Positions 1-64,000 of a stretch of DNA of 64,000 bases are shown in pieces. Source of the stretch: Podarcis vaucheri. Taxonomy: Eukaryota. The stretch lies in assembly GCA_965113315.1 (NCBI GenBank), contig OZ220364.1, one strand, 5' to 3'. The notes below the pieces were generated by a model that saw only the letters and a list, made by a program, of their open reading frames with translations, was not told where the DNA came from and did not search any database. Numbering within the stretch: position 1 is the stretch's first letter; every line of letters starts with the position of its first letter. Both the position numbers and the translations under genes were made by a program.

Positions 1-102
1 CATGGAATTTGCTATAGCTCACAGTCGGCATCTTGTGTCACAATTGTTTATTGCACTTTACAACACATTCAAAACGTTGTTTGCAGCTGTATAGCTAAGT
101 CC
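1..102. repeat. Partial copy of an interspersed repeat (MITE-like), homologous to 3030-3200
   Basis: Aligns by eye with 3096-3199 (tgtcaca..attgcactt..acaca..tttgcagctgtatag..agtcc). Confidence 0.55.
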
Positions 103-2204
103 TCCAGATCTCCAGATTGTATTTCTTTGCAAGAAGTGAGATACAGACAGATACTTTCAAGCTGACCATCACCTTGTTGCATTTCATCAGAAAGAATTCT
201 GCTTAATTCTTGAACCCCAATAGTTCACAGTTCCTGCTAAGTCTTTTACACAGCACTTTTCTTGCTATACCCTATAAAACTGACAGCATTGAGGGGAAGT
301 GAATGTGGCTAGAGAGCTCGAAAGGGGTTTGCAAGTGATCCAGATCAACATCTTTACTACGTTCATAAGTCATTAGTTTCTCTTTGAATACAGAATTGTT
401 GAGGCCATCCAGGTTACATAGATGAGTTGCATGTAGAGGAATAAGTTACTGCAGTTGGAGCATGGCTTCCTAAGATAGGCACTAAGATCCAAAGTACACA
501 CTTCAAAACTTGATGAAATTGAACTAAAGTTCTTGATTCTGAAGGCTGCAGCATGGATGGCATTGCGTTAAATCTTCAGGTCATAAAAAAACAAAATAAA
601 ATCAGAGCAAGGGAGATTTGGCCATAATTAAATCATGTCTGCTGGAACATGACTTTAATCCCGAAGTACCTAATGATTCTGCGTATCTAGAATAGAAGAG
701 CAAGTACTAGACTGGCAAGTTCCCCCTAAGCTTTCTTCTTCAGAGTACCGGTGTTGAACAGCCCCATAATAATCTAAAACTCTAGCTGGAGAACTGCCCC
801 CCCCCATGTCCTTTTCGTGCAGCTTCAAACTTCCCCTCAAGGGTTGGGGCAGGCACCATCCAACTCAGGTTTTTCTTTTTCCTTGACGAAGGTTCAGGAT
901 TTAGAAAAGTAAAATCTATTCAGAGAGAATTAATTCCAGTACATTTTTTGACAAGAATTATAGAATTACTATATTTGAGTAAAGACTGTCTCCATGCCAA
1001 CCATTACAGTTCGCTTTATTTCACAACAGAGATCGCTGGAATGATTATGGTGAGCTCATCTCCACTGTCTTAGACAAGGTTCCTTATCATTTTACTCTTC
1101 CGAAGGATGCTTTCATATACACGTTGCTTTAGGAACAGTGGTACAACCCTCACAGTTGCCTAAGGCATTATTTATCCTGTGTATCTCACCTTAGATCCTT
1201 GAAGAAGATGCCTTAAGGACTTCGTTTCTTCTCTTACTTTTTTGAATTTCTAGGAACGGTCATTGTATCCACCCCCCATTCCTATTGGAAACCTCAACAC
1301 CACTGAGAGATCAGAATAATTTACTTTCTCTCTTCTTACTTGTGAGCCTCTGGTTGGATTTTCCTTTTTTGTGGGGCGGGAATCCTAAGAAGCAGATCAG
1401 AGAAGCAGCATGGCAGATCTCTGTGTCCCCCTCTCTGTCTCTCCTTAATTAGCAGAGGACTCAAGGAGATTTGGATACATCCCTTTTCCTAACAGTCTTG
1501 ACTTGACCGTTGGTTTTTATGTATGTAAACATACTGAATCTTCCTCTCCTGTTTGTTCTGCCCCTGCAAAGGGGTAGGTTTTGTTAGTGTTAGAAGAGGA
1601 GATTTCTTACCTGGAAATACTTGTGAGAGATTCGGATCCAGAAACTTCCTTGTTCCTCACACAATCACAGAGTGGACAGTGAAAGCTAGCTTCTAGCTCT
1701 TCCAGTTTCTTAGGGAAGAATTCAGTTCACTCCGATCTAAATAAGTAGAGTAATAGTTACTTCTCCTGATTGGTGGATCCAAGACACAAGCACTAGTTTT
1801 CAGGTAAGAAATTTACCTTTATCAAAACATGATGAAGCAATGTAGTGGTAAACAATGTAGCAAATTGTGACAAAGAAGGTCAGTGGCACTAATTAGTTGA
1901 TTTTAGCTAGCAATTTTATTGCAGGTATGTAGTTCATAGGACAAAAGGAAATACTGCATCTGAAATTAAGGCTTGCATGCTATTCCTAAATGGTCTTGCT
2001 TGGAGGTAAGCCCCATTTATTTCCGAGGGATTTACTCTCAAGTAAGGTGGCAGCGGATTATAGCCTTCCATGGCTTTCATGCATTAGTATGAGTGGTTTC
2101 AAAAAGGCTTTAAATGAACTGCCACACACTTTGCTTTTTTTCCTTTTTCCAAAAAGAGAGGTATAGACTAGCCCTTAACAAGGAACTGAAATGTGCTCAT
2201 TTTG

Positions 2205-2233
2205 TATATAAAAGGCAGTCTGTCTTTTCAGTT
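2205..2233 (+). promoter_or_regulatory. Candidate internal core promoter: TATA box (TATATAAAAG, 2205-2214) and Inr-like TCAGTT (2228-2233)
   Basis: Consensus TATA about 125 nt upstream of a strong-Kozak ATG and a 5' splice donor. Confidence 0.45.
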
Positions 2234-2331
2234 ACTATGTGTGTATGTGTTATTGTGTCATGTGATAACAGCACTGTGTTTTCCTGTCATTTTTACAACT
2301 CTTTCCTGGCTGAAGTGATACACAAGCAACA

Positions 2332-2411
2332 ATGGGTAGTAATCACATTGCCCCGTTCACTTTCAAAAGGAGAGAAGCGGAGATGATCGTGAAACTTTCC
2401 AGCAGGCTACA
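2332..2411 (+). CDS. MAP2K4: Candidate alternative first coding exon of MAP2K4 (MGSNHIAPFTFKRREAEMIVKLSSRL-Q)
   Basis: Kozak acaATGG; 26 codons plus CA, then donor GTAAGC at 2412; phase 2 matches the exon 3 acceptor (CA|A=Gln, then ERLRTHS). Confidence 0.6.
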
Positions 2412-3029
2412 GTAAGCGTGACTGTCTGTTAGCCCCGTTGTCAGATATTTTCATAATAGAAAAAGCAAAAGAAAGAAAAAGGCATGAACACCAATATAGA
2501 TCCTTGCAGAAATTTGTCATATTATGAGTGAATTAATATATATATATTTAAATTAATTATTAAATACTTTCAACATATATTTCATTATTATTGTTTAAAG
2601 CTTATTGCTGCATTTGTACTAGCAATTCCCAATGTTCTGTCCCAGCTGACTGTCATTGGCTCTAGAAAGACAGTGTATTTTTTTTTTTAAGAGTACTGGT
2701 ATTCAGAGGGTGACTCAGTGTTAGTTTACAAAAACCTCTCCTTTTAAAACCATAAACATATAATTCTCAAGCATGGTTGACCATAATGGATGGAGTTGAT
2801 GCAGGTGTTATAAGGTTGTTGCATATTGCCTCCAAAAAGCCTTCACTGATAGAACAGCTCTAAAACCTATGAATCAAGTGATCTTTTGTGAAGTATTATT
2901 TTATTTTTGTAGCTGCCATACTTCCAACACCTATTGATCTGTAAAACTGCCCCCCCCCAAACAATTACCGTAATGGACCAGTGAAAGTGAAACGTATGCT
3001 TCTGGTGAAGTAAGCCTGAGGCACAATTG

Positions 3030-3200
3030 AGGTAGAATCTACACTTATAAAAACTGTTCTGAAAACGCTTTTTTAAAAGTGTTTTTTTGAAAATACATTG
3101 AATTTCCCGTAAGGCTCACCATCACCAACTAGTGTCACATTGTATATTGCACTTAAAACACACTTAAAATGTTTTATTTGCAGCTGTATAGATGAGTCCC
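3030..3200. repeat. Interspersed MITE-like repeat
   Basis: Second copy at 1-102; loosely inverted ends (aatctacac ... gtatagatgagtcc). Confidence 0.5.
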
Positions 3201-4090
3201 AAGGCAACTGAAGAGTTGCCGTCCATTGCGCGGGTGTTAGATTTTGTTCTGAATCTTCTTAATTCATATTGGCTTTGAGTACTTCTAAAACATTTTAACA
3301 TAACATTGTAGCGAGTCGTGGAGGATACGGAAACATTCTGAGAAGATCAAGTATTTTCATCAATTTGGCGCAGTTCATCAGGTCCAAATTTCTGAGTCAG
3401 GCAATGCAGTACATTTCTGGGTAGCTAAAATGGTGTGACCTTAAAGCTACTCGCCCAAACAATGCAAATAACTGTGCTAGTTCCATGTTTACCCTTCCAG
3501 GAGAATAAAGAGTCTTCTCTAAGGTCCCCTGCCTCATACTCACTAAGGTAATTTAGGAAATTAAACCAATCCTCATATAAAGGAAATTGTATTTTTATAC
3601 CCTATTTTAGATCGGATTTAAACTCCATAAAAAGTTATAATAAAAGAATCTATTTCCTTAAAATATTTTTTGCTGAATGTGAAATTGTAACTTAGAGGTT
3701 TGGGGTAGCAGACTGCAGGCCTCTGGGGACTACTTTGTTATTTTCTTAGATCCCATGAACTGGAGACAGGTATAAAAGATTTATAACTGAAGTGTGTTAA
3801 GCCCAGGAATTTGCCTTTAAGTTTTGGAACTGAAAAGAGCCTCTAGTGCTTCCTTACAAAAATATACTTGGTCATATATCATCCTCTCCTCCCCCCCCCC
3901 CTTGGTTTCCACAGGGATCATTTTGTTGTTGCCGTTGTTTGTTAAGTTGAAAGCCAGTCTTTGTCAATCTACTTCACATCCCCCAGGGATCTGTCAGTAG
4001 ATTCCAATTTAACTACTCTGCTATCCCAAACAAGGTTATTGGGCTCATCATGTTCAAATCACTGATTTTGTTAAGTCATCCCATATACAT

Positions 4091-4116
4091 ACACACACAC
4101 ACACACACACACACAC
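4091..4116. repeat. (AC)n microsatellite
   Basis: Direct observation. Confidence 0.95.
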
Positions 4117-7100
4117 GAGAGAAACACATCAGTACCCCTCCATGCTATAATTGCCTGAAGAAGGCTTCACTTTGCTGGTCTTATGCGCAGAATCAGGCAT
4201 ATCACTAGCTCTGCTCCCTGGGCATCCATGCATAAGATTCTCCTCCGCAGAGATTGGGGTCTCATGCCATGACTATGATGCTTTGCCTTGAAAAGTGGCA
4301 ATGCTTACAGGATGTGTTTACATCGTTTGATATATTTCTTTGTTGTGATGAAGAGGGACAGGCAATTTTGTCCCAAAGCTTTTCTGCTTCAGTTTTTAGG
4401 CATCTGCAGCAGTATGTATGTCATTTACCAGCACATCTGTAATACCTCTTGTGCCAGTGCTGGAAAATCTGGGCAAAGCAAACAAGAATGATCAAGCAGG
4501 ATTCAAGAGTGCCTGTTGTCTTGCCAGGGCAGCAATATTACTTGATACCTTGCCTCTTAGGAAAGAAATACTGTCTCTGATTGTTGGCTGTTGATGGTCT
4601 CACTCCTGTGAAATTATTTCTGTGTCCTTTCAGTTGCTGGTAGTTTGTTCATATTTTTTTTTGTCATACTATAAAATGTGGCAAATGATTTGACTAGCGT
4701 AAGCACTTACAAGTGTTGCAATAATGGCTTTCAAGCTCCATAGCACTCCTTCTCGTAGTAAATCTGCCCCCTTAGCATGAAGGCCTTTTAAAATGTTCTT
4801 TTGCCATTGGTTTGACTAATGGTTCCATTGTCTGTTGCAAAGTGTACTGTTATAACCACAGCACGTACACATATTTTCTGTAGACCTGGAAAGAATTAAG
4901 ACTGGCTTCTTTTGTTAATCTATAAATTCTGAGATCTTTTGTATTGATAATTGCCCTCCATCGAGTTGGCTTTCCAAACCCTTAAGAACAAGGTACTGCT
5001 ATGTTATCTTCCTGTACTAGAATATTGCTTTGTAGTCTTGCAGTGTGCTGTGTTAAGGTTTTACTACTCCACAGAGATCCTGGGCTCATAGATCTCTCAT
5101 TCACAAGGACCCCTTCTACATAATGCCCCGATTGGTGACAATGGAATCAGGAAGCATTAACGTATGATATTTCTGATGAGGGGATTTAGAGCTATTGTGA
5201 TATTGCCATAAAAACAGCTCTTTCCCCCAGTACTATTAGTCTGTGTGGAACAGTAGTGATCAGAACTGGGATCCCACGGGCAATGTGTGATTGGCAACAC
5301 TGATCACCTGCAGATGCATTTGTATAGAAGTCCTCTGTGCATAATTGCTCTGTCAGTATTTCTCATTGAGTCACAAACAGTTTTATCACCCTTAGAACAA
5401 GAATGCTAAAGTTTGGGGTTTTAGCTGGAGCTGTATACCTGTCCCAAATCTTTGAGTTCTGTTTCAGCAGCTGTCTAGCAACTTGTATGCCTTCTAGATT
5501 GGCCTTATTAACTAGCACATGGTTCTTGTTCTACAAGAAACTGAGGCATATCCTTGTAAATTCCCCAAATCTGATGGCTTACTTTAGCAGAAGGTAAGAT
5601 GGAAAAAATGAAATACTCCTCTCCAGAGAGTCAGAAACGTTTAAAACAATAAAATAAACAGGCAATATGCCTATAGAAAAAGAAAGGTCTGCTGTGAACC
5701 AGCAGCTGCACTAATCAACTAATCTCTTCTGAATTAGATTTAAATTCCTTTAGCGCCATGCAGTGCATTACCAGTCTCAGTCACTGATTCTGCTAGGACT
5801 GAAATGGGAATGAGAGGTGGGAGAGGTGTTCAGGTCCTTGTCTGAACATGTAAGCACCAAATTGTGTAGGGATTCTGGGTCCAGTGTACAAGCCCTGCCC
5901 CAAACTTCATCATGCACACTTCCCTCATTCAGTCCCTGACCTTCTCTTGTGTAGGGAAGGTCTGTGTAGGGATGCTCCTCAGGTGAATGCAAGTACAGCT
6001 CTCTTCGTGATCAGTCATGTTCAAGTGAATGTGGGTAGAATCCCTATACAAGATGGGAACGCTTGGAGACTTAGTAGAGAAGGGGCGTGTGCAGTGACAT
6101 TGAGGGTCAAGCTTGCATGCATACTTCTGTCCCTCTATGTGGTTTGGCACTTTTGTAGTCATACCTATACACAGTTGGAGTTGGGTGTTATCAACTCCTG
6201 ATGACATAGCACTCCAAAAACACTGAAAAATCTTGTGCAGTGGTTTCTCGTAGATGTCAGACACCATGAGGCACAGAATTGAACTTTTCTCCCTTGTTGG
6301 ATATTCTTCAGTAATGTTAATTTAAATTTGATATGTATATTTTAAACACTGTTGTGCACCACCCTAAAATGATGTTAAGAGTGGTACAGAAACGTTTTGT
6401 ATATATATTAAGCTCTGCTTTCCTGCAGCTTTCCTAACAAAAGGACAGTACATATTGAAAATGAGGATTTGTTCTGGTGTTACTTAAATACAGTAACCTT
6501 AAATGGATTTGTGTTGATGTGTAGTGACATTGACTTAAACCTTCACTGTGGATAGAACCCTGATTTACTTTTGTATACTTTGGTTTATAATCATATTTTG
6601 AGTGCTACTATGACTTCTCTCTCCTTTCTCCTCCATATAAAAACCAAAAGCTTCTGGTAGCTAAATTAATTTCTTAGTATTTTAATATTTGGTTGTATGA
6701 AAAGGAAAATGGAAGTAGTTTGCACACACAACTAAATTAGGCAGATCTTCTAAGCATCCAAATGATCCTTTCACCTAGGTATCTGAAGGGTTGATTAATG
6801 ATAGAATCAGAAACGGTATCTGCCTTTGACTTTAAGATAAAAATATTGGAATTCCACGGAAACCTGATAGATATTGTTTTATTCATTACTTAACCTAGAG
6901 GGAGGCAGGGTCCTAGCCCACCAGCTCAGGCTTGTGACAGTTTGGCCACATCTATCCCAAGGTTATCAGGGTGGGGGCAAGCCATTTGAATTCTTCTACA
7001 TGTTACTGATGTTCGAGTCCTGGAAATCTTGTCTTAGCAAGATGGTGAGCTGTGCTCTTGTTATATATGTGTTATTTGGGGGTATTTCAGTAACTACCCA

Positions 7101-8229
7101 TAATGCCCCCCCCAAAAAAATTAGTCATACTATGATGATGCCAATATTATTTGTATGAATCTCCAGTATCCTAGGAGTAGCAGACTTAGGGAGCAGTGTC
7201 TGTTTTTGTAAACGGGTTCTGGATGTTCAGCCTTGTAGCTGCAGAAGACAATTAGCAGGACATCAGTTTACTTTTTCGTAGGATCTGGGGTGTCTGTTTC
7301 CCTATAGGTTGTTTTTTCTCAGGTTTATTTAAAAGCACGAGTATTTCATATTACCAGTATCCTGCAATGTGCTAGCAGATTGGGAGCAATTAATTCCCAA
7401 CACCTGTGTAATGTGATTTCTAAGACAAATTGCTTTATCTTTAGCAGGTGCAAATGGCAAAGCTTACAATTGAATTTCTATTTATTCTTTTTTGTTTCAG
7501 CTTCTCTCAGCTTCTAAATTCTTTTCTTTTCCTTTTTCATTCATTAACATTTTGTAGAAAGGTCTTGTAGGTGGTTTATTTATGACACAGACAGGAATTC
7601 AGAGATGCTGATAGATTATTTTTTTTGCTCAGTATTATGTTGCCTCTATATTTATCTTGTATAGCTGAATCTATATTAAAGATGACATACCAAGATCAGG
7701 GGATGCTGGAGAAAGGGAGAGAGATACTTCATCATCTTCAGAAATTGGTATTCTTACGTAATGCCAGGCCTTTGTATTGCACCGTTCTGTATTTCCTCTT
7801 TTGTGGCAAACTGCAGTTGTAAGCCATGATCAAACCATGGTTAGCATTTCAGATTGCAGACAAACTTTGGTTGTCACAAACTATGTTTTCGCCTATTTGG
7901 ATGTAACTGCAAACTGGTTTGCCACAAAAGAGGTTGTGTAACAGTGTGCAAGGGGAGGAAGGTGTGTACATGGCCAAGGCTCTGTTTGAATTGAGCCAGT
8001 GTCTAGTCTAGGAACTAAAAAGCCTTAGATCAAGCCTTTTTGCCATCTAATATTCTTTCATTGGTTTTAGAGGGTCTTTCTTGAATTCATGTTTGGACTT
8101 ATTCCAAAACTAGTATTGCAGTGCTTTTGTTGAGTTTGATAATTTGATTAATTTCCCATAATTTTACTTAAGTGATTACTTCTGAAGTATTCTCTGCTCT
8201 TACCATAATCACAGTTTGTGATAAATGTA

Positions 8230-8528
8230 CAGTGGTGCCCCGCAAAACGAATGCCTCGCAAGACGGAAAACTCGCTAGACGAAAGAGTTTTCTGTTTTGG
8301 AGGTGCTTCGCAAAACGAATCTCCTATGGGCTTGCTTCACAAGACGAAAATGTCTTGCAAGTTCCTGCGGGTTTTTTTCCCTCCCCCCCTTTTCTAAGCC
8401 GCTTATCAGCTGATCCGATAAGGCGCTACTAGCGCTAATCCGTCAAAGGGCTTGCTTTGCAAGACGAAAAAACCGCTAGACGAAGAGAATCAGAGAACGG
8501 ATTCTTTTCGTCTTGTGAGGCACCACTG
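8230..8528. mobile_element. Tc1/mariner-pogo(Tigger)-type MITE, family A copy 1
   Basis: TA|CAGTGGTGCC...GGCACCACTG|TA terminal inverted repeats; multiple internal GCAAGACG motifs; other copies at 11538 and 41053. Confidence 0.9.
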
Positions 8529-9594
8529 TACAAATATCCACATTAAATTTTCAGCTATCAGGTTTGACAAGTTCCTTGGTTCAGGGCTGAGAGGAAGGGC
8601 TTTAAAACTACGAAGCACTTCTAAAATTGCAGCTGAGGAGCCCAGAGTTTAACAGTCCAATCCTAAACATGCTTAATAATAATAATAATAATAATCCTAC
8701 TGAATTCTTTGAGACCTTCCTCTTACAGAGTAAGCTTCATTTTCAAACATTTGACACTGAAAATGATGGGTAGAAGATACTGGAGACTTTCACATTTGTC
8801 TTGAGATGAGCACTGTTCATATTGGAAGACAAAAATAGAAAAACTGTATTTCTTCATGCAGAACCACTTGTCAGCAAGAAAAGAAACCTAACACAGCTTT
8901 GGAAGTCTGTTTGACCCAATGTAAAAAGTATCCTTTATTACTGACACCAAATTCTGCACACTTCTTCAAGCCTTAAAATATGCACCAGCGGCTTTGTGGC
9001 TTTTTGACTAATCTTCTTTTACTTCAAAAATACACTGACAGAATATTGGCTCTGCATGTATTTTTGGAGTTAACATGATCCCTTCATTTTTTCTGTTTTC
9101 TATTAATATTTATAAACTCTTCTCGGAAACCCAACAACCACAGGTATGGGTTTTCTTTATGGTATTACCAATGCAGGGAATAAAAGGGGAAAGACAATCA
9201 CCAGCCTAAACTTAACTCTAGAAGAATGTAGTTGCTTTATGTTGCGTAGCATAGCTAATATTATCCTTCTGCATTTCATAGGAATATAATACAGTTTTAT
9301 GCAGGAATTTATAAACAACCACAGAAATAGACATACAATTATTGTAATATGAGACAGATGGTCTTGATTAATAGCTTAAAAAAAATCTAGTTGCTTTAGG
9401 TGAAACTGTTTACAGTGTCCTGCCCTGTTACCTCCATCTAGATTAGATCCTTCATGGAAAGTATACTATTGCATTAGCTTTATGTTCACTACTCTGTAAA
9501 AATGCTTTAATCAGTGCTGTAAGAAAGAGAAAGTTTTCAATTGATATAAAATGTGGCAAAATCCCTTCCCAATTTTTTTTTTTTTTTTTGGCAG

Positions 9595-9769
9595 AGAGAG
9601 ACTGAGAACACACAGCATTGAATCATCAGGAAAATTGAAGATTTCCCCTGAACAACATTGGGATTTTACTGCAGAGGACTTGAAAGATCTTGGAGAAATT
9701 GGACGAGGCGCTTATGGTTCTGTCAACAAAATGGTCCACAAGCCAAGTGGGCAAATTATGGCTGTTAAA
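9595..9769 (+). CDS. MAP2K4: MAP2K4 exon 3 (ERLRTHSIESSGK...GEIGRGAYGSVNKMVHKPSGQIMAVK), glycine-rich loop and catalytic Lys
   Basis: Poly-T tract and AG acceptor, GTAGGT donor, 175 bp; peptide matches MKK4. Confidence 0.98.
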
Positions 9770-10148
9770 GTAGGTGATGCCCATAATTACTCTTGTACTT
9801 TCCAACTGCAGGGGCAACATATAGTGGATAATTTAATATCCATCCATCTTGCGCTCAGCAGTTGTTTGCTTTCCCCCGCTATCTGTATATTTTGCCTTGT
9901 AGTTTAGTGTTATTAAATACTTAACTGGTTTGTAAAATTATGGGTTGTAAAATTTAAGGAGAACATCTAATATACGTAAGCTTATTTTTATCACAAACAC
10001 TGTATATATACTGAGACCCTTTATCTCTAGGTTCCTGGTTTTAAATCCAGCTCAGGTTTATTATTCTTAAATGCAATTTTGCAGTGGACAGGTCAGGGTC
10101 CTTTGTGGAACAAGCTAGTTGCCTTGCTACAGTAGTTTTCATTTTTTC

Positions 10149-10310
10149 TACTTATCTACTTGTACCAGTGTGCTTTCGAACTGCTAGGTTGGCAGGAGTG
10201 TGGGACAAAGCAACGGGAGCTCACCCCATCATGTGGATTCGAACTGCCGACCTTCCATTCGGCAAGCCCAGGAGGCACAGTGGTTTAGACCACAGCGCCA
10301 CCTGCGTCCC
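10149..10310 (-). mobile_element. Squam1/Sauria-type SINE, 5' half
   Basis: Reverse complement of the 5' part of the copies at 32452 and 63661. Confidence 0.85.
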
Positions 10311-11537
10311 ACTCATTTCTTGTAATACTCTTTTAACAACACTGGGCTATAAAATAACTTGAAGTGAAGGCAGAATTGAGCCCTGTACTCAGTCCAGTTA
10401 TCAGCAAATATACTGGCAGGTTTCATAACATGTAGGTCACTAGTCATCAAGTATAATAGGAGTAGAAGAGGGCGTGAACAGTATGCTTTATGGAATATTA
10501 AATGTTCTTCGCCCTGCTTTTTCCTGCATCTGTGTCTTTGAGCTACATAAGTGAATTCTGGCCTACAAGGAATCCATTCTGTCTTGTTCCCTCTTCTCCC
10601 TGAATTTGTAGGGTGGAACATGCCATATTTTTTTCTGTGTAGCCATGCCTCTGCTGAGTCCTGTTGAGGGTCAATATTTGGGTTTTGCATAGCAACAAAT
10701 TAAGGTTTGCTACCAAATAAATAGGTCAGTACCAACAAGGAGTTGCATCCAGTGTGGACTGCTTCACACTTTGCTTGTTAGCCAGGTTTCACTTGTGTAT
10801 GCTGCAGAGGTGGACATTTGTAAACACAATGGACAGGCTACCTGAGAGACACATCACATTGCATCTCCCTGATACATCTTTAGTGGGTCCTTGAACATTT
10901 AAGGATTCACATAACTTTCACGTTGACCTCAGCAACTGTCATACATTTATCTGTAAGATAGACACAATTGCCATATTCAAACTTTGCTATTATGGTGATG
11001 TTTAATCCATTCCCATGTATTCAGTAATAAATACTAAATAATAATAAATTATGGGAGGAATTTAGCATTGCACTATTATGATGATTCTCTCAGCTTGCCA
11101 TACAGGATGATCTCCTCCCTGCCCCCAGGTATGCTTTTCTGGAGGTTCCCACAATCACTGGAACCAATTTGATCTTCCCAAGATCACCCTACCTTGATTT
11201 GTGCTCAGCTTGTGTTTTCTGTGGAAAGTCTTGATAATAGGTGGTTGTTTTATGGTAAAATAACGCTGGAAAAAGATTCTATATAGATGGCCAGGAAAAT
11301 GAAAGGAAAAGGAAAGAAAAGAAAGAATTCTAAAATTCCATAGACAGAATTCTACAGAAAACAGGAAGGTGAGGCAGATACCAGCAGCCACTGAAGAAAG
11401 GGAAACATGGTAAATAAATATTAGGAGAGGAATTCTGGAGAAGAAAATGGGAGCAAGGTCTGAAAACTCTGGAGATAAACTGCGTTTTTGCAGGGATCTT
11501 GAAATCAAGGAGAGCACAATGGCAAGTGCTTTGCATA

Positions 11538-11818
11538 CAGTGGTGCCTCGCAAGACGAAATTAATCCGTTCCGCGAGTCTCTTCGTCTTGCGAAGCACGG
11601 CTATTAGCGGCTTAGCGGCTATTAGCAGCTTAGCGGCTATTAACGGCTTAGCGGCTATAAGAAAAAGGAAACAAACTCGCAAGAACTCGCAAGACATTTC
11701 GTCTTGCGAAGCAAGCCCATAGGGAAATTCGTCTTGCGGAACGACTCAAAAAACGGAAAACTCTTTCGTCTAGCGAGTTTTTCGTCTTGCGAGGCATTCG
11801 TCTTGCGGGGCACCACTG
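11538..11818. mobile_element. MITE family A copy 2, inverted relative to copy 1, with internal 18-bp tandem repeat (agcggctattagcggctt)
   Basis: TA-flanked CAGTGGTGCC TIRs; explains the LIAAKP repeats in the spurious ORF 11155-11697. Confidence 0.9.
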
Positions 11819-13046
11819 TATTTGGTCATGGGATTCCTTGGGAATACAAAGATTGGATAATGTATTGTATACAAAGGCTAGGAATAGTTCCAAGCCGAAG
11901 GGAATTGTGAAGGTTAGAGGGCATGGCCTATATGCAGTTTAGGTATTGCCCAGAGAGTTAAGAAACACTGGAAAAAGGAAAAACAGGTGGAATGTGTTAT
12001 ATTTGCAGTTGTGTTTTAGAGTTCCCATTTCATCTTTTATGTAACAGGCAGTTCTTTACTTGGATCATTCTGTTCTGCCCATCACTTCCTAGGCAAACAG
12101 TTGAGCTGCTTACTATTTGTACTCTGGAATGTGTAATGGCTTTACAGCTGTAGAATAATTGTGCCCAGAAGAATTGTATAGTGTCTCCAGAACAAAGCAG
12201 AAACATCCCATGCCTGCTATTATAACTTTCTCAAGTGGCTTTGATCAGCATTCGTTTGGTGGGGGAGGGTATGGTATTTTTGTTACTCTTAATAGTTAGC
12301 ATATAAAGATCCATATTGTTATGCTATAACCGGGGATATTTTTGTAAAGTGTCTTCTTGGGGCCATATTACGTGCTAATGTTCAAAGCATTTTTTAATTG
12401 TGTGCTTAGAATTGGCCCTATCCTTTTCTTTAGAAAAACAGGGGTGTGGGTGTTCATGTTGATTTTGGATTGGGGCTGGAAGAGAGGTTAGCTGTTGAGC
12501 CTTCACTGTTTTCCCTGGAAGATCACCCTATACAGAAGCTTTTCTGCCCCAGAAGGTGATAGCAAATTGTGGGTAGTGCTGGAGGAGGTTGCCTAGAAAA
12601 TAGCAATGGGTAAAGGATCAAAATCTGGATTAGGATTAGGATCCACTGCAGTTAACTTTTCTAAAAGGAGAGACATGACACAGTGCCTAAAGCACTTTTA
12701 ATGTGCCATGCAGTTTGGCCCTTAGTCGCAGATTGGCTACCAACATGTCATATTCTTTATGGAGGGGGTGGAGGACCTTAGGCCAGGGGACCAAATATGG
12801 TCCTTAGTAATCTTTCCAGACCATGCTTCCTCTCCAAGCCACACCTGTGGCCAGCCTTGCACTGCGGCCTACTCAAATGTTTTTGTTAGGCTGGAATGTG
12901 TCCCATGAATTGAGTCCTGAACTGAAGAAAATACTGCCTAATAAAAGGGAATATTCATCCTCAAATATGGATTGTTCCATGATAATGATAGCATAAGTCA
13001 GCCTTCCCCAACTTGCTATCTTCCCATCATCGTAAACTACTGGACA

Positions 13047-13171
13047 AGGTGTGGTGGTTAGACTTCTGGACTAGTACCTTGGAGATCAGATTTGAATCCT
13101 TACTCAGGCATGTATCTCTTTGGTTGTCCTTGAGCTAGTTGCTGTTCTTCAGCCTAACCTTCCTTACAGGT
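13047..13171 (+). mobile_element. Degenerate tRNA-derived SINE (Squam3/MIR-like)
   Basis: A-box-like gtggtggttaga, B-box-like gatttgaatcc, ctcagcctaacc-like body. Confidence 0.5.
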
Positions 13172-13484
13172 TAGAGGTTATTCATTTCTCTTAAAAATAC
13201 ACAACTATGTCCCCCTTCTAACCCACTTGAAATGTTTTAATAATTAAGTATTTAAAGTTCATTCACCTGAGCTGATTAAAATGGTTCAGATGACATGTCA
13301 AAGCCCATGGGTTGTGGTTTGTTGCTCCCAGTTTGGCTTGGAGAGTGGAAGGAGTGAAGCAGGCGCTTTTGAGCAGCACATGGTTCATGTGGGTGAGCCC
13401 ATAATAAGATATTAATGTGACATGCAAACACAGCTAGTTCTGTTTCCTTTAATTATGATATCTCTTCCTTTCTTATTCTTTCAG

Positions 13485-13604
13485 AGAATTCGTTCGACAG
13501 TGGATGAAAAGGAACAGAAACAGCTTTTAATGGATTTGGATGTAGTTATGCGAAGTAGTGATTGCCCATATATTGTTCAGTTTTATGGAGCACTCTTCAG
13601 AGAG
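13485..13604 (+). CDS. MAP2K4: MAP2K4 exon 4 (RIRSTVDEKEQKQLLMDLDVVMRSSDCPYIVQFYGALFRE)
   Basis: AG/GT boundaries, 120 bp, phase 0-0. Confidence 0.98.
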
Positions 13605-14106
13605 GTGGGCACTCAAAATCTGCTTAGTTTGTAACGGATTTAGTTAATACGTTTTATGACTTTTTAATGGGTAATGAAGCACATTAACTGAAGGGCAGGC
13701 AGTAGACAATTTGCAAGGGTAAACTAGTTTGGTGGGGGAGATGCATGTAAAGAAAACGTTAGCACTGCTTTATCTCTAAAATGCCTATTTCATTTCAGTG
13801 TTTCTCAAAAGGTTCATTATAATGATGTGTTATACGCTTGTGGCTTTCAAGCTTTCTACCTTTTATTACATTTCACTTTTATCACATTCCTCCTCTTAAG
13901 GAGGTTGGGATGGTGTACATGGTTCTCCCCCATTTTTATCACAGCAACCCTGCCAGATAGGTTAAACTGAGATATAATAGCTGGCCCAAGATATTGAGAA
14001 GCCTAGCAAGCATCTGACTACTCCAGGGGTCACGAGGAATGCAATGCCATTGTATTTTGGGGTGGACAACTGCTATTGTATTCAAATGTCACATGCCACC
14101 TAACTA

Positions 14107-14621
14107 ACGTATATACTCGTGTATAAGCCGACTTTTTCAGCACATTTTTTATGCTGAAAAAGCCCCCCTTGGCTTATACTCAAATGAGGGTCCCACCCGA
14201 GCGCATTTCCAGCATCCCCTCGTCGGAGCAAGCTGTATGCTGCCACCGCTCATGCTGCCACAGCTCTGCCAAGCACAGCTCCTGTGCCTGCCCTTGCGAG
14301 CGGCAGAGGCTGTTGTTGGTGGAGGAGGAGGAATGAGCAGCCCGAAAGCAGCCCTTTTGGGCTGCTCGTTCTTCCTCTGCCGCCACCAGCCTCTGCCTCT
14401 TGGCAGCACCCTAGGTAGGCAGAGAGACAGGAGGGGCTGGGGTGGGGGAGAGAAGCCCCCTCTGCTGTGTGCGCATGCACATACACGCTCTCCAGCCCAC
14501 CAGGAGGTTTGTGGTGTGGTGAACCGGCTTATACTCGAGTCAATAAGTTTTCCCTGTTTTTTGTGGTGAATTTAGGTGCCTCGGCTTATATTCGAGTTGG
14601 CTTATACTCGACTATATACAG
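14107..14621. mobile_element. Non-autonomous Tc1/mariner-class DNA transposon with GC-rich interior
   Basis: TA-flanked TIRs (cgtatatactcg.gtataagcc / ggcttatactcg.ctatataca) and repeated subterminal ggcttata.tcgag motifs. Confidence 0.85.
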
Positions 14622-14899
14622 TAGTTGATTAGACCAATTGTAATTTGACAAAAGAGGAAGCAGAATATTTTGTGAGGCAGACCAACTTGAAGTTTGTTCA
14701 CAGAAATATATATGTTCTGGTTTGTCTCTCTTAGTAAGGCAAAGGTTTGCATCGGTGTTGGTTTGTATGTCCAAGGGCCTTCTTTCTATGCTTCCCTTTC
14801 CATCACAGCTTAGCAAGAGTTGCACATTGACCACCCCATATGTGTATTTCAGATTAACAATAGTAAAACATGTCTTGCTTACTGCTTTTTTATTCTTAG

Positions 14900-15019
14900 G
14901 GTGACTGTTGGATCTGTATGGAGCTCATGTCTACCTCGTTTGATAAGTTTTACAAATATGTATATAGTGTATTAGATGACGTTATTCCAGAAGAAATTCT
15001 AGGCAAAATCACTTTAGCT
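14900..15019 (+). CDS. MAP2K4: MAP2K4 exon 5 (GDCWICMELMSTSFDKFYKYVYSVLDDVIPEEILGKITLA)
   Basis: AG acceptor, GTAAGT donor, 120 bp. Confidence 0.98.
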
Positions 15020-15619
15020 GTAAGTATTCTTTCTGTTCTCACTGCTGCCTTTTTTTGTGTGTGCACACTTCTGCTTTGATTTTCAAATCCAGGATCTAGG
15101 CGGGAGATGATTTGGCTTATTTAGGCTTGTTGCTGTGAACCATGCCTTATGGTTTACCCTATACTGCTCAGTCTCTGCCAGGGCGGCTTCAGAATTTTTT
15201 TTCTTGTGGTGGTGGAGGGGCACAGAAAGCACAAAATACACTTCTAGGTGGGTGGGTTGTGTCCCACATGCTAAGATCTCTGAAAGGAAAATAGCAGTAT
15301 ATGCCAATGACAGGAGTCCAGCAATGGGGAGGCAAGCGTGGGGGTGAGCTCCTTGGTTGGGGACTGCACTGCCCCCTATCCCATGCCCCAGCACCACCCA
15401 TTGCCCCTACTAGCACAAGTGGGAAACAAACCACAGTCTTACACAACCATTTCTATCACATTTTGTTTGCATTAACTGCACTGTAACATGGTATAGCTAT
15501 TAAATTTCTGCCTTATAAGCTGTCTGAGATGCATCTTTAAATTGTTTGGCTTTGAATTGTGTAATAGCAGGCATTTTATTATATTTTTGTTCTCAATAAA
15601 ATTTCTCCTTCTCTCCTAG

Positions 15620-15671
15620 ACTGTGAAAGCACTAAACCACTTAAAAGAAAACTTGAAAATCATTCACAGAG
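15620..15671 (+). CDS. MAP2K4: MAP2K4 exon 6 (TVKALNHLKENLKIIHR-D)
   Basis: AG acceptor, GTAGGC donor, 52 bp; HRD motif spans the junction. Confidence 0.98.
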
Positions 15672-16364
15672 GTAGGCTTTTTCTGGATTTGCCTTTCTTA
15701 CTGTGTGGCATGTCTGTCACACGCAGTTCTTCCTGAGCATGCCTATAGATTATGCAAAATATATTTGTGACCCAACTATTTGGGGTATTCCACTTGATCA
15801 TTTTATATTTCACTATGTCCATGTGAGTTTTGGTTCTCTTGGGCTACCAGTTGGAGGCTGACATTAGGACAGAGCCAATTGACAACACTCATTGGGTGTT
15901 ACATTTTTTAAGTCACAAGTTTCTGTGTGGAGAACAGGGTCATAGTGCTATGGGAGGAGGTTTCTCCCATTTAAGTCTCTCACACACCAAAGCTGCTGCC
16001 ATTGGTTGGTTGCTTGGCTGGCTGAGGTGCCTCGTTTGTTACTCCCTAACAAGCCAGGATTTGTAAGCCAATAACAAACCATGGTTTAAGGCTGGCTAGT
16101 GATCCTGGTTTGTAAGGGAGCAACAAACCGAGATGCTGAGTTCGGATATCATGGGAAGCAAGCTTGAATCCAGGTTCCTGGTTTATTTCTCCTGTTGATT
16201 CCAGAGGGGGAGTGACTAGCTTACTGTGACATGCAGTTGCGGTTGCTGTCTTTAGTCGTGACTTGGTGTCTGACGCTATGTAATTTTCAGCAGTTAGAAA
16301 CTGAAGTGCTTTGGTTGCTGCTTATCTGCTTAAATATGTTTCTGTTTTCCCACATCTGTTGCAG

Positions 16365-16492
16365 ATATTAAACCTTCCAATATTCTTCTGGACAGAAACG
16401 GAAATATTAAACTCTGTGATTTCGGCATTAGTGGACAACTTGTGGATTCCATTGCCAAAACCAGAGATGCTGGCTGCCGGCCCTACATGGCA
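16365..16492 (+). CDS. MAP2K4: MAP2K4 exon 7 ([42 protein letters not shown]), DFG motif and SIAKT activation loop
   Basis: AG acceptor, GTAAGT donor, 128 bp. Confidence 0.98.
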
Positions 16493-18027
16493 GTAAGTGG
16501 GATTTGAAAACTTATATGTGATGGGTGAGGTGCGAATAGAAATGGAATCCTTTCTTTTACTCCCTTTGTTGTATAGGCAGAAGCTAAATATTTTGTACAT
16601 GAATGGCTGAGGTTGAAATCATGCTTCAGCTTCACAAGCTAAAACTTAGATGAAGTTAGCTTGATGTGAGGCTTCTCCAGCTTAATCTTAGTACAGTACA
16701 TCACTGCACACCCAAGGTAATGCTGAACAGCTTTTCTTGCAGTAATCAAATCTCTTTCATGCTTTAGTAACCTGGTCCCTCTACTGGCGAAGGTATTGGA
16801 AGCATCCATTTTCTATGTGTTTGCATTTAGATGGTCATTTGTAGGAGGAATCTATAATGAGCTAGTAAAACCCTGTGGCTCCTATCAGAGCTTTTCCTGG
16901 GAAGAAGAGGCTCAGGAATAGAGTGAGGACATTTTGGGCCATGATGGTTACCATACAAAGGTGCAGGGAACATACAGTTCAATAAAATTCTTTTTGAGTA
17001 AATTAAGTCTGAGAATTGCTTAGTAACATTCTATGAGGATGTTGGTGCCTTGTGGTAGCATGGATCAATAAAATACAGCTTTAGTTCCCAAATGTGGCAG
17101 AAAAATTGACTAGTCTAAGAGTGATGCCCCCTATTGCCATTTAAATAACAGACAGATGGTTACACATGATTTCCAAAAATACAGATTCTTTTGCCATTTG
17201 TTCTTAGTTGGATGTGTTAGTTTTTTTAAGGAGAAGTGATCCCAGATTCAAAGCCACAGGGAAACAAAGCATATTCTTTCAGAAATACTGGCACCAGCCA
17301 AGTGAGACTAATACACTTGAGTTGTGACATTAAATAGCAGATGGTTTTGCCAAGCAGAACCAGATTGGACAAAAGTGCTGCAAAAGATTGCATAGTTAAG
17401 TACAATCATAACAATACAACATCATAAAATTCACAAATAAAATAAGAGGGTAATTTTATATAGAATAATATCTAGACTTTAGGCACCTAAAACATTGAAA
17501 TACGTTTAATACTTCACAGTGATGAAACTTGTATATAATAATTGTCCATGACTTCCAAGCGGGAACCATGGGATCTAATTATCCTGAGAATACTCATATT
17601 AAGGGCTTTCAGTTCAGACTCCAGATTCAGTACTTTGGAAAACAGTCTGCCTCAGTCAAAGATGCTTAAGGGGTTGCCTAATTTGGCTCAGTGTTCATCC
17701 AAGTCCAATTCCTTCCTACGCCTTCACTAGTGAGAAATCAAAAATTTCAGAAGGATAGCTGCAGTGATTTCCCCTCAAGGCCAGTCTTTGCAGTTTTGGG
17801 GTGGGTAAAAAAGGAATCACTTAAATATCCCCTAATGTTTACTTCATTTGCATAATTCATACCATGTTGCAGGATTCTGATTTGCTTTAAATAGAGTACT
17901 TGCAGTCCTGCATTAGGATTAGGATCGTGGAAGGGACAGTTGGTGTTAAATGAATCCTCCTCCATATCCCACTTCAGTAAATTCTTGTCTCCTTCTTATA
18001 TAACTGATATTCTTCCTCTAATTTCAG

Positions 18028-18105
18028 CCAGAGAGGATAGACCCCAGTGCATCCAGGCAAGGATATGATGTCCGCTCTGATGTCTGGAGCTTAGGGATTA
18101 CATTG
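18028..18105 (+). CDS. MAP2K4: MAP2K4 exon 8 (PERIDPSASRQGYDVRSDVWSLGITL)
   Basis: AG acceptor, GTAAGT donor, 78 bp. Confidence 0.98.
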
Positions 18106-18738
18106 GTAAGTGAGAAATGCTAAGGGCTTTGCATGCTGCTGGAGATAAAACCCTAAAGCAGCTTGTGAAGCAGCTTTAGGAGAAGCAAAAGCTAAACTGG
18201 CATTACTCTTGTGAACATGTATGCTGTGGTGGGGCCCGCATTGCCTCCCTGAATAACAGACCTGCCTCAGCTTTCCTCTGCTACGCAGTTTGGCTTCCGT
18301 GGCTACTTTTTATCAGCAGTGACTTTACTCTGTTGCTAGGGGGCAGCAATGCATGCTAAACCTCAAAAGAACCATGCTTTAAGCTAGGCAATCTGTTCCT
18401 TGCTGCCCCTTTAGAGCCAATGTAAGCCCAGCCTTCCTAGGTTTGGACCACTGAAGACAGCAAACTTAGTAGGAGTGGAGAAGAGTGTATTGAAGCAGAA
18501 GCAGAAAGGTAGAAACCAAGGGTTCGGCCTAATCGGAGACAATTCCAGATTCGAAGGGGCTGGGCAAAGTACCCTCTCTGGGCACATACACCCATAGCAT
18601 TAGCCTAGTAGTCACCCCCAAAGTGGAGCTGACTAGGGGTGGGAAAGGTGGCAGTGGTATCGAAGGGGGAAACCAGGAACTCCAACTACCACCTCCTTCA
18701 TTTCCCTGGGATGCCTCTGATCCCTGCCCTAGCATCTA

Positions 18739-18938
18739 CAGTGGACTCTTGGGTTGCGAACGTGATCCGTGCGGGAAGCACGTTCGCAACCCGCAGCGCT
18801 GCGTCTGCACACGTGCAGGTTGCAATTTGGTGCTTCTGCACATGCGCAAAGCGCCGAAACCCAGAAGTAACCCGTTCCAGTACTTCCAGTTTCGGCGCGG
18901 TGTGCAACCCAAAGCTTCTGTAACCCGAGGTATGACTG
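18739..18938. mobile_element. Tigger/pogo-like MITE, family B
   Basis: TA|CAGTGGACTC...GAGGTATGACTG|TA; related to 28754-29004. Confidence 0.8.
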
Positions 18939-19662
18939 TAGTATGTTTAGGAGGAATGGGTAGACATTGTTTCCTCTGCTTTTTTTATGAGAAGCTTGAG
19001 GTCCGTCAGCCAGAGACAAATGCAAAATAGGGGCTTGGGTTAGTGCAGAACACACACACACCCCTATTATTTCATGTTTTAGAGGTCAAGTGCTTGCCTG
19101 CTGATTTGTGAACATTTTAAATTTAAATTGAAGAAGCAGCTGGTAAGTTGCCCACTCGTTTCCCCAGCAATTGCCTGCACACCTCGTATGATTCTTCTTC
19201 TTTTTAACAAAAGAAGTGGAAAGCATTGCAGCTCTTCTACAGCAGCAAGACAGAATTTCTCCCCCATCTTTGGAAAGCAGACTTGTGGGCTTTTCACAAA
19301 TGGTAAAGTGTGAATACATCCAGTTGCAAAGACAAGGAAAAAAGAATGTTTGTGGGGAGCAGGGGGGATTAAGATGCAGAGAGTTGAGTTCTTTAAAGTT
19401 ACTGCTATGTCTAGGAATCTCTTTTGAGTACCAAAACTATTATTTCTCAGGCACAAGCCATCTCCTGCTTTCCCCCAAGCTTTCTTGATTTCAGCTGGCT
19501 AATTTGGGGGGTTGCTATTGTTAAATCATTAGGAGTTAGAAACCTTGCACAGAGCTTCTGCTGGTGGGGCTTGTCTGGAGAATCCTCGCTCCCGCCCTCC
19601 TGGCCCCATGAACTTTACAGTGGCTAATCTAGCCCATGTTGTTGCTTTTTGTTTCGGTGTAG

Positions 19663-19811
19663 TATGAACTGGCCACAGGACGGTTCCCCTATCCAAAATG
19701 GAATAGTGTATTTGATCAACTGACACAAGTAGTCAAGGGAGACCCACCACAGCTGAGTAACTCAGAGGAACGGGAATTCTCCCAAAGTTTTATCAACTTT
19801 GTCAACTTGTG
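19663..19811 (+). CDS. MAP2K4: MAP2K4 exon 9 (YELATGRFPYPKWNSVFDQLTQVVKGDPPQLSNSEEREFSQSFINFVNL-C)
   Basis: AG acceptor, GTGAGT donor, 149 bp. Confidence 0.98.
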
Positions 19812-21683
19812 GTGAGTATGCCTCGCTCTGGGGCTCTTCAGGGCAATTAGTAAGTGGTTCTGGCTCAGGCTTCCAAGTCTGTCCCTCAGCAACTTGCATG
19901 TGACAGCAACATCCAAGAGCATTCATGTTGCTGGAAATGGTGCATTTTTCCTCCACTGAGGATGAAAGTGGGTTGGGTGGAGAAAGCTGCAGTATGAAGA
20001 GCCACTTGCAAGCCTTAAATTAATGCCACATTTCCTGCATGTGTGATGGAAGTGGTGGCTTGGAGAGATTTAGACATGTGCTTCCCTGGTTGAGTTGCCA
20101 CTCAATGTGAAGGCAACGCAGATCTTCCTTACTGACTTCTCACATTTGACAAATAGCACTGGGGTGGTGGGGAGGCCTTTCCTCAGGCTGTGTCTGTAGC
20201 AAGATTTTTGTATCCCCTAATTACATCTTGGAGATCCGTTTGTTGTTGCCTCCTCGATATATGATTGAGGGAGCAGCAATTGCATCAAATAGAGTGCACA
20301 CTGTAAATTACAGAATATATATTTGCAGTGCCTCCTGCTGGGAGTTTGCCTACCTGCAGGTTTGTAGCTGTGTTATTTTAAATGAATGTTGATAAGCTGT
20401 GTTTGCCTCATTGCAGCACAATTATTACATTGTCCTGTGGATAAAATGAAGTGGATCTGAGTCAGTTGCTCTTGTTACATTTAGCACACCAGAATGGGCT
20501 CAGGAAGAGTTATGTGAGCAACTTAACATCATTTAGTATATTAGTCTACATCAGTGGTGATTTGGAGCCTTGCAGGAGCTAGAATAGTTAAAGATACCTT
20601 TAAGATGAAACAATTACCTTTGAGGCTGTAATCAAACGAAAGAGAAAGCAGAGGAGTGGTATTTAAAGGAGAATGATCAATGTACATTTTACAAACTGAT
20701 TAGAGCAAGGCAGTCACTTCAAATTCACTACAGTGTTGATGTTCTGCCACCTGTTGGTTTGACATTTTTCTGCAGTGTTTTTAAAATGCAGTGAGTTAGC
20801 CTCTTGAGCTGATTTCTTAGAGGCAGATGGGCAGGACAAGACTGTTTTTAGTCGAGTGATGTGCTTTCCTCCTTAGAAAGGTGGGGAGCAGGTTTTGTGT
20901 TAAGTAGACAAGGCCCTTGAAAAGCAACTGTGGCATTTTCCTCTCTGCTGAGCTCTCTATATTCATTTATGGCAGGTTATTGTAGTGCAAGAAGGATCTT
21001 TTTTTAGAATCCCCCTGTGTTTGTTTATGAAGGGTTAATTTCATGCTGCACAGGTCTTGAGAAAGAAGGAAAAGGAAACGTCCCTGATGCCAGGAAGTTG
21101 TTGAAAGGCTGTGTACTTCCTGCATTCAGAATTTTAAAACAATGGAGTGAGAGACGTACTGATAGGTTGCAGACTTCAGAGTGCTTCGGCTTATATTGCA
21201 GCATTTTCTTGGTTACCTGCAGACCAAGAACAGTCCTGGGATTCTCAATACATTCAATATACTGTGAGCCTAATAGGCAATACAGAGGTGAAAATACGGT
21301 GTCTAGGGCTCCTGCATAGTTTGGTAGAAAGAGGAATTTCAATAGTGCATCTTGTCTTGCATGGCTCATCTGCTGAAATTCCCACTCCTATACAGCTTGC
21401 AGAAGCCCTGTCCTCTTTTTAAAATTTATTTCTTTAACTGGTTGCCCTGGGTGAAAGAGAAGGCAGGTCACTATCACTGTATGAGTTGGTTTGATAGCCA
21501 CAGCGTTTGGACAGAGAGGTGACTTAAATGACCATTAATGATCATCATCATACATATAGGTGCATTCATGTGATAGAATTGCAGACTCTGACAGTGTGCA
21601 ATGTCTTAACTGCCCAACACTTAATTTCAGATGTTTTTTCTGCTAATGTTCTGTCACCCTAATCCTCTTACTGATCTTTTTAG

Positions 21684-21729
21684 CCTTACAAAGGACGAGT
21701 CCAAAAGGCCAAAGTATAAGGAGCTTCTG
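21684..21729 (+). CDS. MAP2K4: MAP2K4 exon 10 (LTKDESKRPKYKELL)
   Basis: AG acceptor, GTGAGT donor, 46 bp. Confidence 0.98.
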
Positions 21730-21817
21730 GTGAGTATGATGGGATATGTGAATGCATGAGACTAGAACTGGCTAAGACTTTAAGGACTTTAAAGACTTTT
21801 AACTCTTTTGAAGCTTG

Positions 21818-21818
<1 letters not shown>

Positions 21819-21861
<43 letters not shown>

Positions 21862-21907
21862 CCCCATCCATCTGACTGGGTTGCCCCAGCCACTCTGGGC
21901 AGCTTCC
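21819..21907 (-). mobile_element. 3' end of a Squam3/L2-tail SINE with (TAA)n tail
   Basis: (TTA)n run abutting ccccatccatctgactgggttgccccagccactctgggcagcttcc. Confidence 0.6.
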
Positions 21908-22423
21908 CACAGATATTATTAGGCATTCTGTAGCAGCACCATTGCTATTCCCATTTTGTGAGATAAGAGCTACATTCTACTTGCTTAGTGCAAACAGAGA
22001 GGCCGGGCTTGCTACTTTGTCTTTTGCTGTGGTGAGCAATGAAGCAAGCCCACATTTAGTTTGTTCAGGGGTTGTGTTGTGTATCTAGAGAATTAAAGTT
22101 TTTTGGCAATTGCACGGCATATTTAATTGGTATAATTAAAATTTGATTTTGGGATTTGTCTGCTTCACCAGTTATCCATTTCCTCCTAAATGTAAGGCCA
22201 AGGGATGTACTGTACCCCACCTGCCTTCTCTGTGTGTATATGCCCATGTTGATGCTTGGACCCCCTTCTACTGAATCTAGTGAGCTGGTACCTCAGCGCA
22301 GCAACTCATAACACCTGAAGTGTTAAGTTGCATGGAAGTACCTTTGGGAGTGCACCCGTCTTCTGGAGGCACCTTCTGTGCTCCAAAAGTGAGACTATAT
22401 TTTGTTCCCTTCTCTTCTACCAG

Positions 22424-22537
22424 AAACATCCCTTCATCCTAATGTATGAGGAGCGAACAGTGGACGTTGCGTGCTATGTTTGTAAAATCCTGGATCAAAT
22501 GCCAACGACTCCGAGCTCTCCAATGTATGTCGATTGA
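22424..22537 (+). CDS. MAP2K4: MAP2K4 last coding exon 11 (KHPFILMYEERTVDVACYVCKILDQMPTTPSSPMYVD*), DVD domain
   Basis: AG acceptor, TGA stop; matches the MKK4 C-terminus. Confidence 0.98.
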   Translation, partial: KHPFILMYEERTVDVACYVCKILDQMPTTPSSPMYVD

Positions 22538-25500
22538 TACTGCTGCTACATCAAAACTCTAGTGCAAATGCTGAGAAAAAGCAAGATGTACAGAATCTTC
22601 ACCCCGTATTGCAGTGTTTTAACGCTCGCCCAGACACCATGTGCAATAATGTTGGTGTTTTTCTTCCATTCTGTCTGTATATTATTGTCACTTATAAAGT
22701 GCATCCATGTAATAATACCTGATCACAGTGTTAGTGTCAGTCAAAGAGAGACCTCATTTTGCTCTTTTTGTGGACATATTCATAAAATGTGGAAATAAGT
22801 AACATTTTATTTGTTGACCATGATTGGATAGCACCTAAAGTTAATTTCTAGACTCAGAGACTTCTCAGCAGCTACTGGAATGATTTTATTCTCTCAAACT
22901 CTTCCAATTGTTACAGATAATATAAAAGAAAGGAAGTTAGGCATTGGCCTATCTGATTCTGAACATAAACTGCTTGGGGAGAAAGAAACTTTTATGCAGC
23001 CAAATGAGCTACTTTTACCTTCTGAAGCCAACAAAGGCAAAGAGGGGATAATATATAAATATATATATAAATATATTTCTTCACAAAGTGCAATAGATTA
23101 ATTGATTTGAAATTCTGTTGCTTTTCAGTCACAGTATATGTTTTGAAGACAATTGTGGCTCAGCAGAACTTCATATTTCGGAGGGAGAAAGAAGTGATCA
23201 TGTAAAATGGACTATGTCTTTACCAAAAAATAAAAATAAAAATGCATTGCATTGCTTTGAAAGGAGCTAACAATTAAACTCATGAGAGTATGAGTTTGAA
23301 CTCATGGAGAATAATGTATTGTTTCATTTTCCAAGCAAGCCACTCTTCAGTAGAACTAGGTGTCCTGTAAATTGTTACCTGGTGAGATAAGACTTTTACC
23401 TGAGGAATTATTAAACTACTCAGTTGAATTTAACTGGCTTGTGACCCCTGATTTCCAACTCATGGCTAAACTTTCACCATTGAAAGGGTACGGGACAGTT
23501 TGCAGTTGTGAAGAGCTATTTTACATTGTTAATAATTATTTGTAATTTATCTCCATCAAACTTCTCATGTTTTCCAGTTGCATAGAAACTTCCCACAGAG
23601 CTCCAGGTATGACTTGGATTTCTGATATTAACCATCAGATCAAATAAGCTCCCCACGTCCCCATCAGTTGGATAGTTGGGCTTCCAAAATCATTACAAAG
23701 AGGATGCTAAATATGTTTGCTTTCATTTTTTGGATGAATTCGTTTATTAGAAGAATTTCCTAACACAATGGTAACTAAGAGAACTGGAATGTTAAGTTCT
23801 TAAAAGCATGTGGCAGAAAAAAGGAAACCTAGAGGTTAGATTGCCAGACGGGGTAGGGGGGAGCCCTTTAAACAATTATATTGTCATCTCAACTGCATCC
23901 AGTGTGATCTTGTCTTCTAAGTCACAAGGGGGAGGAAGTGGTGTTTTTTAAAATCCAAAGTTATTTGTAATCTCAGTAACTGTCACTATTTAACATGTAA
24001 TACTAGAATTGTAAGGGAATTAACCTTTACCATTGAGTGGGTCAGCGATAACAAGATTCTGTTACTATAACCAGTTAACTTAATTTTCTCTAGTATACCA
24101 GCTGATTAATAGGATTTGGGGGCAAAAGCTTGGTCAACACCATAAGAGATAATGTATTGAAATGGGAACCAGTTGGGACCAGGGCCATTCCAAGACCTTT
24201 TGCTGCCTGAGGCAAATGACAAGTGCAGAAGCTGACCAAACTGCCAGGTAAGCACCCACCACCTGAGCGACTGTTTCACTTGCCCAATGGTAGGCAAAGT
24301 CCCTGGTTGGGACTGTTTTAATGTAGTAATTATTCATTGTAATCCACTCAGGTGGAAGATTTTCAACCTCATCCAGATGTTCCCAACCTCTATATGCCTA
24401 TCTCCTGGCTTTTCCTCTTTGTGCCTGCCGAAAATTGAACAGTAATTAGAGCCCCTTTCATCTTGCATTCTATTCTCATGTATGTTAGCAGCGCATTTCC
24501 ATTCTGTCAACCGCAAATGGAGGTAGCTCCTATTCAGGCTCAGTGGATGTCTGAGAGAAACTGACTGTTCTAGCATATTAATCATAGATTGATATATTAA
24601 GGGTGCAGCATTTATATTACAGTATATGTTTATAAAGATGTATAGTGTTCAGAAGCTGTGAAAATAGTGTAAGAACTGTACATTGTGAGCTCTGGTTTAA
24701 TTTTTTTCTTGTACCATAGAAAAAAATGTAAAGTTTATTGAGAAGCTGATGTGCAGGGGATATTGCCTTATTGTCTGTAAGTAAAATGGAGTTTGACAAC
24801 ATGATAGCTTCTAAGAGCTTCCAACTATTTTATCCTCTCCTGGTTTGAATTCCTCTTCTATTTAAAATACTCTACATGGAATCAAAGTGTTAATGTAATA
24901 GGTTCTCCCCCACCCCCCGCCTGCAGGTCAGTTGTAATTAATCAAGGATCCGAATATGATCTTGCTATAAGCTCAGACATGATGATGGGGAAATGAATAA
25001 ATGCAAAATGAAATTTAAAAATGCCATCTTTCTCTGGCCAAGTTTTCCTATTTATTAATGTTTGCAAGAAGGACCAAAAGGGATGGTGGGACTTTGAGGA
25101 AGAGCCCCTGAAATACAAGAGGCTCAGCTGATCCTGACCATTGTTTGACCTTGAAACAATTTTTTTACTCCCCTGAACCAATTACTTTGTTTGCTGTCTA
25201 TGCATTTTACACAGTGGTACCCCCATGCTGACTGCAAGCTTTTTAATCTAGCAGAGCTTCCATCAGTAGAATGGGGAGGGGTGTGCTTTTTGTTATTCCC
25301 TCACAGTCTCCTACGCCATCTCACACACTCTTCTGAAGGGTTCCCCCAACCCTATGGAGTATGTTTTAGGGGACTTCAGGTTGGAATGAGTAATTGCCGA
25401 AAATTGCCTCTCACCCCGTTCTGCCCCTGGAAGCCTTTGCTGGATCAAAGAGCTTTCTATCAGCGTATGGGAGAAATCATTGGATAATATTTTTCATCTT

Positions 25501-25785
25501 TAGCTACTACTGTATTTGAGGTCTGACATTACCACATGAATGACCCAGTTACTTGGGTCATGCATGGCGTATAACACTTGTGCATCCTAGATTTGAATTT
25601 GCCTTTTGGGCAACAGCATCACGTTGCTGATTTATGTTATATTTGTAGTTTAACACAAAAGATCTTTCTCGTCAGTAGCCCTGCCCAACAAGGTAGCTGC
25701 CATTTGGGACTTTTGTTTCTTGTTCCATCTGTTTTGTATTTTTGTGTTACTGGTTTCAATAAATTCATTGAAATCATTTTAAACT
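22538..25785 (+). other. MAP2K4: MAP2K4 3'UTR (about 3.2 kb; end inferred)
   Basis: Proximal part resembles the mammalian MAP2K4 UTR as recalled (ctcgcccagacaccatgtgcaata); ends at AATAAA 25758 after a U/GU-rich tract. Confidence 0.7.
25758..25763 (+). terminator. MAP2K4: Probable MAP2K4 poly(A) signal AATAAA
   Basis: AATAAA preceded by TGTA and U-rich upstream elements. Confidence 0.7.
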
Positions 25786-26219
25786 AAATTCTCATACATT
25801 TTCCAGACCATTACTAGCCTCTTCCATTTCTATCATTTGGGGTGGGTGGGGGGAGGCATTTGTTTTTTTAAAAAAAGATTTTATTTTGTAGACCAGAGGG
25901 GGAGATTGCATTTTTCACTTCTCCTTTAGCAGTTAAATGACAAGAAGCTGCGATTTGACCTGTCTTTGAAGTTCACTGAACAAATTACTGACTTTCTGCC
26001 TAACTTTCTGCACATAGTGGCTTGCAAAGGTGAAATGAGAGATAAACTAGTCCAGGCTGGCCAGGTTTTATGGATAGAGCACTGAAGAAATCTTGGAATA
26101 TCTACTATTGTTAAAGCTTGCACATGACAAAATAACTGCAAAACAAGCACTCAGTGTGACATCACAGGGAGTCTTTTAATTAAGTACGGCAGTGCTGATC
26201 ACAGAGGTAAGGCATTGTG

Positions 26220-26225
26220 TTTATT
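26220..26225 (-). terminator. MYOCD: Probable distal MYOCD poly(A) signal (AATAAA on -)
   Basis: On - reads cactgtaAATAAAcacaatg, with TGTA upstream and a GU-rich segment downstream. Confidence 0.55.
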
Positions 26226-28753
26226 TACAGTGTGGTTTTTTAATATATATATATAGTTGACAGCATCCCTTTAAATAAGGATAAAAAGCCCTGTACCGCA
26301 TGGCAGTGTAGCACCTAAAACTAGTCTGTATTCAAGTGCTATTAAAAAGCCTCAATGGAATGACTTCTAACTTTTTGCATATTAAAATTAAGTAAAAGAA
26401 AACAAGCATGTGAAGGATTGTTCTATCCTACCAGTGCACTGTGTGAACATTTGTACAATAGAAAATTCATGCTTTAAATAGTGACCTTATAAAAAAACTT
26501 AACATTGTTTTATACAACATGCAGCAATATTAAAACCAGTTGTTCGTTCTTCCCCTACTTGACCTCAGAAGTTTAGTCACCCATATTGAGGTCTGCAGAG
26601 ACAGCTCTCCTGGTCCAGGCTGTTCTTCAGCCAAGAAGACACACGAGGGCTCGTGGTCCTTTTTGTACTGTCTTGATTTCCAACAACTCCTTCCAGTAAC
26701 ACAATATTAAATACACTCATTTGGTAAATAGTTTTGTAATTAGCTTTGGTTTGCAATACTTTTACACAGTTTCAGGAAATGGCCAGATCCGTCCAAAGCA
26801 GCCACAAACTGTTTCTTACACATGCCCTTCCATACTGTGCGACCTTTCTGAATTGCAGTGCACAGAGGTTTACAGAATAAAAACACTGATGAATTGGCCA
26901 ATACTGCAAAGTACCCAGCTAGCTAAGAAGAACAAGCTCCTCCTCTTTGGATGTGGATTCATAGCCGTTCTCTGGAAGACTTTGCATGGGCTTTTCACTC
27001 TGCTCCCTGCACTACAGGTGAGGCTGGGCAGGAAATCCAGAAAAAAGCAATGGCTAAGGCACGAAGATATTGTGGACTTGAGCATCCTGTGCGGTTAGTT
27101 CTGTGTCACAATACTGTAAATGGGAGCTTCTTTTCACAAGCCTTAGGCAATTAAAAGGTTGAATATGATGTCAATGAGATTGCTGCTTGTGTAGCGTAGA
27201 TCACAGACAGGTGTGTTGAAGGAAAGGATGTCTTGGAAGAGGTGCAGCACCATGTGAAGGAGGCAGTAGAGGTTTATTTTGTAAGGCGATTCTTCACATT
27301 GGTATTGTGTGCATTGCAAGGTATCTGTTTGGTTCAGTTGAGTGCTATTGTCTTGCTGTTCTGAGGCGCCATTCTGCTGTAGTAGAATGTGCTTTGTGAT
27401 GCTGCAGGCTTCCATGCTAGGTGTTTATGGCTGAATGCTTCACTCTTTTTGTGGGACATCAGCATGATGTCATCAAATTATCCTGTTTTTCCTTCTTTCT
27501 CTTCAGACCATTTTTAAAAGACAACAACAGCACGCTCCCCATAGCTGTAGATCACCATAGTACTATTCTGTCCTTTTTGTATGGATTTTATGTACACTCT
27601 GACATACTGGGCAGGTGAACCTGTTGCTAGTCATCTACTTCAGCACACTATCCCTATTAGTTTTTCCATTTGCACAATTTTGTAAGTATGGCTTTTCAAA
27701 GCATCTTTTTATTTGTGCTAGAACACTTTTGCCTATTTATTAGAATTGAAATAATCACACAATTGTACTTACATGAAAAACAATTTAACTCAAATTTTAA
27801 GAATTGAAATTGCTTTAAAAATTGTTGTTTTCTTACCATTATGTTAATTTTAAAAGTGCTGTCTTTTTTTTTAAAGAAGCCATAAAAGTAAACCATATAA
27901 TAGAACTTTTAAAAAGTGGTTTGTTGTAAATTAAAGAATTAATTTGGCTCGTTCAGAATGGTCCCTTTCCCACTTTCATGCCTATGTCATGTCTAGTGGT
28001 GCGGATTACACATAAAACAAGTACTATATCCTCAACTCTGAGTGTGGAAAGTTTTTCTGTGTGGAAAAGACTTTCTGGAGAGTAATGATTGTGCACAACT
28101 AAGAGTTGCCAAATTGGAAGTACCTATATAAGTACCTGCCCTCCCCTTTCAACATATGTCTCACCTCCTGCTTAAGCTGTATTAATTTATAGCACCAATA
28201 TAGTTCAAGCAAAGTTTCACTCAAGGGCCATAAACATCATAGCAGACTATTGTTTTAAAGGCTTATTCACCTGCTTAGCTAGTATTTTGCAGCATGATGC
28301 ACCTTTGACTACAGCTGCCATTTTCAGATTTGGTTGCAACAGGAAGCAGAAGTTATTTTGTTTTTTAAAAATAATAATAAATCCTGACATATAGGGACCG
28401 GTTTAGTTTAAATACGCTTTCCATCACTGTAGATACAGTAGTGTAATTTGTTTTAAACTACCACCTAGCTTTGAGCCAAGTAGGATACATATTAAGTGCT
28501 GTTTGGACTTTTGCTTCTACATTTCTTTTGTCAGTCTCATAACTAGACTCAAGATCTGGCCCCCAGCCCCTCTCACCAAAGTCAACTATCTGCTTCCTAT
28601 GCCCAACCACTCAGCATTTGGTCTACTGGCAAAAGTAAAACTGAGGGGAATGTAAAGGGTTTTGAACTTGCTAGAATGAAAGATAAGAAGGTATGTGCAA
28701 GGAAACAAATAGTAAGCTCACTGGGCATTAAGGAAATTACTAATAATCATTTA

Positions 28754-29004
28754 CAGTCATACCTCGGGTCGAATGCGCTTCGGGTTGAGTGCGTTCGAGT
28801 TGCGCTCCGTGGCAACCCAGAATTAACGGAGCGCGTTACTTCCGGGTTTCGCCGCTTGTGAATGTGCAAACGCTCAAAATAATGTCACGCGCAGAAGCGG
28901 CGAAAAGTGACACGTGTGTGCGACATGCCGTCGCTAGTTATGTTTGCTTCTAGATGCAAACGGGGCTCCGGAACGGATCCCGTTCATATCTAGAGGTACC
29001 ACTG
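28754..29004. mobile_element. Tigger/pogo-like MITE family B, inside the putative MYOCD 3'UTR
   Basis: TA|CAGTCATACCTC...GAGGTACCACTG|TA; CpG-rich. Confidence 0.85.
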
Positions 29005-30858
29005 TATAGGTAAATTATAACATTCAGTTGTTACTGTGGACATTCAGCGGTGTAGTGAGGATCTGTTGCTCAAGTGGATCTGAGTATAGTTTGGAATTGT
29101 GGCTGAGGGCTGGGCCCTCACTTTGTGGTATAAAGGGAGAACTACGGTTAAAATGAATGAAGGGTAGATATCTCAAAACATAGTGCTTTGCTCATAACCC
29201 AGACTTTGTTTTGTATATATAGCTGTGGAGTCATCACCTGGGTGAAGCCTACCCACATGTGAACAAAGGTACCCTACCAGGCAGGCAGCATTTGCATCTT
29301 TTTTTAATGAGGCAACATATTTGAGTGATACATTGCAATATTCTGGTCTGCCCTCAGGAAAGCGATGGTTAGGAGCATAATGAGTATCTGGTGCTTGGTA
29401 TGAAGCCTTTGGGCTGGGAAATGGTTGCTGCGTAGCTGGGCCTGCTGTGGTCCTGCCTTGTACCAGCTAGCCTGACCTTGCCCTAGATGAAAACCTGGCA
29501 GCCTCCTTTTTGGGGTCTGTCCTGTGCAGTAACAGGTGTGAGCATTCTAGCAGCAGCTTGATGGTCATGTATGATACTGCATACAGATCTGTTGTGACAT
29601 GTAGAGAAAACCCAGACTACGTTCTGTACCATCACTGATGGACTTAGATCTGGCAATATCTTAATTTAAAGACAGACAAAGGCCATAGGTTCAGGCTACA
29701 AGGGGCAGGTTGCCCAGTTTCTTCCACCGTGGAAGAAATCTTAGTCGTAGATTTGCAACCTTCACTTGTTAAACTTTGTCACTTTTTCAGATCAGTTCTG
29801 GGCAACATATTATTCAATATTATCAATTTATTCAAGACTGCCTGTTTATTAAACCGAATAAATTATTTGGTATATGAAGAGGCATGTGAGTCCTTCAAAG
29901 TGTTTTTGGAATTTGAAACAGAATTTAAACTGGTAATCCTTTCCATTTTTATAAGTTACGATTACTTTATTGCTTGTTGTAAATTTATTCATGACAATCT
30001 GATACACTCACAGATATTTATATATAAGAATATGGTTGGTTTTAATAGTGGGTGTTGAAATGCTATAGATTTATCTATATCAAATTATAGATGTGTTATA
30101 TTTTTAATTTAATTAAGAAATGAGCAAAGTACTTATGAAAGGAGGAATGTACCCTGAAATAGAAAATTGATAGAAGTCACCCCAAACTTCTAGTCAATTA
30201 AAAATCCTTCATTTATGTACTTGCTTTTTATATTACTCCATGTTCTTTCCAAGCTGAGTGCCCACCACATAAACAAGTCAGATTGCTTTACTTCTATTTC
30301 AAGTGCCTTTAAAATTGGTAAGACAGGGCAGAGAGAGAGGAGTGTTTAGTGAAAGGATGGCTTGGAGGTTACTGGTCTGACAATGGCTTCTTCGTGAGCT
30401 GACTTTTTTTTTAAGTCTTCATGTATATAATCAGGAGGAAAGGCAGTGGCTGCCATGCAGTGTGATGGACGCTGTAAGCGAACCAAATTTTTTTCCACAG
30501 TAGGCAATAAGAGACAATATAGCAGAACCTGATCCAGATGATAGATATGTTAGGGATGAAATGGATGTGCATACCAAACATAATTGTGCTGCAGAGTCTT
30601 TCTTGGAAGAGGTCTGGAAGCTACTAAAGTTAGCTGTGCTTGCTGAGGAGGAGACTCCTGCGCCAGAGATTTGCTTTGTGGTGTGTGGGAGATTATCTGG
30701 CAATTTCATTTGTAATATGGGAGGGGAATGTCCTGGGAAAACTGACTCCAGTTTCTTCTCCCTGGCTGTCACCAGAGCTCTCTGATAAAGTATCTGAGTC
30801 TCTTTAATGGAAATCTGTTTGTGTTTAGCTGCATCCCCACATATAAGGCTTATTCTGT

Positions 30859-31427
30859 TCACCACTGTTGTAAATGCAGGTCCATGGTACTGTTCAAGTT
30901 GAGATCACTAACATCTAAGAAATCAATGTTGAAGATGCTGGGCCCAGTGGTGGTGAGGGAACCGAAACCGTTGGCTGAGCTAGGCGGAGTGAGGTCCAGC
31001 CATTCCATTGTTTCCCAAGGAGACTCTGTGAAGCTCATGTGCAAACCAGTTCCTTCTCCAGAAGAGGGAGACAGCTGGGTCTCCATGGGCGACAGGGGAG
31101 TGGGCAGGATCTCGTGGGGTGTCAGCAGTTCATCGGCAGCTTTGTTGGAAAATCCTTCCATCACCCCTTCAAAGTGTGGTTCTTCACCCACTTTCAGTAG
31201 GGTGATTTCACTCGACCGCCCCAGAGGGCTGTGGGAATTTAACAAGATTTCCAGATGACTGTCGTTGCTGCTAGGGCAGTGTTCAAAGGACAGCTGACCT
31301 GAGGGGCCTTGCTCAAATGAAGCAGATGTCTTCAGTAGCGAGGAAGTGCCGGAGGTCCCCGAAGACACTGTTATCTGAGGCACCTTCTGAAGGCAAGGGC
31401 GGTCCTCTTTGGCATTTGCAGGCATTT
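30859..31427 (-). CDS. MYOCD: MYOCD last exon (EMPANAKEDR...SPWETMEWLDLT...MDLHLQQW*), transactivation domain
   Basis: CAG acceptor at 31428-31430, phase 1, TGA at 30859-30861; myocardin C-terminus. Confidence 0.97.
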
Positions 31428-31943
31428 CTGTTTGCAAACAAAAAAGGCTCATCAAGAGCAGATCTACAACATTACTATGCCGTGCACCCCAAGCCACCCT
31501 ACAACCTGAAATGTTATAAAACATCTTGCACATCCATGATTACTGCCTGTCAAGACGGCAGACTCCTTTGTCTACAGTATGAGATACCCAATGGAGCAAT
31601 TCGCTGTTGCTGTCAGAGAAGTGTGTCCTACTTTTCTTTTGGTTGGATATAGCTTTATGTGATGCTATGCTAGAGTAACTTGGCATACCAGGAATCTACT
31701 TTGTGGTTCGGTGAGCCTGTAAGGTGTAACTAGGAATGCCTGGGTGAGAAGAACAGAAAGATCGCAGAAGAGCCAACAGCAGATTGTGGTCAGGGAACAC
31801 AGTAGGTGCTCCATCCAAGGACCGCAGGAAGGAAATCAGTAGAAGAAGTTATCACTAAGTATGTGTGTGTTGGCAAGGACTTGTTAAGAGGGAAAAAGAT
31901 GAGCGGATGAGTATGGGACGTCCTACAGCAACTAGAATCTTAA

Positions 31944-32190
31944 TACTTCACCAAACCATTATTAGGCATTACAAGTATAAAACATCGATATATAAAATTA
32001 AAAATATATACAAATAAATAGACATGTAAACTATATAAAAATGGGATTTCTTTCCTTGTGATTTCTTCCCACTAAATAGTACCATTCACCACTCTAAGAG
32101 ATACTGTTGACCAAAACTCAGCCACCCTTGCAGTTACTTCCGGGTTAATGTCAGACAGATAGATTCCTGTATGCTTATATCAGATTCTGA
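31944..32190 (-). mobile_element. Short 3'-end copy of the LINE at 37500-38545
   Basis: Shares acttcaccaaacc.ttattaggcattacaagta...ctcagccacc.ttgcagttacttc...tgtcagacagataga. Confidence 0.8.
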
Positions 32191-32451
32191 TTGTTAAGAC
32201 CACACAATCTATTTTAGTGCAAGGGTGGCTAAACTGTGGCCCTCCAGATTTTGGGCTTCATCTCCCATCATCGCTGACTGGGGTTGATGTGAGTTGGGGT
32301 CCAGTGACAGTCTGAGGGCCACATCTGGTTTCTTAAAATAAGCCATCAAGAAAATGCACTTTGGGAGCGGCACTTTCTTTCATGGGCTATGACCATGGCT
32401 ACATTTAGCAGTAGGCATTGGACTCAAATTATGTCTTACTATGACTAGGGG

Positions 32452-32810
32452 GTAAGGATGCAGGTGGTGCAGGTGGGTTAAACCACAGAGCCTAGGACTT
32501 GCCAATCAGAAGGTCTGCAGTTCAAATCCCCTTGACAGGGTGAGCTCCCGTTGCTCGGTCCCTGCTCCTGCCAACCTAGCAGTTCGAAAGCACATCAAAG
32601 TGCAAGTAAATAAATGAGTACCGCTCCAGCTGGAAGGTAAACGGCGTTTCCGTGCGCTGCTCTGGTTCGCCAGAAGCAGTTTAGTCATGCCAGCCACATG
32701 ACCCGGAAGCTGTATGCCGGCTCCCTCGGCCAATAAAGTGAGATGAGCGCCGCAACCCCAGAATCGGCCATGACTGGACCGAATGGTCAGGGGTCCCTTT
32801 ACCTTTACCT
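32452..32810 (+). mobile_element. Near full-length Squam1/Sauria SINE with 12-bp TSD
   Basis: tRNA-like head, (ACCTTT)n tail; TSD tatgactagggg at 32440-32451 and 32811-32822. Confidence 0.92.
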
Positions 32811-32994
32811 TATGACTAGGGGAAATTCTCTGAAATTGCCATTTTGGGTACCACCCTTCAGTCAATGAAAAGCATTGGGGCTAGGGGTTAGTGCAGACAC
32901 AGCGATCACAGTGCACCCTCTTTGGGCAGCCAGAGACTTCGCTCATACTTGCTTTGACCAGAACCAACAGTCTTGCCTTAGGGATATCACCTAC

Positions 32995-33052
32995 CTCCAG
33001 TTTCAATAAGCACATCCAACAGTTCATCCATTTGCTGGCTTCGGGTCATCTG
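32995..33052 (-). CDS. MYOCD: MYOCD penultimate exon (QMTRSQQMDELLDVLIETG)
   Basis: 58 bp, cagCAG acceptor, GTAGGT donor. Confidence 0.96.
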
Positions 33053-33916
33053 CTGCAGCAAGAAAAAAGCAAGGGATGTTAGGAAGTTAGTACTGGAGCC
33101 ACGCACTACTATACTAGAAAAATCAGCTTTGATGGATAGAGAGAGATGCTTTCAAAAGAAAGCTGAAGCCTCATACATATAAGGATGATAGAATCTCCTT
33201 GACAGTCATGTTAAATAAACAATGATTCCTTAGTAACTAGTTGAAACAGGTCTCCTACAATACTTGAGCAGTTTTTTGTGCGTATAGTAGGCTGTTATGT
33301 TTTACAATTAATACCGTTATAGTTCATAAAAGCCTCAGAGAAGCAAGATCAATAGCCCTCCCAAAGTGGAATGAAAACTCCCTCCTTCACTCAGATGTTC
33401 AACCTGTAACTAATGTTACTTAGAATAAAATCCCACCACATTCATTGGTACTTACTTCCTAGTAAGTATGCTTACGTTGGCTCCTGTTAACCCACACAAA
33501 CTTTGTGTGACCCACTGCAATTACCTCTTTAGGGGCCATCCTGCAGTGCTCTTGTGTGTACTTTTTTGAACCAAGTGTTCAGCTGTAGCTTGCAAACTTA
33601 GTTCATTCAGAGATCATTCTGTTTCTTCTAAAAATTCAGATGGCCCTTCCAACAGAAGTCACCTCAATCACTTCAGCTGCTTATTCAATGTCTGAACAAA
33701 TAAGAGGTTGAATGAATTTGCATTTGCTTTTAATCCAATTGACTGTATATAACTCTTTCTACAACAATAAATTCAGTTTTCAAGGCTGTCGGTAGTCATC
33801 TGCTTTCACTCATAGGTCACACAACACTCTCAAATCTGCGATTGGCTTTGATGTACATAACAATCAAAGCAAGCTATCTACAGCCAAGGATAGCCTACCA
33901 AGCACCAGACTGTTAC

Positions 33917-34030
33917 CTGTTTCACAGCATCAGCGTAGGGTGGCGGCTGCTTTCCATCTGGGAGGGCAGCATTTGACTTGCAAAAGCCAGGAGACAGAAT
34001 GGAATACTTCTGACTACCTTGTGCTGGCAC
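33917..34030 (-). CDS. MYOCD: MYOCD exon (VPAQGSQKYSILSPGFCKSNAALPDGKQPPPYADAVKQ), PPxY-like motif
   Basis: 114 bp, phase 0-0, CAG acceptor and GTAAC donor; homologous to human ...QPPSYEDAVKQ. Confidence 0.9.
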
Positions 34031-34337
34031 CTGTGTGGAACCAAAATCAATCACAGGGATCAAGCCAAACTTGGGCCAAGTCTGCTATTCAGCAGTTGCC
34101 TCCATAAATTTACCTCTTGCACATGGGAACAAATCAACAGTCAATGAGGTGATCTCATTGCAAATCCAGTGGAAGCATGAGAAAAAGTCAAGGCTCCGGA
34201 AGCCCATCTCCCTTGCTGTAATAACAGTTTTGCCATTGATAATGGCACTTACAAAGTTCTGCAAAGGAGTTTTGAAATAATATTGAATTTCCTCACCCAC
34301 TAGTAGAAAACTGCAGTAAAGGCTGCCTGGTTTAGGG

Positions 34338-34588
34338 CAGGGGTGAGCCAACTTTTCCAGCAGGGGGCCGGTCCACTGTCCCTCAGACCTTGTGGGGGGC
34401 CGGACTATATTTTTTGGGGGGAGAATGAATGAATTTCTATGCCCCACAAATAACCCAGAGGTACATTTTAAATAAAAGCACACATTCTACTTATGTAAAA
34501 ACACACTGTTTCCTGGATCATCCGCGGGCCAGATTTAGAAAGCGATTGGGCCGGATGCAGCCCCCGGGCCTTAGTTTGCCTACCCATG
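34338..34588. mobile_element. Non-autonomous hAT (Charlie-like) element
   Basis: CAGGGGT...ACCCATG ends; degenerate 8-bp TSD (gtttaggg/gcttaggt); inverted copy at 59498. Confidence 0.8.
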
Positions 34589-35091
34589 GCTTAGGTGATA
34601 TACTTTCTTTTGAATGGGCAGGAGAGAGTTACAGGGACACCAAGGGTGGTAATTAAGCTGTATATGTGGAAGAGTGGGTAGTGTCCAGCTTCTTAATGAC
34701 TTCTGAAAAAGTTGAACCTACTCTGCTTATGTGTATGCCACCATCCTTGAAATGCCGTTCTGCAACTTGAATGCAAACCAACAGATGTATATTTTAATCA
34801 CTGGAAGATAGGCAATTAAACTCCTCCTTTCCTGTTTGGTATTTCATCAACTGAGAAGCAATAATAGCTACAGTAGGTAAACTGGGCCTGGACACATGGA
34901 ACACAGCCTGCCAGTTTTGAAACATTGCACTGCCCCCCAGTCTGATTCTGGGCACAGTTCAAAGTGCCTTTGAAGCTCCGAGCAGTTTGGAATCTGGATA
35001 GAATGGGAGCTGCTTTAACACCCTCCCTAACTCTGCACCCCCCAATAATAATAATAAAATTAATAATAATAATAACAAGTAGCTTTCTTAC

Positions 35092-36042
35092 TGGAGCTGT
35101 GCGAAGATGGCTGCTGGGCTGTGGAGAGCTGCTGCGTCCTTCTCCCTGAGTGCTGGGGGACACAGAGAGAAGGTAATGGCTGTTTGGTGAGGGTGGAAGG
35201 CTGATGTGTTGCGGACTCTTTGCTGCCTCTAGTGGAGAATGCTGGGGAGAGCACTGTGGGCTTAGGAATGTGGAGGACAGTATGCCGCTCTGTCCTGACG
35301 GTTCCATGCAATGGCTATTTACAAGATGGGGCAGCTGAGGTGTCCCACAGTTTCTCAGTGTGTCCGAGTTGCTAGCCTGGCCTTTCAAGGGAGCTTGCTT
35401 AGAGGCAAAGGGACAACTGGACGCTGGGTTTTCTTGCTTGATCGGAAAGCCGAAGAAGTGTGGAGAGGGCTGCTTCTCGTCCAAGCCGTGGCTCCTTTTG
35501 CGCTTCTGCAGCTGCATCCTCAACTCTTCCACTTGCCTCTGCTCTTGCTGCAGTTTCCAGGTCAGCTCATTGATGACCTTCTGCTTTTCCACCAGCATCT
35601 TGTCTTTCTCTGTGTCCACCCTTTCCACGTCGAGCTGGATGCCAGCGCCGTTCATGCTTCCCATCAGGCTTTCTTCACACCCGCCTTGCACAGGGGAAGG
35701 GTGCAGGACAAAATGGGGGGAAGACATTGGTCCTTCGTTGAAACTGTCTGGCAAGGAGCCATTCACCGATAGGTCTGAGGAAGCTGGGGAGATGGGGGGA
35801 GTAGAGCTGGTGCTGCCAAAGTGGTAAAAGCCATTGGACAGCAGGCTGGCCGAAGACTGCGACTGGTAGCTGGAGAGAGAGTTGGTTGGTGTCACTGGGA
35901 AGGTGACGGTGGTTATCTCATTGAAGCTGGGCACAGAACTCCCGTTGCACTCCTGGAAGGGCCGCAGGCGTTCCATCAAGGCCGTTTTCGTACCTGATAC
36001 AGGGAGGCCCCTTATTCGGAGCTGCTGCCTCAGCTCCGACAC
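35092..36042 (-). CDS. MYOCD: MYOCD exon 10 (VSELRQQLRIRGLPVSGTKTALMERL SAP domain; leucine zipper KQKVINELTWKLQQEQRQVEELRMQL)
   Basis: 951 bp, phase 0-0, CAG acceptor, GTAAG donor. Confidence 0.97.
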
Positions 36043-36361
36043 CTGGAATGAAAGCCGTTTAGTCAGTGGCAAGGCCGCTTTTCAGTTCAACTTTGTGGCA
36101 AAGTAGCAACCTGCTTACAGTGGACCCTGACCCAAATCTAAACCAGAGATTATTTGCACGGACAAAGAGTTGGGCTGGGTAAAGTTTGGGCTCCAAAATG
36201 GCTGCTATTAATTGGACTGGATACATCAGTTTGTCCCTGTGCTGCTTAGCACAACATTACTTGGACATCTCTAATTATTTCTATTGCCTTAGGTGCTATG
36301 CTGTCCAAATTAAAATTATGCAAGTTGTAATAAGCCTGGAGTGGGACTGAACGTGTGCACC

Positions 36362-36487
36362 CAGGGCTTATTTTTCAGCCGGAATTCAGTTCAGCACCTC
36401 TCAGGTGAGCTCCGTTGCCATTCTAAGAGAACAAGGGAGACATTCATTGTGAGTTCTGGCACCTCTTTTTCTAGAAAAATAGCATTG
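36362..36487. mobile_element. Short hAT-like MITE remnant
   Basis: Imperfect TIRs cagggcttatttttc / gaaaaatagcattg; no clear TSD. Confidence 0.45.
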
Positions 36488-37278
36488 CCTATAGAATTTG
36501 TGGCTGGTTTTAACCTGGGCTGCCCTTCTTACATTTTAGATATAGACAGAGCAGTGTTTCTTGAGAAACTTGGGGGAAAGAGAAGGCATGCTTTCCAGTC
36601 AACCACCATTACTCCTGAGGATACTCTCCTGTCCCTGCTTAGGAGCTGCAGCCCTTTGGGCACAGGCAAGTCCCCCAGATGAAGACTAGGCAGAACATCA
36701 GAGCTTGTTGAACTTCCCATTACTTTGCTTCCTGTGGATGGCCTATATTTTCAGCAACAGCTGCCTGAGCTTGTGCCTCTGGCACGTGCCTGTGTGTATA
36801 TAAGTGTTCGCTTAGGGAACTTGGTTTCAATTGATTTCTTAACGTATGTTATTTTTAATGCTTGAGGTTTTTTCTTGTTCCAGGGTTGCCTTTGTGTTAA
36901 TTTTGTTTTAATTTAGTGTGTTAGTAAAATAATGGTTTGCATTCTTAAACAACGAATATTATTGAAATAGAACTGGCTCTGCCATCTGTTTTTAAACAAG
37001 CTACAATGTCCGATTTTATTAGTTCTAAGTCAGCTTTGGCAAATAATAATTTGGTCTCTTCTCTACAGTCCACTGACCCTAGTTGGTCTGTTGATCTTAT
37101 GGTGGTGTTTGACTGCTTCAATTTATGTGATATTTGAATTTTGATTAATTTGGGATATTGACCGAAGTGCATGTGTTAACCATGTGTTTGCTGGAGGAAC
37201 ACACTGCCTCCACATGCAGTTTCATATACCACACAGAAGGTTTTACACTTTTCATCAACTTTTGCATTCAGTACTCAC

Positions 37279-37432
37279 TTTTAAATCATCCAGGTTGGAT
37301 GGGAGAGGACCTGGCTTGAGAGACGAAATGCAGGATTGCCCTGAAAAGCTTCCCTTCCCAGGGGAAAGAGGGCTGCTGGCAACTGTCGATGGGGAAGAGT
37401 TTGAGGTTTTGGCCATTTGCTCATTGGGTTGC
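37279..37432 (-). CDS. MYOCD: MYOCD exon 9 (QPNEQMAKTSNSS...KPGPLPSNLDDLK)
   Basis: 154 bp, CAG acceptor, GTGAGT donor. Confidence 0.96.
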
Positions 37433-37499
37433 CTGTAAAAAATAAAAGTGCAGAACATTTTCCCCCTTTTGTTTTCTTCTTCTTTTTAAATATCAGTAT

Positions 37500-38545
37500 T
37501 CTTACTTACTTCACCAAACCTTTATTAGGCATTACAAGTACTGGCCATCATAAAACATCCATATATACAAATAAAAGCCATGTAAAATATGTAATTACAA
37601 GAATTATCATTGGGATTTCTTCCTGCTAAATAGTGCCAGTCACCGCTCTAAGAGATACTATTGAGAAAATCTCAGCCACCTTTGCAGTTACTTCTGAGTA
37701 AGTGTCAGACAGATAGAATCTGATATTTTCATTGTGCCGTGATGTTAGACTTCCCAAAAAAGGAGATAGCACGTGTTTACATAGCTGGTTGTACAATGGA
37801 CAGTAGAAAAGGATATGTTCTACAGTGTCTGGCATGTTCAAATAACATCTGCAATGTCTATCATTTCTGGGGATGTTTAAATATCTGCCTTTGACAAGAG
37901 CTGAGGGGGAAATGTTCAGCTGGGCTGGAATTATTAATTTTGAGATTTAAGTGACCCTGTTATCTGGTGTATTTAAACCATAGAACTTGGGGGAGCAAAT
38001 TTTATTTACAACTTATTCGATGAATGTCCCTTAATCTAGTTTGAATATTGCAATAAATATATTGCTCACTTGAATTATACCAGGATTCCAAGTCAATACC
38101 AATAGATCTAATTTTGCTATGTAAGAGCTGGAACGATCTGGATGTATAAGAGTTCTTAAGCAAGTCAGAGAGCAGACTCAGAGGTTGGCAGCAAAAATGG
38201 CAACGCAGCCAGTATTTTATAGTGCTAGCCTTCATCCAATATTCCATCATGTGTACACCTAGTTCTGCATACATCGTCTCATACTTGATTGAACTTAGGA
38301 GCCCCAGGATACATCTCAAGAAACTTGAGTGTATCTTATCTAAATCACTATTATATGCTTCTATCCATATTGGGATCCCAAAAAGTAGCTGGGATGACAC
38401 TTTGGCTTGAAAAATCTGAATAGCAGCTGGTATAATTTGGTCACCTTTCTGAAAATAAAAGCGAGCTATTGCTGAGGAGTTACACTTTGCCTGTTTTATA
38501 GCACTTGTGCGATGGGTTGACCAACCTGAGTTGCTCTGCAATAAA
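37500..38545 (-). mobile_element. 5'-truncated non-LTR retrotransposon (RTE-X-like): post-RT region plus Cys/His motif (DTVEHILFYCPLY)
   Basis: ORF 38002-38541 (IFQAKVSSQLLFGIPIW...FLRCILGL...YAELG...IKYWLR) resembles LINE RT C-terminal regions; 3' end has AATAAA and a short (GTAA)n tail; second copy at 31944. Confidence 0.75.
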
Positions 38546-38785
38546 ATTTACTGCATCACCACTGTTGTCCTGAAGGGTACAATCCTGCTGAAGTTTGGAA
38601 GAGTTGACCACACTTAAAAGAGAGAGGCTTTCTCTCTTAAGCACACACTTTAATTTCTTATTTAAATTAACAGAGCTTAAAAGTGACTAATGGGCTGGAA
38701 TGTGCCCCAAATTGATTGCGGCAAGAAATCAAACCTGGGTAAGGTGGAAAGGTCACTCTAGGAAACCTTTCCGTTACCAACTCAC

Positions 38786-39042
38786 TTCAGCTGCATGGAA
38801 TGGGGCCCCGGATAGTTGAAGTGCTGCTGGTGCCGGTGCTGCTGCTGCTGGCTGAGGATTTGGAGCTGCAGGAAGAGCTGCTGCTGCTGCAGGAGCCTTG
38901 CATAGGCAGAGTCCATGGGCGGAGGGGACTTTTCCGCCTTCTGGTCTGGGGGAATGTACTGGTGGTACTTAAGCTTCTTCACTTTTGGCTTCATCTCCTT
39001 GGGCTTTTTGTGGCGATTCTTGCTATCGCTCGATGGTTTTGA
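38786..39042 (-). CDS. MYOCD: MYOCD exon 8 (basic B1 region KPKVKKLKYHQYIPP and Q-rich region; SRF binding)
   Basis: 257 bp, TAG acceptor, GTGAG donor. Confidence 0.97.
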
Positions 39043-39719
39043 CTAAATGGGGCACAAATAAAAATTTCAATAAGATTATCTGCAACATGGAGTAACTGAA
39101 GTTAGTTAGAAAGTTTAGCGAGCTCCCGTGCCCAGGGCCTGTAAGCCTGCAAGTCAGTGGAGATAGTATCAAGACTGTGGGAGGTCATAATAGATGTCCC
39201 TTCTCACTAGAGTTGTCGAAGGAATCCACTGAAAACAGAATATCAAGCAAATTTCCTTTAATCTGCCCATTTTATCCCCACTGGCAGAGACACTCGCTGT
39301 GGAAACTATTTACCTTAGTTATCTACAACGAACTTAAAAAAAACACCACACCACATGAACATGTTATGTGTAAATAGATATGTAAATTGCTTTGCTATAT
39401 ATATTATTTACATCATCATGTATACAGGTGCCTCTTTACTGTCCTTGTTTCTAAAGTGTTGTTCGCACCCTAAGGCCACCTATATGCACTAATATGTTGC
39501 AATCCCAACAATGTCTACTCAGAAGTAAATCTCACTGACTTCCAAGTACGGTTACAATTTCAGACTTAATCTGTATCCTCTTGTGTATTTCAAAGCCAGT
39601 GGAATGCATTGCTCCTTATTCTTTTCACATGGAAAACCACACTTCCTGGGGTTACCTTGACTTACAACTAAACTGTTCCTCCCTGACACCAGAGTGAAAA
39701 AAGCAAGATAGGATGATCA

Positions 39720-39799
39720 TGTAGCGTAGCTGGTTAGAGCATGGCAGGGGGTTGGACTAGATGACCCTCAGGGTCCCTTCCAACTCTATGATTCTATGA
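39720..39799 (+). mobile_element. tRNA/CR1-tail SINE remnant
   Basis: ggttagagcatgg head piece fused to gggggttggactagatgaccctcagggtcccttccaactctatgattctatga (CR1-type 3' end). Confidence 0.7.
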
Positions 39800-41052
39800 G
39801 AAGTTTATATTGAACTGTGAAATCAAGGTAGCGAGAAGTAGAAGACTCTAGTTTTCTTGCTGCAAAATACTAACATGGTTTCCCCCACCCCACCCCCAAG
39901 AAAACACAAGGAATGTAACTCATTTGTAAGTTATCTGTTGATGGCTGAGATATATGTGTCTAATGTGTGCTACATAAAAAAAATATGTTAGAAATTACAA
40001 GTATTTCCACATCAGCAGGCAATGAAACAGCACACAAACTTTTGAAAAATAGATCAATTGCATAGGAATGGAAAACATCAGAAGAAAGTGCAAATGAATA
40101 TTGCAATTGAGACGTGTTTGTACATCCCTTCTTCCCATCTGACCTTCTGTAGTTGAGTACAAGGAACAAAATATACAGGCACCACATCATTTGTAAAGGG
40201 CATGTTTATATATTTATTAGCCACACATTCCTTTTAAAACAGTCTGAAGCAGCAATCTGGTCCTTACCCAGATGACACTTCCAAGAATTTTCAAATGATA
40301 TGTATCTAATAATATACTAATGCATGTTTTACAATCGTCACAGTACTGGTGTGTTTTGTACTTTGATACTCTGACCCAAATATAAAATCTGAACATGTAA
40401 CGCAGCCTTAAGATAGGCCTGCTGCTCCCAACATCATGGGGCAGTCCTCAGGTCACCTCCCCGGTGACCATTTTTAAACATTAGGTGTGTTTGGAATTGC
40501 AACTCCCGTTATCCATAGCTAGCATGACCAGTGCTCAAGGGTGATTGGAGCTGTAGTCTGTAACATGGGCAGGACACCATGTTGCCCATCGTTGCTTTAC
40601 GGCTTTTAAATATTTCTTTCATTTTTAACTTGGGCAGCATCCAGCTACTCCCCTTTCCCCCAGAATGCCTCTGGGTCCACCTCCATAGGAAAGGAGTAAA
40701 GAAGGAAAGCTATAGGGCAGTGCTTTGCCTTCCAACTTCTCTCTAAATATAAGAAAAGGGACGGAGGGCCCTCTTGTTGCCCTAGAGGGACAAGGGAGTA
40801 TTTTGTCTGTTTTGAAGGGCAGAGTTTCCCTAGATGTTTTGGGAAGAGATACGTGCATAAGTGGTTTGTCTGTTACTTAGTGGTTTACATGGAATATTAA
40901 ATATACATTAAAATTATCCATAAAAGTTAAGCAACTTTTTTTTAAAAAAAAATCAAAATATAAATGGAAATTAGTAGTTTAAAATATACCAGTGTTTGGT
41001 TTGGAGTATGCATGGATATTATTTCTGTTGTCTGGGGCAATATTTCTGAGTA

Positions 41053-41289
41053 CAGTGGTGCCTCGCAAGATGAAAAGAATTCGTTCCGCGAGTCTTTTCG
41101 TCTTGCGATGTTTTTCGTCTTGCGAAGCATGGTCCGTCGCAACTGCGCCTCTTCAAGCGGCTTTTTTAAAAAAGTGCAAGACGTTTTCGTCTTGCAAAGC
41201 AAGCCCATAGGGAAATTCATCTAGCGAAGCAATGCTAAAACGGAAAACCCTTTCGTCTTGTGAGGCATTCGTCTTGCGGGACACCACTG
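41053..41289. mobile_element. MITE family A copy 3
   Basis: TA-flanked CAGTGGTG TIRs; homologous to 8230 and 11538. Confidence 0.9.
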
Positions 41290-41694
41290 TATTGCCATTT
41301 TCCCTCTCTGAAATGGGTATTTTGTAGTGCCCATGACAGCTTCATAGAATTCCACAATTCCTGAGACAGATGAATGAGCCATCTAACACAAGGTCCTGTT
41401 GGCGCTATTGTTGGAAACAGCTTGGCTTCAACAGATCATCAAAGTCTCAGCTTGCTCCTTTTGCAGGTACTTTCACCCCAGAATTCTAATGGACCCAGTT
41501 TTGTGACACAAGGAGGTACTGTCTAGGTAGTTCCTAGCGACTCCCATCTCCAAGCAAGGCCAACACTGTAACTCACCTCCCCAAACACCTAAAACCATTC
41601 CCCCCCCTTACTGCAGATGAGTGCTAGCTGTTGTCTAGCCAATAAGCCATGTTAACAATTTTTCTTCCTACGTAGTGGGAGGTTAGGCTCATAC

Positions 41695-41820
41695 CTTTGC
41701 AGATGTGTTAACAGTGCCAGGAGGTGTTTGTTGCCCATTCTGTTGTTTAGGACTTTCTGGCTGGCCATTCCTCAGAGATGTCATATCAGCCGTATCATTT
41801 TCAGAGCCAACGGAATGATC
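41695..41820 (-). CDS. MYOCD: MYOCD exon 7 (DHSVGSENDTADMTSLRNGQPESPKQQNGQQTPPGTVNTSAK)
   Basis: 126 bp, phase 0-0, TAG acceptor, GTATG donor; GSEND motif as in human. Confidence 0.9.
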
Positions 41821-43202
41821 CTAGAATCAAAATAAATACATGGAAATTAATAAACATCAATATGCACATTTTCAAGAAGCCTATCCACATGCAGGCAGCT
41901 TACAGACTATTACAGAAATGGTCCATGCTAGTCTTGCTCAGGACCAGTTATCTTGACCTTGTTTGGAGCCTTCACTAGGACTGGACTACATGTTATCACT
42001 TTTTTCAACTGGCATCTCTCCATGATCTGTATTTAGAGCAGTGTAACATGGAAGTTTCCTTGCCAGCATCCGATGCTCCTGGAAACTATGTGCACCAGCC
42101 TTCAACAACCTAGTGACCACCTGATGTTACTGGACTACAACTCACAACATCCAATGGGGATTGTAGTTCAAAGCAAGCTTTAGTGTATTAGGCTGGGCAA
42201 GGCTGCTCTATGCAATCAAGAGGATCTACGGTAGATGTTAAAGCAATAGCATGGATTGCCGACAGAAGGCAGTCTTCCATAGGGATAAGGTTCCATATAA
42301 AATGGGCTTGACACTGAAGTAGGTAAAAGAAATGGATGACAAGCTGTGAGAGCAGTGAACTACACCCCTAAAATCACTTGATCCTAAAACGGCTAGCTAG
42401 CTAAATCCAATCCACCAACTGATAAATGCAAAGTTCTTCTGTAACGGACATTCTATAAATAAATGTTTTTTAAAAAAAAATAATCAACAAAATCTACCTT
42501 GGAGGCCCCCAATTTCTCAGTCTCCATCATAATCAATCAGCATATTTGGCTGGTGACTCGGGACTCCCTGCCATGGCATTTCTACACAGCTGAGACCAAT
42601 CGCATTTATCAGGCTAGTGTTATTAGGGAAACCAAATGGACGAATCGTTGGGCTCTGTGCCATAAGTGCTTGGAAAATGGAGGTGCCCCATGCCAAGTAC
42701 ACTGTGTAACAAAACTGCCGGAATGGAGGAGGGCACTCCAAGCCAAGAATATGTCGTGTTCAGGTTAACAGTGGCTCAGGATCCTTTGCAGGACACCCCC
42801 ATGTTTTATGTAACCACCAGAGGCTGACCTTACAGCTGGCTTCCTCCATAGGCTACAGTGCCCTCAGAGAGATCTTGGCATGCATTGCATCTTTTTACCC
42901 ACAACGAGTTCTTATTCCAGCCCCGAGGAGAGGAATATGCTTCCTCTGGCATCAGACATTTTTTTCCTAATAGAAGCTCTTGTACGCATTGTCCAGTACT
43001 GGATGCTGACGAGGGGTGAAGACAAACGTAAAAAGTTTATAGCAGAGGGGCTGATTTGGAAGCACACTCACTGTGCTGAATCCAAGCGCATGTTTTCTGA
43101 TCTGGATTGAGCTTGTGGGAGGTGGGTGTGGCTTGGTTCTGCAAATTTAATCCAAGGTATCAGGACGTCTCATCTGTCCAAAAGTAAGAAATACCGTTTT
43201 AC

Positions 43203-43378
43203 CTGAGTTGTCCCTGACATTGTGGGTAACGTTGCTTCTGAAATTTTGATTCCGGCTGCTGATTCTGTGGATCCCTGGGAATCCTCGCTTCTGATCTGCT
43301 CTGGAGACAGCCCATCATTGCTACTATCTTCTTCAAAAGCAAAAGCATCTGAGGATTTAGAGAAGTTTGCTTGGTTAC
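43203..43378 (-). CDS. MYOCD: MYOCD exon 6 (NQANFSKSSDAFAFEEDSSNDGLSPEQIRSEDSQG...)
   Basis: 176 bp, CAG acceptor, GTAAA donor. Confidence 0.95.
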
Positions 43379-44650
43379 CTGTGGCAGGAAGGAAGAAAAA
43401 GACTCAGTGATAGATGATTCTGAATGGCAGTAAGTTTTTAACAAGTGTACATGTAGCAAAGCAAACAAGTGATCTTAACACACTACAGTATTCACAGATG
43501 TACACTTTCTTGTTCCTGTCAGGTAGGTAAAGCTGTGATTTATTTGTGCTCAAAGGCAAGTACCAAAGCAGCAAATTCAGTATGGTTGACAAACATTCAA
43601 CTGAGAACTATTGTAGAAAACCACTAATGAAGCAGTGGTTCGATAACATGTAAATGGTGTGCTAATAAAATCTGAATTCAGCAATTGGTTCCACTGGCTC
43701 TGTTGAAGGTCCAGCTCCACCAGGCCTTTCTCCATCATCCTGGGAGCAGTCATCCCACCCGAGTGCATCAGACGGAGAGATGGGAAGCATGACTATTGAG
43801 AGGGACTAGCTCCTTGACTCCTCTCCCTGAACTGTTTCCACACCAGCTGGCCCTTGTGAACATTTTGTAAGTTTAAGAACTGCTGCTTCAGCTTGCTTTC
43901 CCCCTCCTCACTCCATCCTTTCCTCCTTTTGAGTTCTGCATTTTAGATCAGAAGCCTGAGGGTTCCCATGTTTCTTAATTGCTCTATAAGCTGCTCTGGA
44001 ATCATTTTCAGCTGCAGAACGGGATTACAAATGCTTTAAATAAATAAATAAATAATTCTCAAACATTGGTTACTGGAACTATCTGATTTCCCATGAGGTT
44101 CTGATTCTCCGTGGAACACACATTTTCAGGATTGTTACTATTTTACTGGGTTTTGTTTTTTAAAAAATGAGGATCTTCTTTCTTTTCAACTGTTTTTGAA
44201 AATGTTCATGATTTTGTTTGAGGCACTATATTATATGTGCCACAGCTTGCACCCATCAGTCTTCAGACCCACCCCCTGCAAGATAGCAGATCTTTAATAA
44301 ATCCAGAACCTTCAAGGATAGCATCATTAGAAGGCTCTTGTTTTTATCCCAAAATTTCACAACTCTGCAGAATGCAATCGTTATCCCATTTCAAATTGCA
44401 TCGTCTCTGTATTAGTTCAGATTATTCGTTTAAAAATGCACATTTGTTTTTAAATGCACATTTCAAAGTGGATGTGGCCAAAGTGTAAAAGTGGGCAAGG
44501 TCATTCTATTAAAAAAAAAATATAGGGCACATTTTAAGAGTCTAGGAGGTTGGGATTACAAAAAAACCCTTTTGACATTCTGGAGTCACAGCTGGGAATT
44601 TGTGGGAGTGGGGAAATAGGAGCAGTCAATTTTTAAAAAAGACAATTGAT

Positions 44651-44674
44651 GTGTGTGTGTGTGTGTGTGTGTGT
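44651..44674. repeat. (GT)n microsatellite
   Basis: Direct observation. Confidence 0.95.
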
Positions 44675-45372
44675 TGGAAGCCCACAAAAAAAAAATTGGG
44701 AGGTCAAATGCTGCTTGTGCACCATGGTGAGAATACTCCAAGAAACTCATCAAGAATGTGCCCCCAAACAATTCACCAAATCAATAGCTTGCATGGTTTT
44801 TTCATCCTACAACCTCCTTTGAGAAATGCTGCAAAGATGCGACCCATTTTGCTTCTCCGCAAATCAATGTGGCTTATGCCAGATGATGCTTCTCTGCCAC
44901 TCAGCATACTCAGTGGGTTCTGGAAAGTGTTCCTGTGCAATATCCCGCAAACTAGCAGGCAAAAGCGCTTGACCCTTGGCTTTTGCTGATAAGTAAAGTG
45001 CTGGGAAAGACAGGCTCTATCACAAAAGCCCCTGCAAGGCTGGAAGACAGAGAGTAGGCAGTGGAAGGAAGGAAGATTCCTGCTACACGCTGTAATCTTT
45101 CCAGGGACATGTCTGGCTTTGATCAAGTTTCTTCCTACTCTGCTAGTGAAGAGGGATTTGAAGAGGGCAGGAATGAAGGAACCATTCTAGGGTGCTAGAA
45201 TCCTGCTAGCTCTTCAATATGGATCTGTACTCTCTTATGGGAATTATTCCAAAGGCATTCCCATGGAGAAAACATCAAGAACCCTACATCACATTGCAAG
45301 GGACCCTCTCCATAGTGAGGCTACTGTGCATGGATGTTGCTATAGCACCAGAGGTGCCTTTCCTGGTATTAC

Positions 45373-45534
45373 CTTTGATGGCTTCTTTCACAGCTGAGTC
45401 AACAGGAATGATATTCTTCTCCACCAGCTCCAGAGGACCTGGCCTAAGAGCAATTTTCTCATTTAGATTGTCTGCAAGACGGGCTCTTTTCAGTTTCATC
45501 TGAGTAGCCTGGACAGACCCTTCTGTGGCTGAAT
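45373..45534 (-). CDS. MYOCD: MYOCD exon 5 (SATEGSVQATQMKLKRARLADNLNEKIALRPGPLELVEKNIIPVDSAVKEAIK), B2 NLS and RPEL3
   Basis: 162 bp, phase 1-1, CAG acceptor, GTAAT donor. Confidence 0.97.
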
Positions 45535-45716
45535 CTGTAAAGCCAAATGGTAAAAATATAAATTATTCCACAAAATAACCAGCCTGTGCCACAGCTCCTT
45601 TCCTTTTATCACTTCTAAGAAACACAGGATAAATTCTATGTCAGTTCTTTCCCAGTAATTAGAACCTGAGTGTAGCTGTAACACAAAGCATTTCTCTTGA
45701 ACCATAAAACAACTGT

Positions 45717-46050
45717 GGCTTGCCAATCAGAAGGTCGGCAGTTTGAATCCCCACAATGGGGCGAGCTCCTGTTGCTCTGTCCCAGCTCCTGCCAACCTAG
45801 CGGTTCGAAAGCACGCCAGTGCAAGTAGATAAATAGGTACCGCTTCAGTGGGAAAGTAAACAGTGTTTCTGTGCGCTGCTCTGGTTTCGGTGTTCTGTTG
45901 CGCCAGAAGCGGCTTAGTCATGCTGGCCACATGACCCAGAAAAAACTCTGCAGACGAACGCCGGCTCCCTTGGCCTGTAAAGCGAGATGAGCGCCGCAAC
46001 CCCACAGTCGCCTGCAACTGGACTTAACTGTCAGGGGTCCTTTACCTTTA
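45717..46050 (+). mobile_element. Squam1/Sauria SINE, slightly 5'-truncated
   Basis: Homologous to the 32452 and 63661 copies; ends cctttaccttta. Confidence 0.9.
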
Positions 46051-47422
46051 ACCACAACTAGCCACAGAGTGCAGTGATGACAGGTGTGCTTGTAGATAAG
46101 CTTTTCTCACTGCTGATCTGATATGCAGTCAATTTTAACAATGCTCAAGATACACAGAAAGTATTACCTGTACATAGTTCCCTGTAGCCAAACAAATTAA
46201 TTCCAAGGTTCTCACCCAGTCCACCACACCCTTTATGTGCGTCTGCATACCAGCGTGGCTGAGCCACAGTTTGCTGGGGAGTGGGTAGCACACAAGCAAA
46301 CAATCCTTCAAATGCAATGCTGGACATGGAATCCTATGCAGGAAAGTCATTTCTGCAAGCCCAGTAAAAACTTGGTTTCAAGAGCTAAATGAGAATTGCA
46401 AGAAGCAGTATCTAAAAGAGGGAATAACTTGCTTCATGAGATGTGCATTTTCCCCCAGTTGTATAGTGTGTGCCATAAATGCTGGAGCAGCAATTGCCCC
46501 AGCCAGGCTCAAATAAAACCCACCCCAGATTTGTTTATAGAATAACATCATGCAAACATCATCATAAATCAGTTCGATGTTTATTCTTGTCCCCACCCTG
46601 AAGGAACCCAAGGTGGCAAACTAACAAAGATTACAAACATTTTAGAAAAGTTTTAAAACCTAAAATAATTCATAAGCATTCCATAAGCAGGAGATTGCTA
46701 CCAAGAAGGCCTAGATTAGGGCAATAAAAGGTGCTTTTACACCTTTCCTGAAGAGGGATCAAAAGACACTGAGGCTTACTCAGAACATGGCAGAAGTGTC
46801 TTCTGCTGTTGGCTTGCCACAACTACAAGAAGTCCAAAACATCTAAGGCAGTCTCCCACAACCTGGTGCCCTCTAGAGGATTTGGACTACAATTCCCATC
46901 AGCCCCAGACCACATCGTCAATGGTCAGGGATGATGGGAGTTGCCCAAAACCCTTGCGGAAGTCTAGACTATCTATTAACATAGAACAGCTCATTTGCAA
47001 TTCGGTGGTGTATTTCTATACTTCCAAACATGTAAAAAGAAACCTCAAGGTCGTGATCCCCATAAAATCATCAATAAAATACACTGCTAACAACAAAATT
47101 ACACCAACAAATTAGTAAATCAGAAATATACACTACTAAACTGGATCACCCTTGAGTAAACAAATGTGTTTTAAGTAGGTACTGGAAATAGCAACACTAT
47201 AGGTGTTCATTCCAAAGGGCATGTGATGTAATACTGAAAGCCCTGGGTTTTTGCAGACATAAGATGAACGTCAGGAGTAAGCAGCACCTTTAAGAGTGTC
47301 TCCCCCAGGGATTGAAGTGACTGGGTAGGGATATACAAGATTAGGTGGTCCCAAAGATAATCTGGTTATTAAGGACTTTGTATGCTAATAGCAAGATCTT
47401 AAACTTATTCATTCAATCTTAC

Positions 47423-47498
47423 CCTGTAAAATGTGCATATCAACCAGTTCTGAGCGCTCAGGTCTGTTTCGGGTCTTGTGCTTTAAATAATCTTCAGT
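47423..47498 (-). CDS. MYOCD: MYOCD exon 4 (TEDYLKHKTRNRPERSELVDMHILQ), RPEL2
   Basis: 76 bp, TAG acceptor, GTAAG donor, phase 0-1; too short for the ORF track. Confidence 0.95.
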
Positions 47499-47631
47499 CT
47501 ACAGAACATAAGAACAGAGATCATTACCTCACTAGCTTGATTTAAAGTGCATTAGGCAATGCTTCTTTAAAAGGATTCAGTCAGACTTGGTCTAACTGAC
47601 GTTCATTTTAGTTAACATTTGTTCTTCTCTG

Positions 47632-47817
47632 GTAGGACCCACACCAAAAGATTCAAGTTACAGGAAAAGAGATTTCAGCTCAACATCAGGAATAATTTTC
47701 TGATGGCAAGAGCTGTTTGACAGTGGAACCGACTAAGCAGAAGCCATCTGCATACTTTAGTTGAGATTGCAGGGGTTGGACTAGATGACCCTCAGGGTCC
47801 CTTCCAATTCTATAATT
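47632..47817 (+). mobile_element. CR1 LINE 3' fragment
   Basis: agattcaagttacaggaaaagagatttcagctcaacatcaggaa...gggttggactagatgaccctcagggtcccttcc. Confidence 0.75.
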
Positions 47818-49804
47818 ATCCCACAACTTTTTGTCTGGATACTGAATGTCTGTAGGCTAGGACTTGGATCTTTTAAGAGCTCCATTTGTGCAAACCCGAA
47901 CTTTTGGCAGGTTTCCCAGAATGCAAGTAACTTATAATTGGCACAAAGGAATCATAATACTACACCAACTTTTAATATACACTATATTCAGCACAATTTC
48001 AGTTTAGCTTACGGCACAGATCTTAAACAAGTGTAAAATTCAGACCTAAGTACCCAGCTGTATCAAAGTAAATTTATTTACTTCACTAGAACTCATCTAA
48101 CAGCAGCTCTGTTGTGTTTTAGCTAATAGGTATTTAAAATCCACCGCAATTAAATTGGTGTAGTTTCATGTTATGTGTGAACAAAGATTTTCAAGTAGGT
48201 TTCCCATCAGTCCCTCTCAACCAAACTAGCTGTGAAGTGTTCTGATATTGCTTCCCCCTGCCAGCCCCCAGGCCCCTCCCCAGCTGAATAAAGGCTTAGA
48301 ATATATTTTTGGTTCTACTTCTCCCTAAACGAATGTAGTTTAGGGCTTTTGACTCATATAATCCTTTTTTCTTCCAGGCAATCGGCCAGTAGAAGCCTTT
48401 GAAGGGAGACTGTGAGATATTAACCTATGCCTGAACATTGAAATATAGGGTACTTCTAAGATACTTCAGACTTCTTGAAGTGTTCTAAGCACATTTATTT
48501 TTCACAGGGGGCTATACATCCTTCCTTACGTTGGTCTTGAATTTTTGCAGGACACTCATATACAATAATGTAACATAGGCATCTTCTACATGTGTGCAGG
48601 TTTTTGATAAATGCCTATACATAAATTTCATCAAGAGTTTTGAAAGTAAGTTAATATATATGTACACAGAATTGTAGAGACTATAAAAGGATTCACTTGT
48701 TTGGCTTCCTGACCTAAATTTCCTCTACATATTAACTCCTATACCATAAACAGAGGAAATAAAGGATAAGGTGCACCACAAGTTCTCATTAAATGGAACA
48801 AGTTAACAGACGGCAACTACTACTACTACTAATACAAATTCTGAGCAAATCAAGTCATAGTTTCTAGGTAGGACATTACAAAGTTACCATATACTATTGT
48901 CCATCTAGCCCAGCATTGTCTATTGTAACTAGCAGCATATCTCCATATCTCTTTACCAATCTTGCTGCTGGTGTCATTGGACCCGGGTCGTCATCCATGC
49001 AAAATACCAGCTTTATGAATGAGCTATAGGCCTCTCTATATATGGATTGTATTCTTTATATAAGAGAACTGCTATCAGTCTTGGAAAAGGCTTCTCTAAG
49101 CAGACAGTTCCCCAATTTCCCCCTTTGCCAAACTGCAAAATTCAGAGAAACACAAATTTTGAAGGATGGCCTTGTTTAAGTTTGCGTATTATTTCTGAAA
49201 TTGCAAATTAGGTAGGTTCGCCTTTAAATGTAAATGGAATAAAATTTCTGCCCCCCCCCCGCTGCACCTCTAGTAAGAGCCTTGGCTGGAGACTTGCAGC
49301 AGGGAAAGCTTGAGAATATCTTGTACTTTCTCTAAATGAGACCAGATCACCAACTCTTCCACTAGTGGGGTAGGTGGGGGGGGGGAACTGCCTCTTAATC
49401 TTATCTTTCTCATTAGCTTTAATTAACAGCGCCTAAACTCTGCTTGATAACTGGTGCCAGCAAGAGACAAGAGTACAGGTTAAGAACAGCCCAAAAGCAC
49501 TCTGCAGTGTCACAAGGAGAGAAGGGCAATATGGTGTACTGCAGACACCAGGCACAAGGTTTCCTACTGGGGATGGATATATATATATATATACCACAAA
49601 GCCACTCTCTCATGGGACATGTGCCAATTAAGTTTAGAGCCCTGTAAAGGTGTGCTAAAGGTATAGTAGTATCTGCAGAAATGAATCCAGTGATTTTCCA
49701 ACATTCCACTCACATTCCTGCACATGGCCACAACCTTCTCAGCAGCTAGTTAACCTGCATGATGCCATCTCCAGCCACCCCCTCTGATGCCTACCCAGGG
49801 TTAC

Positions 49805-49860
49805 CTTGGCTCTCTCCAAACTCTTCTTCTGCTCATGGAAGGGAGAGGGGTTTTTCAGCG
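49805..49860 (-). CDS. MYOCD: MYOCD exon 3 (P-LKNPSPFHEQKKSLERAK)
   Basis: 56 bp, CAG acceptor, GTAAC donor, phase 1-0. Confidence 0.95.
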
Positions 49861-52800
49861 CTGCAATCAGAAACAGACAAAAGCACAATGAGCACAGCAA
49901 GCAACAAGTACATTTTCAGCATTGTGCCATTGTAACAAAGTTCAACAAAATTAGCCACACAAATCAGCCAGCCCCTTTATTGCATCAAATGAAAATGAAT
50001 GAGGAATAACCACAGACATTCCCAGGCCAGGCTGTGGCAGTGGAAACGAGGCAGAGAGGAGCAAAGACACAGATGGTAACTAAAGCAGGGGGAGAGCTGA
50101 GAGCTGTTTGGAGACAGCCATCTTTTTTAAGGCATCTTAGAGGGAGGTGAGTGGCCTGGCGGTAAAGTGCAGCCTGTCCAGTATCCAAACACATTGGGTG
50201 AGAAGCTCAAGAGACAGAGCCTTGCACGTTAATCCTAGACGCATTTGGGGAGCTTGGTTTCAGTGGAGTTGACTTCCAGCTAAAGTGATCAGTCGGGGAG
50301 GAAGGATCTAGTTATGGAGAGGACCACCAGTGAGATTAATGTCCAGAGGAGACCCGCTAATAAAATTGAGAGTCTGAGTCTCATTGTATCACATGGATGT
50401 CAGCAGCACATACAAAATCAGCAAGAAGGATAAATTGCTCCATTCTGTCACACATTCTTTTCAACAATGAGCTCTCCTTCCTTCATCCATTGGCAAAATC
50501 TCCTTCTCGATATAAGAGAGTAAGCAGAATGCTCCAGTAAATTCTGATACTCTCCACCAGTGCCTGCTCTGTGTTCTGAACCACATTCCGGATATTTGTT
50601 TGGAGGACATATTTGTTTCTTCAGATTGCAGTTCCATCGAGATAAAAAAAGAGGTTCGCCTCCTCCACCATATCTTAATGCCCTCCAGTGATAAACATGC
50701 TGTTAGGATTGAATCACAACGCTGTATTTGTCCTACAGGAATAAATGGCAGCAAGGAAAAGGTAGGGGCAAAACCTGCTCCTTGAACTCCACTCCCCAAC
50801 TGGCAGCCTTTTCCTATCTGCATAGTCTCATCATGGAGCCTTTCCCCCCTCTCCCTACCATCAGTGTTGGCTAGTTCTCACTGACTAGGAAATTTGTACT
50901 TCGTTATACTCTATCACCAAGGGGGAGGCTGTCCCAGTGTGTTCACAGGCTTCGTGAAGATGACTTGGCACACAGTTCCCAGCTCATTTGGGTCTCACTC
51001 TCTGAACCATTTCTGGGTCTTGCTATTTCTTCTGTGTCATGGGTTAAGGGCATGAGAGGAAAGCATCGCTCTTCCCAAAGCTGCACAAAAGCTCTTTATC
51101 TCATGGCTGAATTGTAGCCTAGTTATTTATACAGTGAAAGTTGTCCAGAATCCAAAAATAAAGATTGCGGACACAATTCTCATCTCCATTTTAATAAGTG
51201 TCAAATTATTGTTTGTTTGTTTTCTTTGCACAAAATGTGACTCGGAGCACAGTCAAACTGTGGGATAGGAAAATCAAAGGCCAAGAGAATTATATATTGT
51301 GTGATTTTTATTTATTTAAAAACCCTCTTTTTTCAATAAAATAAACAAAACAACCCAAACTGCTTTTAACAAATGGCTTCTCTAGTCCCCACATGCCAGT
51401 TGTTACCTCCCGTCACCAAACGGATTTATTGTCAGAGTTATGAGTCATTTTGCATTGACGCAATTGGATGAGCTAATTTATTATTTGCCTCCTGTAGTTA
51501 ACTAGATCCTAAAGCACGATAGATATTTTGTTTTATTGAAGACTCAAACCCTGCGCAACTAAAAGGCCAAACAAAAAGAAGAAGAAAATATTAAAGTGAG
51601 TGAGTAAATAAAAAAGTGTCACAGAGCACCAAAGGCAAAGTTAGAGGAGACACCTCAGTGGTAAAAGACGGTTGTAAAACAGATTCTGGTAAACTTCATA
51701 GGGTGAAAACCATCCTACTTTCAGATATTGCAAGAGCAATCTGAGAAGCTGGTGCACCAGTGCAGAGGCCTGGTTCACAGCTAGTGGGATGGTGGGAAGA
51801 GCTTTGAGAGAGCATCCGATAAAAGTAATCTGCAAGGCAGAAAACCAGTGTTGCTCTTCTGCACAGCTCAATTAATGCACATTACAGAACGCTAAAGTTA
51901 TGTAGGATCCACGACAAAGGATAGACGCAAAACAAAGGGACCTTTGCCAAGAGGATTGATGTGAATTCTGCAGACAAACCAACAGCATATGATTGTCTGA
52001 GAAAAAAATCTATGTCAATATGGGGTTGAATGTGTTGGTTCTTCCATGAGGGAAGTCGTGGCAGTAGTGGAAGTTTAGAAGTTAAAGTCTGGAGTGAGAG
52101 TACAATGATGAAAGGAGAATTACACGCATAGGATTGTATCCAAAGTAGCATTGAGTAATATTTTCTGACAGAACAAGGATTTCCACTTGCACAGCTGGAC
52201 TTACCTCCTCTCCCCTCTTGTGTGCTTCCTAAATCTGTTTTAGGGGCTCTCCAAACTCTCCAGCAGAGTAGATTTGGGGAGTGAGTTGGACACAAAGGAG
52301 GAAAAAGTCCCAATGTGCAAGCGGAAATCCTTGTGCTGATGGACCACGTGAGTTGGACACTGCCCCACAACACAGACCTGTCCTGAGCCTTCAGTTATCA
52401 CAATTTTTAAGAGCATGTGCATTGAATAATGAGTATTGCAATTAAACATAATTAACTTTCTCGTTGTGCCTGCCAGGAAAGGCTTTTGGCCATGGGGTGG
52501 GAAGTGTTTTGTTTTCACAGAGAAAAGAAATCAGGAAATAGCTATAATTTTAAAAGACAAATAATAGATTTGAAATCTTATAGTTTATAGCCATTTTGAT
52601 TTTAAAAGAGTGACATGAAGTTTGAATGCTTTGGTTTGAGAGGAAGGGTCCCAGTGAGAGTGCCACCATGGCGTTAAGAGAGGCTTGTCAGCTGTGTGAC
52701 TTGCTTGCCGATGATAAATAGTGGCAAATCAATAATGAGTAAAACCTGTGTCTATCACCCAATCATATGAATCTTTGTTCATATGAGTTTGGGTACATTG

Positions 52801-54121
52801 ATTAATTTATTGATTAAACTTGCATACATTTGCATATGAGATAAAAATGGTTCTAAAGAAAAACGTACTTTGTTTTAAAATTATGCCCACAAGTGGCACA
52901 GTAGGCCTCATCTTTGAAGAGCTGTCCCCTGTTCTATCACACACAGAAGGACATGACGCTGATTGACATCTGAAACTTCTTTAAGTACTTATGTTAAAAA
53001 CTGATAATGTAGATATACCAATTTGGGGGCAGCTTGTCAGCTGATCAAATTAAACCTATTAACCTAACCAATTAACTGACTAAATCCTGAACCCCTACTA
53101 ACACCACTAACTAACTGACTGCATTTACACACCACAGTAAATGCTTTTGCCATAAACACAGGTAATGGTTTAAACATAAACACACAGGGGCTTCCTGTTT
53201 TGATCATTCCCTAGCAGGAAGAACAAAAGATAATCCCTAGTGTTACATCTGAATTGGAGATAGCAGTTTGTTTCACTCCAAACAAAGTTTGATTTATCAA
53301 ACATAGTTTGAGTGAAACAAATCACAATCCTTGGCTCAGATATTATTAGGGATGTAAGAAAACATTATTTTCTGTTCTGACCTCTATTTGTTGCATGCAG
53401 CACTGTTTATGTTCCACTGCGCTTTGTCTTCCACAAAAAACCACTTTATCTGTATTTCCATCCACTGTGTCAAATTATGTACCTTATGTAATTTACATGC
53501 AAATTATGTTGCCGTGATGTTATTCCCCCCTATTCATTTCAACGCAAAGAAAACACAATGCAAGTAGGGGTGGGGAAAAGTAATAATTCATGTATCTTCT
53601 GTGGACTGAAAGCAGCAACAACAACAGGTGGATTTCCATTTTGGACATGGGATGAATAAGTGAACATTGGCAATTTCCACTCCTGTTTCCATTTTTCTTG
53701 GAATTCTGCAGCATCCCCAGATGTAATGTTAAGCCAGGGATTGTGCTCATGCTTGTAATAGGGGAGAAGCAAAGCAGGTGTGATCTCCACATTCACAACA
53801 AACCATTAACTGTGGTTTGTATTAATTGTGAACTGGGCAATGAGGCTTCAATATAGGCTTATGAGCCTTGTCAATGTGAGAAAAGGCATCAAAGGAGAAG
53901 GCAAAACAAAAACCCACCCTTAAATTAGGAGGGCTGGAAGACCTAATACTATGGACATGTGCAGAAAACGTGATTTATTTGCTATATTTATATATGCTGC
54001 TCCTCATTTTTTGTGAGGTTCTCAGTGGTCTCCTATCCAAGTCCACACTCACTTAGTATCAATCAAGTTACATCATGTATTCCGAAGGGATTTGCTGGGC
54101 AGTGACTGCAAACGGGATGTA

Positions 54122-54293
54122 AAGGTAAAGGTACCCCTGCCCGAACGGGCCAGTCTTGCCAGACTCTGGGGTTTGTGCGCCCATCTCACATCTATTGGCC
54201 GGGGGCCAGCGCTGTCCGGAGACACTTCCGGGTCACGTGGCCAGCGTGACAACGCTGCTCTGGCGAGCCAGAGCCGCACACGGAACGCCGTTT
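54122..54293 (-). mobile_element. 5'-truncated Squam1-family SINE (divergent subfamily) with 10-bp TSD
   Basis: aaggtaaagg tail on +; TSD acgggatgta at 54112-54121 and 54294-54303. Confidence 0.85.
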
Positions 54294-55254
54294 ACGGGAT
54301 GTAGTTGGGTGTAATTCTCTAACTACCTACCACTGATGAATATGTGAGTGCCCAGGAACAAAAGTAATCAATGGGATCTCTTCCTACAACATAGGAAGCA
54401 GGATTATATTAAGGGCAATTACCTTGCCCTTTCTAAGTTTTGCATAAACCGATTAGGAAGGCAGTCGAGAAATGGGCAAAGATGTGCACTTTTTGTCAAA
54501 CTCACCAGAAAGGTATGAGATGCATGTATTTATCATGGGTCCTTGGGCGTTTTTTATATCCTTCAAAATGCATCTAGGGAAATGTCATATCTGAAATAGC
54601 CCTAAGCACATACTAGTTGAAGCCCATGGTCAAGCACTGTGTCCTAGAAAGAAAGATGTTTGGGACTGTGGAAGAGGGGGAGATGAAATAAGGTGAAAAG
54701 TCTGGAGTCATGGTGGTAACCCATTTGCCTCGGACGCCTAAACAAATGCTGCTATTCTTGCCTCCATACCCCTTGCCACTTTCTTTCTCCCCCTCTTTGA
54801 GGAGTAAAATGCCTTTTAGGGGGTAAACTAGCAGCCTTTATGGGGTGTCAGAACATCCCCTGACAGTTGGCAAACACCAATGACACCTCATTTTTGCAGA
54901 ACATGACAGTTAATTCTGATAGTGGGATAGGATTAAACCTGCCAAGAACTTTGGGCAATGTATTAAATAAACAAGTCTATGTGGATCCACTCTGTCACAC
55001 ATAACATGCTGTACCTGCACTACAGACACTGAAATGCCTCATGAAAATGCCAAACTGCTGCATGCACCATTCGTATGGAAGCGACAGACATTCCATGCCA
55101 ACAATGTAGAATGTTTTGCAGGAGGTGGCTTAAGAGGAAAGCAATAGCAGAGGCCAACTACAACATGCGGCACCCAAAGGCTTAGGCAGTCACTGTGTGT
55201 GGCTCAGAATCAGTGTGATCCAGCAGAGAGAGAGAGAGGGTGGGTGCTTGGGGT

Positions 55255-55393
55255 GGGAGACCTGGATTCAGATCCTAGTTTGACCATGGACTCACTGGGT
55301 GGCCTTGGGCAAGGTGTTATCTCTCTCAGTCTCAGTTTCCCCATCTGCAAAAAATTGGAATAACAATGACCTGCCTCATAGGGTTTTGCAAGG
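55255..55393 (+). mobile_element. MIR/CORE-type SINE remnant
   Basis: ccttgggcaag...ctcagtttccccatctgcaaaa...gacctgcctcataggg core. Confidence 0.65.
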
Positions 55394-55950
55394 TGCCCTA
55401 CATCCTAAATGAGTTATGAAAATGATACAGTATAGTCTACTTCAGGAATAATCAAGCCCAAACTCCCTTTCCTGTGAGGCTCATTAGAATCCTAGATTTT
55501 GGGATGCATGTGTAAGTTATCTTCTAGTCCCGAGTTTAACAGTAATTGCAGTAACAAGCTGAGTATGTGATGGCAAAAATTCCATGCAATCTGTAGTGCC
55601 GGACCAGTTGCTCAACTCAATCTCTTGCTTATGATTGTACCAGAAATAAATAATTTTTGCAGCAGTACAGACTTCTCAGGGTGGGCACTATGTAAGAAGG
55701 TAACTCTCTGCCACAAATATTTCCTTCCTGCATAAGAGTTGATTCTTGCAGAGGTACATAGCACCAGATCTGTGTGTGCTAAAGTGGTGCACGTGTACAA
55801 GCCTGCTTTGCCCTTCTTAGAATCAGAAACAGTCCCTAATGATGCAAAGTTGTATTATATTTATTTGGTGGTGGATAGTGTGACCCTCAGCTGAGGCTGC
55901 ATGGGCCTGCTAGTGCATAAAAGATAAAAGTGAGAAAGCAAAGTACTCAC

Positions 55951-56016
55951 GTGGCATGATTCCCTGGTTGGCGAGCTGCTCTCGGCTTCTTCGCTGCTGC
56001 AGCCGCAACTGTAAAA
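55951..56016 (-). CDS. MYOCD: MYOCD exon 2 (V-LQLRLQQRRSREQLANQGIMP-P), RPEL1
   Basis: 66 bp, CAG acceptor, GTGAGT donor, phase 1-1. Confidence 0.96.
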
Positions 56017-56284
56017 CTGGGAGAGAGTGCATCTTTCAGAAAGGGACCTCGAACTTCTGCCACAAATAACTCCAAACTTTTCATTTGCTGAGATACCTTC
56101 CGCTCTGCTGCTAAAGAGGGAAGGTTCAGATCTCTATCACATGCCAAAAAAAGGAGTCATCCTTGTTACAACAGCAGTGTAGATCTGACCTATTACTGGA
56201 ATGCAGCTTTCTTATTATCTTACTAAAACTAAGCCAATTAACCTGGAGTTTGGTCAAATGACCATTTCCCTTTCTCCATCCTCC

Positions 56285-56310
56285 ACACACACACACACAC
56301 ACACACACAC
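56285..56310. repeat. (AC)n microsatellite
   Basis: Direct observation. Confidence 0.95.
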
Positions 56311-58079
56311 GTTAACAACTTCATAGCGCAGCAGACACAGTTGCTAATGTTACTACATTACAAAAAAGATGAAAATTTATCAAGCTATTCTAACTGTGCT
56401 GCTTATTAAGATTTTCGAGTAAATGCTTCTCTGCTACACATGTTATTTAGGGTTGAAAGAAGAGGAGCCTTTTGCAATAGTTTCCATTCTAGAGTTCACA
56501 GGAAACAACTCAGAGTTACAAAAAAAATTGCTGCAGATCTGGAAAACATGGCCCACACGGATATGTGCTGCTCCATTAGCTTAAAGAAGGAAAGGGAGTT
56601 AAAGAAAATGAATTATCTATGATCACATTTACATGAAACGGTAGACAGGATTTGTTTTATATGCAATAGATATGCTTGCTCTGCCAGGCGCAGCCAGGAG
56701 ATGATCCACTGGACTGAAATTCTAGCTTAAACAAATTCTTAAAAATTTAGTTTGAAATGAAAAGCAAACCAGCACACCATCTTGTGTAGGGATGAAATCG
56801 ATCCTCTTGAGATTTGGCCCATTTTAATGAAAGTGATGAGTGGATGTGGCTCAAAATGAAAAACTGTCTAGGAAACTATGGCCTAATGTACATAACAGGT
56901 CTGCCTGCAGCTATAAATAATCCAACTTAATCTTGACACCTCTGACATATATGAAGTCCAGCCTGCTCCCCCTGTTACTCCTTCAGTTCCTAGGAGCCAG
57001 GCTAGCTGTAGGGGCAGTGAATGCCCTTCCTTCTTTGCACCTCATTGCACGATGGAGAGCCACTTGTGTTTGGCAGATCATTAGCTTGCCCTGGAGAACA
57101 AACACTTGCCTTGTGTCTCTAGAACTGACATATCTATCAGGGGTGCAAATAAAAACAACAACCAATGTCTGCAAATTTCAAATCAAACCTAACAGTATTC
57201 TGAACATTTGATTAAAAAAAAATGTGACGAGGGAAGACGGAAACTAAAGAAACTTTTGTCTGCTTTGTAGATATATGAGGCATTTAGCAGGTGAGGGTCA
57301 ATTTATTCATCACAGTCACTATAGGATGCCAATCCAAATTGCTCCACATATTGTACATGTAGACTTACTATTCTAAAGCTGCAACCTTAGTCATAATTCC
57401 TAGAGAATAATTCATTATGGTGGAACTTGGAGTAAACATGCATAGGACTGCATGGCAACAGGATGGTTTTCACCGTGTCGTTACCAAATTTTAGATCGGG
57501 AGCTTCCAGAGTGGTTGTTTATTTAGCATGCATATGTGTGCACAAAACATATGTGGCAGTTATATGACATCACCTGCTTACTTGGCATTCATTCACGTGC
57601 AGGTAACCCAATACCCCCAGTGACTGTTATGCAACACTTCCCAGTGCAATTTCCCACCACTTTTCTTATCACTTTCTCCTTATCAGACTTTTGTGGTTAT
57701 AAAACTAACAGCATAATTGCACTAGAAAGTGTGGAATAATAACCATTTTTTCTGCATATTAACATCCCATCTGGAAATGCCCTTCATCTCTATAAAACTG
57801 AACTTTTAAACAGCAACAACCCGCCCCCCCCAAAAAAAACCCCAAACCCATCTCAACTTAAGCAAAGAGCTACTGAACATTATGGCTAACCACATAATTT
57901 CCACAATGAGTGATTAAACTGGCCTCCACACGGTGAGCTTAATATATAAACAAACCCTTAACTTAATATATAAATCTCCCCCTTTAAATTTCCATTGAAA
58001 TATATAAAGAATAGAATGCTATATATATGTGTGTGTGTGTACAAAAATACATATTATCTCAATAGGATATACAAAACAT

Positions 58080-58149
58080 TGTGTGTGTGTGAGAGAGAGA
58101 GAGAGAGAGTGAGTGAGAGAGAGAGAGAGAAAGAAAGAAAGAGAGAGAG
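58080..58149. repeat. Compound (GT)n(GA)n(GAAA)n microsatellite
   Basis: Direct observation. Confidence 0.9.
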
Positions 58150-58290
58150 TATTTCATTTCTCTTCTATGTGAAATGTATTTTAAAAGAAATCTACAATAG
58201 TGTCAGATTTTCATAACCATTCAAATGCATCTGATGTTTCATTCGTGTTGGCAATGTCCTCATCTTTGCTGGAATTAGGTCCTGTACCAG

Positions 58291-58703
58291 CAAGGACGCG
58301 GACTTATAAAAAATATTGGGGGGGCCCGGGAAAGCTCGTGAAATGCAAATAAGCTCATGAATATGCAAATAAGCTCATGAATATGCAAATAAAGTGGCGC
58401 CGCCCCCTCGTGAGCGAATAGGGGAGAGCGTGCTGCTGCCTATTTATCAGCTCCGGAACAGCTGATATGCGGGAAACCTGGGGCTAGAGGCAGGAGCCCC
58501 CGCCCCCGGGGATTCCCTAATCTCGCGGGGGACGGCCGGGGCTCTCCGGCTAGGGCGCGCGGCTGGCTGGCTGGCGAGGGAGCAGGTGGGGAGGAGGCGG
58601 GGGACGGCGGCGGCGCCCGAGATTATTGGGGGGGCTGAGCCCCCCCAAAAAATTTTTTGAGGGGGCTCAAGCCCCCTCAAGCCCCATGGAGTCGGCGCCT
58701 ATG
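58291..58703. mobile_element. Young GC/CpG-rich non-autonomous hAT element with perfect 8-bp TSD
   Basis: TSD tgtaccag at 58283-58290 and 58704-58711; imperfect TIRs caaggacgcggact / agtcggcgcctatg. Confidence 0.85.
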
Positions 58704-59497
58704 TGTACCAGTGGCTTATCAGATAATTTAAAAGACACCATTCAGCCCTTTAACAAATTAGCTAATGGATCAAAGATTTAACCTTTCGGATATGTTAGAG
58801 GGTGTCAGCCTTTAAATCAGCAATACTGGGTTGTGAAGAACACGAAACTTGTCTTTTTCATCAGAACAAGCTCTGAGGAACTGGGTGGGGAAACCCTCCA
58901 ATTTCCACAAACAATCTCTAAGAAATGAGCACTGGAGACAAATGGCTTCCTTGGGGCACCAGCACCCTCTTGAAAAGCTCTCATGATTTGTTTATGCTTG
59001 CACAGACTTAGCACTATAGAGGGATTAAAGCATCTGTTTGCGTGCTGCTTTAATCAGGGCTAGTCAAGGAACTTGCACACTTAAGAGATGTCACTTCAGC
59101 GGGAGAACATGGGAGGAAAGAGATAGAGAGGCGGGAGAGGCAGCTCCCAAAGGTCTGGGCTTTTTGGAAAGCATGGCCTGTTTCATGTGGTCTCAGGAAC
59201 CAGATGCAAAGCTTTGACGCCACTAAAACTTAACTGCAAATGCATCAAAATACTCCCCGTTCGCTGCAAAGCCCAGTATCCACAGTCTGGAAGGCAGGCT
59301 TGGATGAATGGCTGCCACCACATAATCCAATTACATCCTTTAATTTCAGTGGTTAAGAATGTCAGATCTGCACCTTAAACACATTTCCCTGGAAATAATA
59401 GACCCCAGGAATTTCAACGGAATTTGCTTCCCAAGAAGACACACCAGAGTATTGGAATCCCAGGTGTTTAAAATGCCTGAAATGCAAAGTTGTAAAG

Positions 59498-59801
59498 CAT
59501 GGGTAGGCAAACTAAGGCCCAGGGGCCGGATCCGGCCCAGTCGCCTTCTAAATCCAGCCTGCGGACGGTCCAGGAATCAGCATGTTTTTACATGAGTAGA
59601 ATGTGTCCTTTTATTTAAAATGTATCTCTGGATTGTTTGTGGGGCTTGCCTGGTGTTTTTACATGAGCAGAATGTGTGCTTTTATCTAAAATGCATCTCT
59701 GGGTTATTTGTGGGGCACAGGAATTCATTCATTCCTGCCCCCCCAAAATATAGTCTGACCCTCCACAAGGTCTGAGGGACAAAAATGTTTGCTGGCCCCT
59801 G
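59498..59801. mobile_element. Non-autonomous hAT (Charlie-like) element, inverted relative to 34338
   Basis: Perfect 8-bp TSD ttgtaaag; CATGGGT...GCCCCTG ends; internal duplication of tgtttttacatgag.agaatgtgt. Confidence 0.9.
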
Positions 59802-59841
59802 TTGTAAAGCATTTCTTTTTACGGATGAGTTGCTCCAATGT

Positions 59842-59975
59842 TAGGGTTGCCATATGCCCTTTTTTCCAGGACACGCCTTCTTTTTCATGGGTAGAGTCGT
59901 CCTAGCGATCCATAGTTAAAAGTAGAAGTCTGCAAATGTGTCCTCTTTTTTCCTCTTCAAAATATGGCAACCCTA
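59842..59975. mobile_element. hAT (Blackjack-like) MITE
   Basis: Perfect 14-bp TIR TAGGGTTGCCATAT / ATATGGCAACCCTA. Confidence 0.75.
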
Positions 59976-62900
59976 CAGGTACTACTGATTTTATTTTTTA
60001 AAAAATAAAGCTGATATTTAATGCCTAATTTCATGATTGGGATTTTGCTTGCAGTGTTTGTGTTCTAAAGAACAGCAAAAGTCACAAAAAAGAGGAAAAA
60101 CCAAGAGAGAAAGTGGGGTGGCAAAAAGAGAGAAAGGGGGATCGATTTTTGGCTCTGACCCTGCCCAGTGCTGACTCCAGCCCCACCCACTGCTGGTATG
60201 CAGCCCCTTGGAAAATGTTCCTGAGGGAATGTGGCCCACAATAAAAAGATACAGAAGTTACCCAACTGAAGAAGAATGGACAAATAGGGATAAATAGCAA
60301 TCACTGGAAGACATTGAACTGATTTCTTTCATCTGCTCTCAACTAGCAGGTGTGCTATCAGCCAACAGAACTAGTAACAGAACTAGCAAGTACTTTGATA
60401 CAATGAAAATTAACACCAAAAACATTTAAGCACAGGTCCAGAATAAAGCCTTTTCCATATTGTATGTATTTGGTAAAGAAGTAAGTGCAACAATATGATA
60501 GACGATTGTTTTTTAAATAAAGTGCATATAGGGATGTTTCGTAGCAACTTACTGTGGATAACACTTCAGCAATAAGATGGAATCCTTGTTTATATCCACA
60601 AATGACCCACTGGCAATTACTACTGAATGGACATGTTGTGAAGATGCCCACTGGAAAATACTTTATAGATCTGGCTTCTTTTCCCCGATGGGTTTTTAAA
60701 ACAAGGCCTGTGCTTATTTCACAAACATAAACTGGCTGTTACAGAAATAGTAGGCAGGACATGCAATCATTGTTTCATTGCTTCTAGTATGAAAAAAAGT
60801 ACAGGCTACACTGGCATCACTAAGCTATCAACTCATAATCTGTTCATAGACGTTAGCCTGACCCCACAGATCTGTTGGCTAAGGCAACTTACCAGTGTGT
60901 TTGGGTAGGGAGTAAAATGTATGGGTCACTCACATTAGAAGTTTGCTCCTAAGCAACAAAGCTGCAGTACAGCTGGTCAAGCCCAGCTGACATTTAATCC
61001 ACAGTTATTTGGAGTTTGCTAACAAGGCACAAATTAACTCTTTTTGCTCAGTTAATTTCATCCCTCAGAGATCTTGTGGTGCTCCTAGGTCACAGAAGTG
61101 CGACTAATTTGGACACTCCACCTCATAATTAAGGATGAACCTAGATAAGATGCTTGTGTATATTGTTAATCTAATATGAACAAACCCAGGATCTCTAATA
61201 GCCATTACAGTAATGTATATATTTGAGGCATGAAGGTTTCTGCTTTGAGGCAAGAGGCTGGGTTTGAAAATCATCTACCGCCTTGCAGACCAATAATTCT
61301 TTGATATAAGCTCCAGAGGTACACAAAACAAACAGGCCAAAAAAAATGTCACCTTGTCCGTTCACTCAAAATTATGCATTCTTCTATTATTAGATCAGCA
61401 GTTGAAAGAGAGAATGAATTATCAATACTTCAAGAGGTTATTTCTTAATTGGTCAGAAGGTGGAGGTAAGTGTGTTCTTGTGGGGTGAGCAATAGAAATC
61501 TTTAAGAATCTGTATGTAAATCCTGAACAGTATTCCAGTTGCCTTCTTTACAGTATGTGTATTTCATTCCTCCCTGTAACGTATGCAACATCTCACCACC
61601 ACCAAAAAATAGCTGCACGTCCACTTAGATTACTGTTTTGGCAATGTAGGGATGGCTGCTACTTTTCTACATTATCTACAATACCCTCCGCAGCTTATAA
61701 ATCGGTTGTCTTTCTCCTTGAGCATCTGAAACAACCCTGACATAATCATGGACAAGATAAGTGGGGATAAAAGAGAAAATCAGACAAGTCTTAGCCTACC
61801 TTGAGGACCTCAATGTACTTTGAGGAGTGGGCAGAATGTACTGGGGGTGGGGGGAATCTACAGTAAGAATTCCAGTAAAAAAAATATAATTATTGAAATT
61901 CAGAGTGTAAAATAAAACCATCAACTCTGATTTTTAGAACCCCAAAAGTGATAATTGAAAGAACAGCATTTACTCTTAACTTCACATGTTGCTCATTCTT
62001 TTCATCAGATGTCTCTAACCTTCAAATAACGTATTTAATTGATTATTCCTCTCCGTAACATTAGAGGGATCTTTACTCCAACTACAATGTCTTATTGCTA
62101 AAAGATCCACTACCAGGTTCGTAATTTTAAAACAAAAACTCTACATTAACCCTAGGCATTTAAGAAGACACTTGTTCTAACATTTTACCCAAATCTGAAT
62201 TGCTAGACTATGAAATCAGCACCTCCAGTTCTTACGTCTCTCCCCACTGCCTCATAGATACTCAGGCTAAAGGAGATGGAGTACAGATGTACCAGTATTT
62301 TTTAATAATTTACACATCTGTTGCACTTGAAGATGAGCATGGGAGAGCAACTCTATCATACAGGTAGACACCTGGGATTTTGCAATTTAAGGGCCACTCA
62401 AACCAGGCAGAAGCAGTAAATATGGACTCTTGTGCTGCTTTGAGCAGAGCAGCTCTCCATACGAAAACAAATTGCACCTCGTATCTTTTGCAATTACAAG
62501 TTCTAGGGCACAAAACACTCTCAGCCAGCCCTGGACTCCTAGTCTGCATTGTGCAAAATGGGATTCATAGCATAAGACACCAGTAACACCCAGACTCATT
62601 TCATTTCAACATTTCACTATCTTGATGCTCTTGAGCCATCAACACTAAGTTATTGATATACCAGTGGCCCAACTCACCCACTTTTCCCATTATGGCTCCA
62701 CTGGAAGTCAGAGATCTCTGTTATCTACAAACCATCAAGTATCACTTCCAAGAAACAATCATTTTTCAGTAGAACTTTTAAGATTCTCCAGCTATTTTAT
62801 GCTAGACTCTGGAGCCCCATCTCTGAAGTTACCCAGTAAGGCTGAGGCAGTGGGCCTGGGAAGTGAAATTTCCTTATGCAGCCAATCAGACTGTGGCAAC

Positions 62901-63660
62901 TTACCCAACCTGTCCCCTCACTGATGGCCAAGCAAGTGAGAGATGACCTCTAAAGGAGTTTAATGACTCCCATTTACAGCACTCCAATAACATATGGATT
63001 TGTATTTTTTGGAGACACAATGCCATGGATAGTGTTTCCTGGGAAGAGTTAAACACTTAGCAAGAGAATTCTTGGGCCAACCCCTTGTGCTTTGTCCTAT
63101 TTGATTTAAGGCAATTCCATTGATATTTGGAAGACAGGCAAAAAGAATCATTGTTTCTGTGGAATTTGTCAGGATGACCTCAGGTTTGTGTATTTATCTT
63201 TGGTAAAATAGACAAAATAAGCATACACACAAATCCTAGTCTCTTAACTCAGAAGGAAGTGGGAGGGGAGAACATGCCTGCAACATCGCTGAAGATTTTT
63301 GACATATTAGATTTATACTCCACTCAGAGCAGTGGCTTGTTTTACCATAAGTTTCACTTGAAGGCGCAAGTTTTCAATGTAAACAAGTCTTATCTCCCCG
63401 CCCCCCCTTGGCAGAACGCTATGCAAAAGAGCAGGCTGGATGACCATCTAGTGGGAATGATTAGTAATAGAGTTGGACTAGTTTACCTTTGAGAACCCTT
63501 CCAACTCTGTAAAGCACATTTCCTCCCAAAGGTAACTATAGTTAAGAGTGCTGGGAATTTCTGTTAGGCGTAAACAACAGTTCCCAGGATTCTATTTTTT
63601 TGGGGGTGGGGTGCTTTAAATGTATGGTATGTATGCAACCTGTGATTATATGAAAAAGTA

Positions 63661-64000
63661 TGGCGCTGTGGGTTAAACCACAGAGCCTTGGGCTTGCTGA
63701 TCAGAAGGTCGGCAGTTTGAATCCCCGCAACGGGGTGAGCTCCCGTTGCTCAGTCCCTGCTCCTGCCAACCTAGCAGTTCGAAAGCACGTCAAAGTGCAA
63801 GTAGATAAATAGGTACCGCTCTGGTGGGAAGGTAAATGGCGTTTCTGTGCGCTGCTCTGGTTCGCCAGAAGTGGCTTAGTCGTGCTGGCCGCATGACCCA
63901 GAAGCTGTACGCCGGCTCCCTCGGCCAAAAAGCGAGATGAGCGCTGCAACCCCAGAGTCGGCCACGACTGGACCTAATGGTCAGGGGTCCCTTTACCTTT
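63661..64000 (+). mobile_element. Squam1/Sauria SINE running to the window edge
   Basis: tggcgctgtgggttaaaccacagagcc...ggtcaggggtccctttaccttt. Confidence 0.92.

What the first reader, a model, noticed from the sequence alone, without database searches (positions are those of the whole stretch)
2205..2417. Hidden alternative first exon in MAP2K4 intron 2 that would swap the MAPK docking N-terminus
Seen in sequence: TATATAAAAG (2205), Inr-like TCAGTT (2228), a strong Kozak acaATGG (ATG 2332), an open frame MGSNHIAPFTFKRREAEMIVKLSSRL, and donor CA|GTAAGC at 2411/2412. Its phase (2) fits exon 3 exactly, giving ...LSSRLQERLRTHSIESSGK. Established: the MKK4 D-site for JNK/p38 (KRKALKLNF) lies in exon 2, which this transcript would skip. 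Inference: this would be an isoform with an intact kinase domain and a new N-terminus. That N-terminus has its own D-motif-like pattern (KRR-x5-V-x-L) and a Gly2, a weak myristoylation candidate because position 6 is not Ser. It could change substrate preference or localisation. The ORF track misses it because it is only 80 nt.
Basis: partly seen in the sequence, partly recalled or inferred. Interest (0 to 1): 0.8.

Follow-up and report, generated by a model that had tools for sequence, protein, structure and literature searches.

The report
Conserved MAP2K4 cassette exon, already annotated
The stretch is a real 96-base alternative coding exon of the stress-kinase gene MAP2K4, spliced in between exons 2 and 3 rather than being a hidden first exon; it is conserved from lizards to birds, turtles and monotremes and is already in public gene models.

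Summary

The same reads show the exon is internal. It starts at an AAG acceptor (first base 2316) and is joined upstream to the end of MAP2K4 exon 2. That is 16 of 16 reads in two RNA runs, plus one contig in a third run. No read runs colinearly over 2228-2315, and no pile of read starts is seen.

The exon is 96 nt (32 codons) and is open only in the MKK4 frame. It therefore inserts 32 residues after the docking site instead of replacing it.

- **Already annotated:** the identical insert is in the RefSeq model XP_028572940.2 (Podarcis muralis, isoform X2).
- **Conserved:** near-identical 32-residue inserts occur in skink, worm lizard, turtle and bird models. Longer versions with the same 14-residue end occur in crocodilians and monotremes.
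- **The proposed start Met is not conserved:** it is Leu or Pro in birds and turtles, while the residues "upstream" of it are conserved as coding.
- **The D-motif-like pattern is squamate-only.**

Verdict: a real, conserved, already annotated cassette exon. The first-exon reading is not supported. Its function seems unstudied. This scan had not noted it before.

The parts
2316..2411 (+). Alternative cassette exon of MAP2K4. It is 96 nt: the third base of an Ile codon, 31 full codons (2317-2409), then the first two bases of a Gln codon.
   Evidence: loose ends before 2316 match the end of exon 2, and loose ends behind 2411 match the start of exon 3; only the MKK4 frame is open; the identical insert is in XP_028572940.2 (P0286).
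2266..2315 (+). 3' splice-site region of the cassette: a branch-point-like TTTAC 21 nt upstream, a moderate pyrimidine tract, and a non-consensus AAG acceptor.
   Evidence: sequence; 70% pyrimidines against 85% for exon 3. (reads begin to match the genome exactly at 2316).
2412..2417 (+). 5' splice site GTAAGC, preceded by ACA (no G at -1).
   Evidence: approximate score 5.9, against 6.3 for the exon 3 donor. (5 reads of X21 leave the genome at 2411 and continue with exon 3 letters).
2332..2334 (+). It is an internal Met codon of the cassette.
   Evidence: Met in squamates, Leu or Pro at this position in bird and turtle models; the exon starts 16 nt upstream and is joined to exon 2.
2205..2233 (+). 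TATA-like and Inr-like motifs, with no sign of use.
   Evidence: no colinear reads and no pile of read starts. TATA-like heptamers once per 842 nt; 8 TATA+Inr pairs on this strand in 64 kb.
9595..9769 (+). Constitutive MAP2K4 exon 3 (starts ...ERLRTHS, holds the GRGAYG loop). It is the downstream splice partner of the cassette.
   Evidence: 100% identity to vertebrate MKK4 proteins.

Best explanation
Window 2316-2411 is a conserved, frame-preserving alternative cassette exon of MAP2K4 (MKK4). It lies in the intron between the exon that encodes the MAPK docking site and exon 3.

Shown:
- The exon is spliced to exon 2 upstream and to exon 3 downstream.
- It adds 32 residues between ...QNPHI and ERLRTHS...
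- The insert is kept at about 80% identity between lizards and birds/turtles.
- Its last 14 residues (ending KLSSRLQ) are also kept in crocodilian and monotreme models.
- It is already annotated.
- Both splice sites are sub-optimal, as is usual for regulated exons.

Inferred:
- The insert lengthens the flexible tether between the docking site and the kinase core.
- It places a short, probably helical, Leu-rich segment directly in front of the RxRxxS phosphorylation motif (Ser80 in human numbering).
- Inclusion therefore most likely tunes how MKK4 engages JNK/p38 or its own regulators. It does not change which docking site is present.

I put the identity as a conserved coding cassette at about 0.9, and the specific tuning mechanism at about 0.3.
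For: - **Reads.** 9 (X21) and 7 (X22) raw RNA reads, plus one X1 contig, carry the end of exon 2 (letters that encode ...PGVPFQNPH plus AT) directly before 2316. Five X21 reads carry the start of exon 3 directly behind 2411.
- **No unspliced reads.** All 17 and 9 reads laid from these runs are only partly on the genomic stretch.
- **Strand.** The exon reads all have their first mate on the minus strand, which fits + strand RNA in a usual stranded library.
- **Depth in X1 (my arithmetic from table 2).** The cassette-specific contig has word depth of about 99, against about 6 over the intron.
- **Frame.** The exon is 96 nt, and the two other frames have stops. A random 96-nt intronic stretch is open in the needed frame 17% of the time, and a length divisible by 3 adds a further factor of one third.
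- **Gene models.** The identical insert is in P0286 (P. muralis) and P0290 (Tiliqua). Rhineura differs at 1 residue. Turtles share 27/32 and birds 25-26/32. Crocodilian (52-residue) and monotreme (40-residue) versions share the terminal core.
- **Similarity tests.** BLASTP of the window frame against the platypus-type protein P0010 gives 10/14 identical, E = 5e-05. Insert-to-insert scores lie 13-37 SD above shuffles.
- **Alternative use.** Skipped forms exist in the same groups (P0185 Podarcis lilfordi; P0300).
Against: - Inclusion level and tissue pattern were not measured, because the single read-laying run could not hold both the cassette and exon 3.
- Read depth is low: 16 junction reads.
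- The cross-species evidence comes from automatic gene models, not cloned cDNAs.
- No orthologous DNA could be fetched, so dN/dS was not computed.
- The structure model is poor (mean pLDDT 40), so the helix at the conserved core is only a hint.
- No experiment on the insert's function was found.
Confidence: 0.9

Rival explanations
1. One reading: an intronic promoter (TATA at 2205, Inr at 2228) drives an alternative first exon. Translation starts at ATG 2332, exon 2 is skipped, and the product is an MKK4 without the canonical docking site and with a new N-terminus.
For: The motifs exist. A TATA+Inr pair is not very common: 8 on this strand in 64 kb. The ATG has a good context and is the first in frame after a stop at 2311-2313. 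One public model from two manakin species (P0284) starts with six residues directly followed by the cassette and has no docking site. This looks like read-through of the acceptor from an intronic start. Met at this position is squamate-specific.
Against: All 16 reads that reach the exon's 5' end in two RNA runs, and the X1 contig, are joined to exon 2 at 2316. None of the reads laid from X21 and X22 lies colinearly on 2228-2315, and no pile of read starts is seen. The Met is not conserved, while the residues before it are. The manakin model may simply be an incomplete 5' end.
Confidence: 0.05
2. The cassette acts by adding a second MAPK docking (D) motif, KRR-x5-V-x-L, behind the canonical one. 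That would raise or redirect binding to JNK or p38.
For: The regular expression for a D-motif matches the window's insert and the other squamate inserts. MKK7 uses several N-terminal docking sites, and splicing modulates one of them (PMC4604346).
Against: The match is lost in all bird, turtle, crocodilian and monotreme versions. The conserved part is the end of the insert, not the basic cluster plus phi-x-phi. The pattern occurs by chance in 17% of shuffles and in 13% of stop-free 32-mers from non-coding DNA.
Confidence: 0.1
3. The exon is splicing noise or a non-productive exonisation without a protein-level role.
For: Both splice sites are weak. Read counts are low in X21 and X22.
Against: The exon preserves the frame and is free of stops. 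It is 78-84% identical at protein level between lizards and birds/turtles, about as conserved as the neighbouring constitutive exon 2, and its core reaches monotremes. Word depth in X1 is about 16 times the intron background.
Confidence: 0.03

Closest known systems
RefSeq/UniProt gene models of MAP2K4 that contain this exon. Examples: XP_028572940.2 isoform X2 (Podarcis muralis); XP_066470793.1 (Tiliqua scincoides); XP_061472421.1 and XP_061472423.1 (Rhineura floridana); isoforms of Caretta, Chelonia, Chrysemys, Coturnix, Parus, Taeniopygia, Meleagris; Ornithorhynchus XP_028912710.1; Tachyglossus XP_038598768.1.
   Same: It is the same exon: same position between ...QNPH(I/M) and ERLRTHS, same phase, and the insert is identical (Podarcis, Tiliqua) or near-identical.
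   Different: Nothing differs for the Podarcis model. Monotreme (40-residue) and crocodilian (52-residue) versions share only the last 14 or so residues, so the 5' part or the acceptor differs.
Map2k4-delta / MKK4-delta splice variant (Haeusgen et al. 2014, Biochim Biophys Acta 1843:875, cited in PMC8699841).
   Same: It is also an in-frame extra exon in the N-terminal regulatory part of MKK4. [quoted passage not shown]
   Different: From my memory of that paper and of the human isoform record, not checked here: the delta exon adds 11 residues in front of the docking site. That insert (GFQINFCEKAQ...) is seen upstream of the docking site in P0185, P0177 and P0010. It is a different exon and can occur together with the cassette described here.
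MKK7 (MAP2K7) exon 2, regulated by CELF2 and JNK (Martinez et al. 2015, PMC4604346).
   Same: It is a small alternative cassette in the N-terminal docking region of the other JNK kinase kinase, where inclusion or skipping changes signalling output.
   Different: MKK7 exon 2 interrupts a docking site (PMC4604346). The MAP2K4 cassette lies behind an intact docking site. There is no sequence relation, and regulation of the MAP2K4 exon is unknown.
Other inserts at the same exon 2/3 junction in non-amniotes: amphibian models (P0198, P0201, P0204), shark and ray models (P0210, P0227), mormyrid map2k4b (P0034).
   Same: They sit at the same junction, preserve the frame, and have similar size (17-38 residues). 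The amphibian one is conserved between frog and salamander, 24 SD above shuffles.
   Different: They show no detectable sequence similarity to the amniote cassette (scores at or below the shuffle mean). Common origin is neither shown nor excluded.

Membership tests
Alternative first exon with its own promoter | Transcripts begin in or just upstream of the exon (5' ends, reads colinear with the upstream DNA). | tested here: not met
   none of the reads laid from X21 and X22 is colinear over 2228-2315, no place where many molecules begin, and every laid read of X21 and X22 is only partly on the stretch.
Alternative first exon with its own promoter | The exon is not joined to any upstream exon of the gene. 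| tested here: not met
   9+7 reads and one contig join the end of exon 2 to 2316.
Alternative first exon with its own promoter | The start codon is conserved in orthologues. | tested here: not met
   Leu or Pro replaces the Met in bird and turtle models. The monotreme and crocodilian versions differ entirely in this part.
Conserved coding cassette exon | Both splice junctions are seen in RNA. | tested here: met
   table 7: loose ends at 2316 (exon 2 letters) and at 2411 (exon 3 letters).
Conserved coding cassette exon | Length is a multiple of three and the exon is open in the gene's frame. | tested here: met
   96 nt; only the MKK4 frame lacks stops.
Conserved coding cassette exon | The protein sequence is conserved in orthologues at the same junction. 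| tested here: met
   squamates 31-32 of 32, turtles 27/32, birds 25-26/32, and the core is shared with crocodilians and monotremes.
Conserved coding cassette exon | Transcripts without the exon also exist, so it is alternative. | tested here: inconclusive
   Gene models without it exist in the same groups (P0185 Podarcis lilfordi, P0300 Motacilla). The exon 2-exon 3 junction was not counted in reads here.
MAPK docking (D) motif | Basic cluster, spacer of 1-6 residues, phi-x-phi. | tested here: met
   one match in the window's insert. Chance rate is 13-17%.
MAPK docking (D) motif | The motif is conserved in orthologues. | tested here: not met
   no match in bird, turtle, crocodilian or monotreme inserts.
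MAPK docking (D) motif | Binds JNK or p38. | not testable with these tools
   Needs binding assays.
N-myristoylated protein | Gly at position 2 of the mature N-terminus. | tested here: not met
   The Met-Gly pair is internal, because the exon is joined to exon 2 in frame.

The most novel reading that the evidence does not exclude
The cassette is an ancient amniote regulatory module of MKK4, kept for roughly 300 million years in sauropsids and monotremes. I saw it in no therian model, and I found no paper on it. Its conserved Leu-rich end would form a helix directly in front of the RxRxxS (Ser80-type) site. That helix would change docking geometry, inhibitory phosphorylation or partner binding, giving non-therian amniotes a second, functionally distinct MKK4. 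A still bolder variant: squamates, which alone have a Met here, also start a docking-site-free MKK4 at 2332 from a minor intronic promoter.
Probability: 0.3. Interest if true: 0.5.

Novelty: already known. Interest (0 to 1): 0.25.

Why it matters
MKK4 is one of the two kinases that activate JNK, and it also activates p38. Its short N-terminal tail holds the docking site and an inhibitory phosphorylation site.

A deeply conserved alternative exon that inserts 32 residues exactly between these two elements probably tunes stress signalling. In the paper library searched here I found only the delta variant described. For comparative signalling biology this is a cheap, testable lead: express MKK4 with and without the cassette.

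For the scan, the lesson is methodological. A motif chain (TATA, Inr, Kozak, ORF, donor, phase) pointed to a real exon but gave the wrong architecture. An equally good or better chain at 5403-5593 is silent.

Tried and rejected
- **Self-BLAST of 1900-2700 against the window.** No repeat was found, so the exon is not a repeat copy within the window.
- **Literature.** Only the delta variant of MKK4 and MKK7 exon 2 turned up. No paper on this cassette was found, and Haeusgen 2014 is not held.
- **Word search with the platypus-type insert as region.** It returned only the query, because isoforms with the insert are hidden inside 90% clusters. They were found later through cluster listings.
- **The bacterial promoter/terminator scan.** Not relevant to a vertebrate gene.
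- **AlphaFold2 on a 34-sequence alignment.** Mean pLDDT was 40, too poor to interpret. It is used only for the remark that the sole helix predicted in the N-terminal 106 residues (80-93 of P0290) coincides with the conserved core.
- **NES reading of the Leu-rich core.** Rejected: the i, i+4, i+8, i+12 spacing fits none of the usual NES classes (own knowledge).
- **Joined sequence.** I did not build the joined exon 2-cassette-exon 3 sequence. Exons were searched apart by reference, and public protein models stood in for the joined product.
- **Human entry.** P0316, listed in a cluster, was left out of all scripts.

Full report
**1. The observation**

- TATATAAAAG at 2205 and TCAGTT at 2228.
- ACAATGG with its ATG at 2332.
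- A 26-codon open frame over 2332-2409.
- CA|GTAAGC with the GT at 2412.

Exon 3 of MAP2K4 starts at 9595 behind a long T-run and CAG. Its first base is the third position of a codon, so a phase-2 donor fits. The remaining MAP2K4 exons (IRSTV, MELM, DFG/SIAKT, DVWS, the C-terminal ...MYVD) follow at 13.5-22.6 kb. The site therefore lies in the intron upstream of exon 3, 7.2 kb away. The window has no N and no second copy of this stretch.

**2. Is it more than chance?**

On motifs alone, no.
- **Other ATG-donor chains.** The 9.6 kb upstream of exon 3 holds 7 other GT donors reached in phase 2 by an ATG-started frame of at least 10 codons. Three of them score higher on an approximate donor matrix, for example 5403-5593: 63 codons and AAG|GTAAGA.
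- **TATA-like heptamers.** They occur once per 842 nt in this AT-rich DNA.
- **The D-motif-like pattern.** It is met by 17% of shuffles of the peptide and by 13% of stop-free 32-mers translated from non-coding DNA of the window.

**3. What RNA shows**

The look-up of sequencing runs listed 18 holders in 5 studies, plus raw RNA runs of the same species label. I laid two raw bulk RNA runs (X21, X22) and two contig sets (X1; X2 of a second species label) on window 1-6000, which is the allowed maximum.

- **Depth in the raw runs.** It is nil over nearly the whole 6 kb, with small traces in a few other bins, and peaks in the bin 2201-2400 (4.25 and 2.61). All the reads over the exon have their first mate on the minus strand, which fits + strand RNA in a usual stranded library.
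- **Spliced reads only.** Every laid read is only partly on the stretch (17 of 17 in X21, 9 of 9 in X22).
- **Upstream joint.** Nine reads in X21, seven in X22 and one X1 contig have foreign letters before 2316. Their consensus ends ...CCACACAT and reads Pro-Gly-Val-Pro-Phe-Gln-Asn-Pro-His plus AT. That is the end of the docking-site exon as it appears in the Podarcis protein models.
- **Downstream joint.** Five X21 reads have foreign letters behind 2411 that are the first letters of exon 3.
- **No first-exon signal.** No joints, start piles or colinear reads support a transcript start near 2230.
- **Depth in X1.** The depths of the two bins imply a cassette-specific contig at word depth of about 99, over an intron background of about 6 (my arithmetic).
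- **A silent control.** The stronger-looking chain at 5403-5593 has no RNA above background.

**4. Anatomy**

- **Size and frame.** The exon is 2316-2411, 96 nt. With the AT left by exon 2, its first base T makes ATT (Ile). Bases 2317-2409 give 31 codons. CA plus the A of exon 3 makes CAA (Gln). The other two frames carry stops.
- **Acceptor.** It is AAG rather than YAG, behind a 70% pyrimidine stretch, with a TTTAC 21 nt upstream.
- **Donor.** It lacks G at -1.
- **What this suggests.** Weak sites of this kind are usual for regulated cassettes.
- **Chance.** A random 96-nt intronic stretch is open in the needed frame 17% of the time. With the one-in-three chance of a length divisible by 3, that gives about 5% for a random exonisation.

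I did not build the joined exon 2-cassette-exon 3 sequence. Exons were handled apart by reference.

**5. Relatives**

- **First hit.** A search of 1.84 billion representatives with exon 3 returned one protein, P0010, with an insert before ERLRTHS that ends like the lizard's. BLASTP gives 10 of 14 identical, E = 5e-05.
- **Blank search.** A word search with that insert found only itself, because such isoforms sit inside 90% clusters.
- **Identical inserts.** A search with the kinase part of a Pogona model and the cluster listings then gave many MKK4 models. The insert identical to the window's is in XP_028572940.2 (isoform X2, Podarcis muralis; P0286) and in Tiliqua scincoides (P0290).
- **Near-identical inserts.** Rhineura differs at one residue. 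Turtles (Caretta, Chelonia, Lepidochelys, Natator, Chrysemys, Carettochelys) share 27 of 32. Birds (Coturnix, Parus, Lonchura, Taeniopygia, Zonotrichia, Motacilla, Anser, Meleagris) share 25-26 of 32.
- **Longer versions.** Crocodilians carry a 52-residue version and platypus and echidna a 40-residue version, both with the same terminal core ending KLSSRLQ. Scores among these inserts lie 13-37 SD above shuffles.
- **Therians.** The therian models I saw lack it. That is "not seen", not "absent".
- **Non-amniotes.** Amphibians, sharks and rays, and some fishes have other in-frame inserts at the same junction, with no detectable similarity to this one.

The identity to the P. muralis model fits that.

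**6.

- **Myristoylation.** The Gly2 idea falls with the start codon.
- **The D-motif.** The basic cluster plus V-x-L pattern is squamate-only.
- **The docking site.** It is not swapped; it is retained upstream of the insert.
- **The one public hint.** It comes from two manakin species and starts six residues before the cassette without a docking site (P0284). It may equally be an incomplete 5' end.

**7. How it most likely works**

Shown: a conserved, alternatively used coding insert of 32 residues lies between the docking site and the RxRxxS motif that precedes the kinase core.

Inferred:
- The insert lengthens the tether.
- Its conserved Leu-rich end forms a helix that continues into ERLRTHS. 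In a poor AlphaFold model (mean pLDDT 40), the only helix predicted in the N-terminal 106 residues is 80-93 of P0290, which is exactly this core.
- Inclusion would then tune docking geometry, access to the inhibitory phosphosite, or partner binding.

The nearest functional precedent is MKK7 exon 2, where a small N-terminal cassette changes JNK docking and pathway output (PMC4604346). The only MKK4 splice variant that reviews list is the delta form (PMC8699841, citing Haeusgen 2014). By my recollection that form is the 11-residue exon in front of the docking site. That insert is seen separately in several of the models here.

**8. Novelty and verdict**

The exon is real and interesting as biology, but it is already in public annotation of this very genus and of dozens of other amniotes. 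It is therefore not a discovery of the scan. I found no paper on its function.

- The first-exon, promoter, start-codon and docking-swap reading is not supported.

**9. Limits**

- Only one lay of reads and one run search were allowed, so the inclusion level is unknown.
- The cross-species evidence rests on automatic gene models.
- One human protein entry that appeared in a cluster list (P0316) was left out of all work.

Noticed in passing
window 3090-3200: A short stretch has very high word depth in X1 (111, against about 6 around it) and in X2. Contigs run off into foreign letters on both sides. The foreign letters before 3122 resemble the window's own flank at 3091-3120, so this looks like an interspersed repeat whose other copies are expressed.
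   Followed up: partly
window 5403-5593: An ATG-started frame of 63 codons ends in a strong phase-2 donor, AAG|GTAAGA. On paper it is a better alternative first exon than the reported one, but it shows no RNA above intron background in any of the four runs.
   Followed up: yes
window 1960-2465: The X1 individual differs from the window at about 1% of places in the flanks (6 in 1226-1959, 9 in 2466-3158). It shows no difference in the roughly 460 covered bases around the exon, including the about 350 intronic bases upstream. This could be constraint on flanking intron or chance (roughly 1 in 100).
   Followed up: partly
P0011 (XP_078242070.1, Pogona vitticeps isoform X1), not in the window: The model has 157 GC-rich residues ending ...QQHAG joined straight to exon 3. 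This looks like exon 1 read in another frame with exon 2 skipped, giving a docking-site-free MKK4 model.
   Followed up: no
P0284 (XP_027522276.1 and XP_032562236.1, manakins), not in the window: A 364-residue model starts with six residues directly followed by the cassette and has no docking site. It is either an intronic start that reads through the cassette's acceptor or an incomplete 5' end.
   Followed up: no
P0198, P0201, P0204, P0200 (amphibians); P0210, P0227 (shark, ray); P0034 (mormyrid): Other in-frame inserts of 17-38 residues occur at the same exon 2/3 junction. The amphibian one is conserved between frogs and salamanders. None resembles the amniote cassette. This junction seems to be a recurrent site for alternative exons.
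   Followed up: partly
P0185, P0286, P0165 (Podarcis, Rhineura), upstream of the window: Squamate models carry a delta-type insert (GFQINFCEKAQ) and a further short Cys-rich piece (NCCCEEIGG) in front of the docking site. The docking site itself reads KRRALKLNF instead of KRKALKLNF.
   Followed up: no
MAP2K4 next to MYOCD is the arrangement I recall from human chromosome 17p12 (own knowledge).
   Followed up: no

What the first reader, a model, noticed from the sequence alone, without database searches (positions are those of the whole stretch)
47423..56016. Myocardin with an intact, MRTF-like RPEL domain: possible actin-regulated myocardin
Seen in sequence: exons 2-4 encode LQLRLQQRRSREQLANQGIMPPLKNPSPFHEQKKSLERAKTEDYLKHKTRNRPERSELVDMHILQ, followed by RPEL3 (RPGPLEL) in exon 5. 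Established (sequences from recall): MRTF-A has SLERARTEDYLKRKIRSRPERSELVRMHIL and shuttles under G-actin control. Mammalian myocardin has a degenerate RPEL2 (HLDSDKAKNSLKRKARNRCNSADL), binds actin poorly and is constitutively nuclear. The rest of this gene (ending DLHLQQW) is clearly myocardin. Inference: the lizard protein retains the ancestral Rho/actin-sensing module. Differences from MRTF-A (KRK->KHK in the B3 NLS; LKSP->LKNP at the ERK site) may retune it.
Basis: partly seen in the sequence, partly recalled or inferred. Interest (0 to 1): 0.7.

Follow-up and report, generated by a model that had tools for sequence, protein, structure and literature searches.

The report
Non-mammal myocardin keeps actin-binding repeats
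This lizard's myocardin, a master switch for heart and smooth-muscle genes, keeps most of the actin-contact residues that placental mammals lost; it likely senses actin only weakly, while bird and shark myocardins keep the full set and are predicted to be the better actin sensors.

Summary
The gene is the lacertid myocardin ortholog (tree; 914/920 identical to Podarcis muralis); exon 3/4 and 4/5 joints occur in RNA-type contigs. An MRTF-like RPEL1-spacer-RPEL2 is the ancestral state: eight core RPEL2 contacts are complete in 22/22 birds and 5/5 sharks, but in 7/19 squamates and 0/38 placentals. This lizard has Thr at MRTF-A Ile122, one of two positions blamed in print for mouse myocardin's weak actin binding. 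Squamate RPEL2 changes as fast as placental RPEL2 (1.6x and 1.5x the exon-10 rate; birds 0.07x). KHK is ancestral and shared with MRTF-B, so it is no lizard retuning. New lead: an upstream alternative first exon in this genome resembles the export-signal exon of full-length MRTF; it occurs in 40/241 non-placental and 0/120 placental rows. Verdict: probably intermediate actin binding in the lizard; constitutive nuclear myocardin may be a mammalian derivation, best tested in birds. Binding and localisation are untested; no monotreme or marsupial was sampled.

The parts
55951..56016 (-). MYOCD exon 2: RPEL1 (non-canonical RR type); keeps Arg84, which is Gln in 38 of 38 placentals
55296..55344 (-). 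49-nt cassette exon in intron 2, used in squamate RefSeq isoforms; own in-frame ATG; shifts the exon-1 frame to a stop in exon 3; likely analogue of mammalian smooth-muscle exon 2a
   Evidence: tblastn of P0125 at 55347-55294; frame check (run with ends 3 bases off, same length); exact ends read; not tested with reads
49805..49860 (-). MYOCD exon 3: spacer 1; Asn at MRTF-A Ser98 (ERK site); keeps Phe102, Glu110, Arg111, Ala112
47423..47498 (-). MYOCD exon 4: RPEL2 with B3 basic element (KHK); keeps L118, K121, R125, P126, R128, L131, I136, L137; Thr in place of I122; holds the internal Met equivalent to the mammalian short-isoform start
45373..45534 (-). MYOCD exon 5: spacer 2, B2 basic element, RPEL3 (0 changes among 19 squamates)
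30859..43378 (-). MYOCD exons 6-13 (43378-43203, 41820-41695, 39042-38786, 37432-37279, 36042-35092, 34030-33917, 33052-32995, 31427-30859): basic/Q-rich region, SAP, zipper, activation domain, stop
9596..9769 (+). MAP2K4 exon; neighbouring gene, tail to tail with MYOCD (MAP2K4 as the human MYOCD neighbour is recalled)
   Evidence: PDB 3aln, E 2.2e-29

Best explanation
This is the lacertid myocardin gene, whose RPEL1-spacer1-RPEL2 unit keeps most of the ancestral MRTF-type actin contacts but has Thr at the Ile122 cleft position, so it likely binds G-actin at an intermediate strength and would be damped by actin rather than held in the cytoplasm like MRTF-A. Shown: orthology, exon structure, residue states, the clade pattern, and two first exons upstream (a MEF2-binding type 3.4 kb beyond the window and an MRTF-full-length type about 59 kb beyond it). 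Inferred: RPEL1 and spacer 1 load actin about as in MRTF-B; RPEL2 loads it more weakly, so the cooperative complex that hides the B3/B2 import signal forms only at high G-actin; the cardiac isoform, lacking the N-terminal export signal, is mostly nuclear; the isoform with the upstream exon may be partly exported. Across jawed vertebrates the full contact set is ancestral, is held under strong constraint in birds and sharks, and has relaxed separately in squamates and, further, in placentals.
For: Tree: window groups with Podarcis inside vertebrate myocardins, apart from MRTF-A- and B-like rows (quick tree, SH-aLRT 100/99); separate MRTF-A-like, MRTF-B-like and fourth-paralog loci exist in the same genome. 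8 of the 9 RPEL2 contacts named in PMC2583105 are kept. That paper names I122 and P126 as the substitutions likely to explain myocardin's weak binding, and alanine at both helix-1 hydrophobic residues abolished binding. Profile score 186 lies between placentals (103-145) and birds (206-216) or the training MRTFs (228-249). Pfam finds 3 RPEL stretches in P. muralis (55.6 bits), 3 in buzzard (61.9), 1 in human (43.3). Parsimony changes, RPEL2 against exon 10: birds 1/171, sharks 1/92, squamates 30/233, placentals 126/1046; squamate vs bird p 3.5e-6, squamate vs placental p 0.74. Single changes in this region cut actin binding of MRTF-B (A91P, R104G); by my offset of 21 these are A112 and R125, both kept here.
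Against: No binding or localisation data for any non-mammalian myocardin were found or produced. A single Ile122Thr change has no measurement in what I read; Thr keeps a methyl and may cost little, and Arg128, regained on the same branch by my reading, may compensate. Relaxation is a clade average and need not apply to lacertids, which are among the highest-scoring squamates (squamate range 153-191). Parsimony counts came from pairwise projections on quick trees, so exon-10 counts may be inflated by annotation errors. The RPEL2 rate above 1 could also reflect positive selection. The spacer contacts were not checked against the pentameric structure paper (not held).
Confidence: 0.5

Rival explanations
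1. The lizard protein behaves like mouse myocardin: nuclear and actin-insensitive. The MRTF-like look is kept for other jobs (the importin signal inside RPEL2, MEF2 and ARP5 binding at the N-terminus) or is decaying slowly.
For: I122 is lost. 13 changes fall on the 9 RPEL2 contact positions among 19 squamates, including Pro at 128/131 in tegu and Ser126 in Anolis. B3 lies inside RPEL2 (PMC2964165). ARP5 and MEF2 bind residues 1-27 (PMC9900090). All three MRTF motifs must bind actin for regulation (PMC2583105).
Against: The lizard outscores every placental by at least 41 bits and keeps R84, Y117, E110-R111-A112 and P126, which placentals mostly lost. An import signal does not explain conservation of hydrophobic contacts in birds and sharks.
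Confidence: 0.3
2. One reading: lizard myocardin is a fully Rho/actin-switched, shuttling coactivator like MRTF-A or MRTF-B.
For: 8 of 9 RPEL2 contacts and all checked RPEL1 contacts kept. The RPEL1-RPEL2 unit decides regulated versus constitutive behaviour (stated in PMC2583105). An upstream exon with the export-signal spacing exists.
Against: Ile122 is invariant in 22 of 22 MRTF rows and is Thr here. Spacer 1 scores 37 bits against a minimum of 53 for MRTF rows. The cardiac first exon has no likeness to the NES1 exon (-1.9 bits, 348 of 1000 shuffles as high). The upstream exon lacks the Ser33-Pro site and has Ser for Arg in the docking stretch.
Confidence: 0.2

Closest known systems
Mammalian myocardin (MYOCD; human P0419)
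   Same: Ortholog: 630 of 920 residues identical, same clade, MEF2-binding first exon, SAP domain, same C-terminal end, MAP2K4 as neighbour, a cassette exon between exons 2 and 3.
   Different: Keeps R84, Y117, E110-R111-A112, P126 and R128, where human has Q, S, D-S-D, C and S; Pfam sees 3 RPELs, not 1; has an MRTF-full-length-type first exon seen in 0 of 120 placental rows.
MRTF-A (MAL/MKL1; PDB 2v52, 2yje) and MRTF-B
   Same: Triple RPEL domain in register, non-canonical RPEL1, B2 and B3 basic elements, 8 of 9 RPEL2 contacts; KHK as in MRTF-B-like rows; homologous alternative first exon.
   Different: Paralogs at other loci in this genome. Thr for Ile122, Asn for Ser98, Pro at 101, Asp for Arg133, Lys for Arg113; no Ser33-Pro.
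Bird, crocodilian, turtle, coelacanth and shark myocardins (database records, not functionally studied in what I read)
   Same: Same MRTF-like RPEL1-spacer1-RPEL2 and same upstream first exon type.
   Different: They keep Ile122 (22/22 birds, 3/3 crocodilians, 12/14 turtles, 5/5 sharks); birds and snakes have lost the hydrophobic anchor of the export-like motif that lacertids and the horn shark keep.

Membership tests
Myocardin (MYOCD) orthologs | Groups with vertebrate myocardins, not MRTF-A/B | tested here: met
   (quick tree; careful tree not finished); best hits all named myocardin; other paralogs found elsewhere in G000
Myocardin (MYOCD) orthologs | MEF2-binding first exon, basic/Q-rich region, SAP, activation domain | tested here: met
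   first exon at G000:C10:42971351; SAP 39.6 bits in P0121; exon model
Myocardin (MYOCD) orthologs | Degenerate RPEL1-2 (I122 and P126 both replaced, as in mouse) | tested here: not met
   P126 kept, I122 replaced by Thr; the feature holds for placentals only (0 of 38 keep both; 63 of 71 non-placentals keep both)
Myocardin (MYOCD) orthologs | Constitutively nuclear, no shuttling | not testable with these tools
   needs cell imaging
Actin-regulated MRTF-A/B | Three recognisable RPEL motifs | tested here: met
   Pfam PF02755, 3 stretches in P0121, whose RPEL1, spacer 1 and RPEL2 equal the window's
Actin-regulated MRTF-A/B | All RPEL2 actin contacts (L118, K121, I122, R125, P126, R128, L131, I136, L137) | tested here: not met
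   8 of 9; Thr at 122
Actin-regulated MRTF-A/B | Bipartite B3/B2 import signal in the RPEL domain | tested here: met
   KHK at 119-121 as in MRTF-B-like rows, B2 unchanged; by sequence only
Actin-regulated MRTF-A/B | N-terminal NES1, Ser33 and Ser98 phospho-sites, ERK docking motif | tested here: inconclusive
   NES1-like spacing in the upstream exon (9.8 bits, 0 of 1000 shuffles); Ser33-Pro absent, Ser98 is Asn; splicing of this exon rests on RefSeq models (P0128, P0002)
Actin-regulated MRTF-A/B | Orthology to MRTF-A or MRTF-B | tested here: not met
Actin-regulated MRTF-A/B | G-actin binding and Rho-dependent shuttling | not testable with these tools
   needs biochemistry and imaging

The most novel reading that the evidence does not exclude
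The textbook split (MRTF-A/B actin-switched, myocardin constitutive) is a mammalian derivation. In sharks, birds and other non-mammals myocardin is itself a G-actin-gated coactivator, with an MRTF-type export-signal isoform, and squamates and placentals uncoupled it independently; this lizard is a half-way case.
Probability: 0.4. Interest if true: 0.7.

Novelty: new variant of a known kind. Interest (0 to 1): 0.5.

Why it matters
Myocardin's actin independence is taken as a property of the gene, but the papers I read test mammalian proteins. If bird, shark or reptile myocardin is actin-gated, then chick and other non-mammal heart and smooth-muscle models run a mechanically sensitive master regulator, and the mammalian state is a dated evolutionary change that can be traced residue by residue (R84, E110-R111-A112, Y117, I122, P126). 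Natural variants give a ready series for testing how much RPEL2 affinity shuttling needs. The lizard sequence alone is a routine ortholog and not the best test case.

Tried and rejected
Lizard-specific novelty: rejected. A mis-named or chimeric MRTF gene: rejected. KHK as a lizard retuning: rejected. Monotreme and marsupial myocardins: none among the 120 rows listed in each of three searches (920, 531 and 3009 hits in all), so the mammalian loss is not dated. No run holding the stretch is on record as RNA; X19 raw reads gave only repeat matches and X5 no joint. Exon 2, the cassette exon and both first exons were not covered by laid reads. No complex was folded: no actin chain was at hand, and a fold would follow 2v52; PMC9900090 reports that even mammalian myocardin residues 1-60 model onto beta-actin like the crystal structure. 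Guettler 2008 (one search was a wrong id) and Mouilleron 2011 are not held. Ten paper searches listed no paper on non-mammalian myocardin RPELs by title or abstract start; two returned nothing, 12 and 67 were too loose to be informative. Earlier-findings look-ups gave one unrelated note. The careful tree did not finish; the quick tree is reported.

Full report
Observation. Twelve exons give an open frame of 920 codons, 914 identical to Podarcis muralis myocardin X4. Contigs of runs guessed to be RNA, from a coded organism, show the exon 3/4 joint (2 of 4 runs laid) and the exon 4/5 joint (1 of 4), with no difference over exon 4 in X7. Exon 4 passes the Pfam RPEL cut-off alone and matches mouse MRTF-A RPEL2 in the PDB.

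Identity. The large SAP exon retrieves myocardins (120 of 920 hits listed, nearly all so named). A 34-row tree puts the window with Podarcis and Rhineura among vertebrate myocardins, apart from MRTF-A- and B-like rows (quick method; the A/B/C labels of unnamed rows are my assignment; a fourth paralog nests unresolved near the base of the myocardin clade). The genome has three other loci with a related exon 5, two of them with perfect MRTF-A-type and MRTF-B-type RPEL2 exons, so myocardin is not standing in for a lost MRTF. A MAP2K4 exon lies in the window.

What counts as intact. Mouilleron 2008 (PMC2583105; parts 1-3 of 6 and passages read) names RPEL2 contacts L118, K121, I122, R125, P126, R128, L131, I136, L137. 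It reports that alanine at both helix-1 hydrophobic residues abolishes binding and P126A lowers it 16-fold, and it says the I122 and P126 substitutions likely explain myocardin's weak binding. The lizard keeps eight and has Thr at 122. Thr is shared by the three Podarcis species and Zootoca but not by Rhineura, so it is a fixed lacertid change, not an assembly error.

Comparison across vertebrates. I picked by hand one record per genus (two Alligator species) with a complete RPEL domain: 109 rows from the roughly 370 myocardin rows fetched. I dropped four squamates whose records lack RPEL1 and one short shark record from the counts, and used 22 of many bird genera. The eight contacts other than R128 are complete in 5/5 sharks, 4/5 ray-finned fish, 2/3 coelacanth and amphibians, 11/14 turtles, 3/3 crocodilians, 22/22 birds, 7/19 squamates and 0/38 placentals. 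Arg84 of RPEL1 is kept in 71/71 non-placentals and is Gln in 38/38 placentals. On a profile from 22 MRTF-like rows the RPEL1-spacer1-RPEL2 unit scores 186 in the window, 103-145 in placentals, 153-191 in squamates, 206-216 in birds, 213-216 in sharks and 228-249 in the training rows, which are inflated by construction. Placental decay is graded: 10 of 38 keep P126. A Danio record also has Ser126. So the MRTF-like state is ancestral and the lizard is intermediate.

Constraint. On trees built from the part after RPEL3, parsimony changes per site in RPEL2 relative to exon 10 are 0.07 in birds, 0.13 in sharks, 0.59 in turtles, 1.62 in squamates and 1.48 in placentals; squamates differ from birds (Fisher p 3.5e-6) but not from placentals (p 0.74), while RPEL3 shows 0 changes in squamates. 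This is a protein-level count on pairwise projections, not a codon test. It argues that birds and sharks hold these contacts under selection and that squamates as a group do not.

The two retuning ideas. His120 is in all 71 non-placental myocardins, in 7 of 22 MRTF rows and in the lizard's MRTF-B-like locus, and placentals often have Arg, so it does not track regulation; PMC2964165 (section 6 and passages) tested only the triple alanine. Ser98 is an ERK site that opposes actin binding (PMC4963197, passages); Asn here removes it, but Ser100-Pro101 follows, and the cardiac isoform may lack the docking motif anyway (inference from the BSAC result).

A new lead outside the window. 40 of 241 non-placental rows (159 with RPEL1) begin with a different first exon that ends like the full-length MRTF N-terminus; 0 of 120 placental rows (91 with RPEL1) do. 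This exon is in the genome at G000:C10:43026957-43026804 with a phase-compatible donor, about 56 kb upstream of the MEF2-binding first exon at C10:42971351. A profile of 18 MRTF N-termini scores it 9.8 bits (0 of 1000 shuffles as high), the horn shark's 40.9 bits and the cardiac first exon -1.9 bits; shark and lizard align through it. The lacertid exon keeps the hydrophobic spacing of NES1, mapped to residues 41-49 of MRTF-A in PMC4963197, but not Ser33-Pro; birds and snakes have lost the anchor. Absence in placental protein records is not proof of absence in their genomes. Squamate records also use a 49-nt cassette exon in intron 2 that drops RPEL1, like the mammalian exon 2a described in PMC3941051 and PMC9900090 (passages).

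Mechanism. Shown: the sequence states above. From literature: actin loading on RPEL1-RPEL2 hides the import signal, and each motif is needed. Inferred: the lizard domain loads actin better than mouse and worse than MRTF or bird; the cardiac isoform is mostly nuclear and damped by G-actin; the upstream-exon isoform may shuttle (0.5). Rivals: mouse-like and actin-insensitive (0.3); fully MRTF-like (0.2).

Novelty. The gene is annotated in several lacertids. Ten searches of the open library listed nothing on non-mammalian myocardin RPELs; I saw titles and abstract starts for most, and passages of PMC8199744, PMC9287330 and bioRxiv 10.1101/2022.12.06.518921 (that preprint's supplement not seen). 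Guettler 2008 and Mouilleron 2011 were not available and may hold multi-species alignments; my knowledge of them is second-hand or recalled. Verdict: a real, testable variant of a known regulator, more about vertebrate myocardin as a whole than about this lizard; interest 0.5.

Noticed in passing
G000:C10:43026957-43026804 (L008), about 59 kb beyond the window end: Alternative myocardin first exon homologous to the NES1-bearing exon of full-length MRTF-A/B; seen in squamate, turtle, bird and horn shark records, in no placental record fetched.
   Followed up: partly
window 55296-55344, minus strand: 49-nt cassette exon with its own ATG in squamate isoforms; it looks like an exonised MIR/core-type SINE (resemblance recalled, not tested) and may be a convergent version of mammalian exon 2a.
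   Followed up: partly
G000:C34:18428813-18428941 (L004); P0206, P0211, P0234: A fourth family member with a MEF2-type N-terminus and strongly decayed RPEL1-2 sits near the myocardin clade; possibly the MASTR/MAMSTR lineage in longer form (recalled, not tested).
   Followed up: no
window 9596-9769 (+) and 30859-56016 (-): MAP2K4 and MYOCD lie tail to tail within about 21 kb of this exon; in human I recall them in tandem, which would imply a local inversion.
   Followed up: no
P0367, P0378, P0420, P0465 (mouse lemur, horseshoe bat, armadillo, mink): Some placentals keep Arg125-Pro126, so RPEL2 decay is graded within mammals; tegu (P0136) has Pro at 112, the position of the human MRTF-B A91P variant by my offset.
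   Followed up: partly
P0345 (Danio aesculapii): Danio myocardin has Ser126, and RPEL3 did not align, suggesting a further independent loss in this fish.
   Followed up: no
window 45760-46050 and 47770-47810: High-copy repeats in introns 3 and 4 (very deep read pile-ups); similar elements recur near 32500-32900, 54100-54300 and 63700-64000.
   Followed up: no
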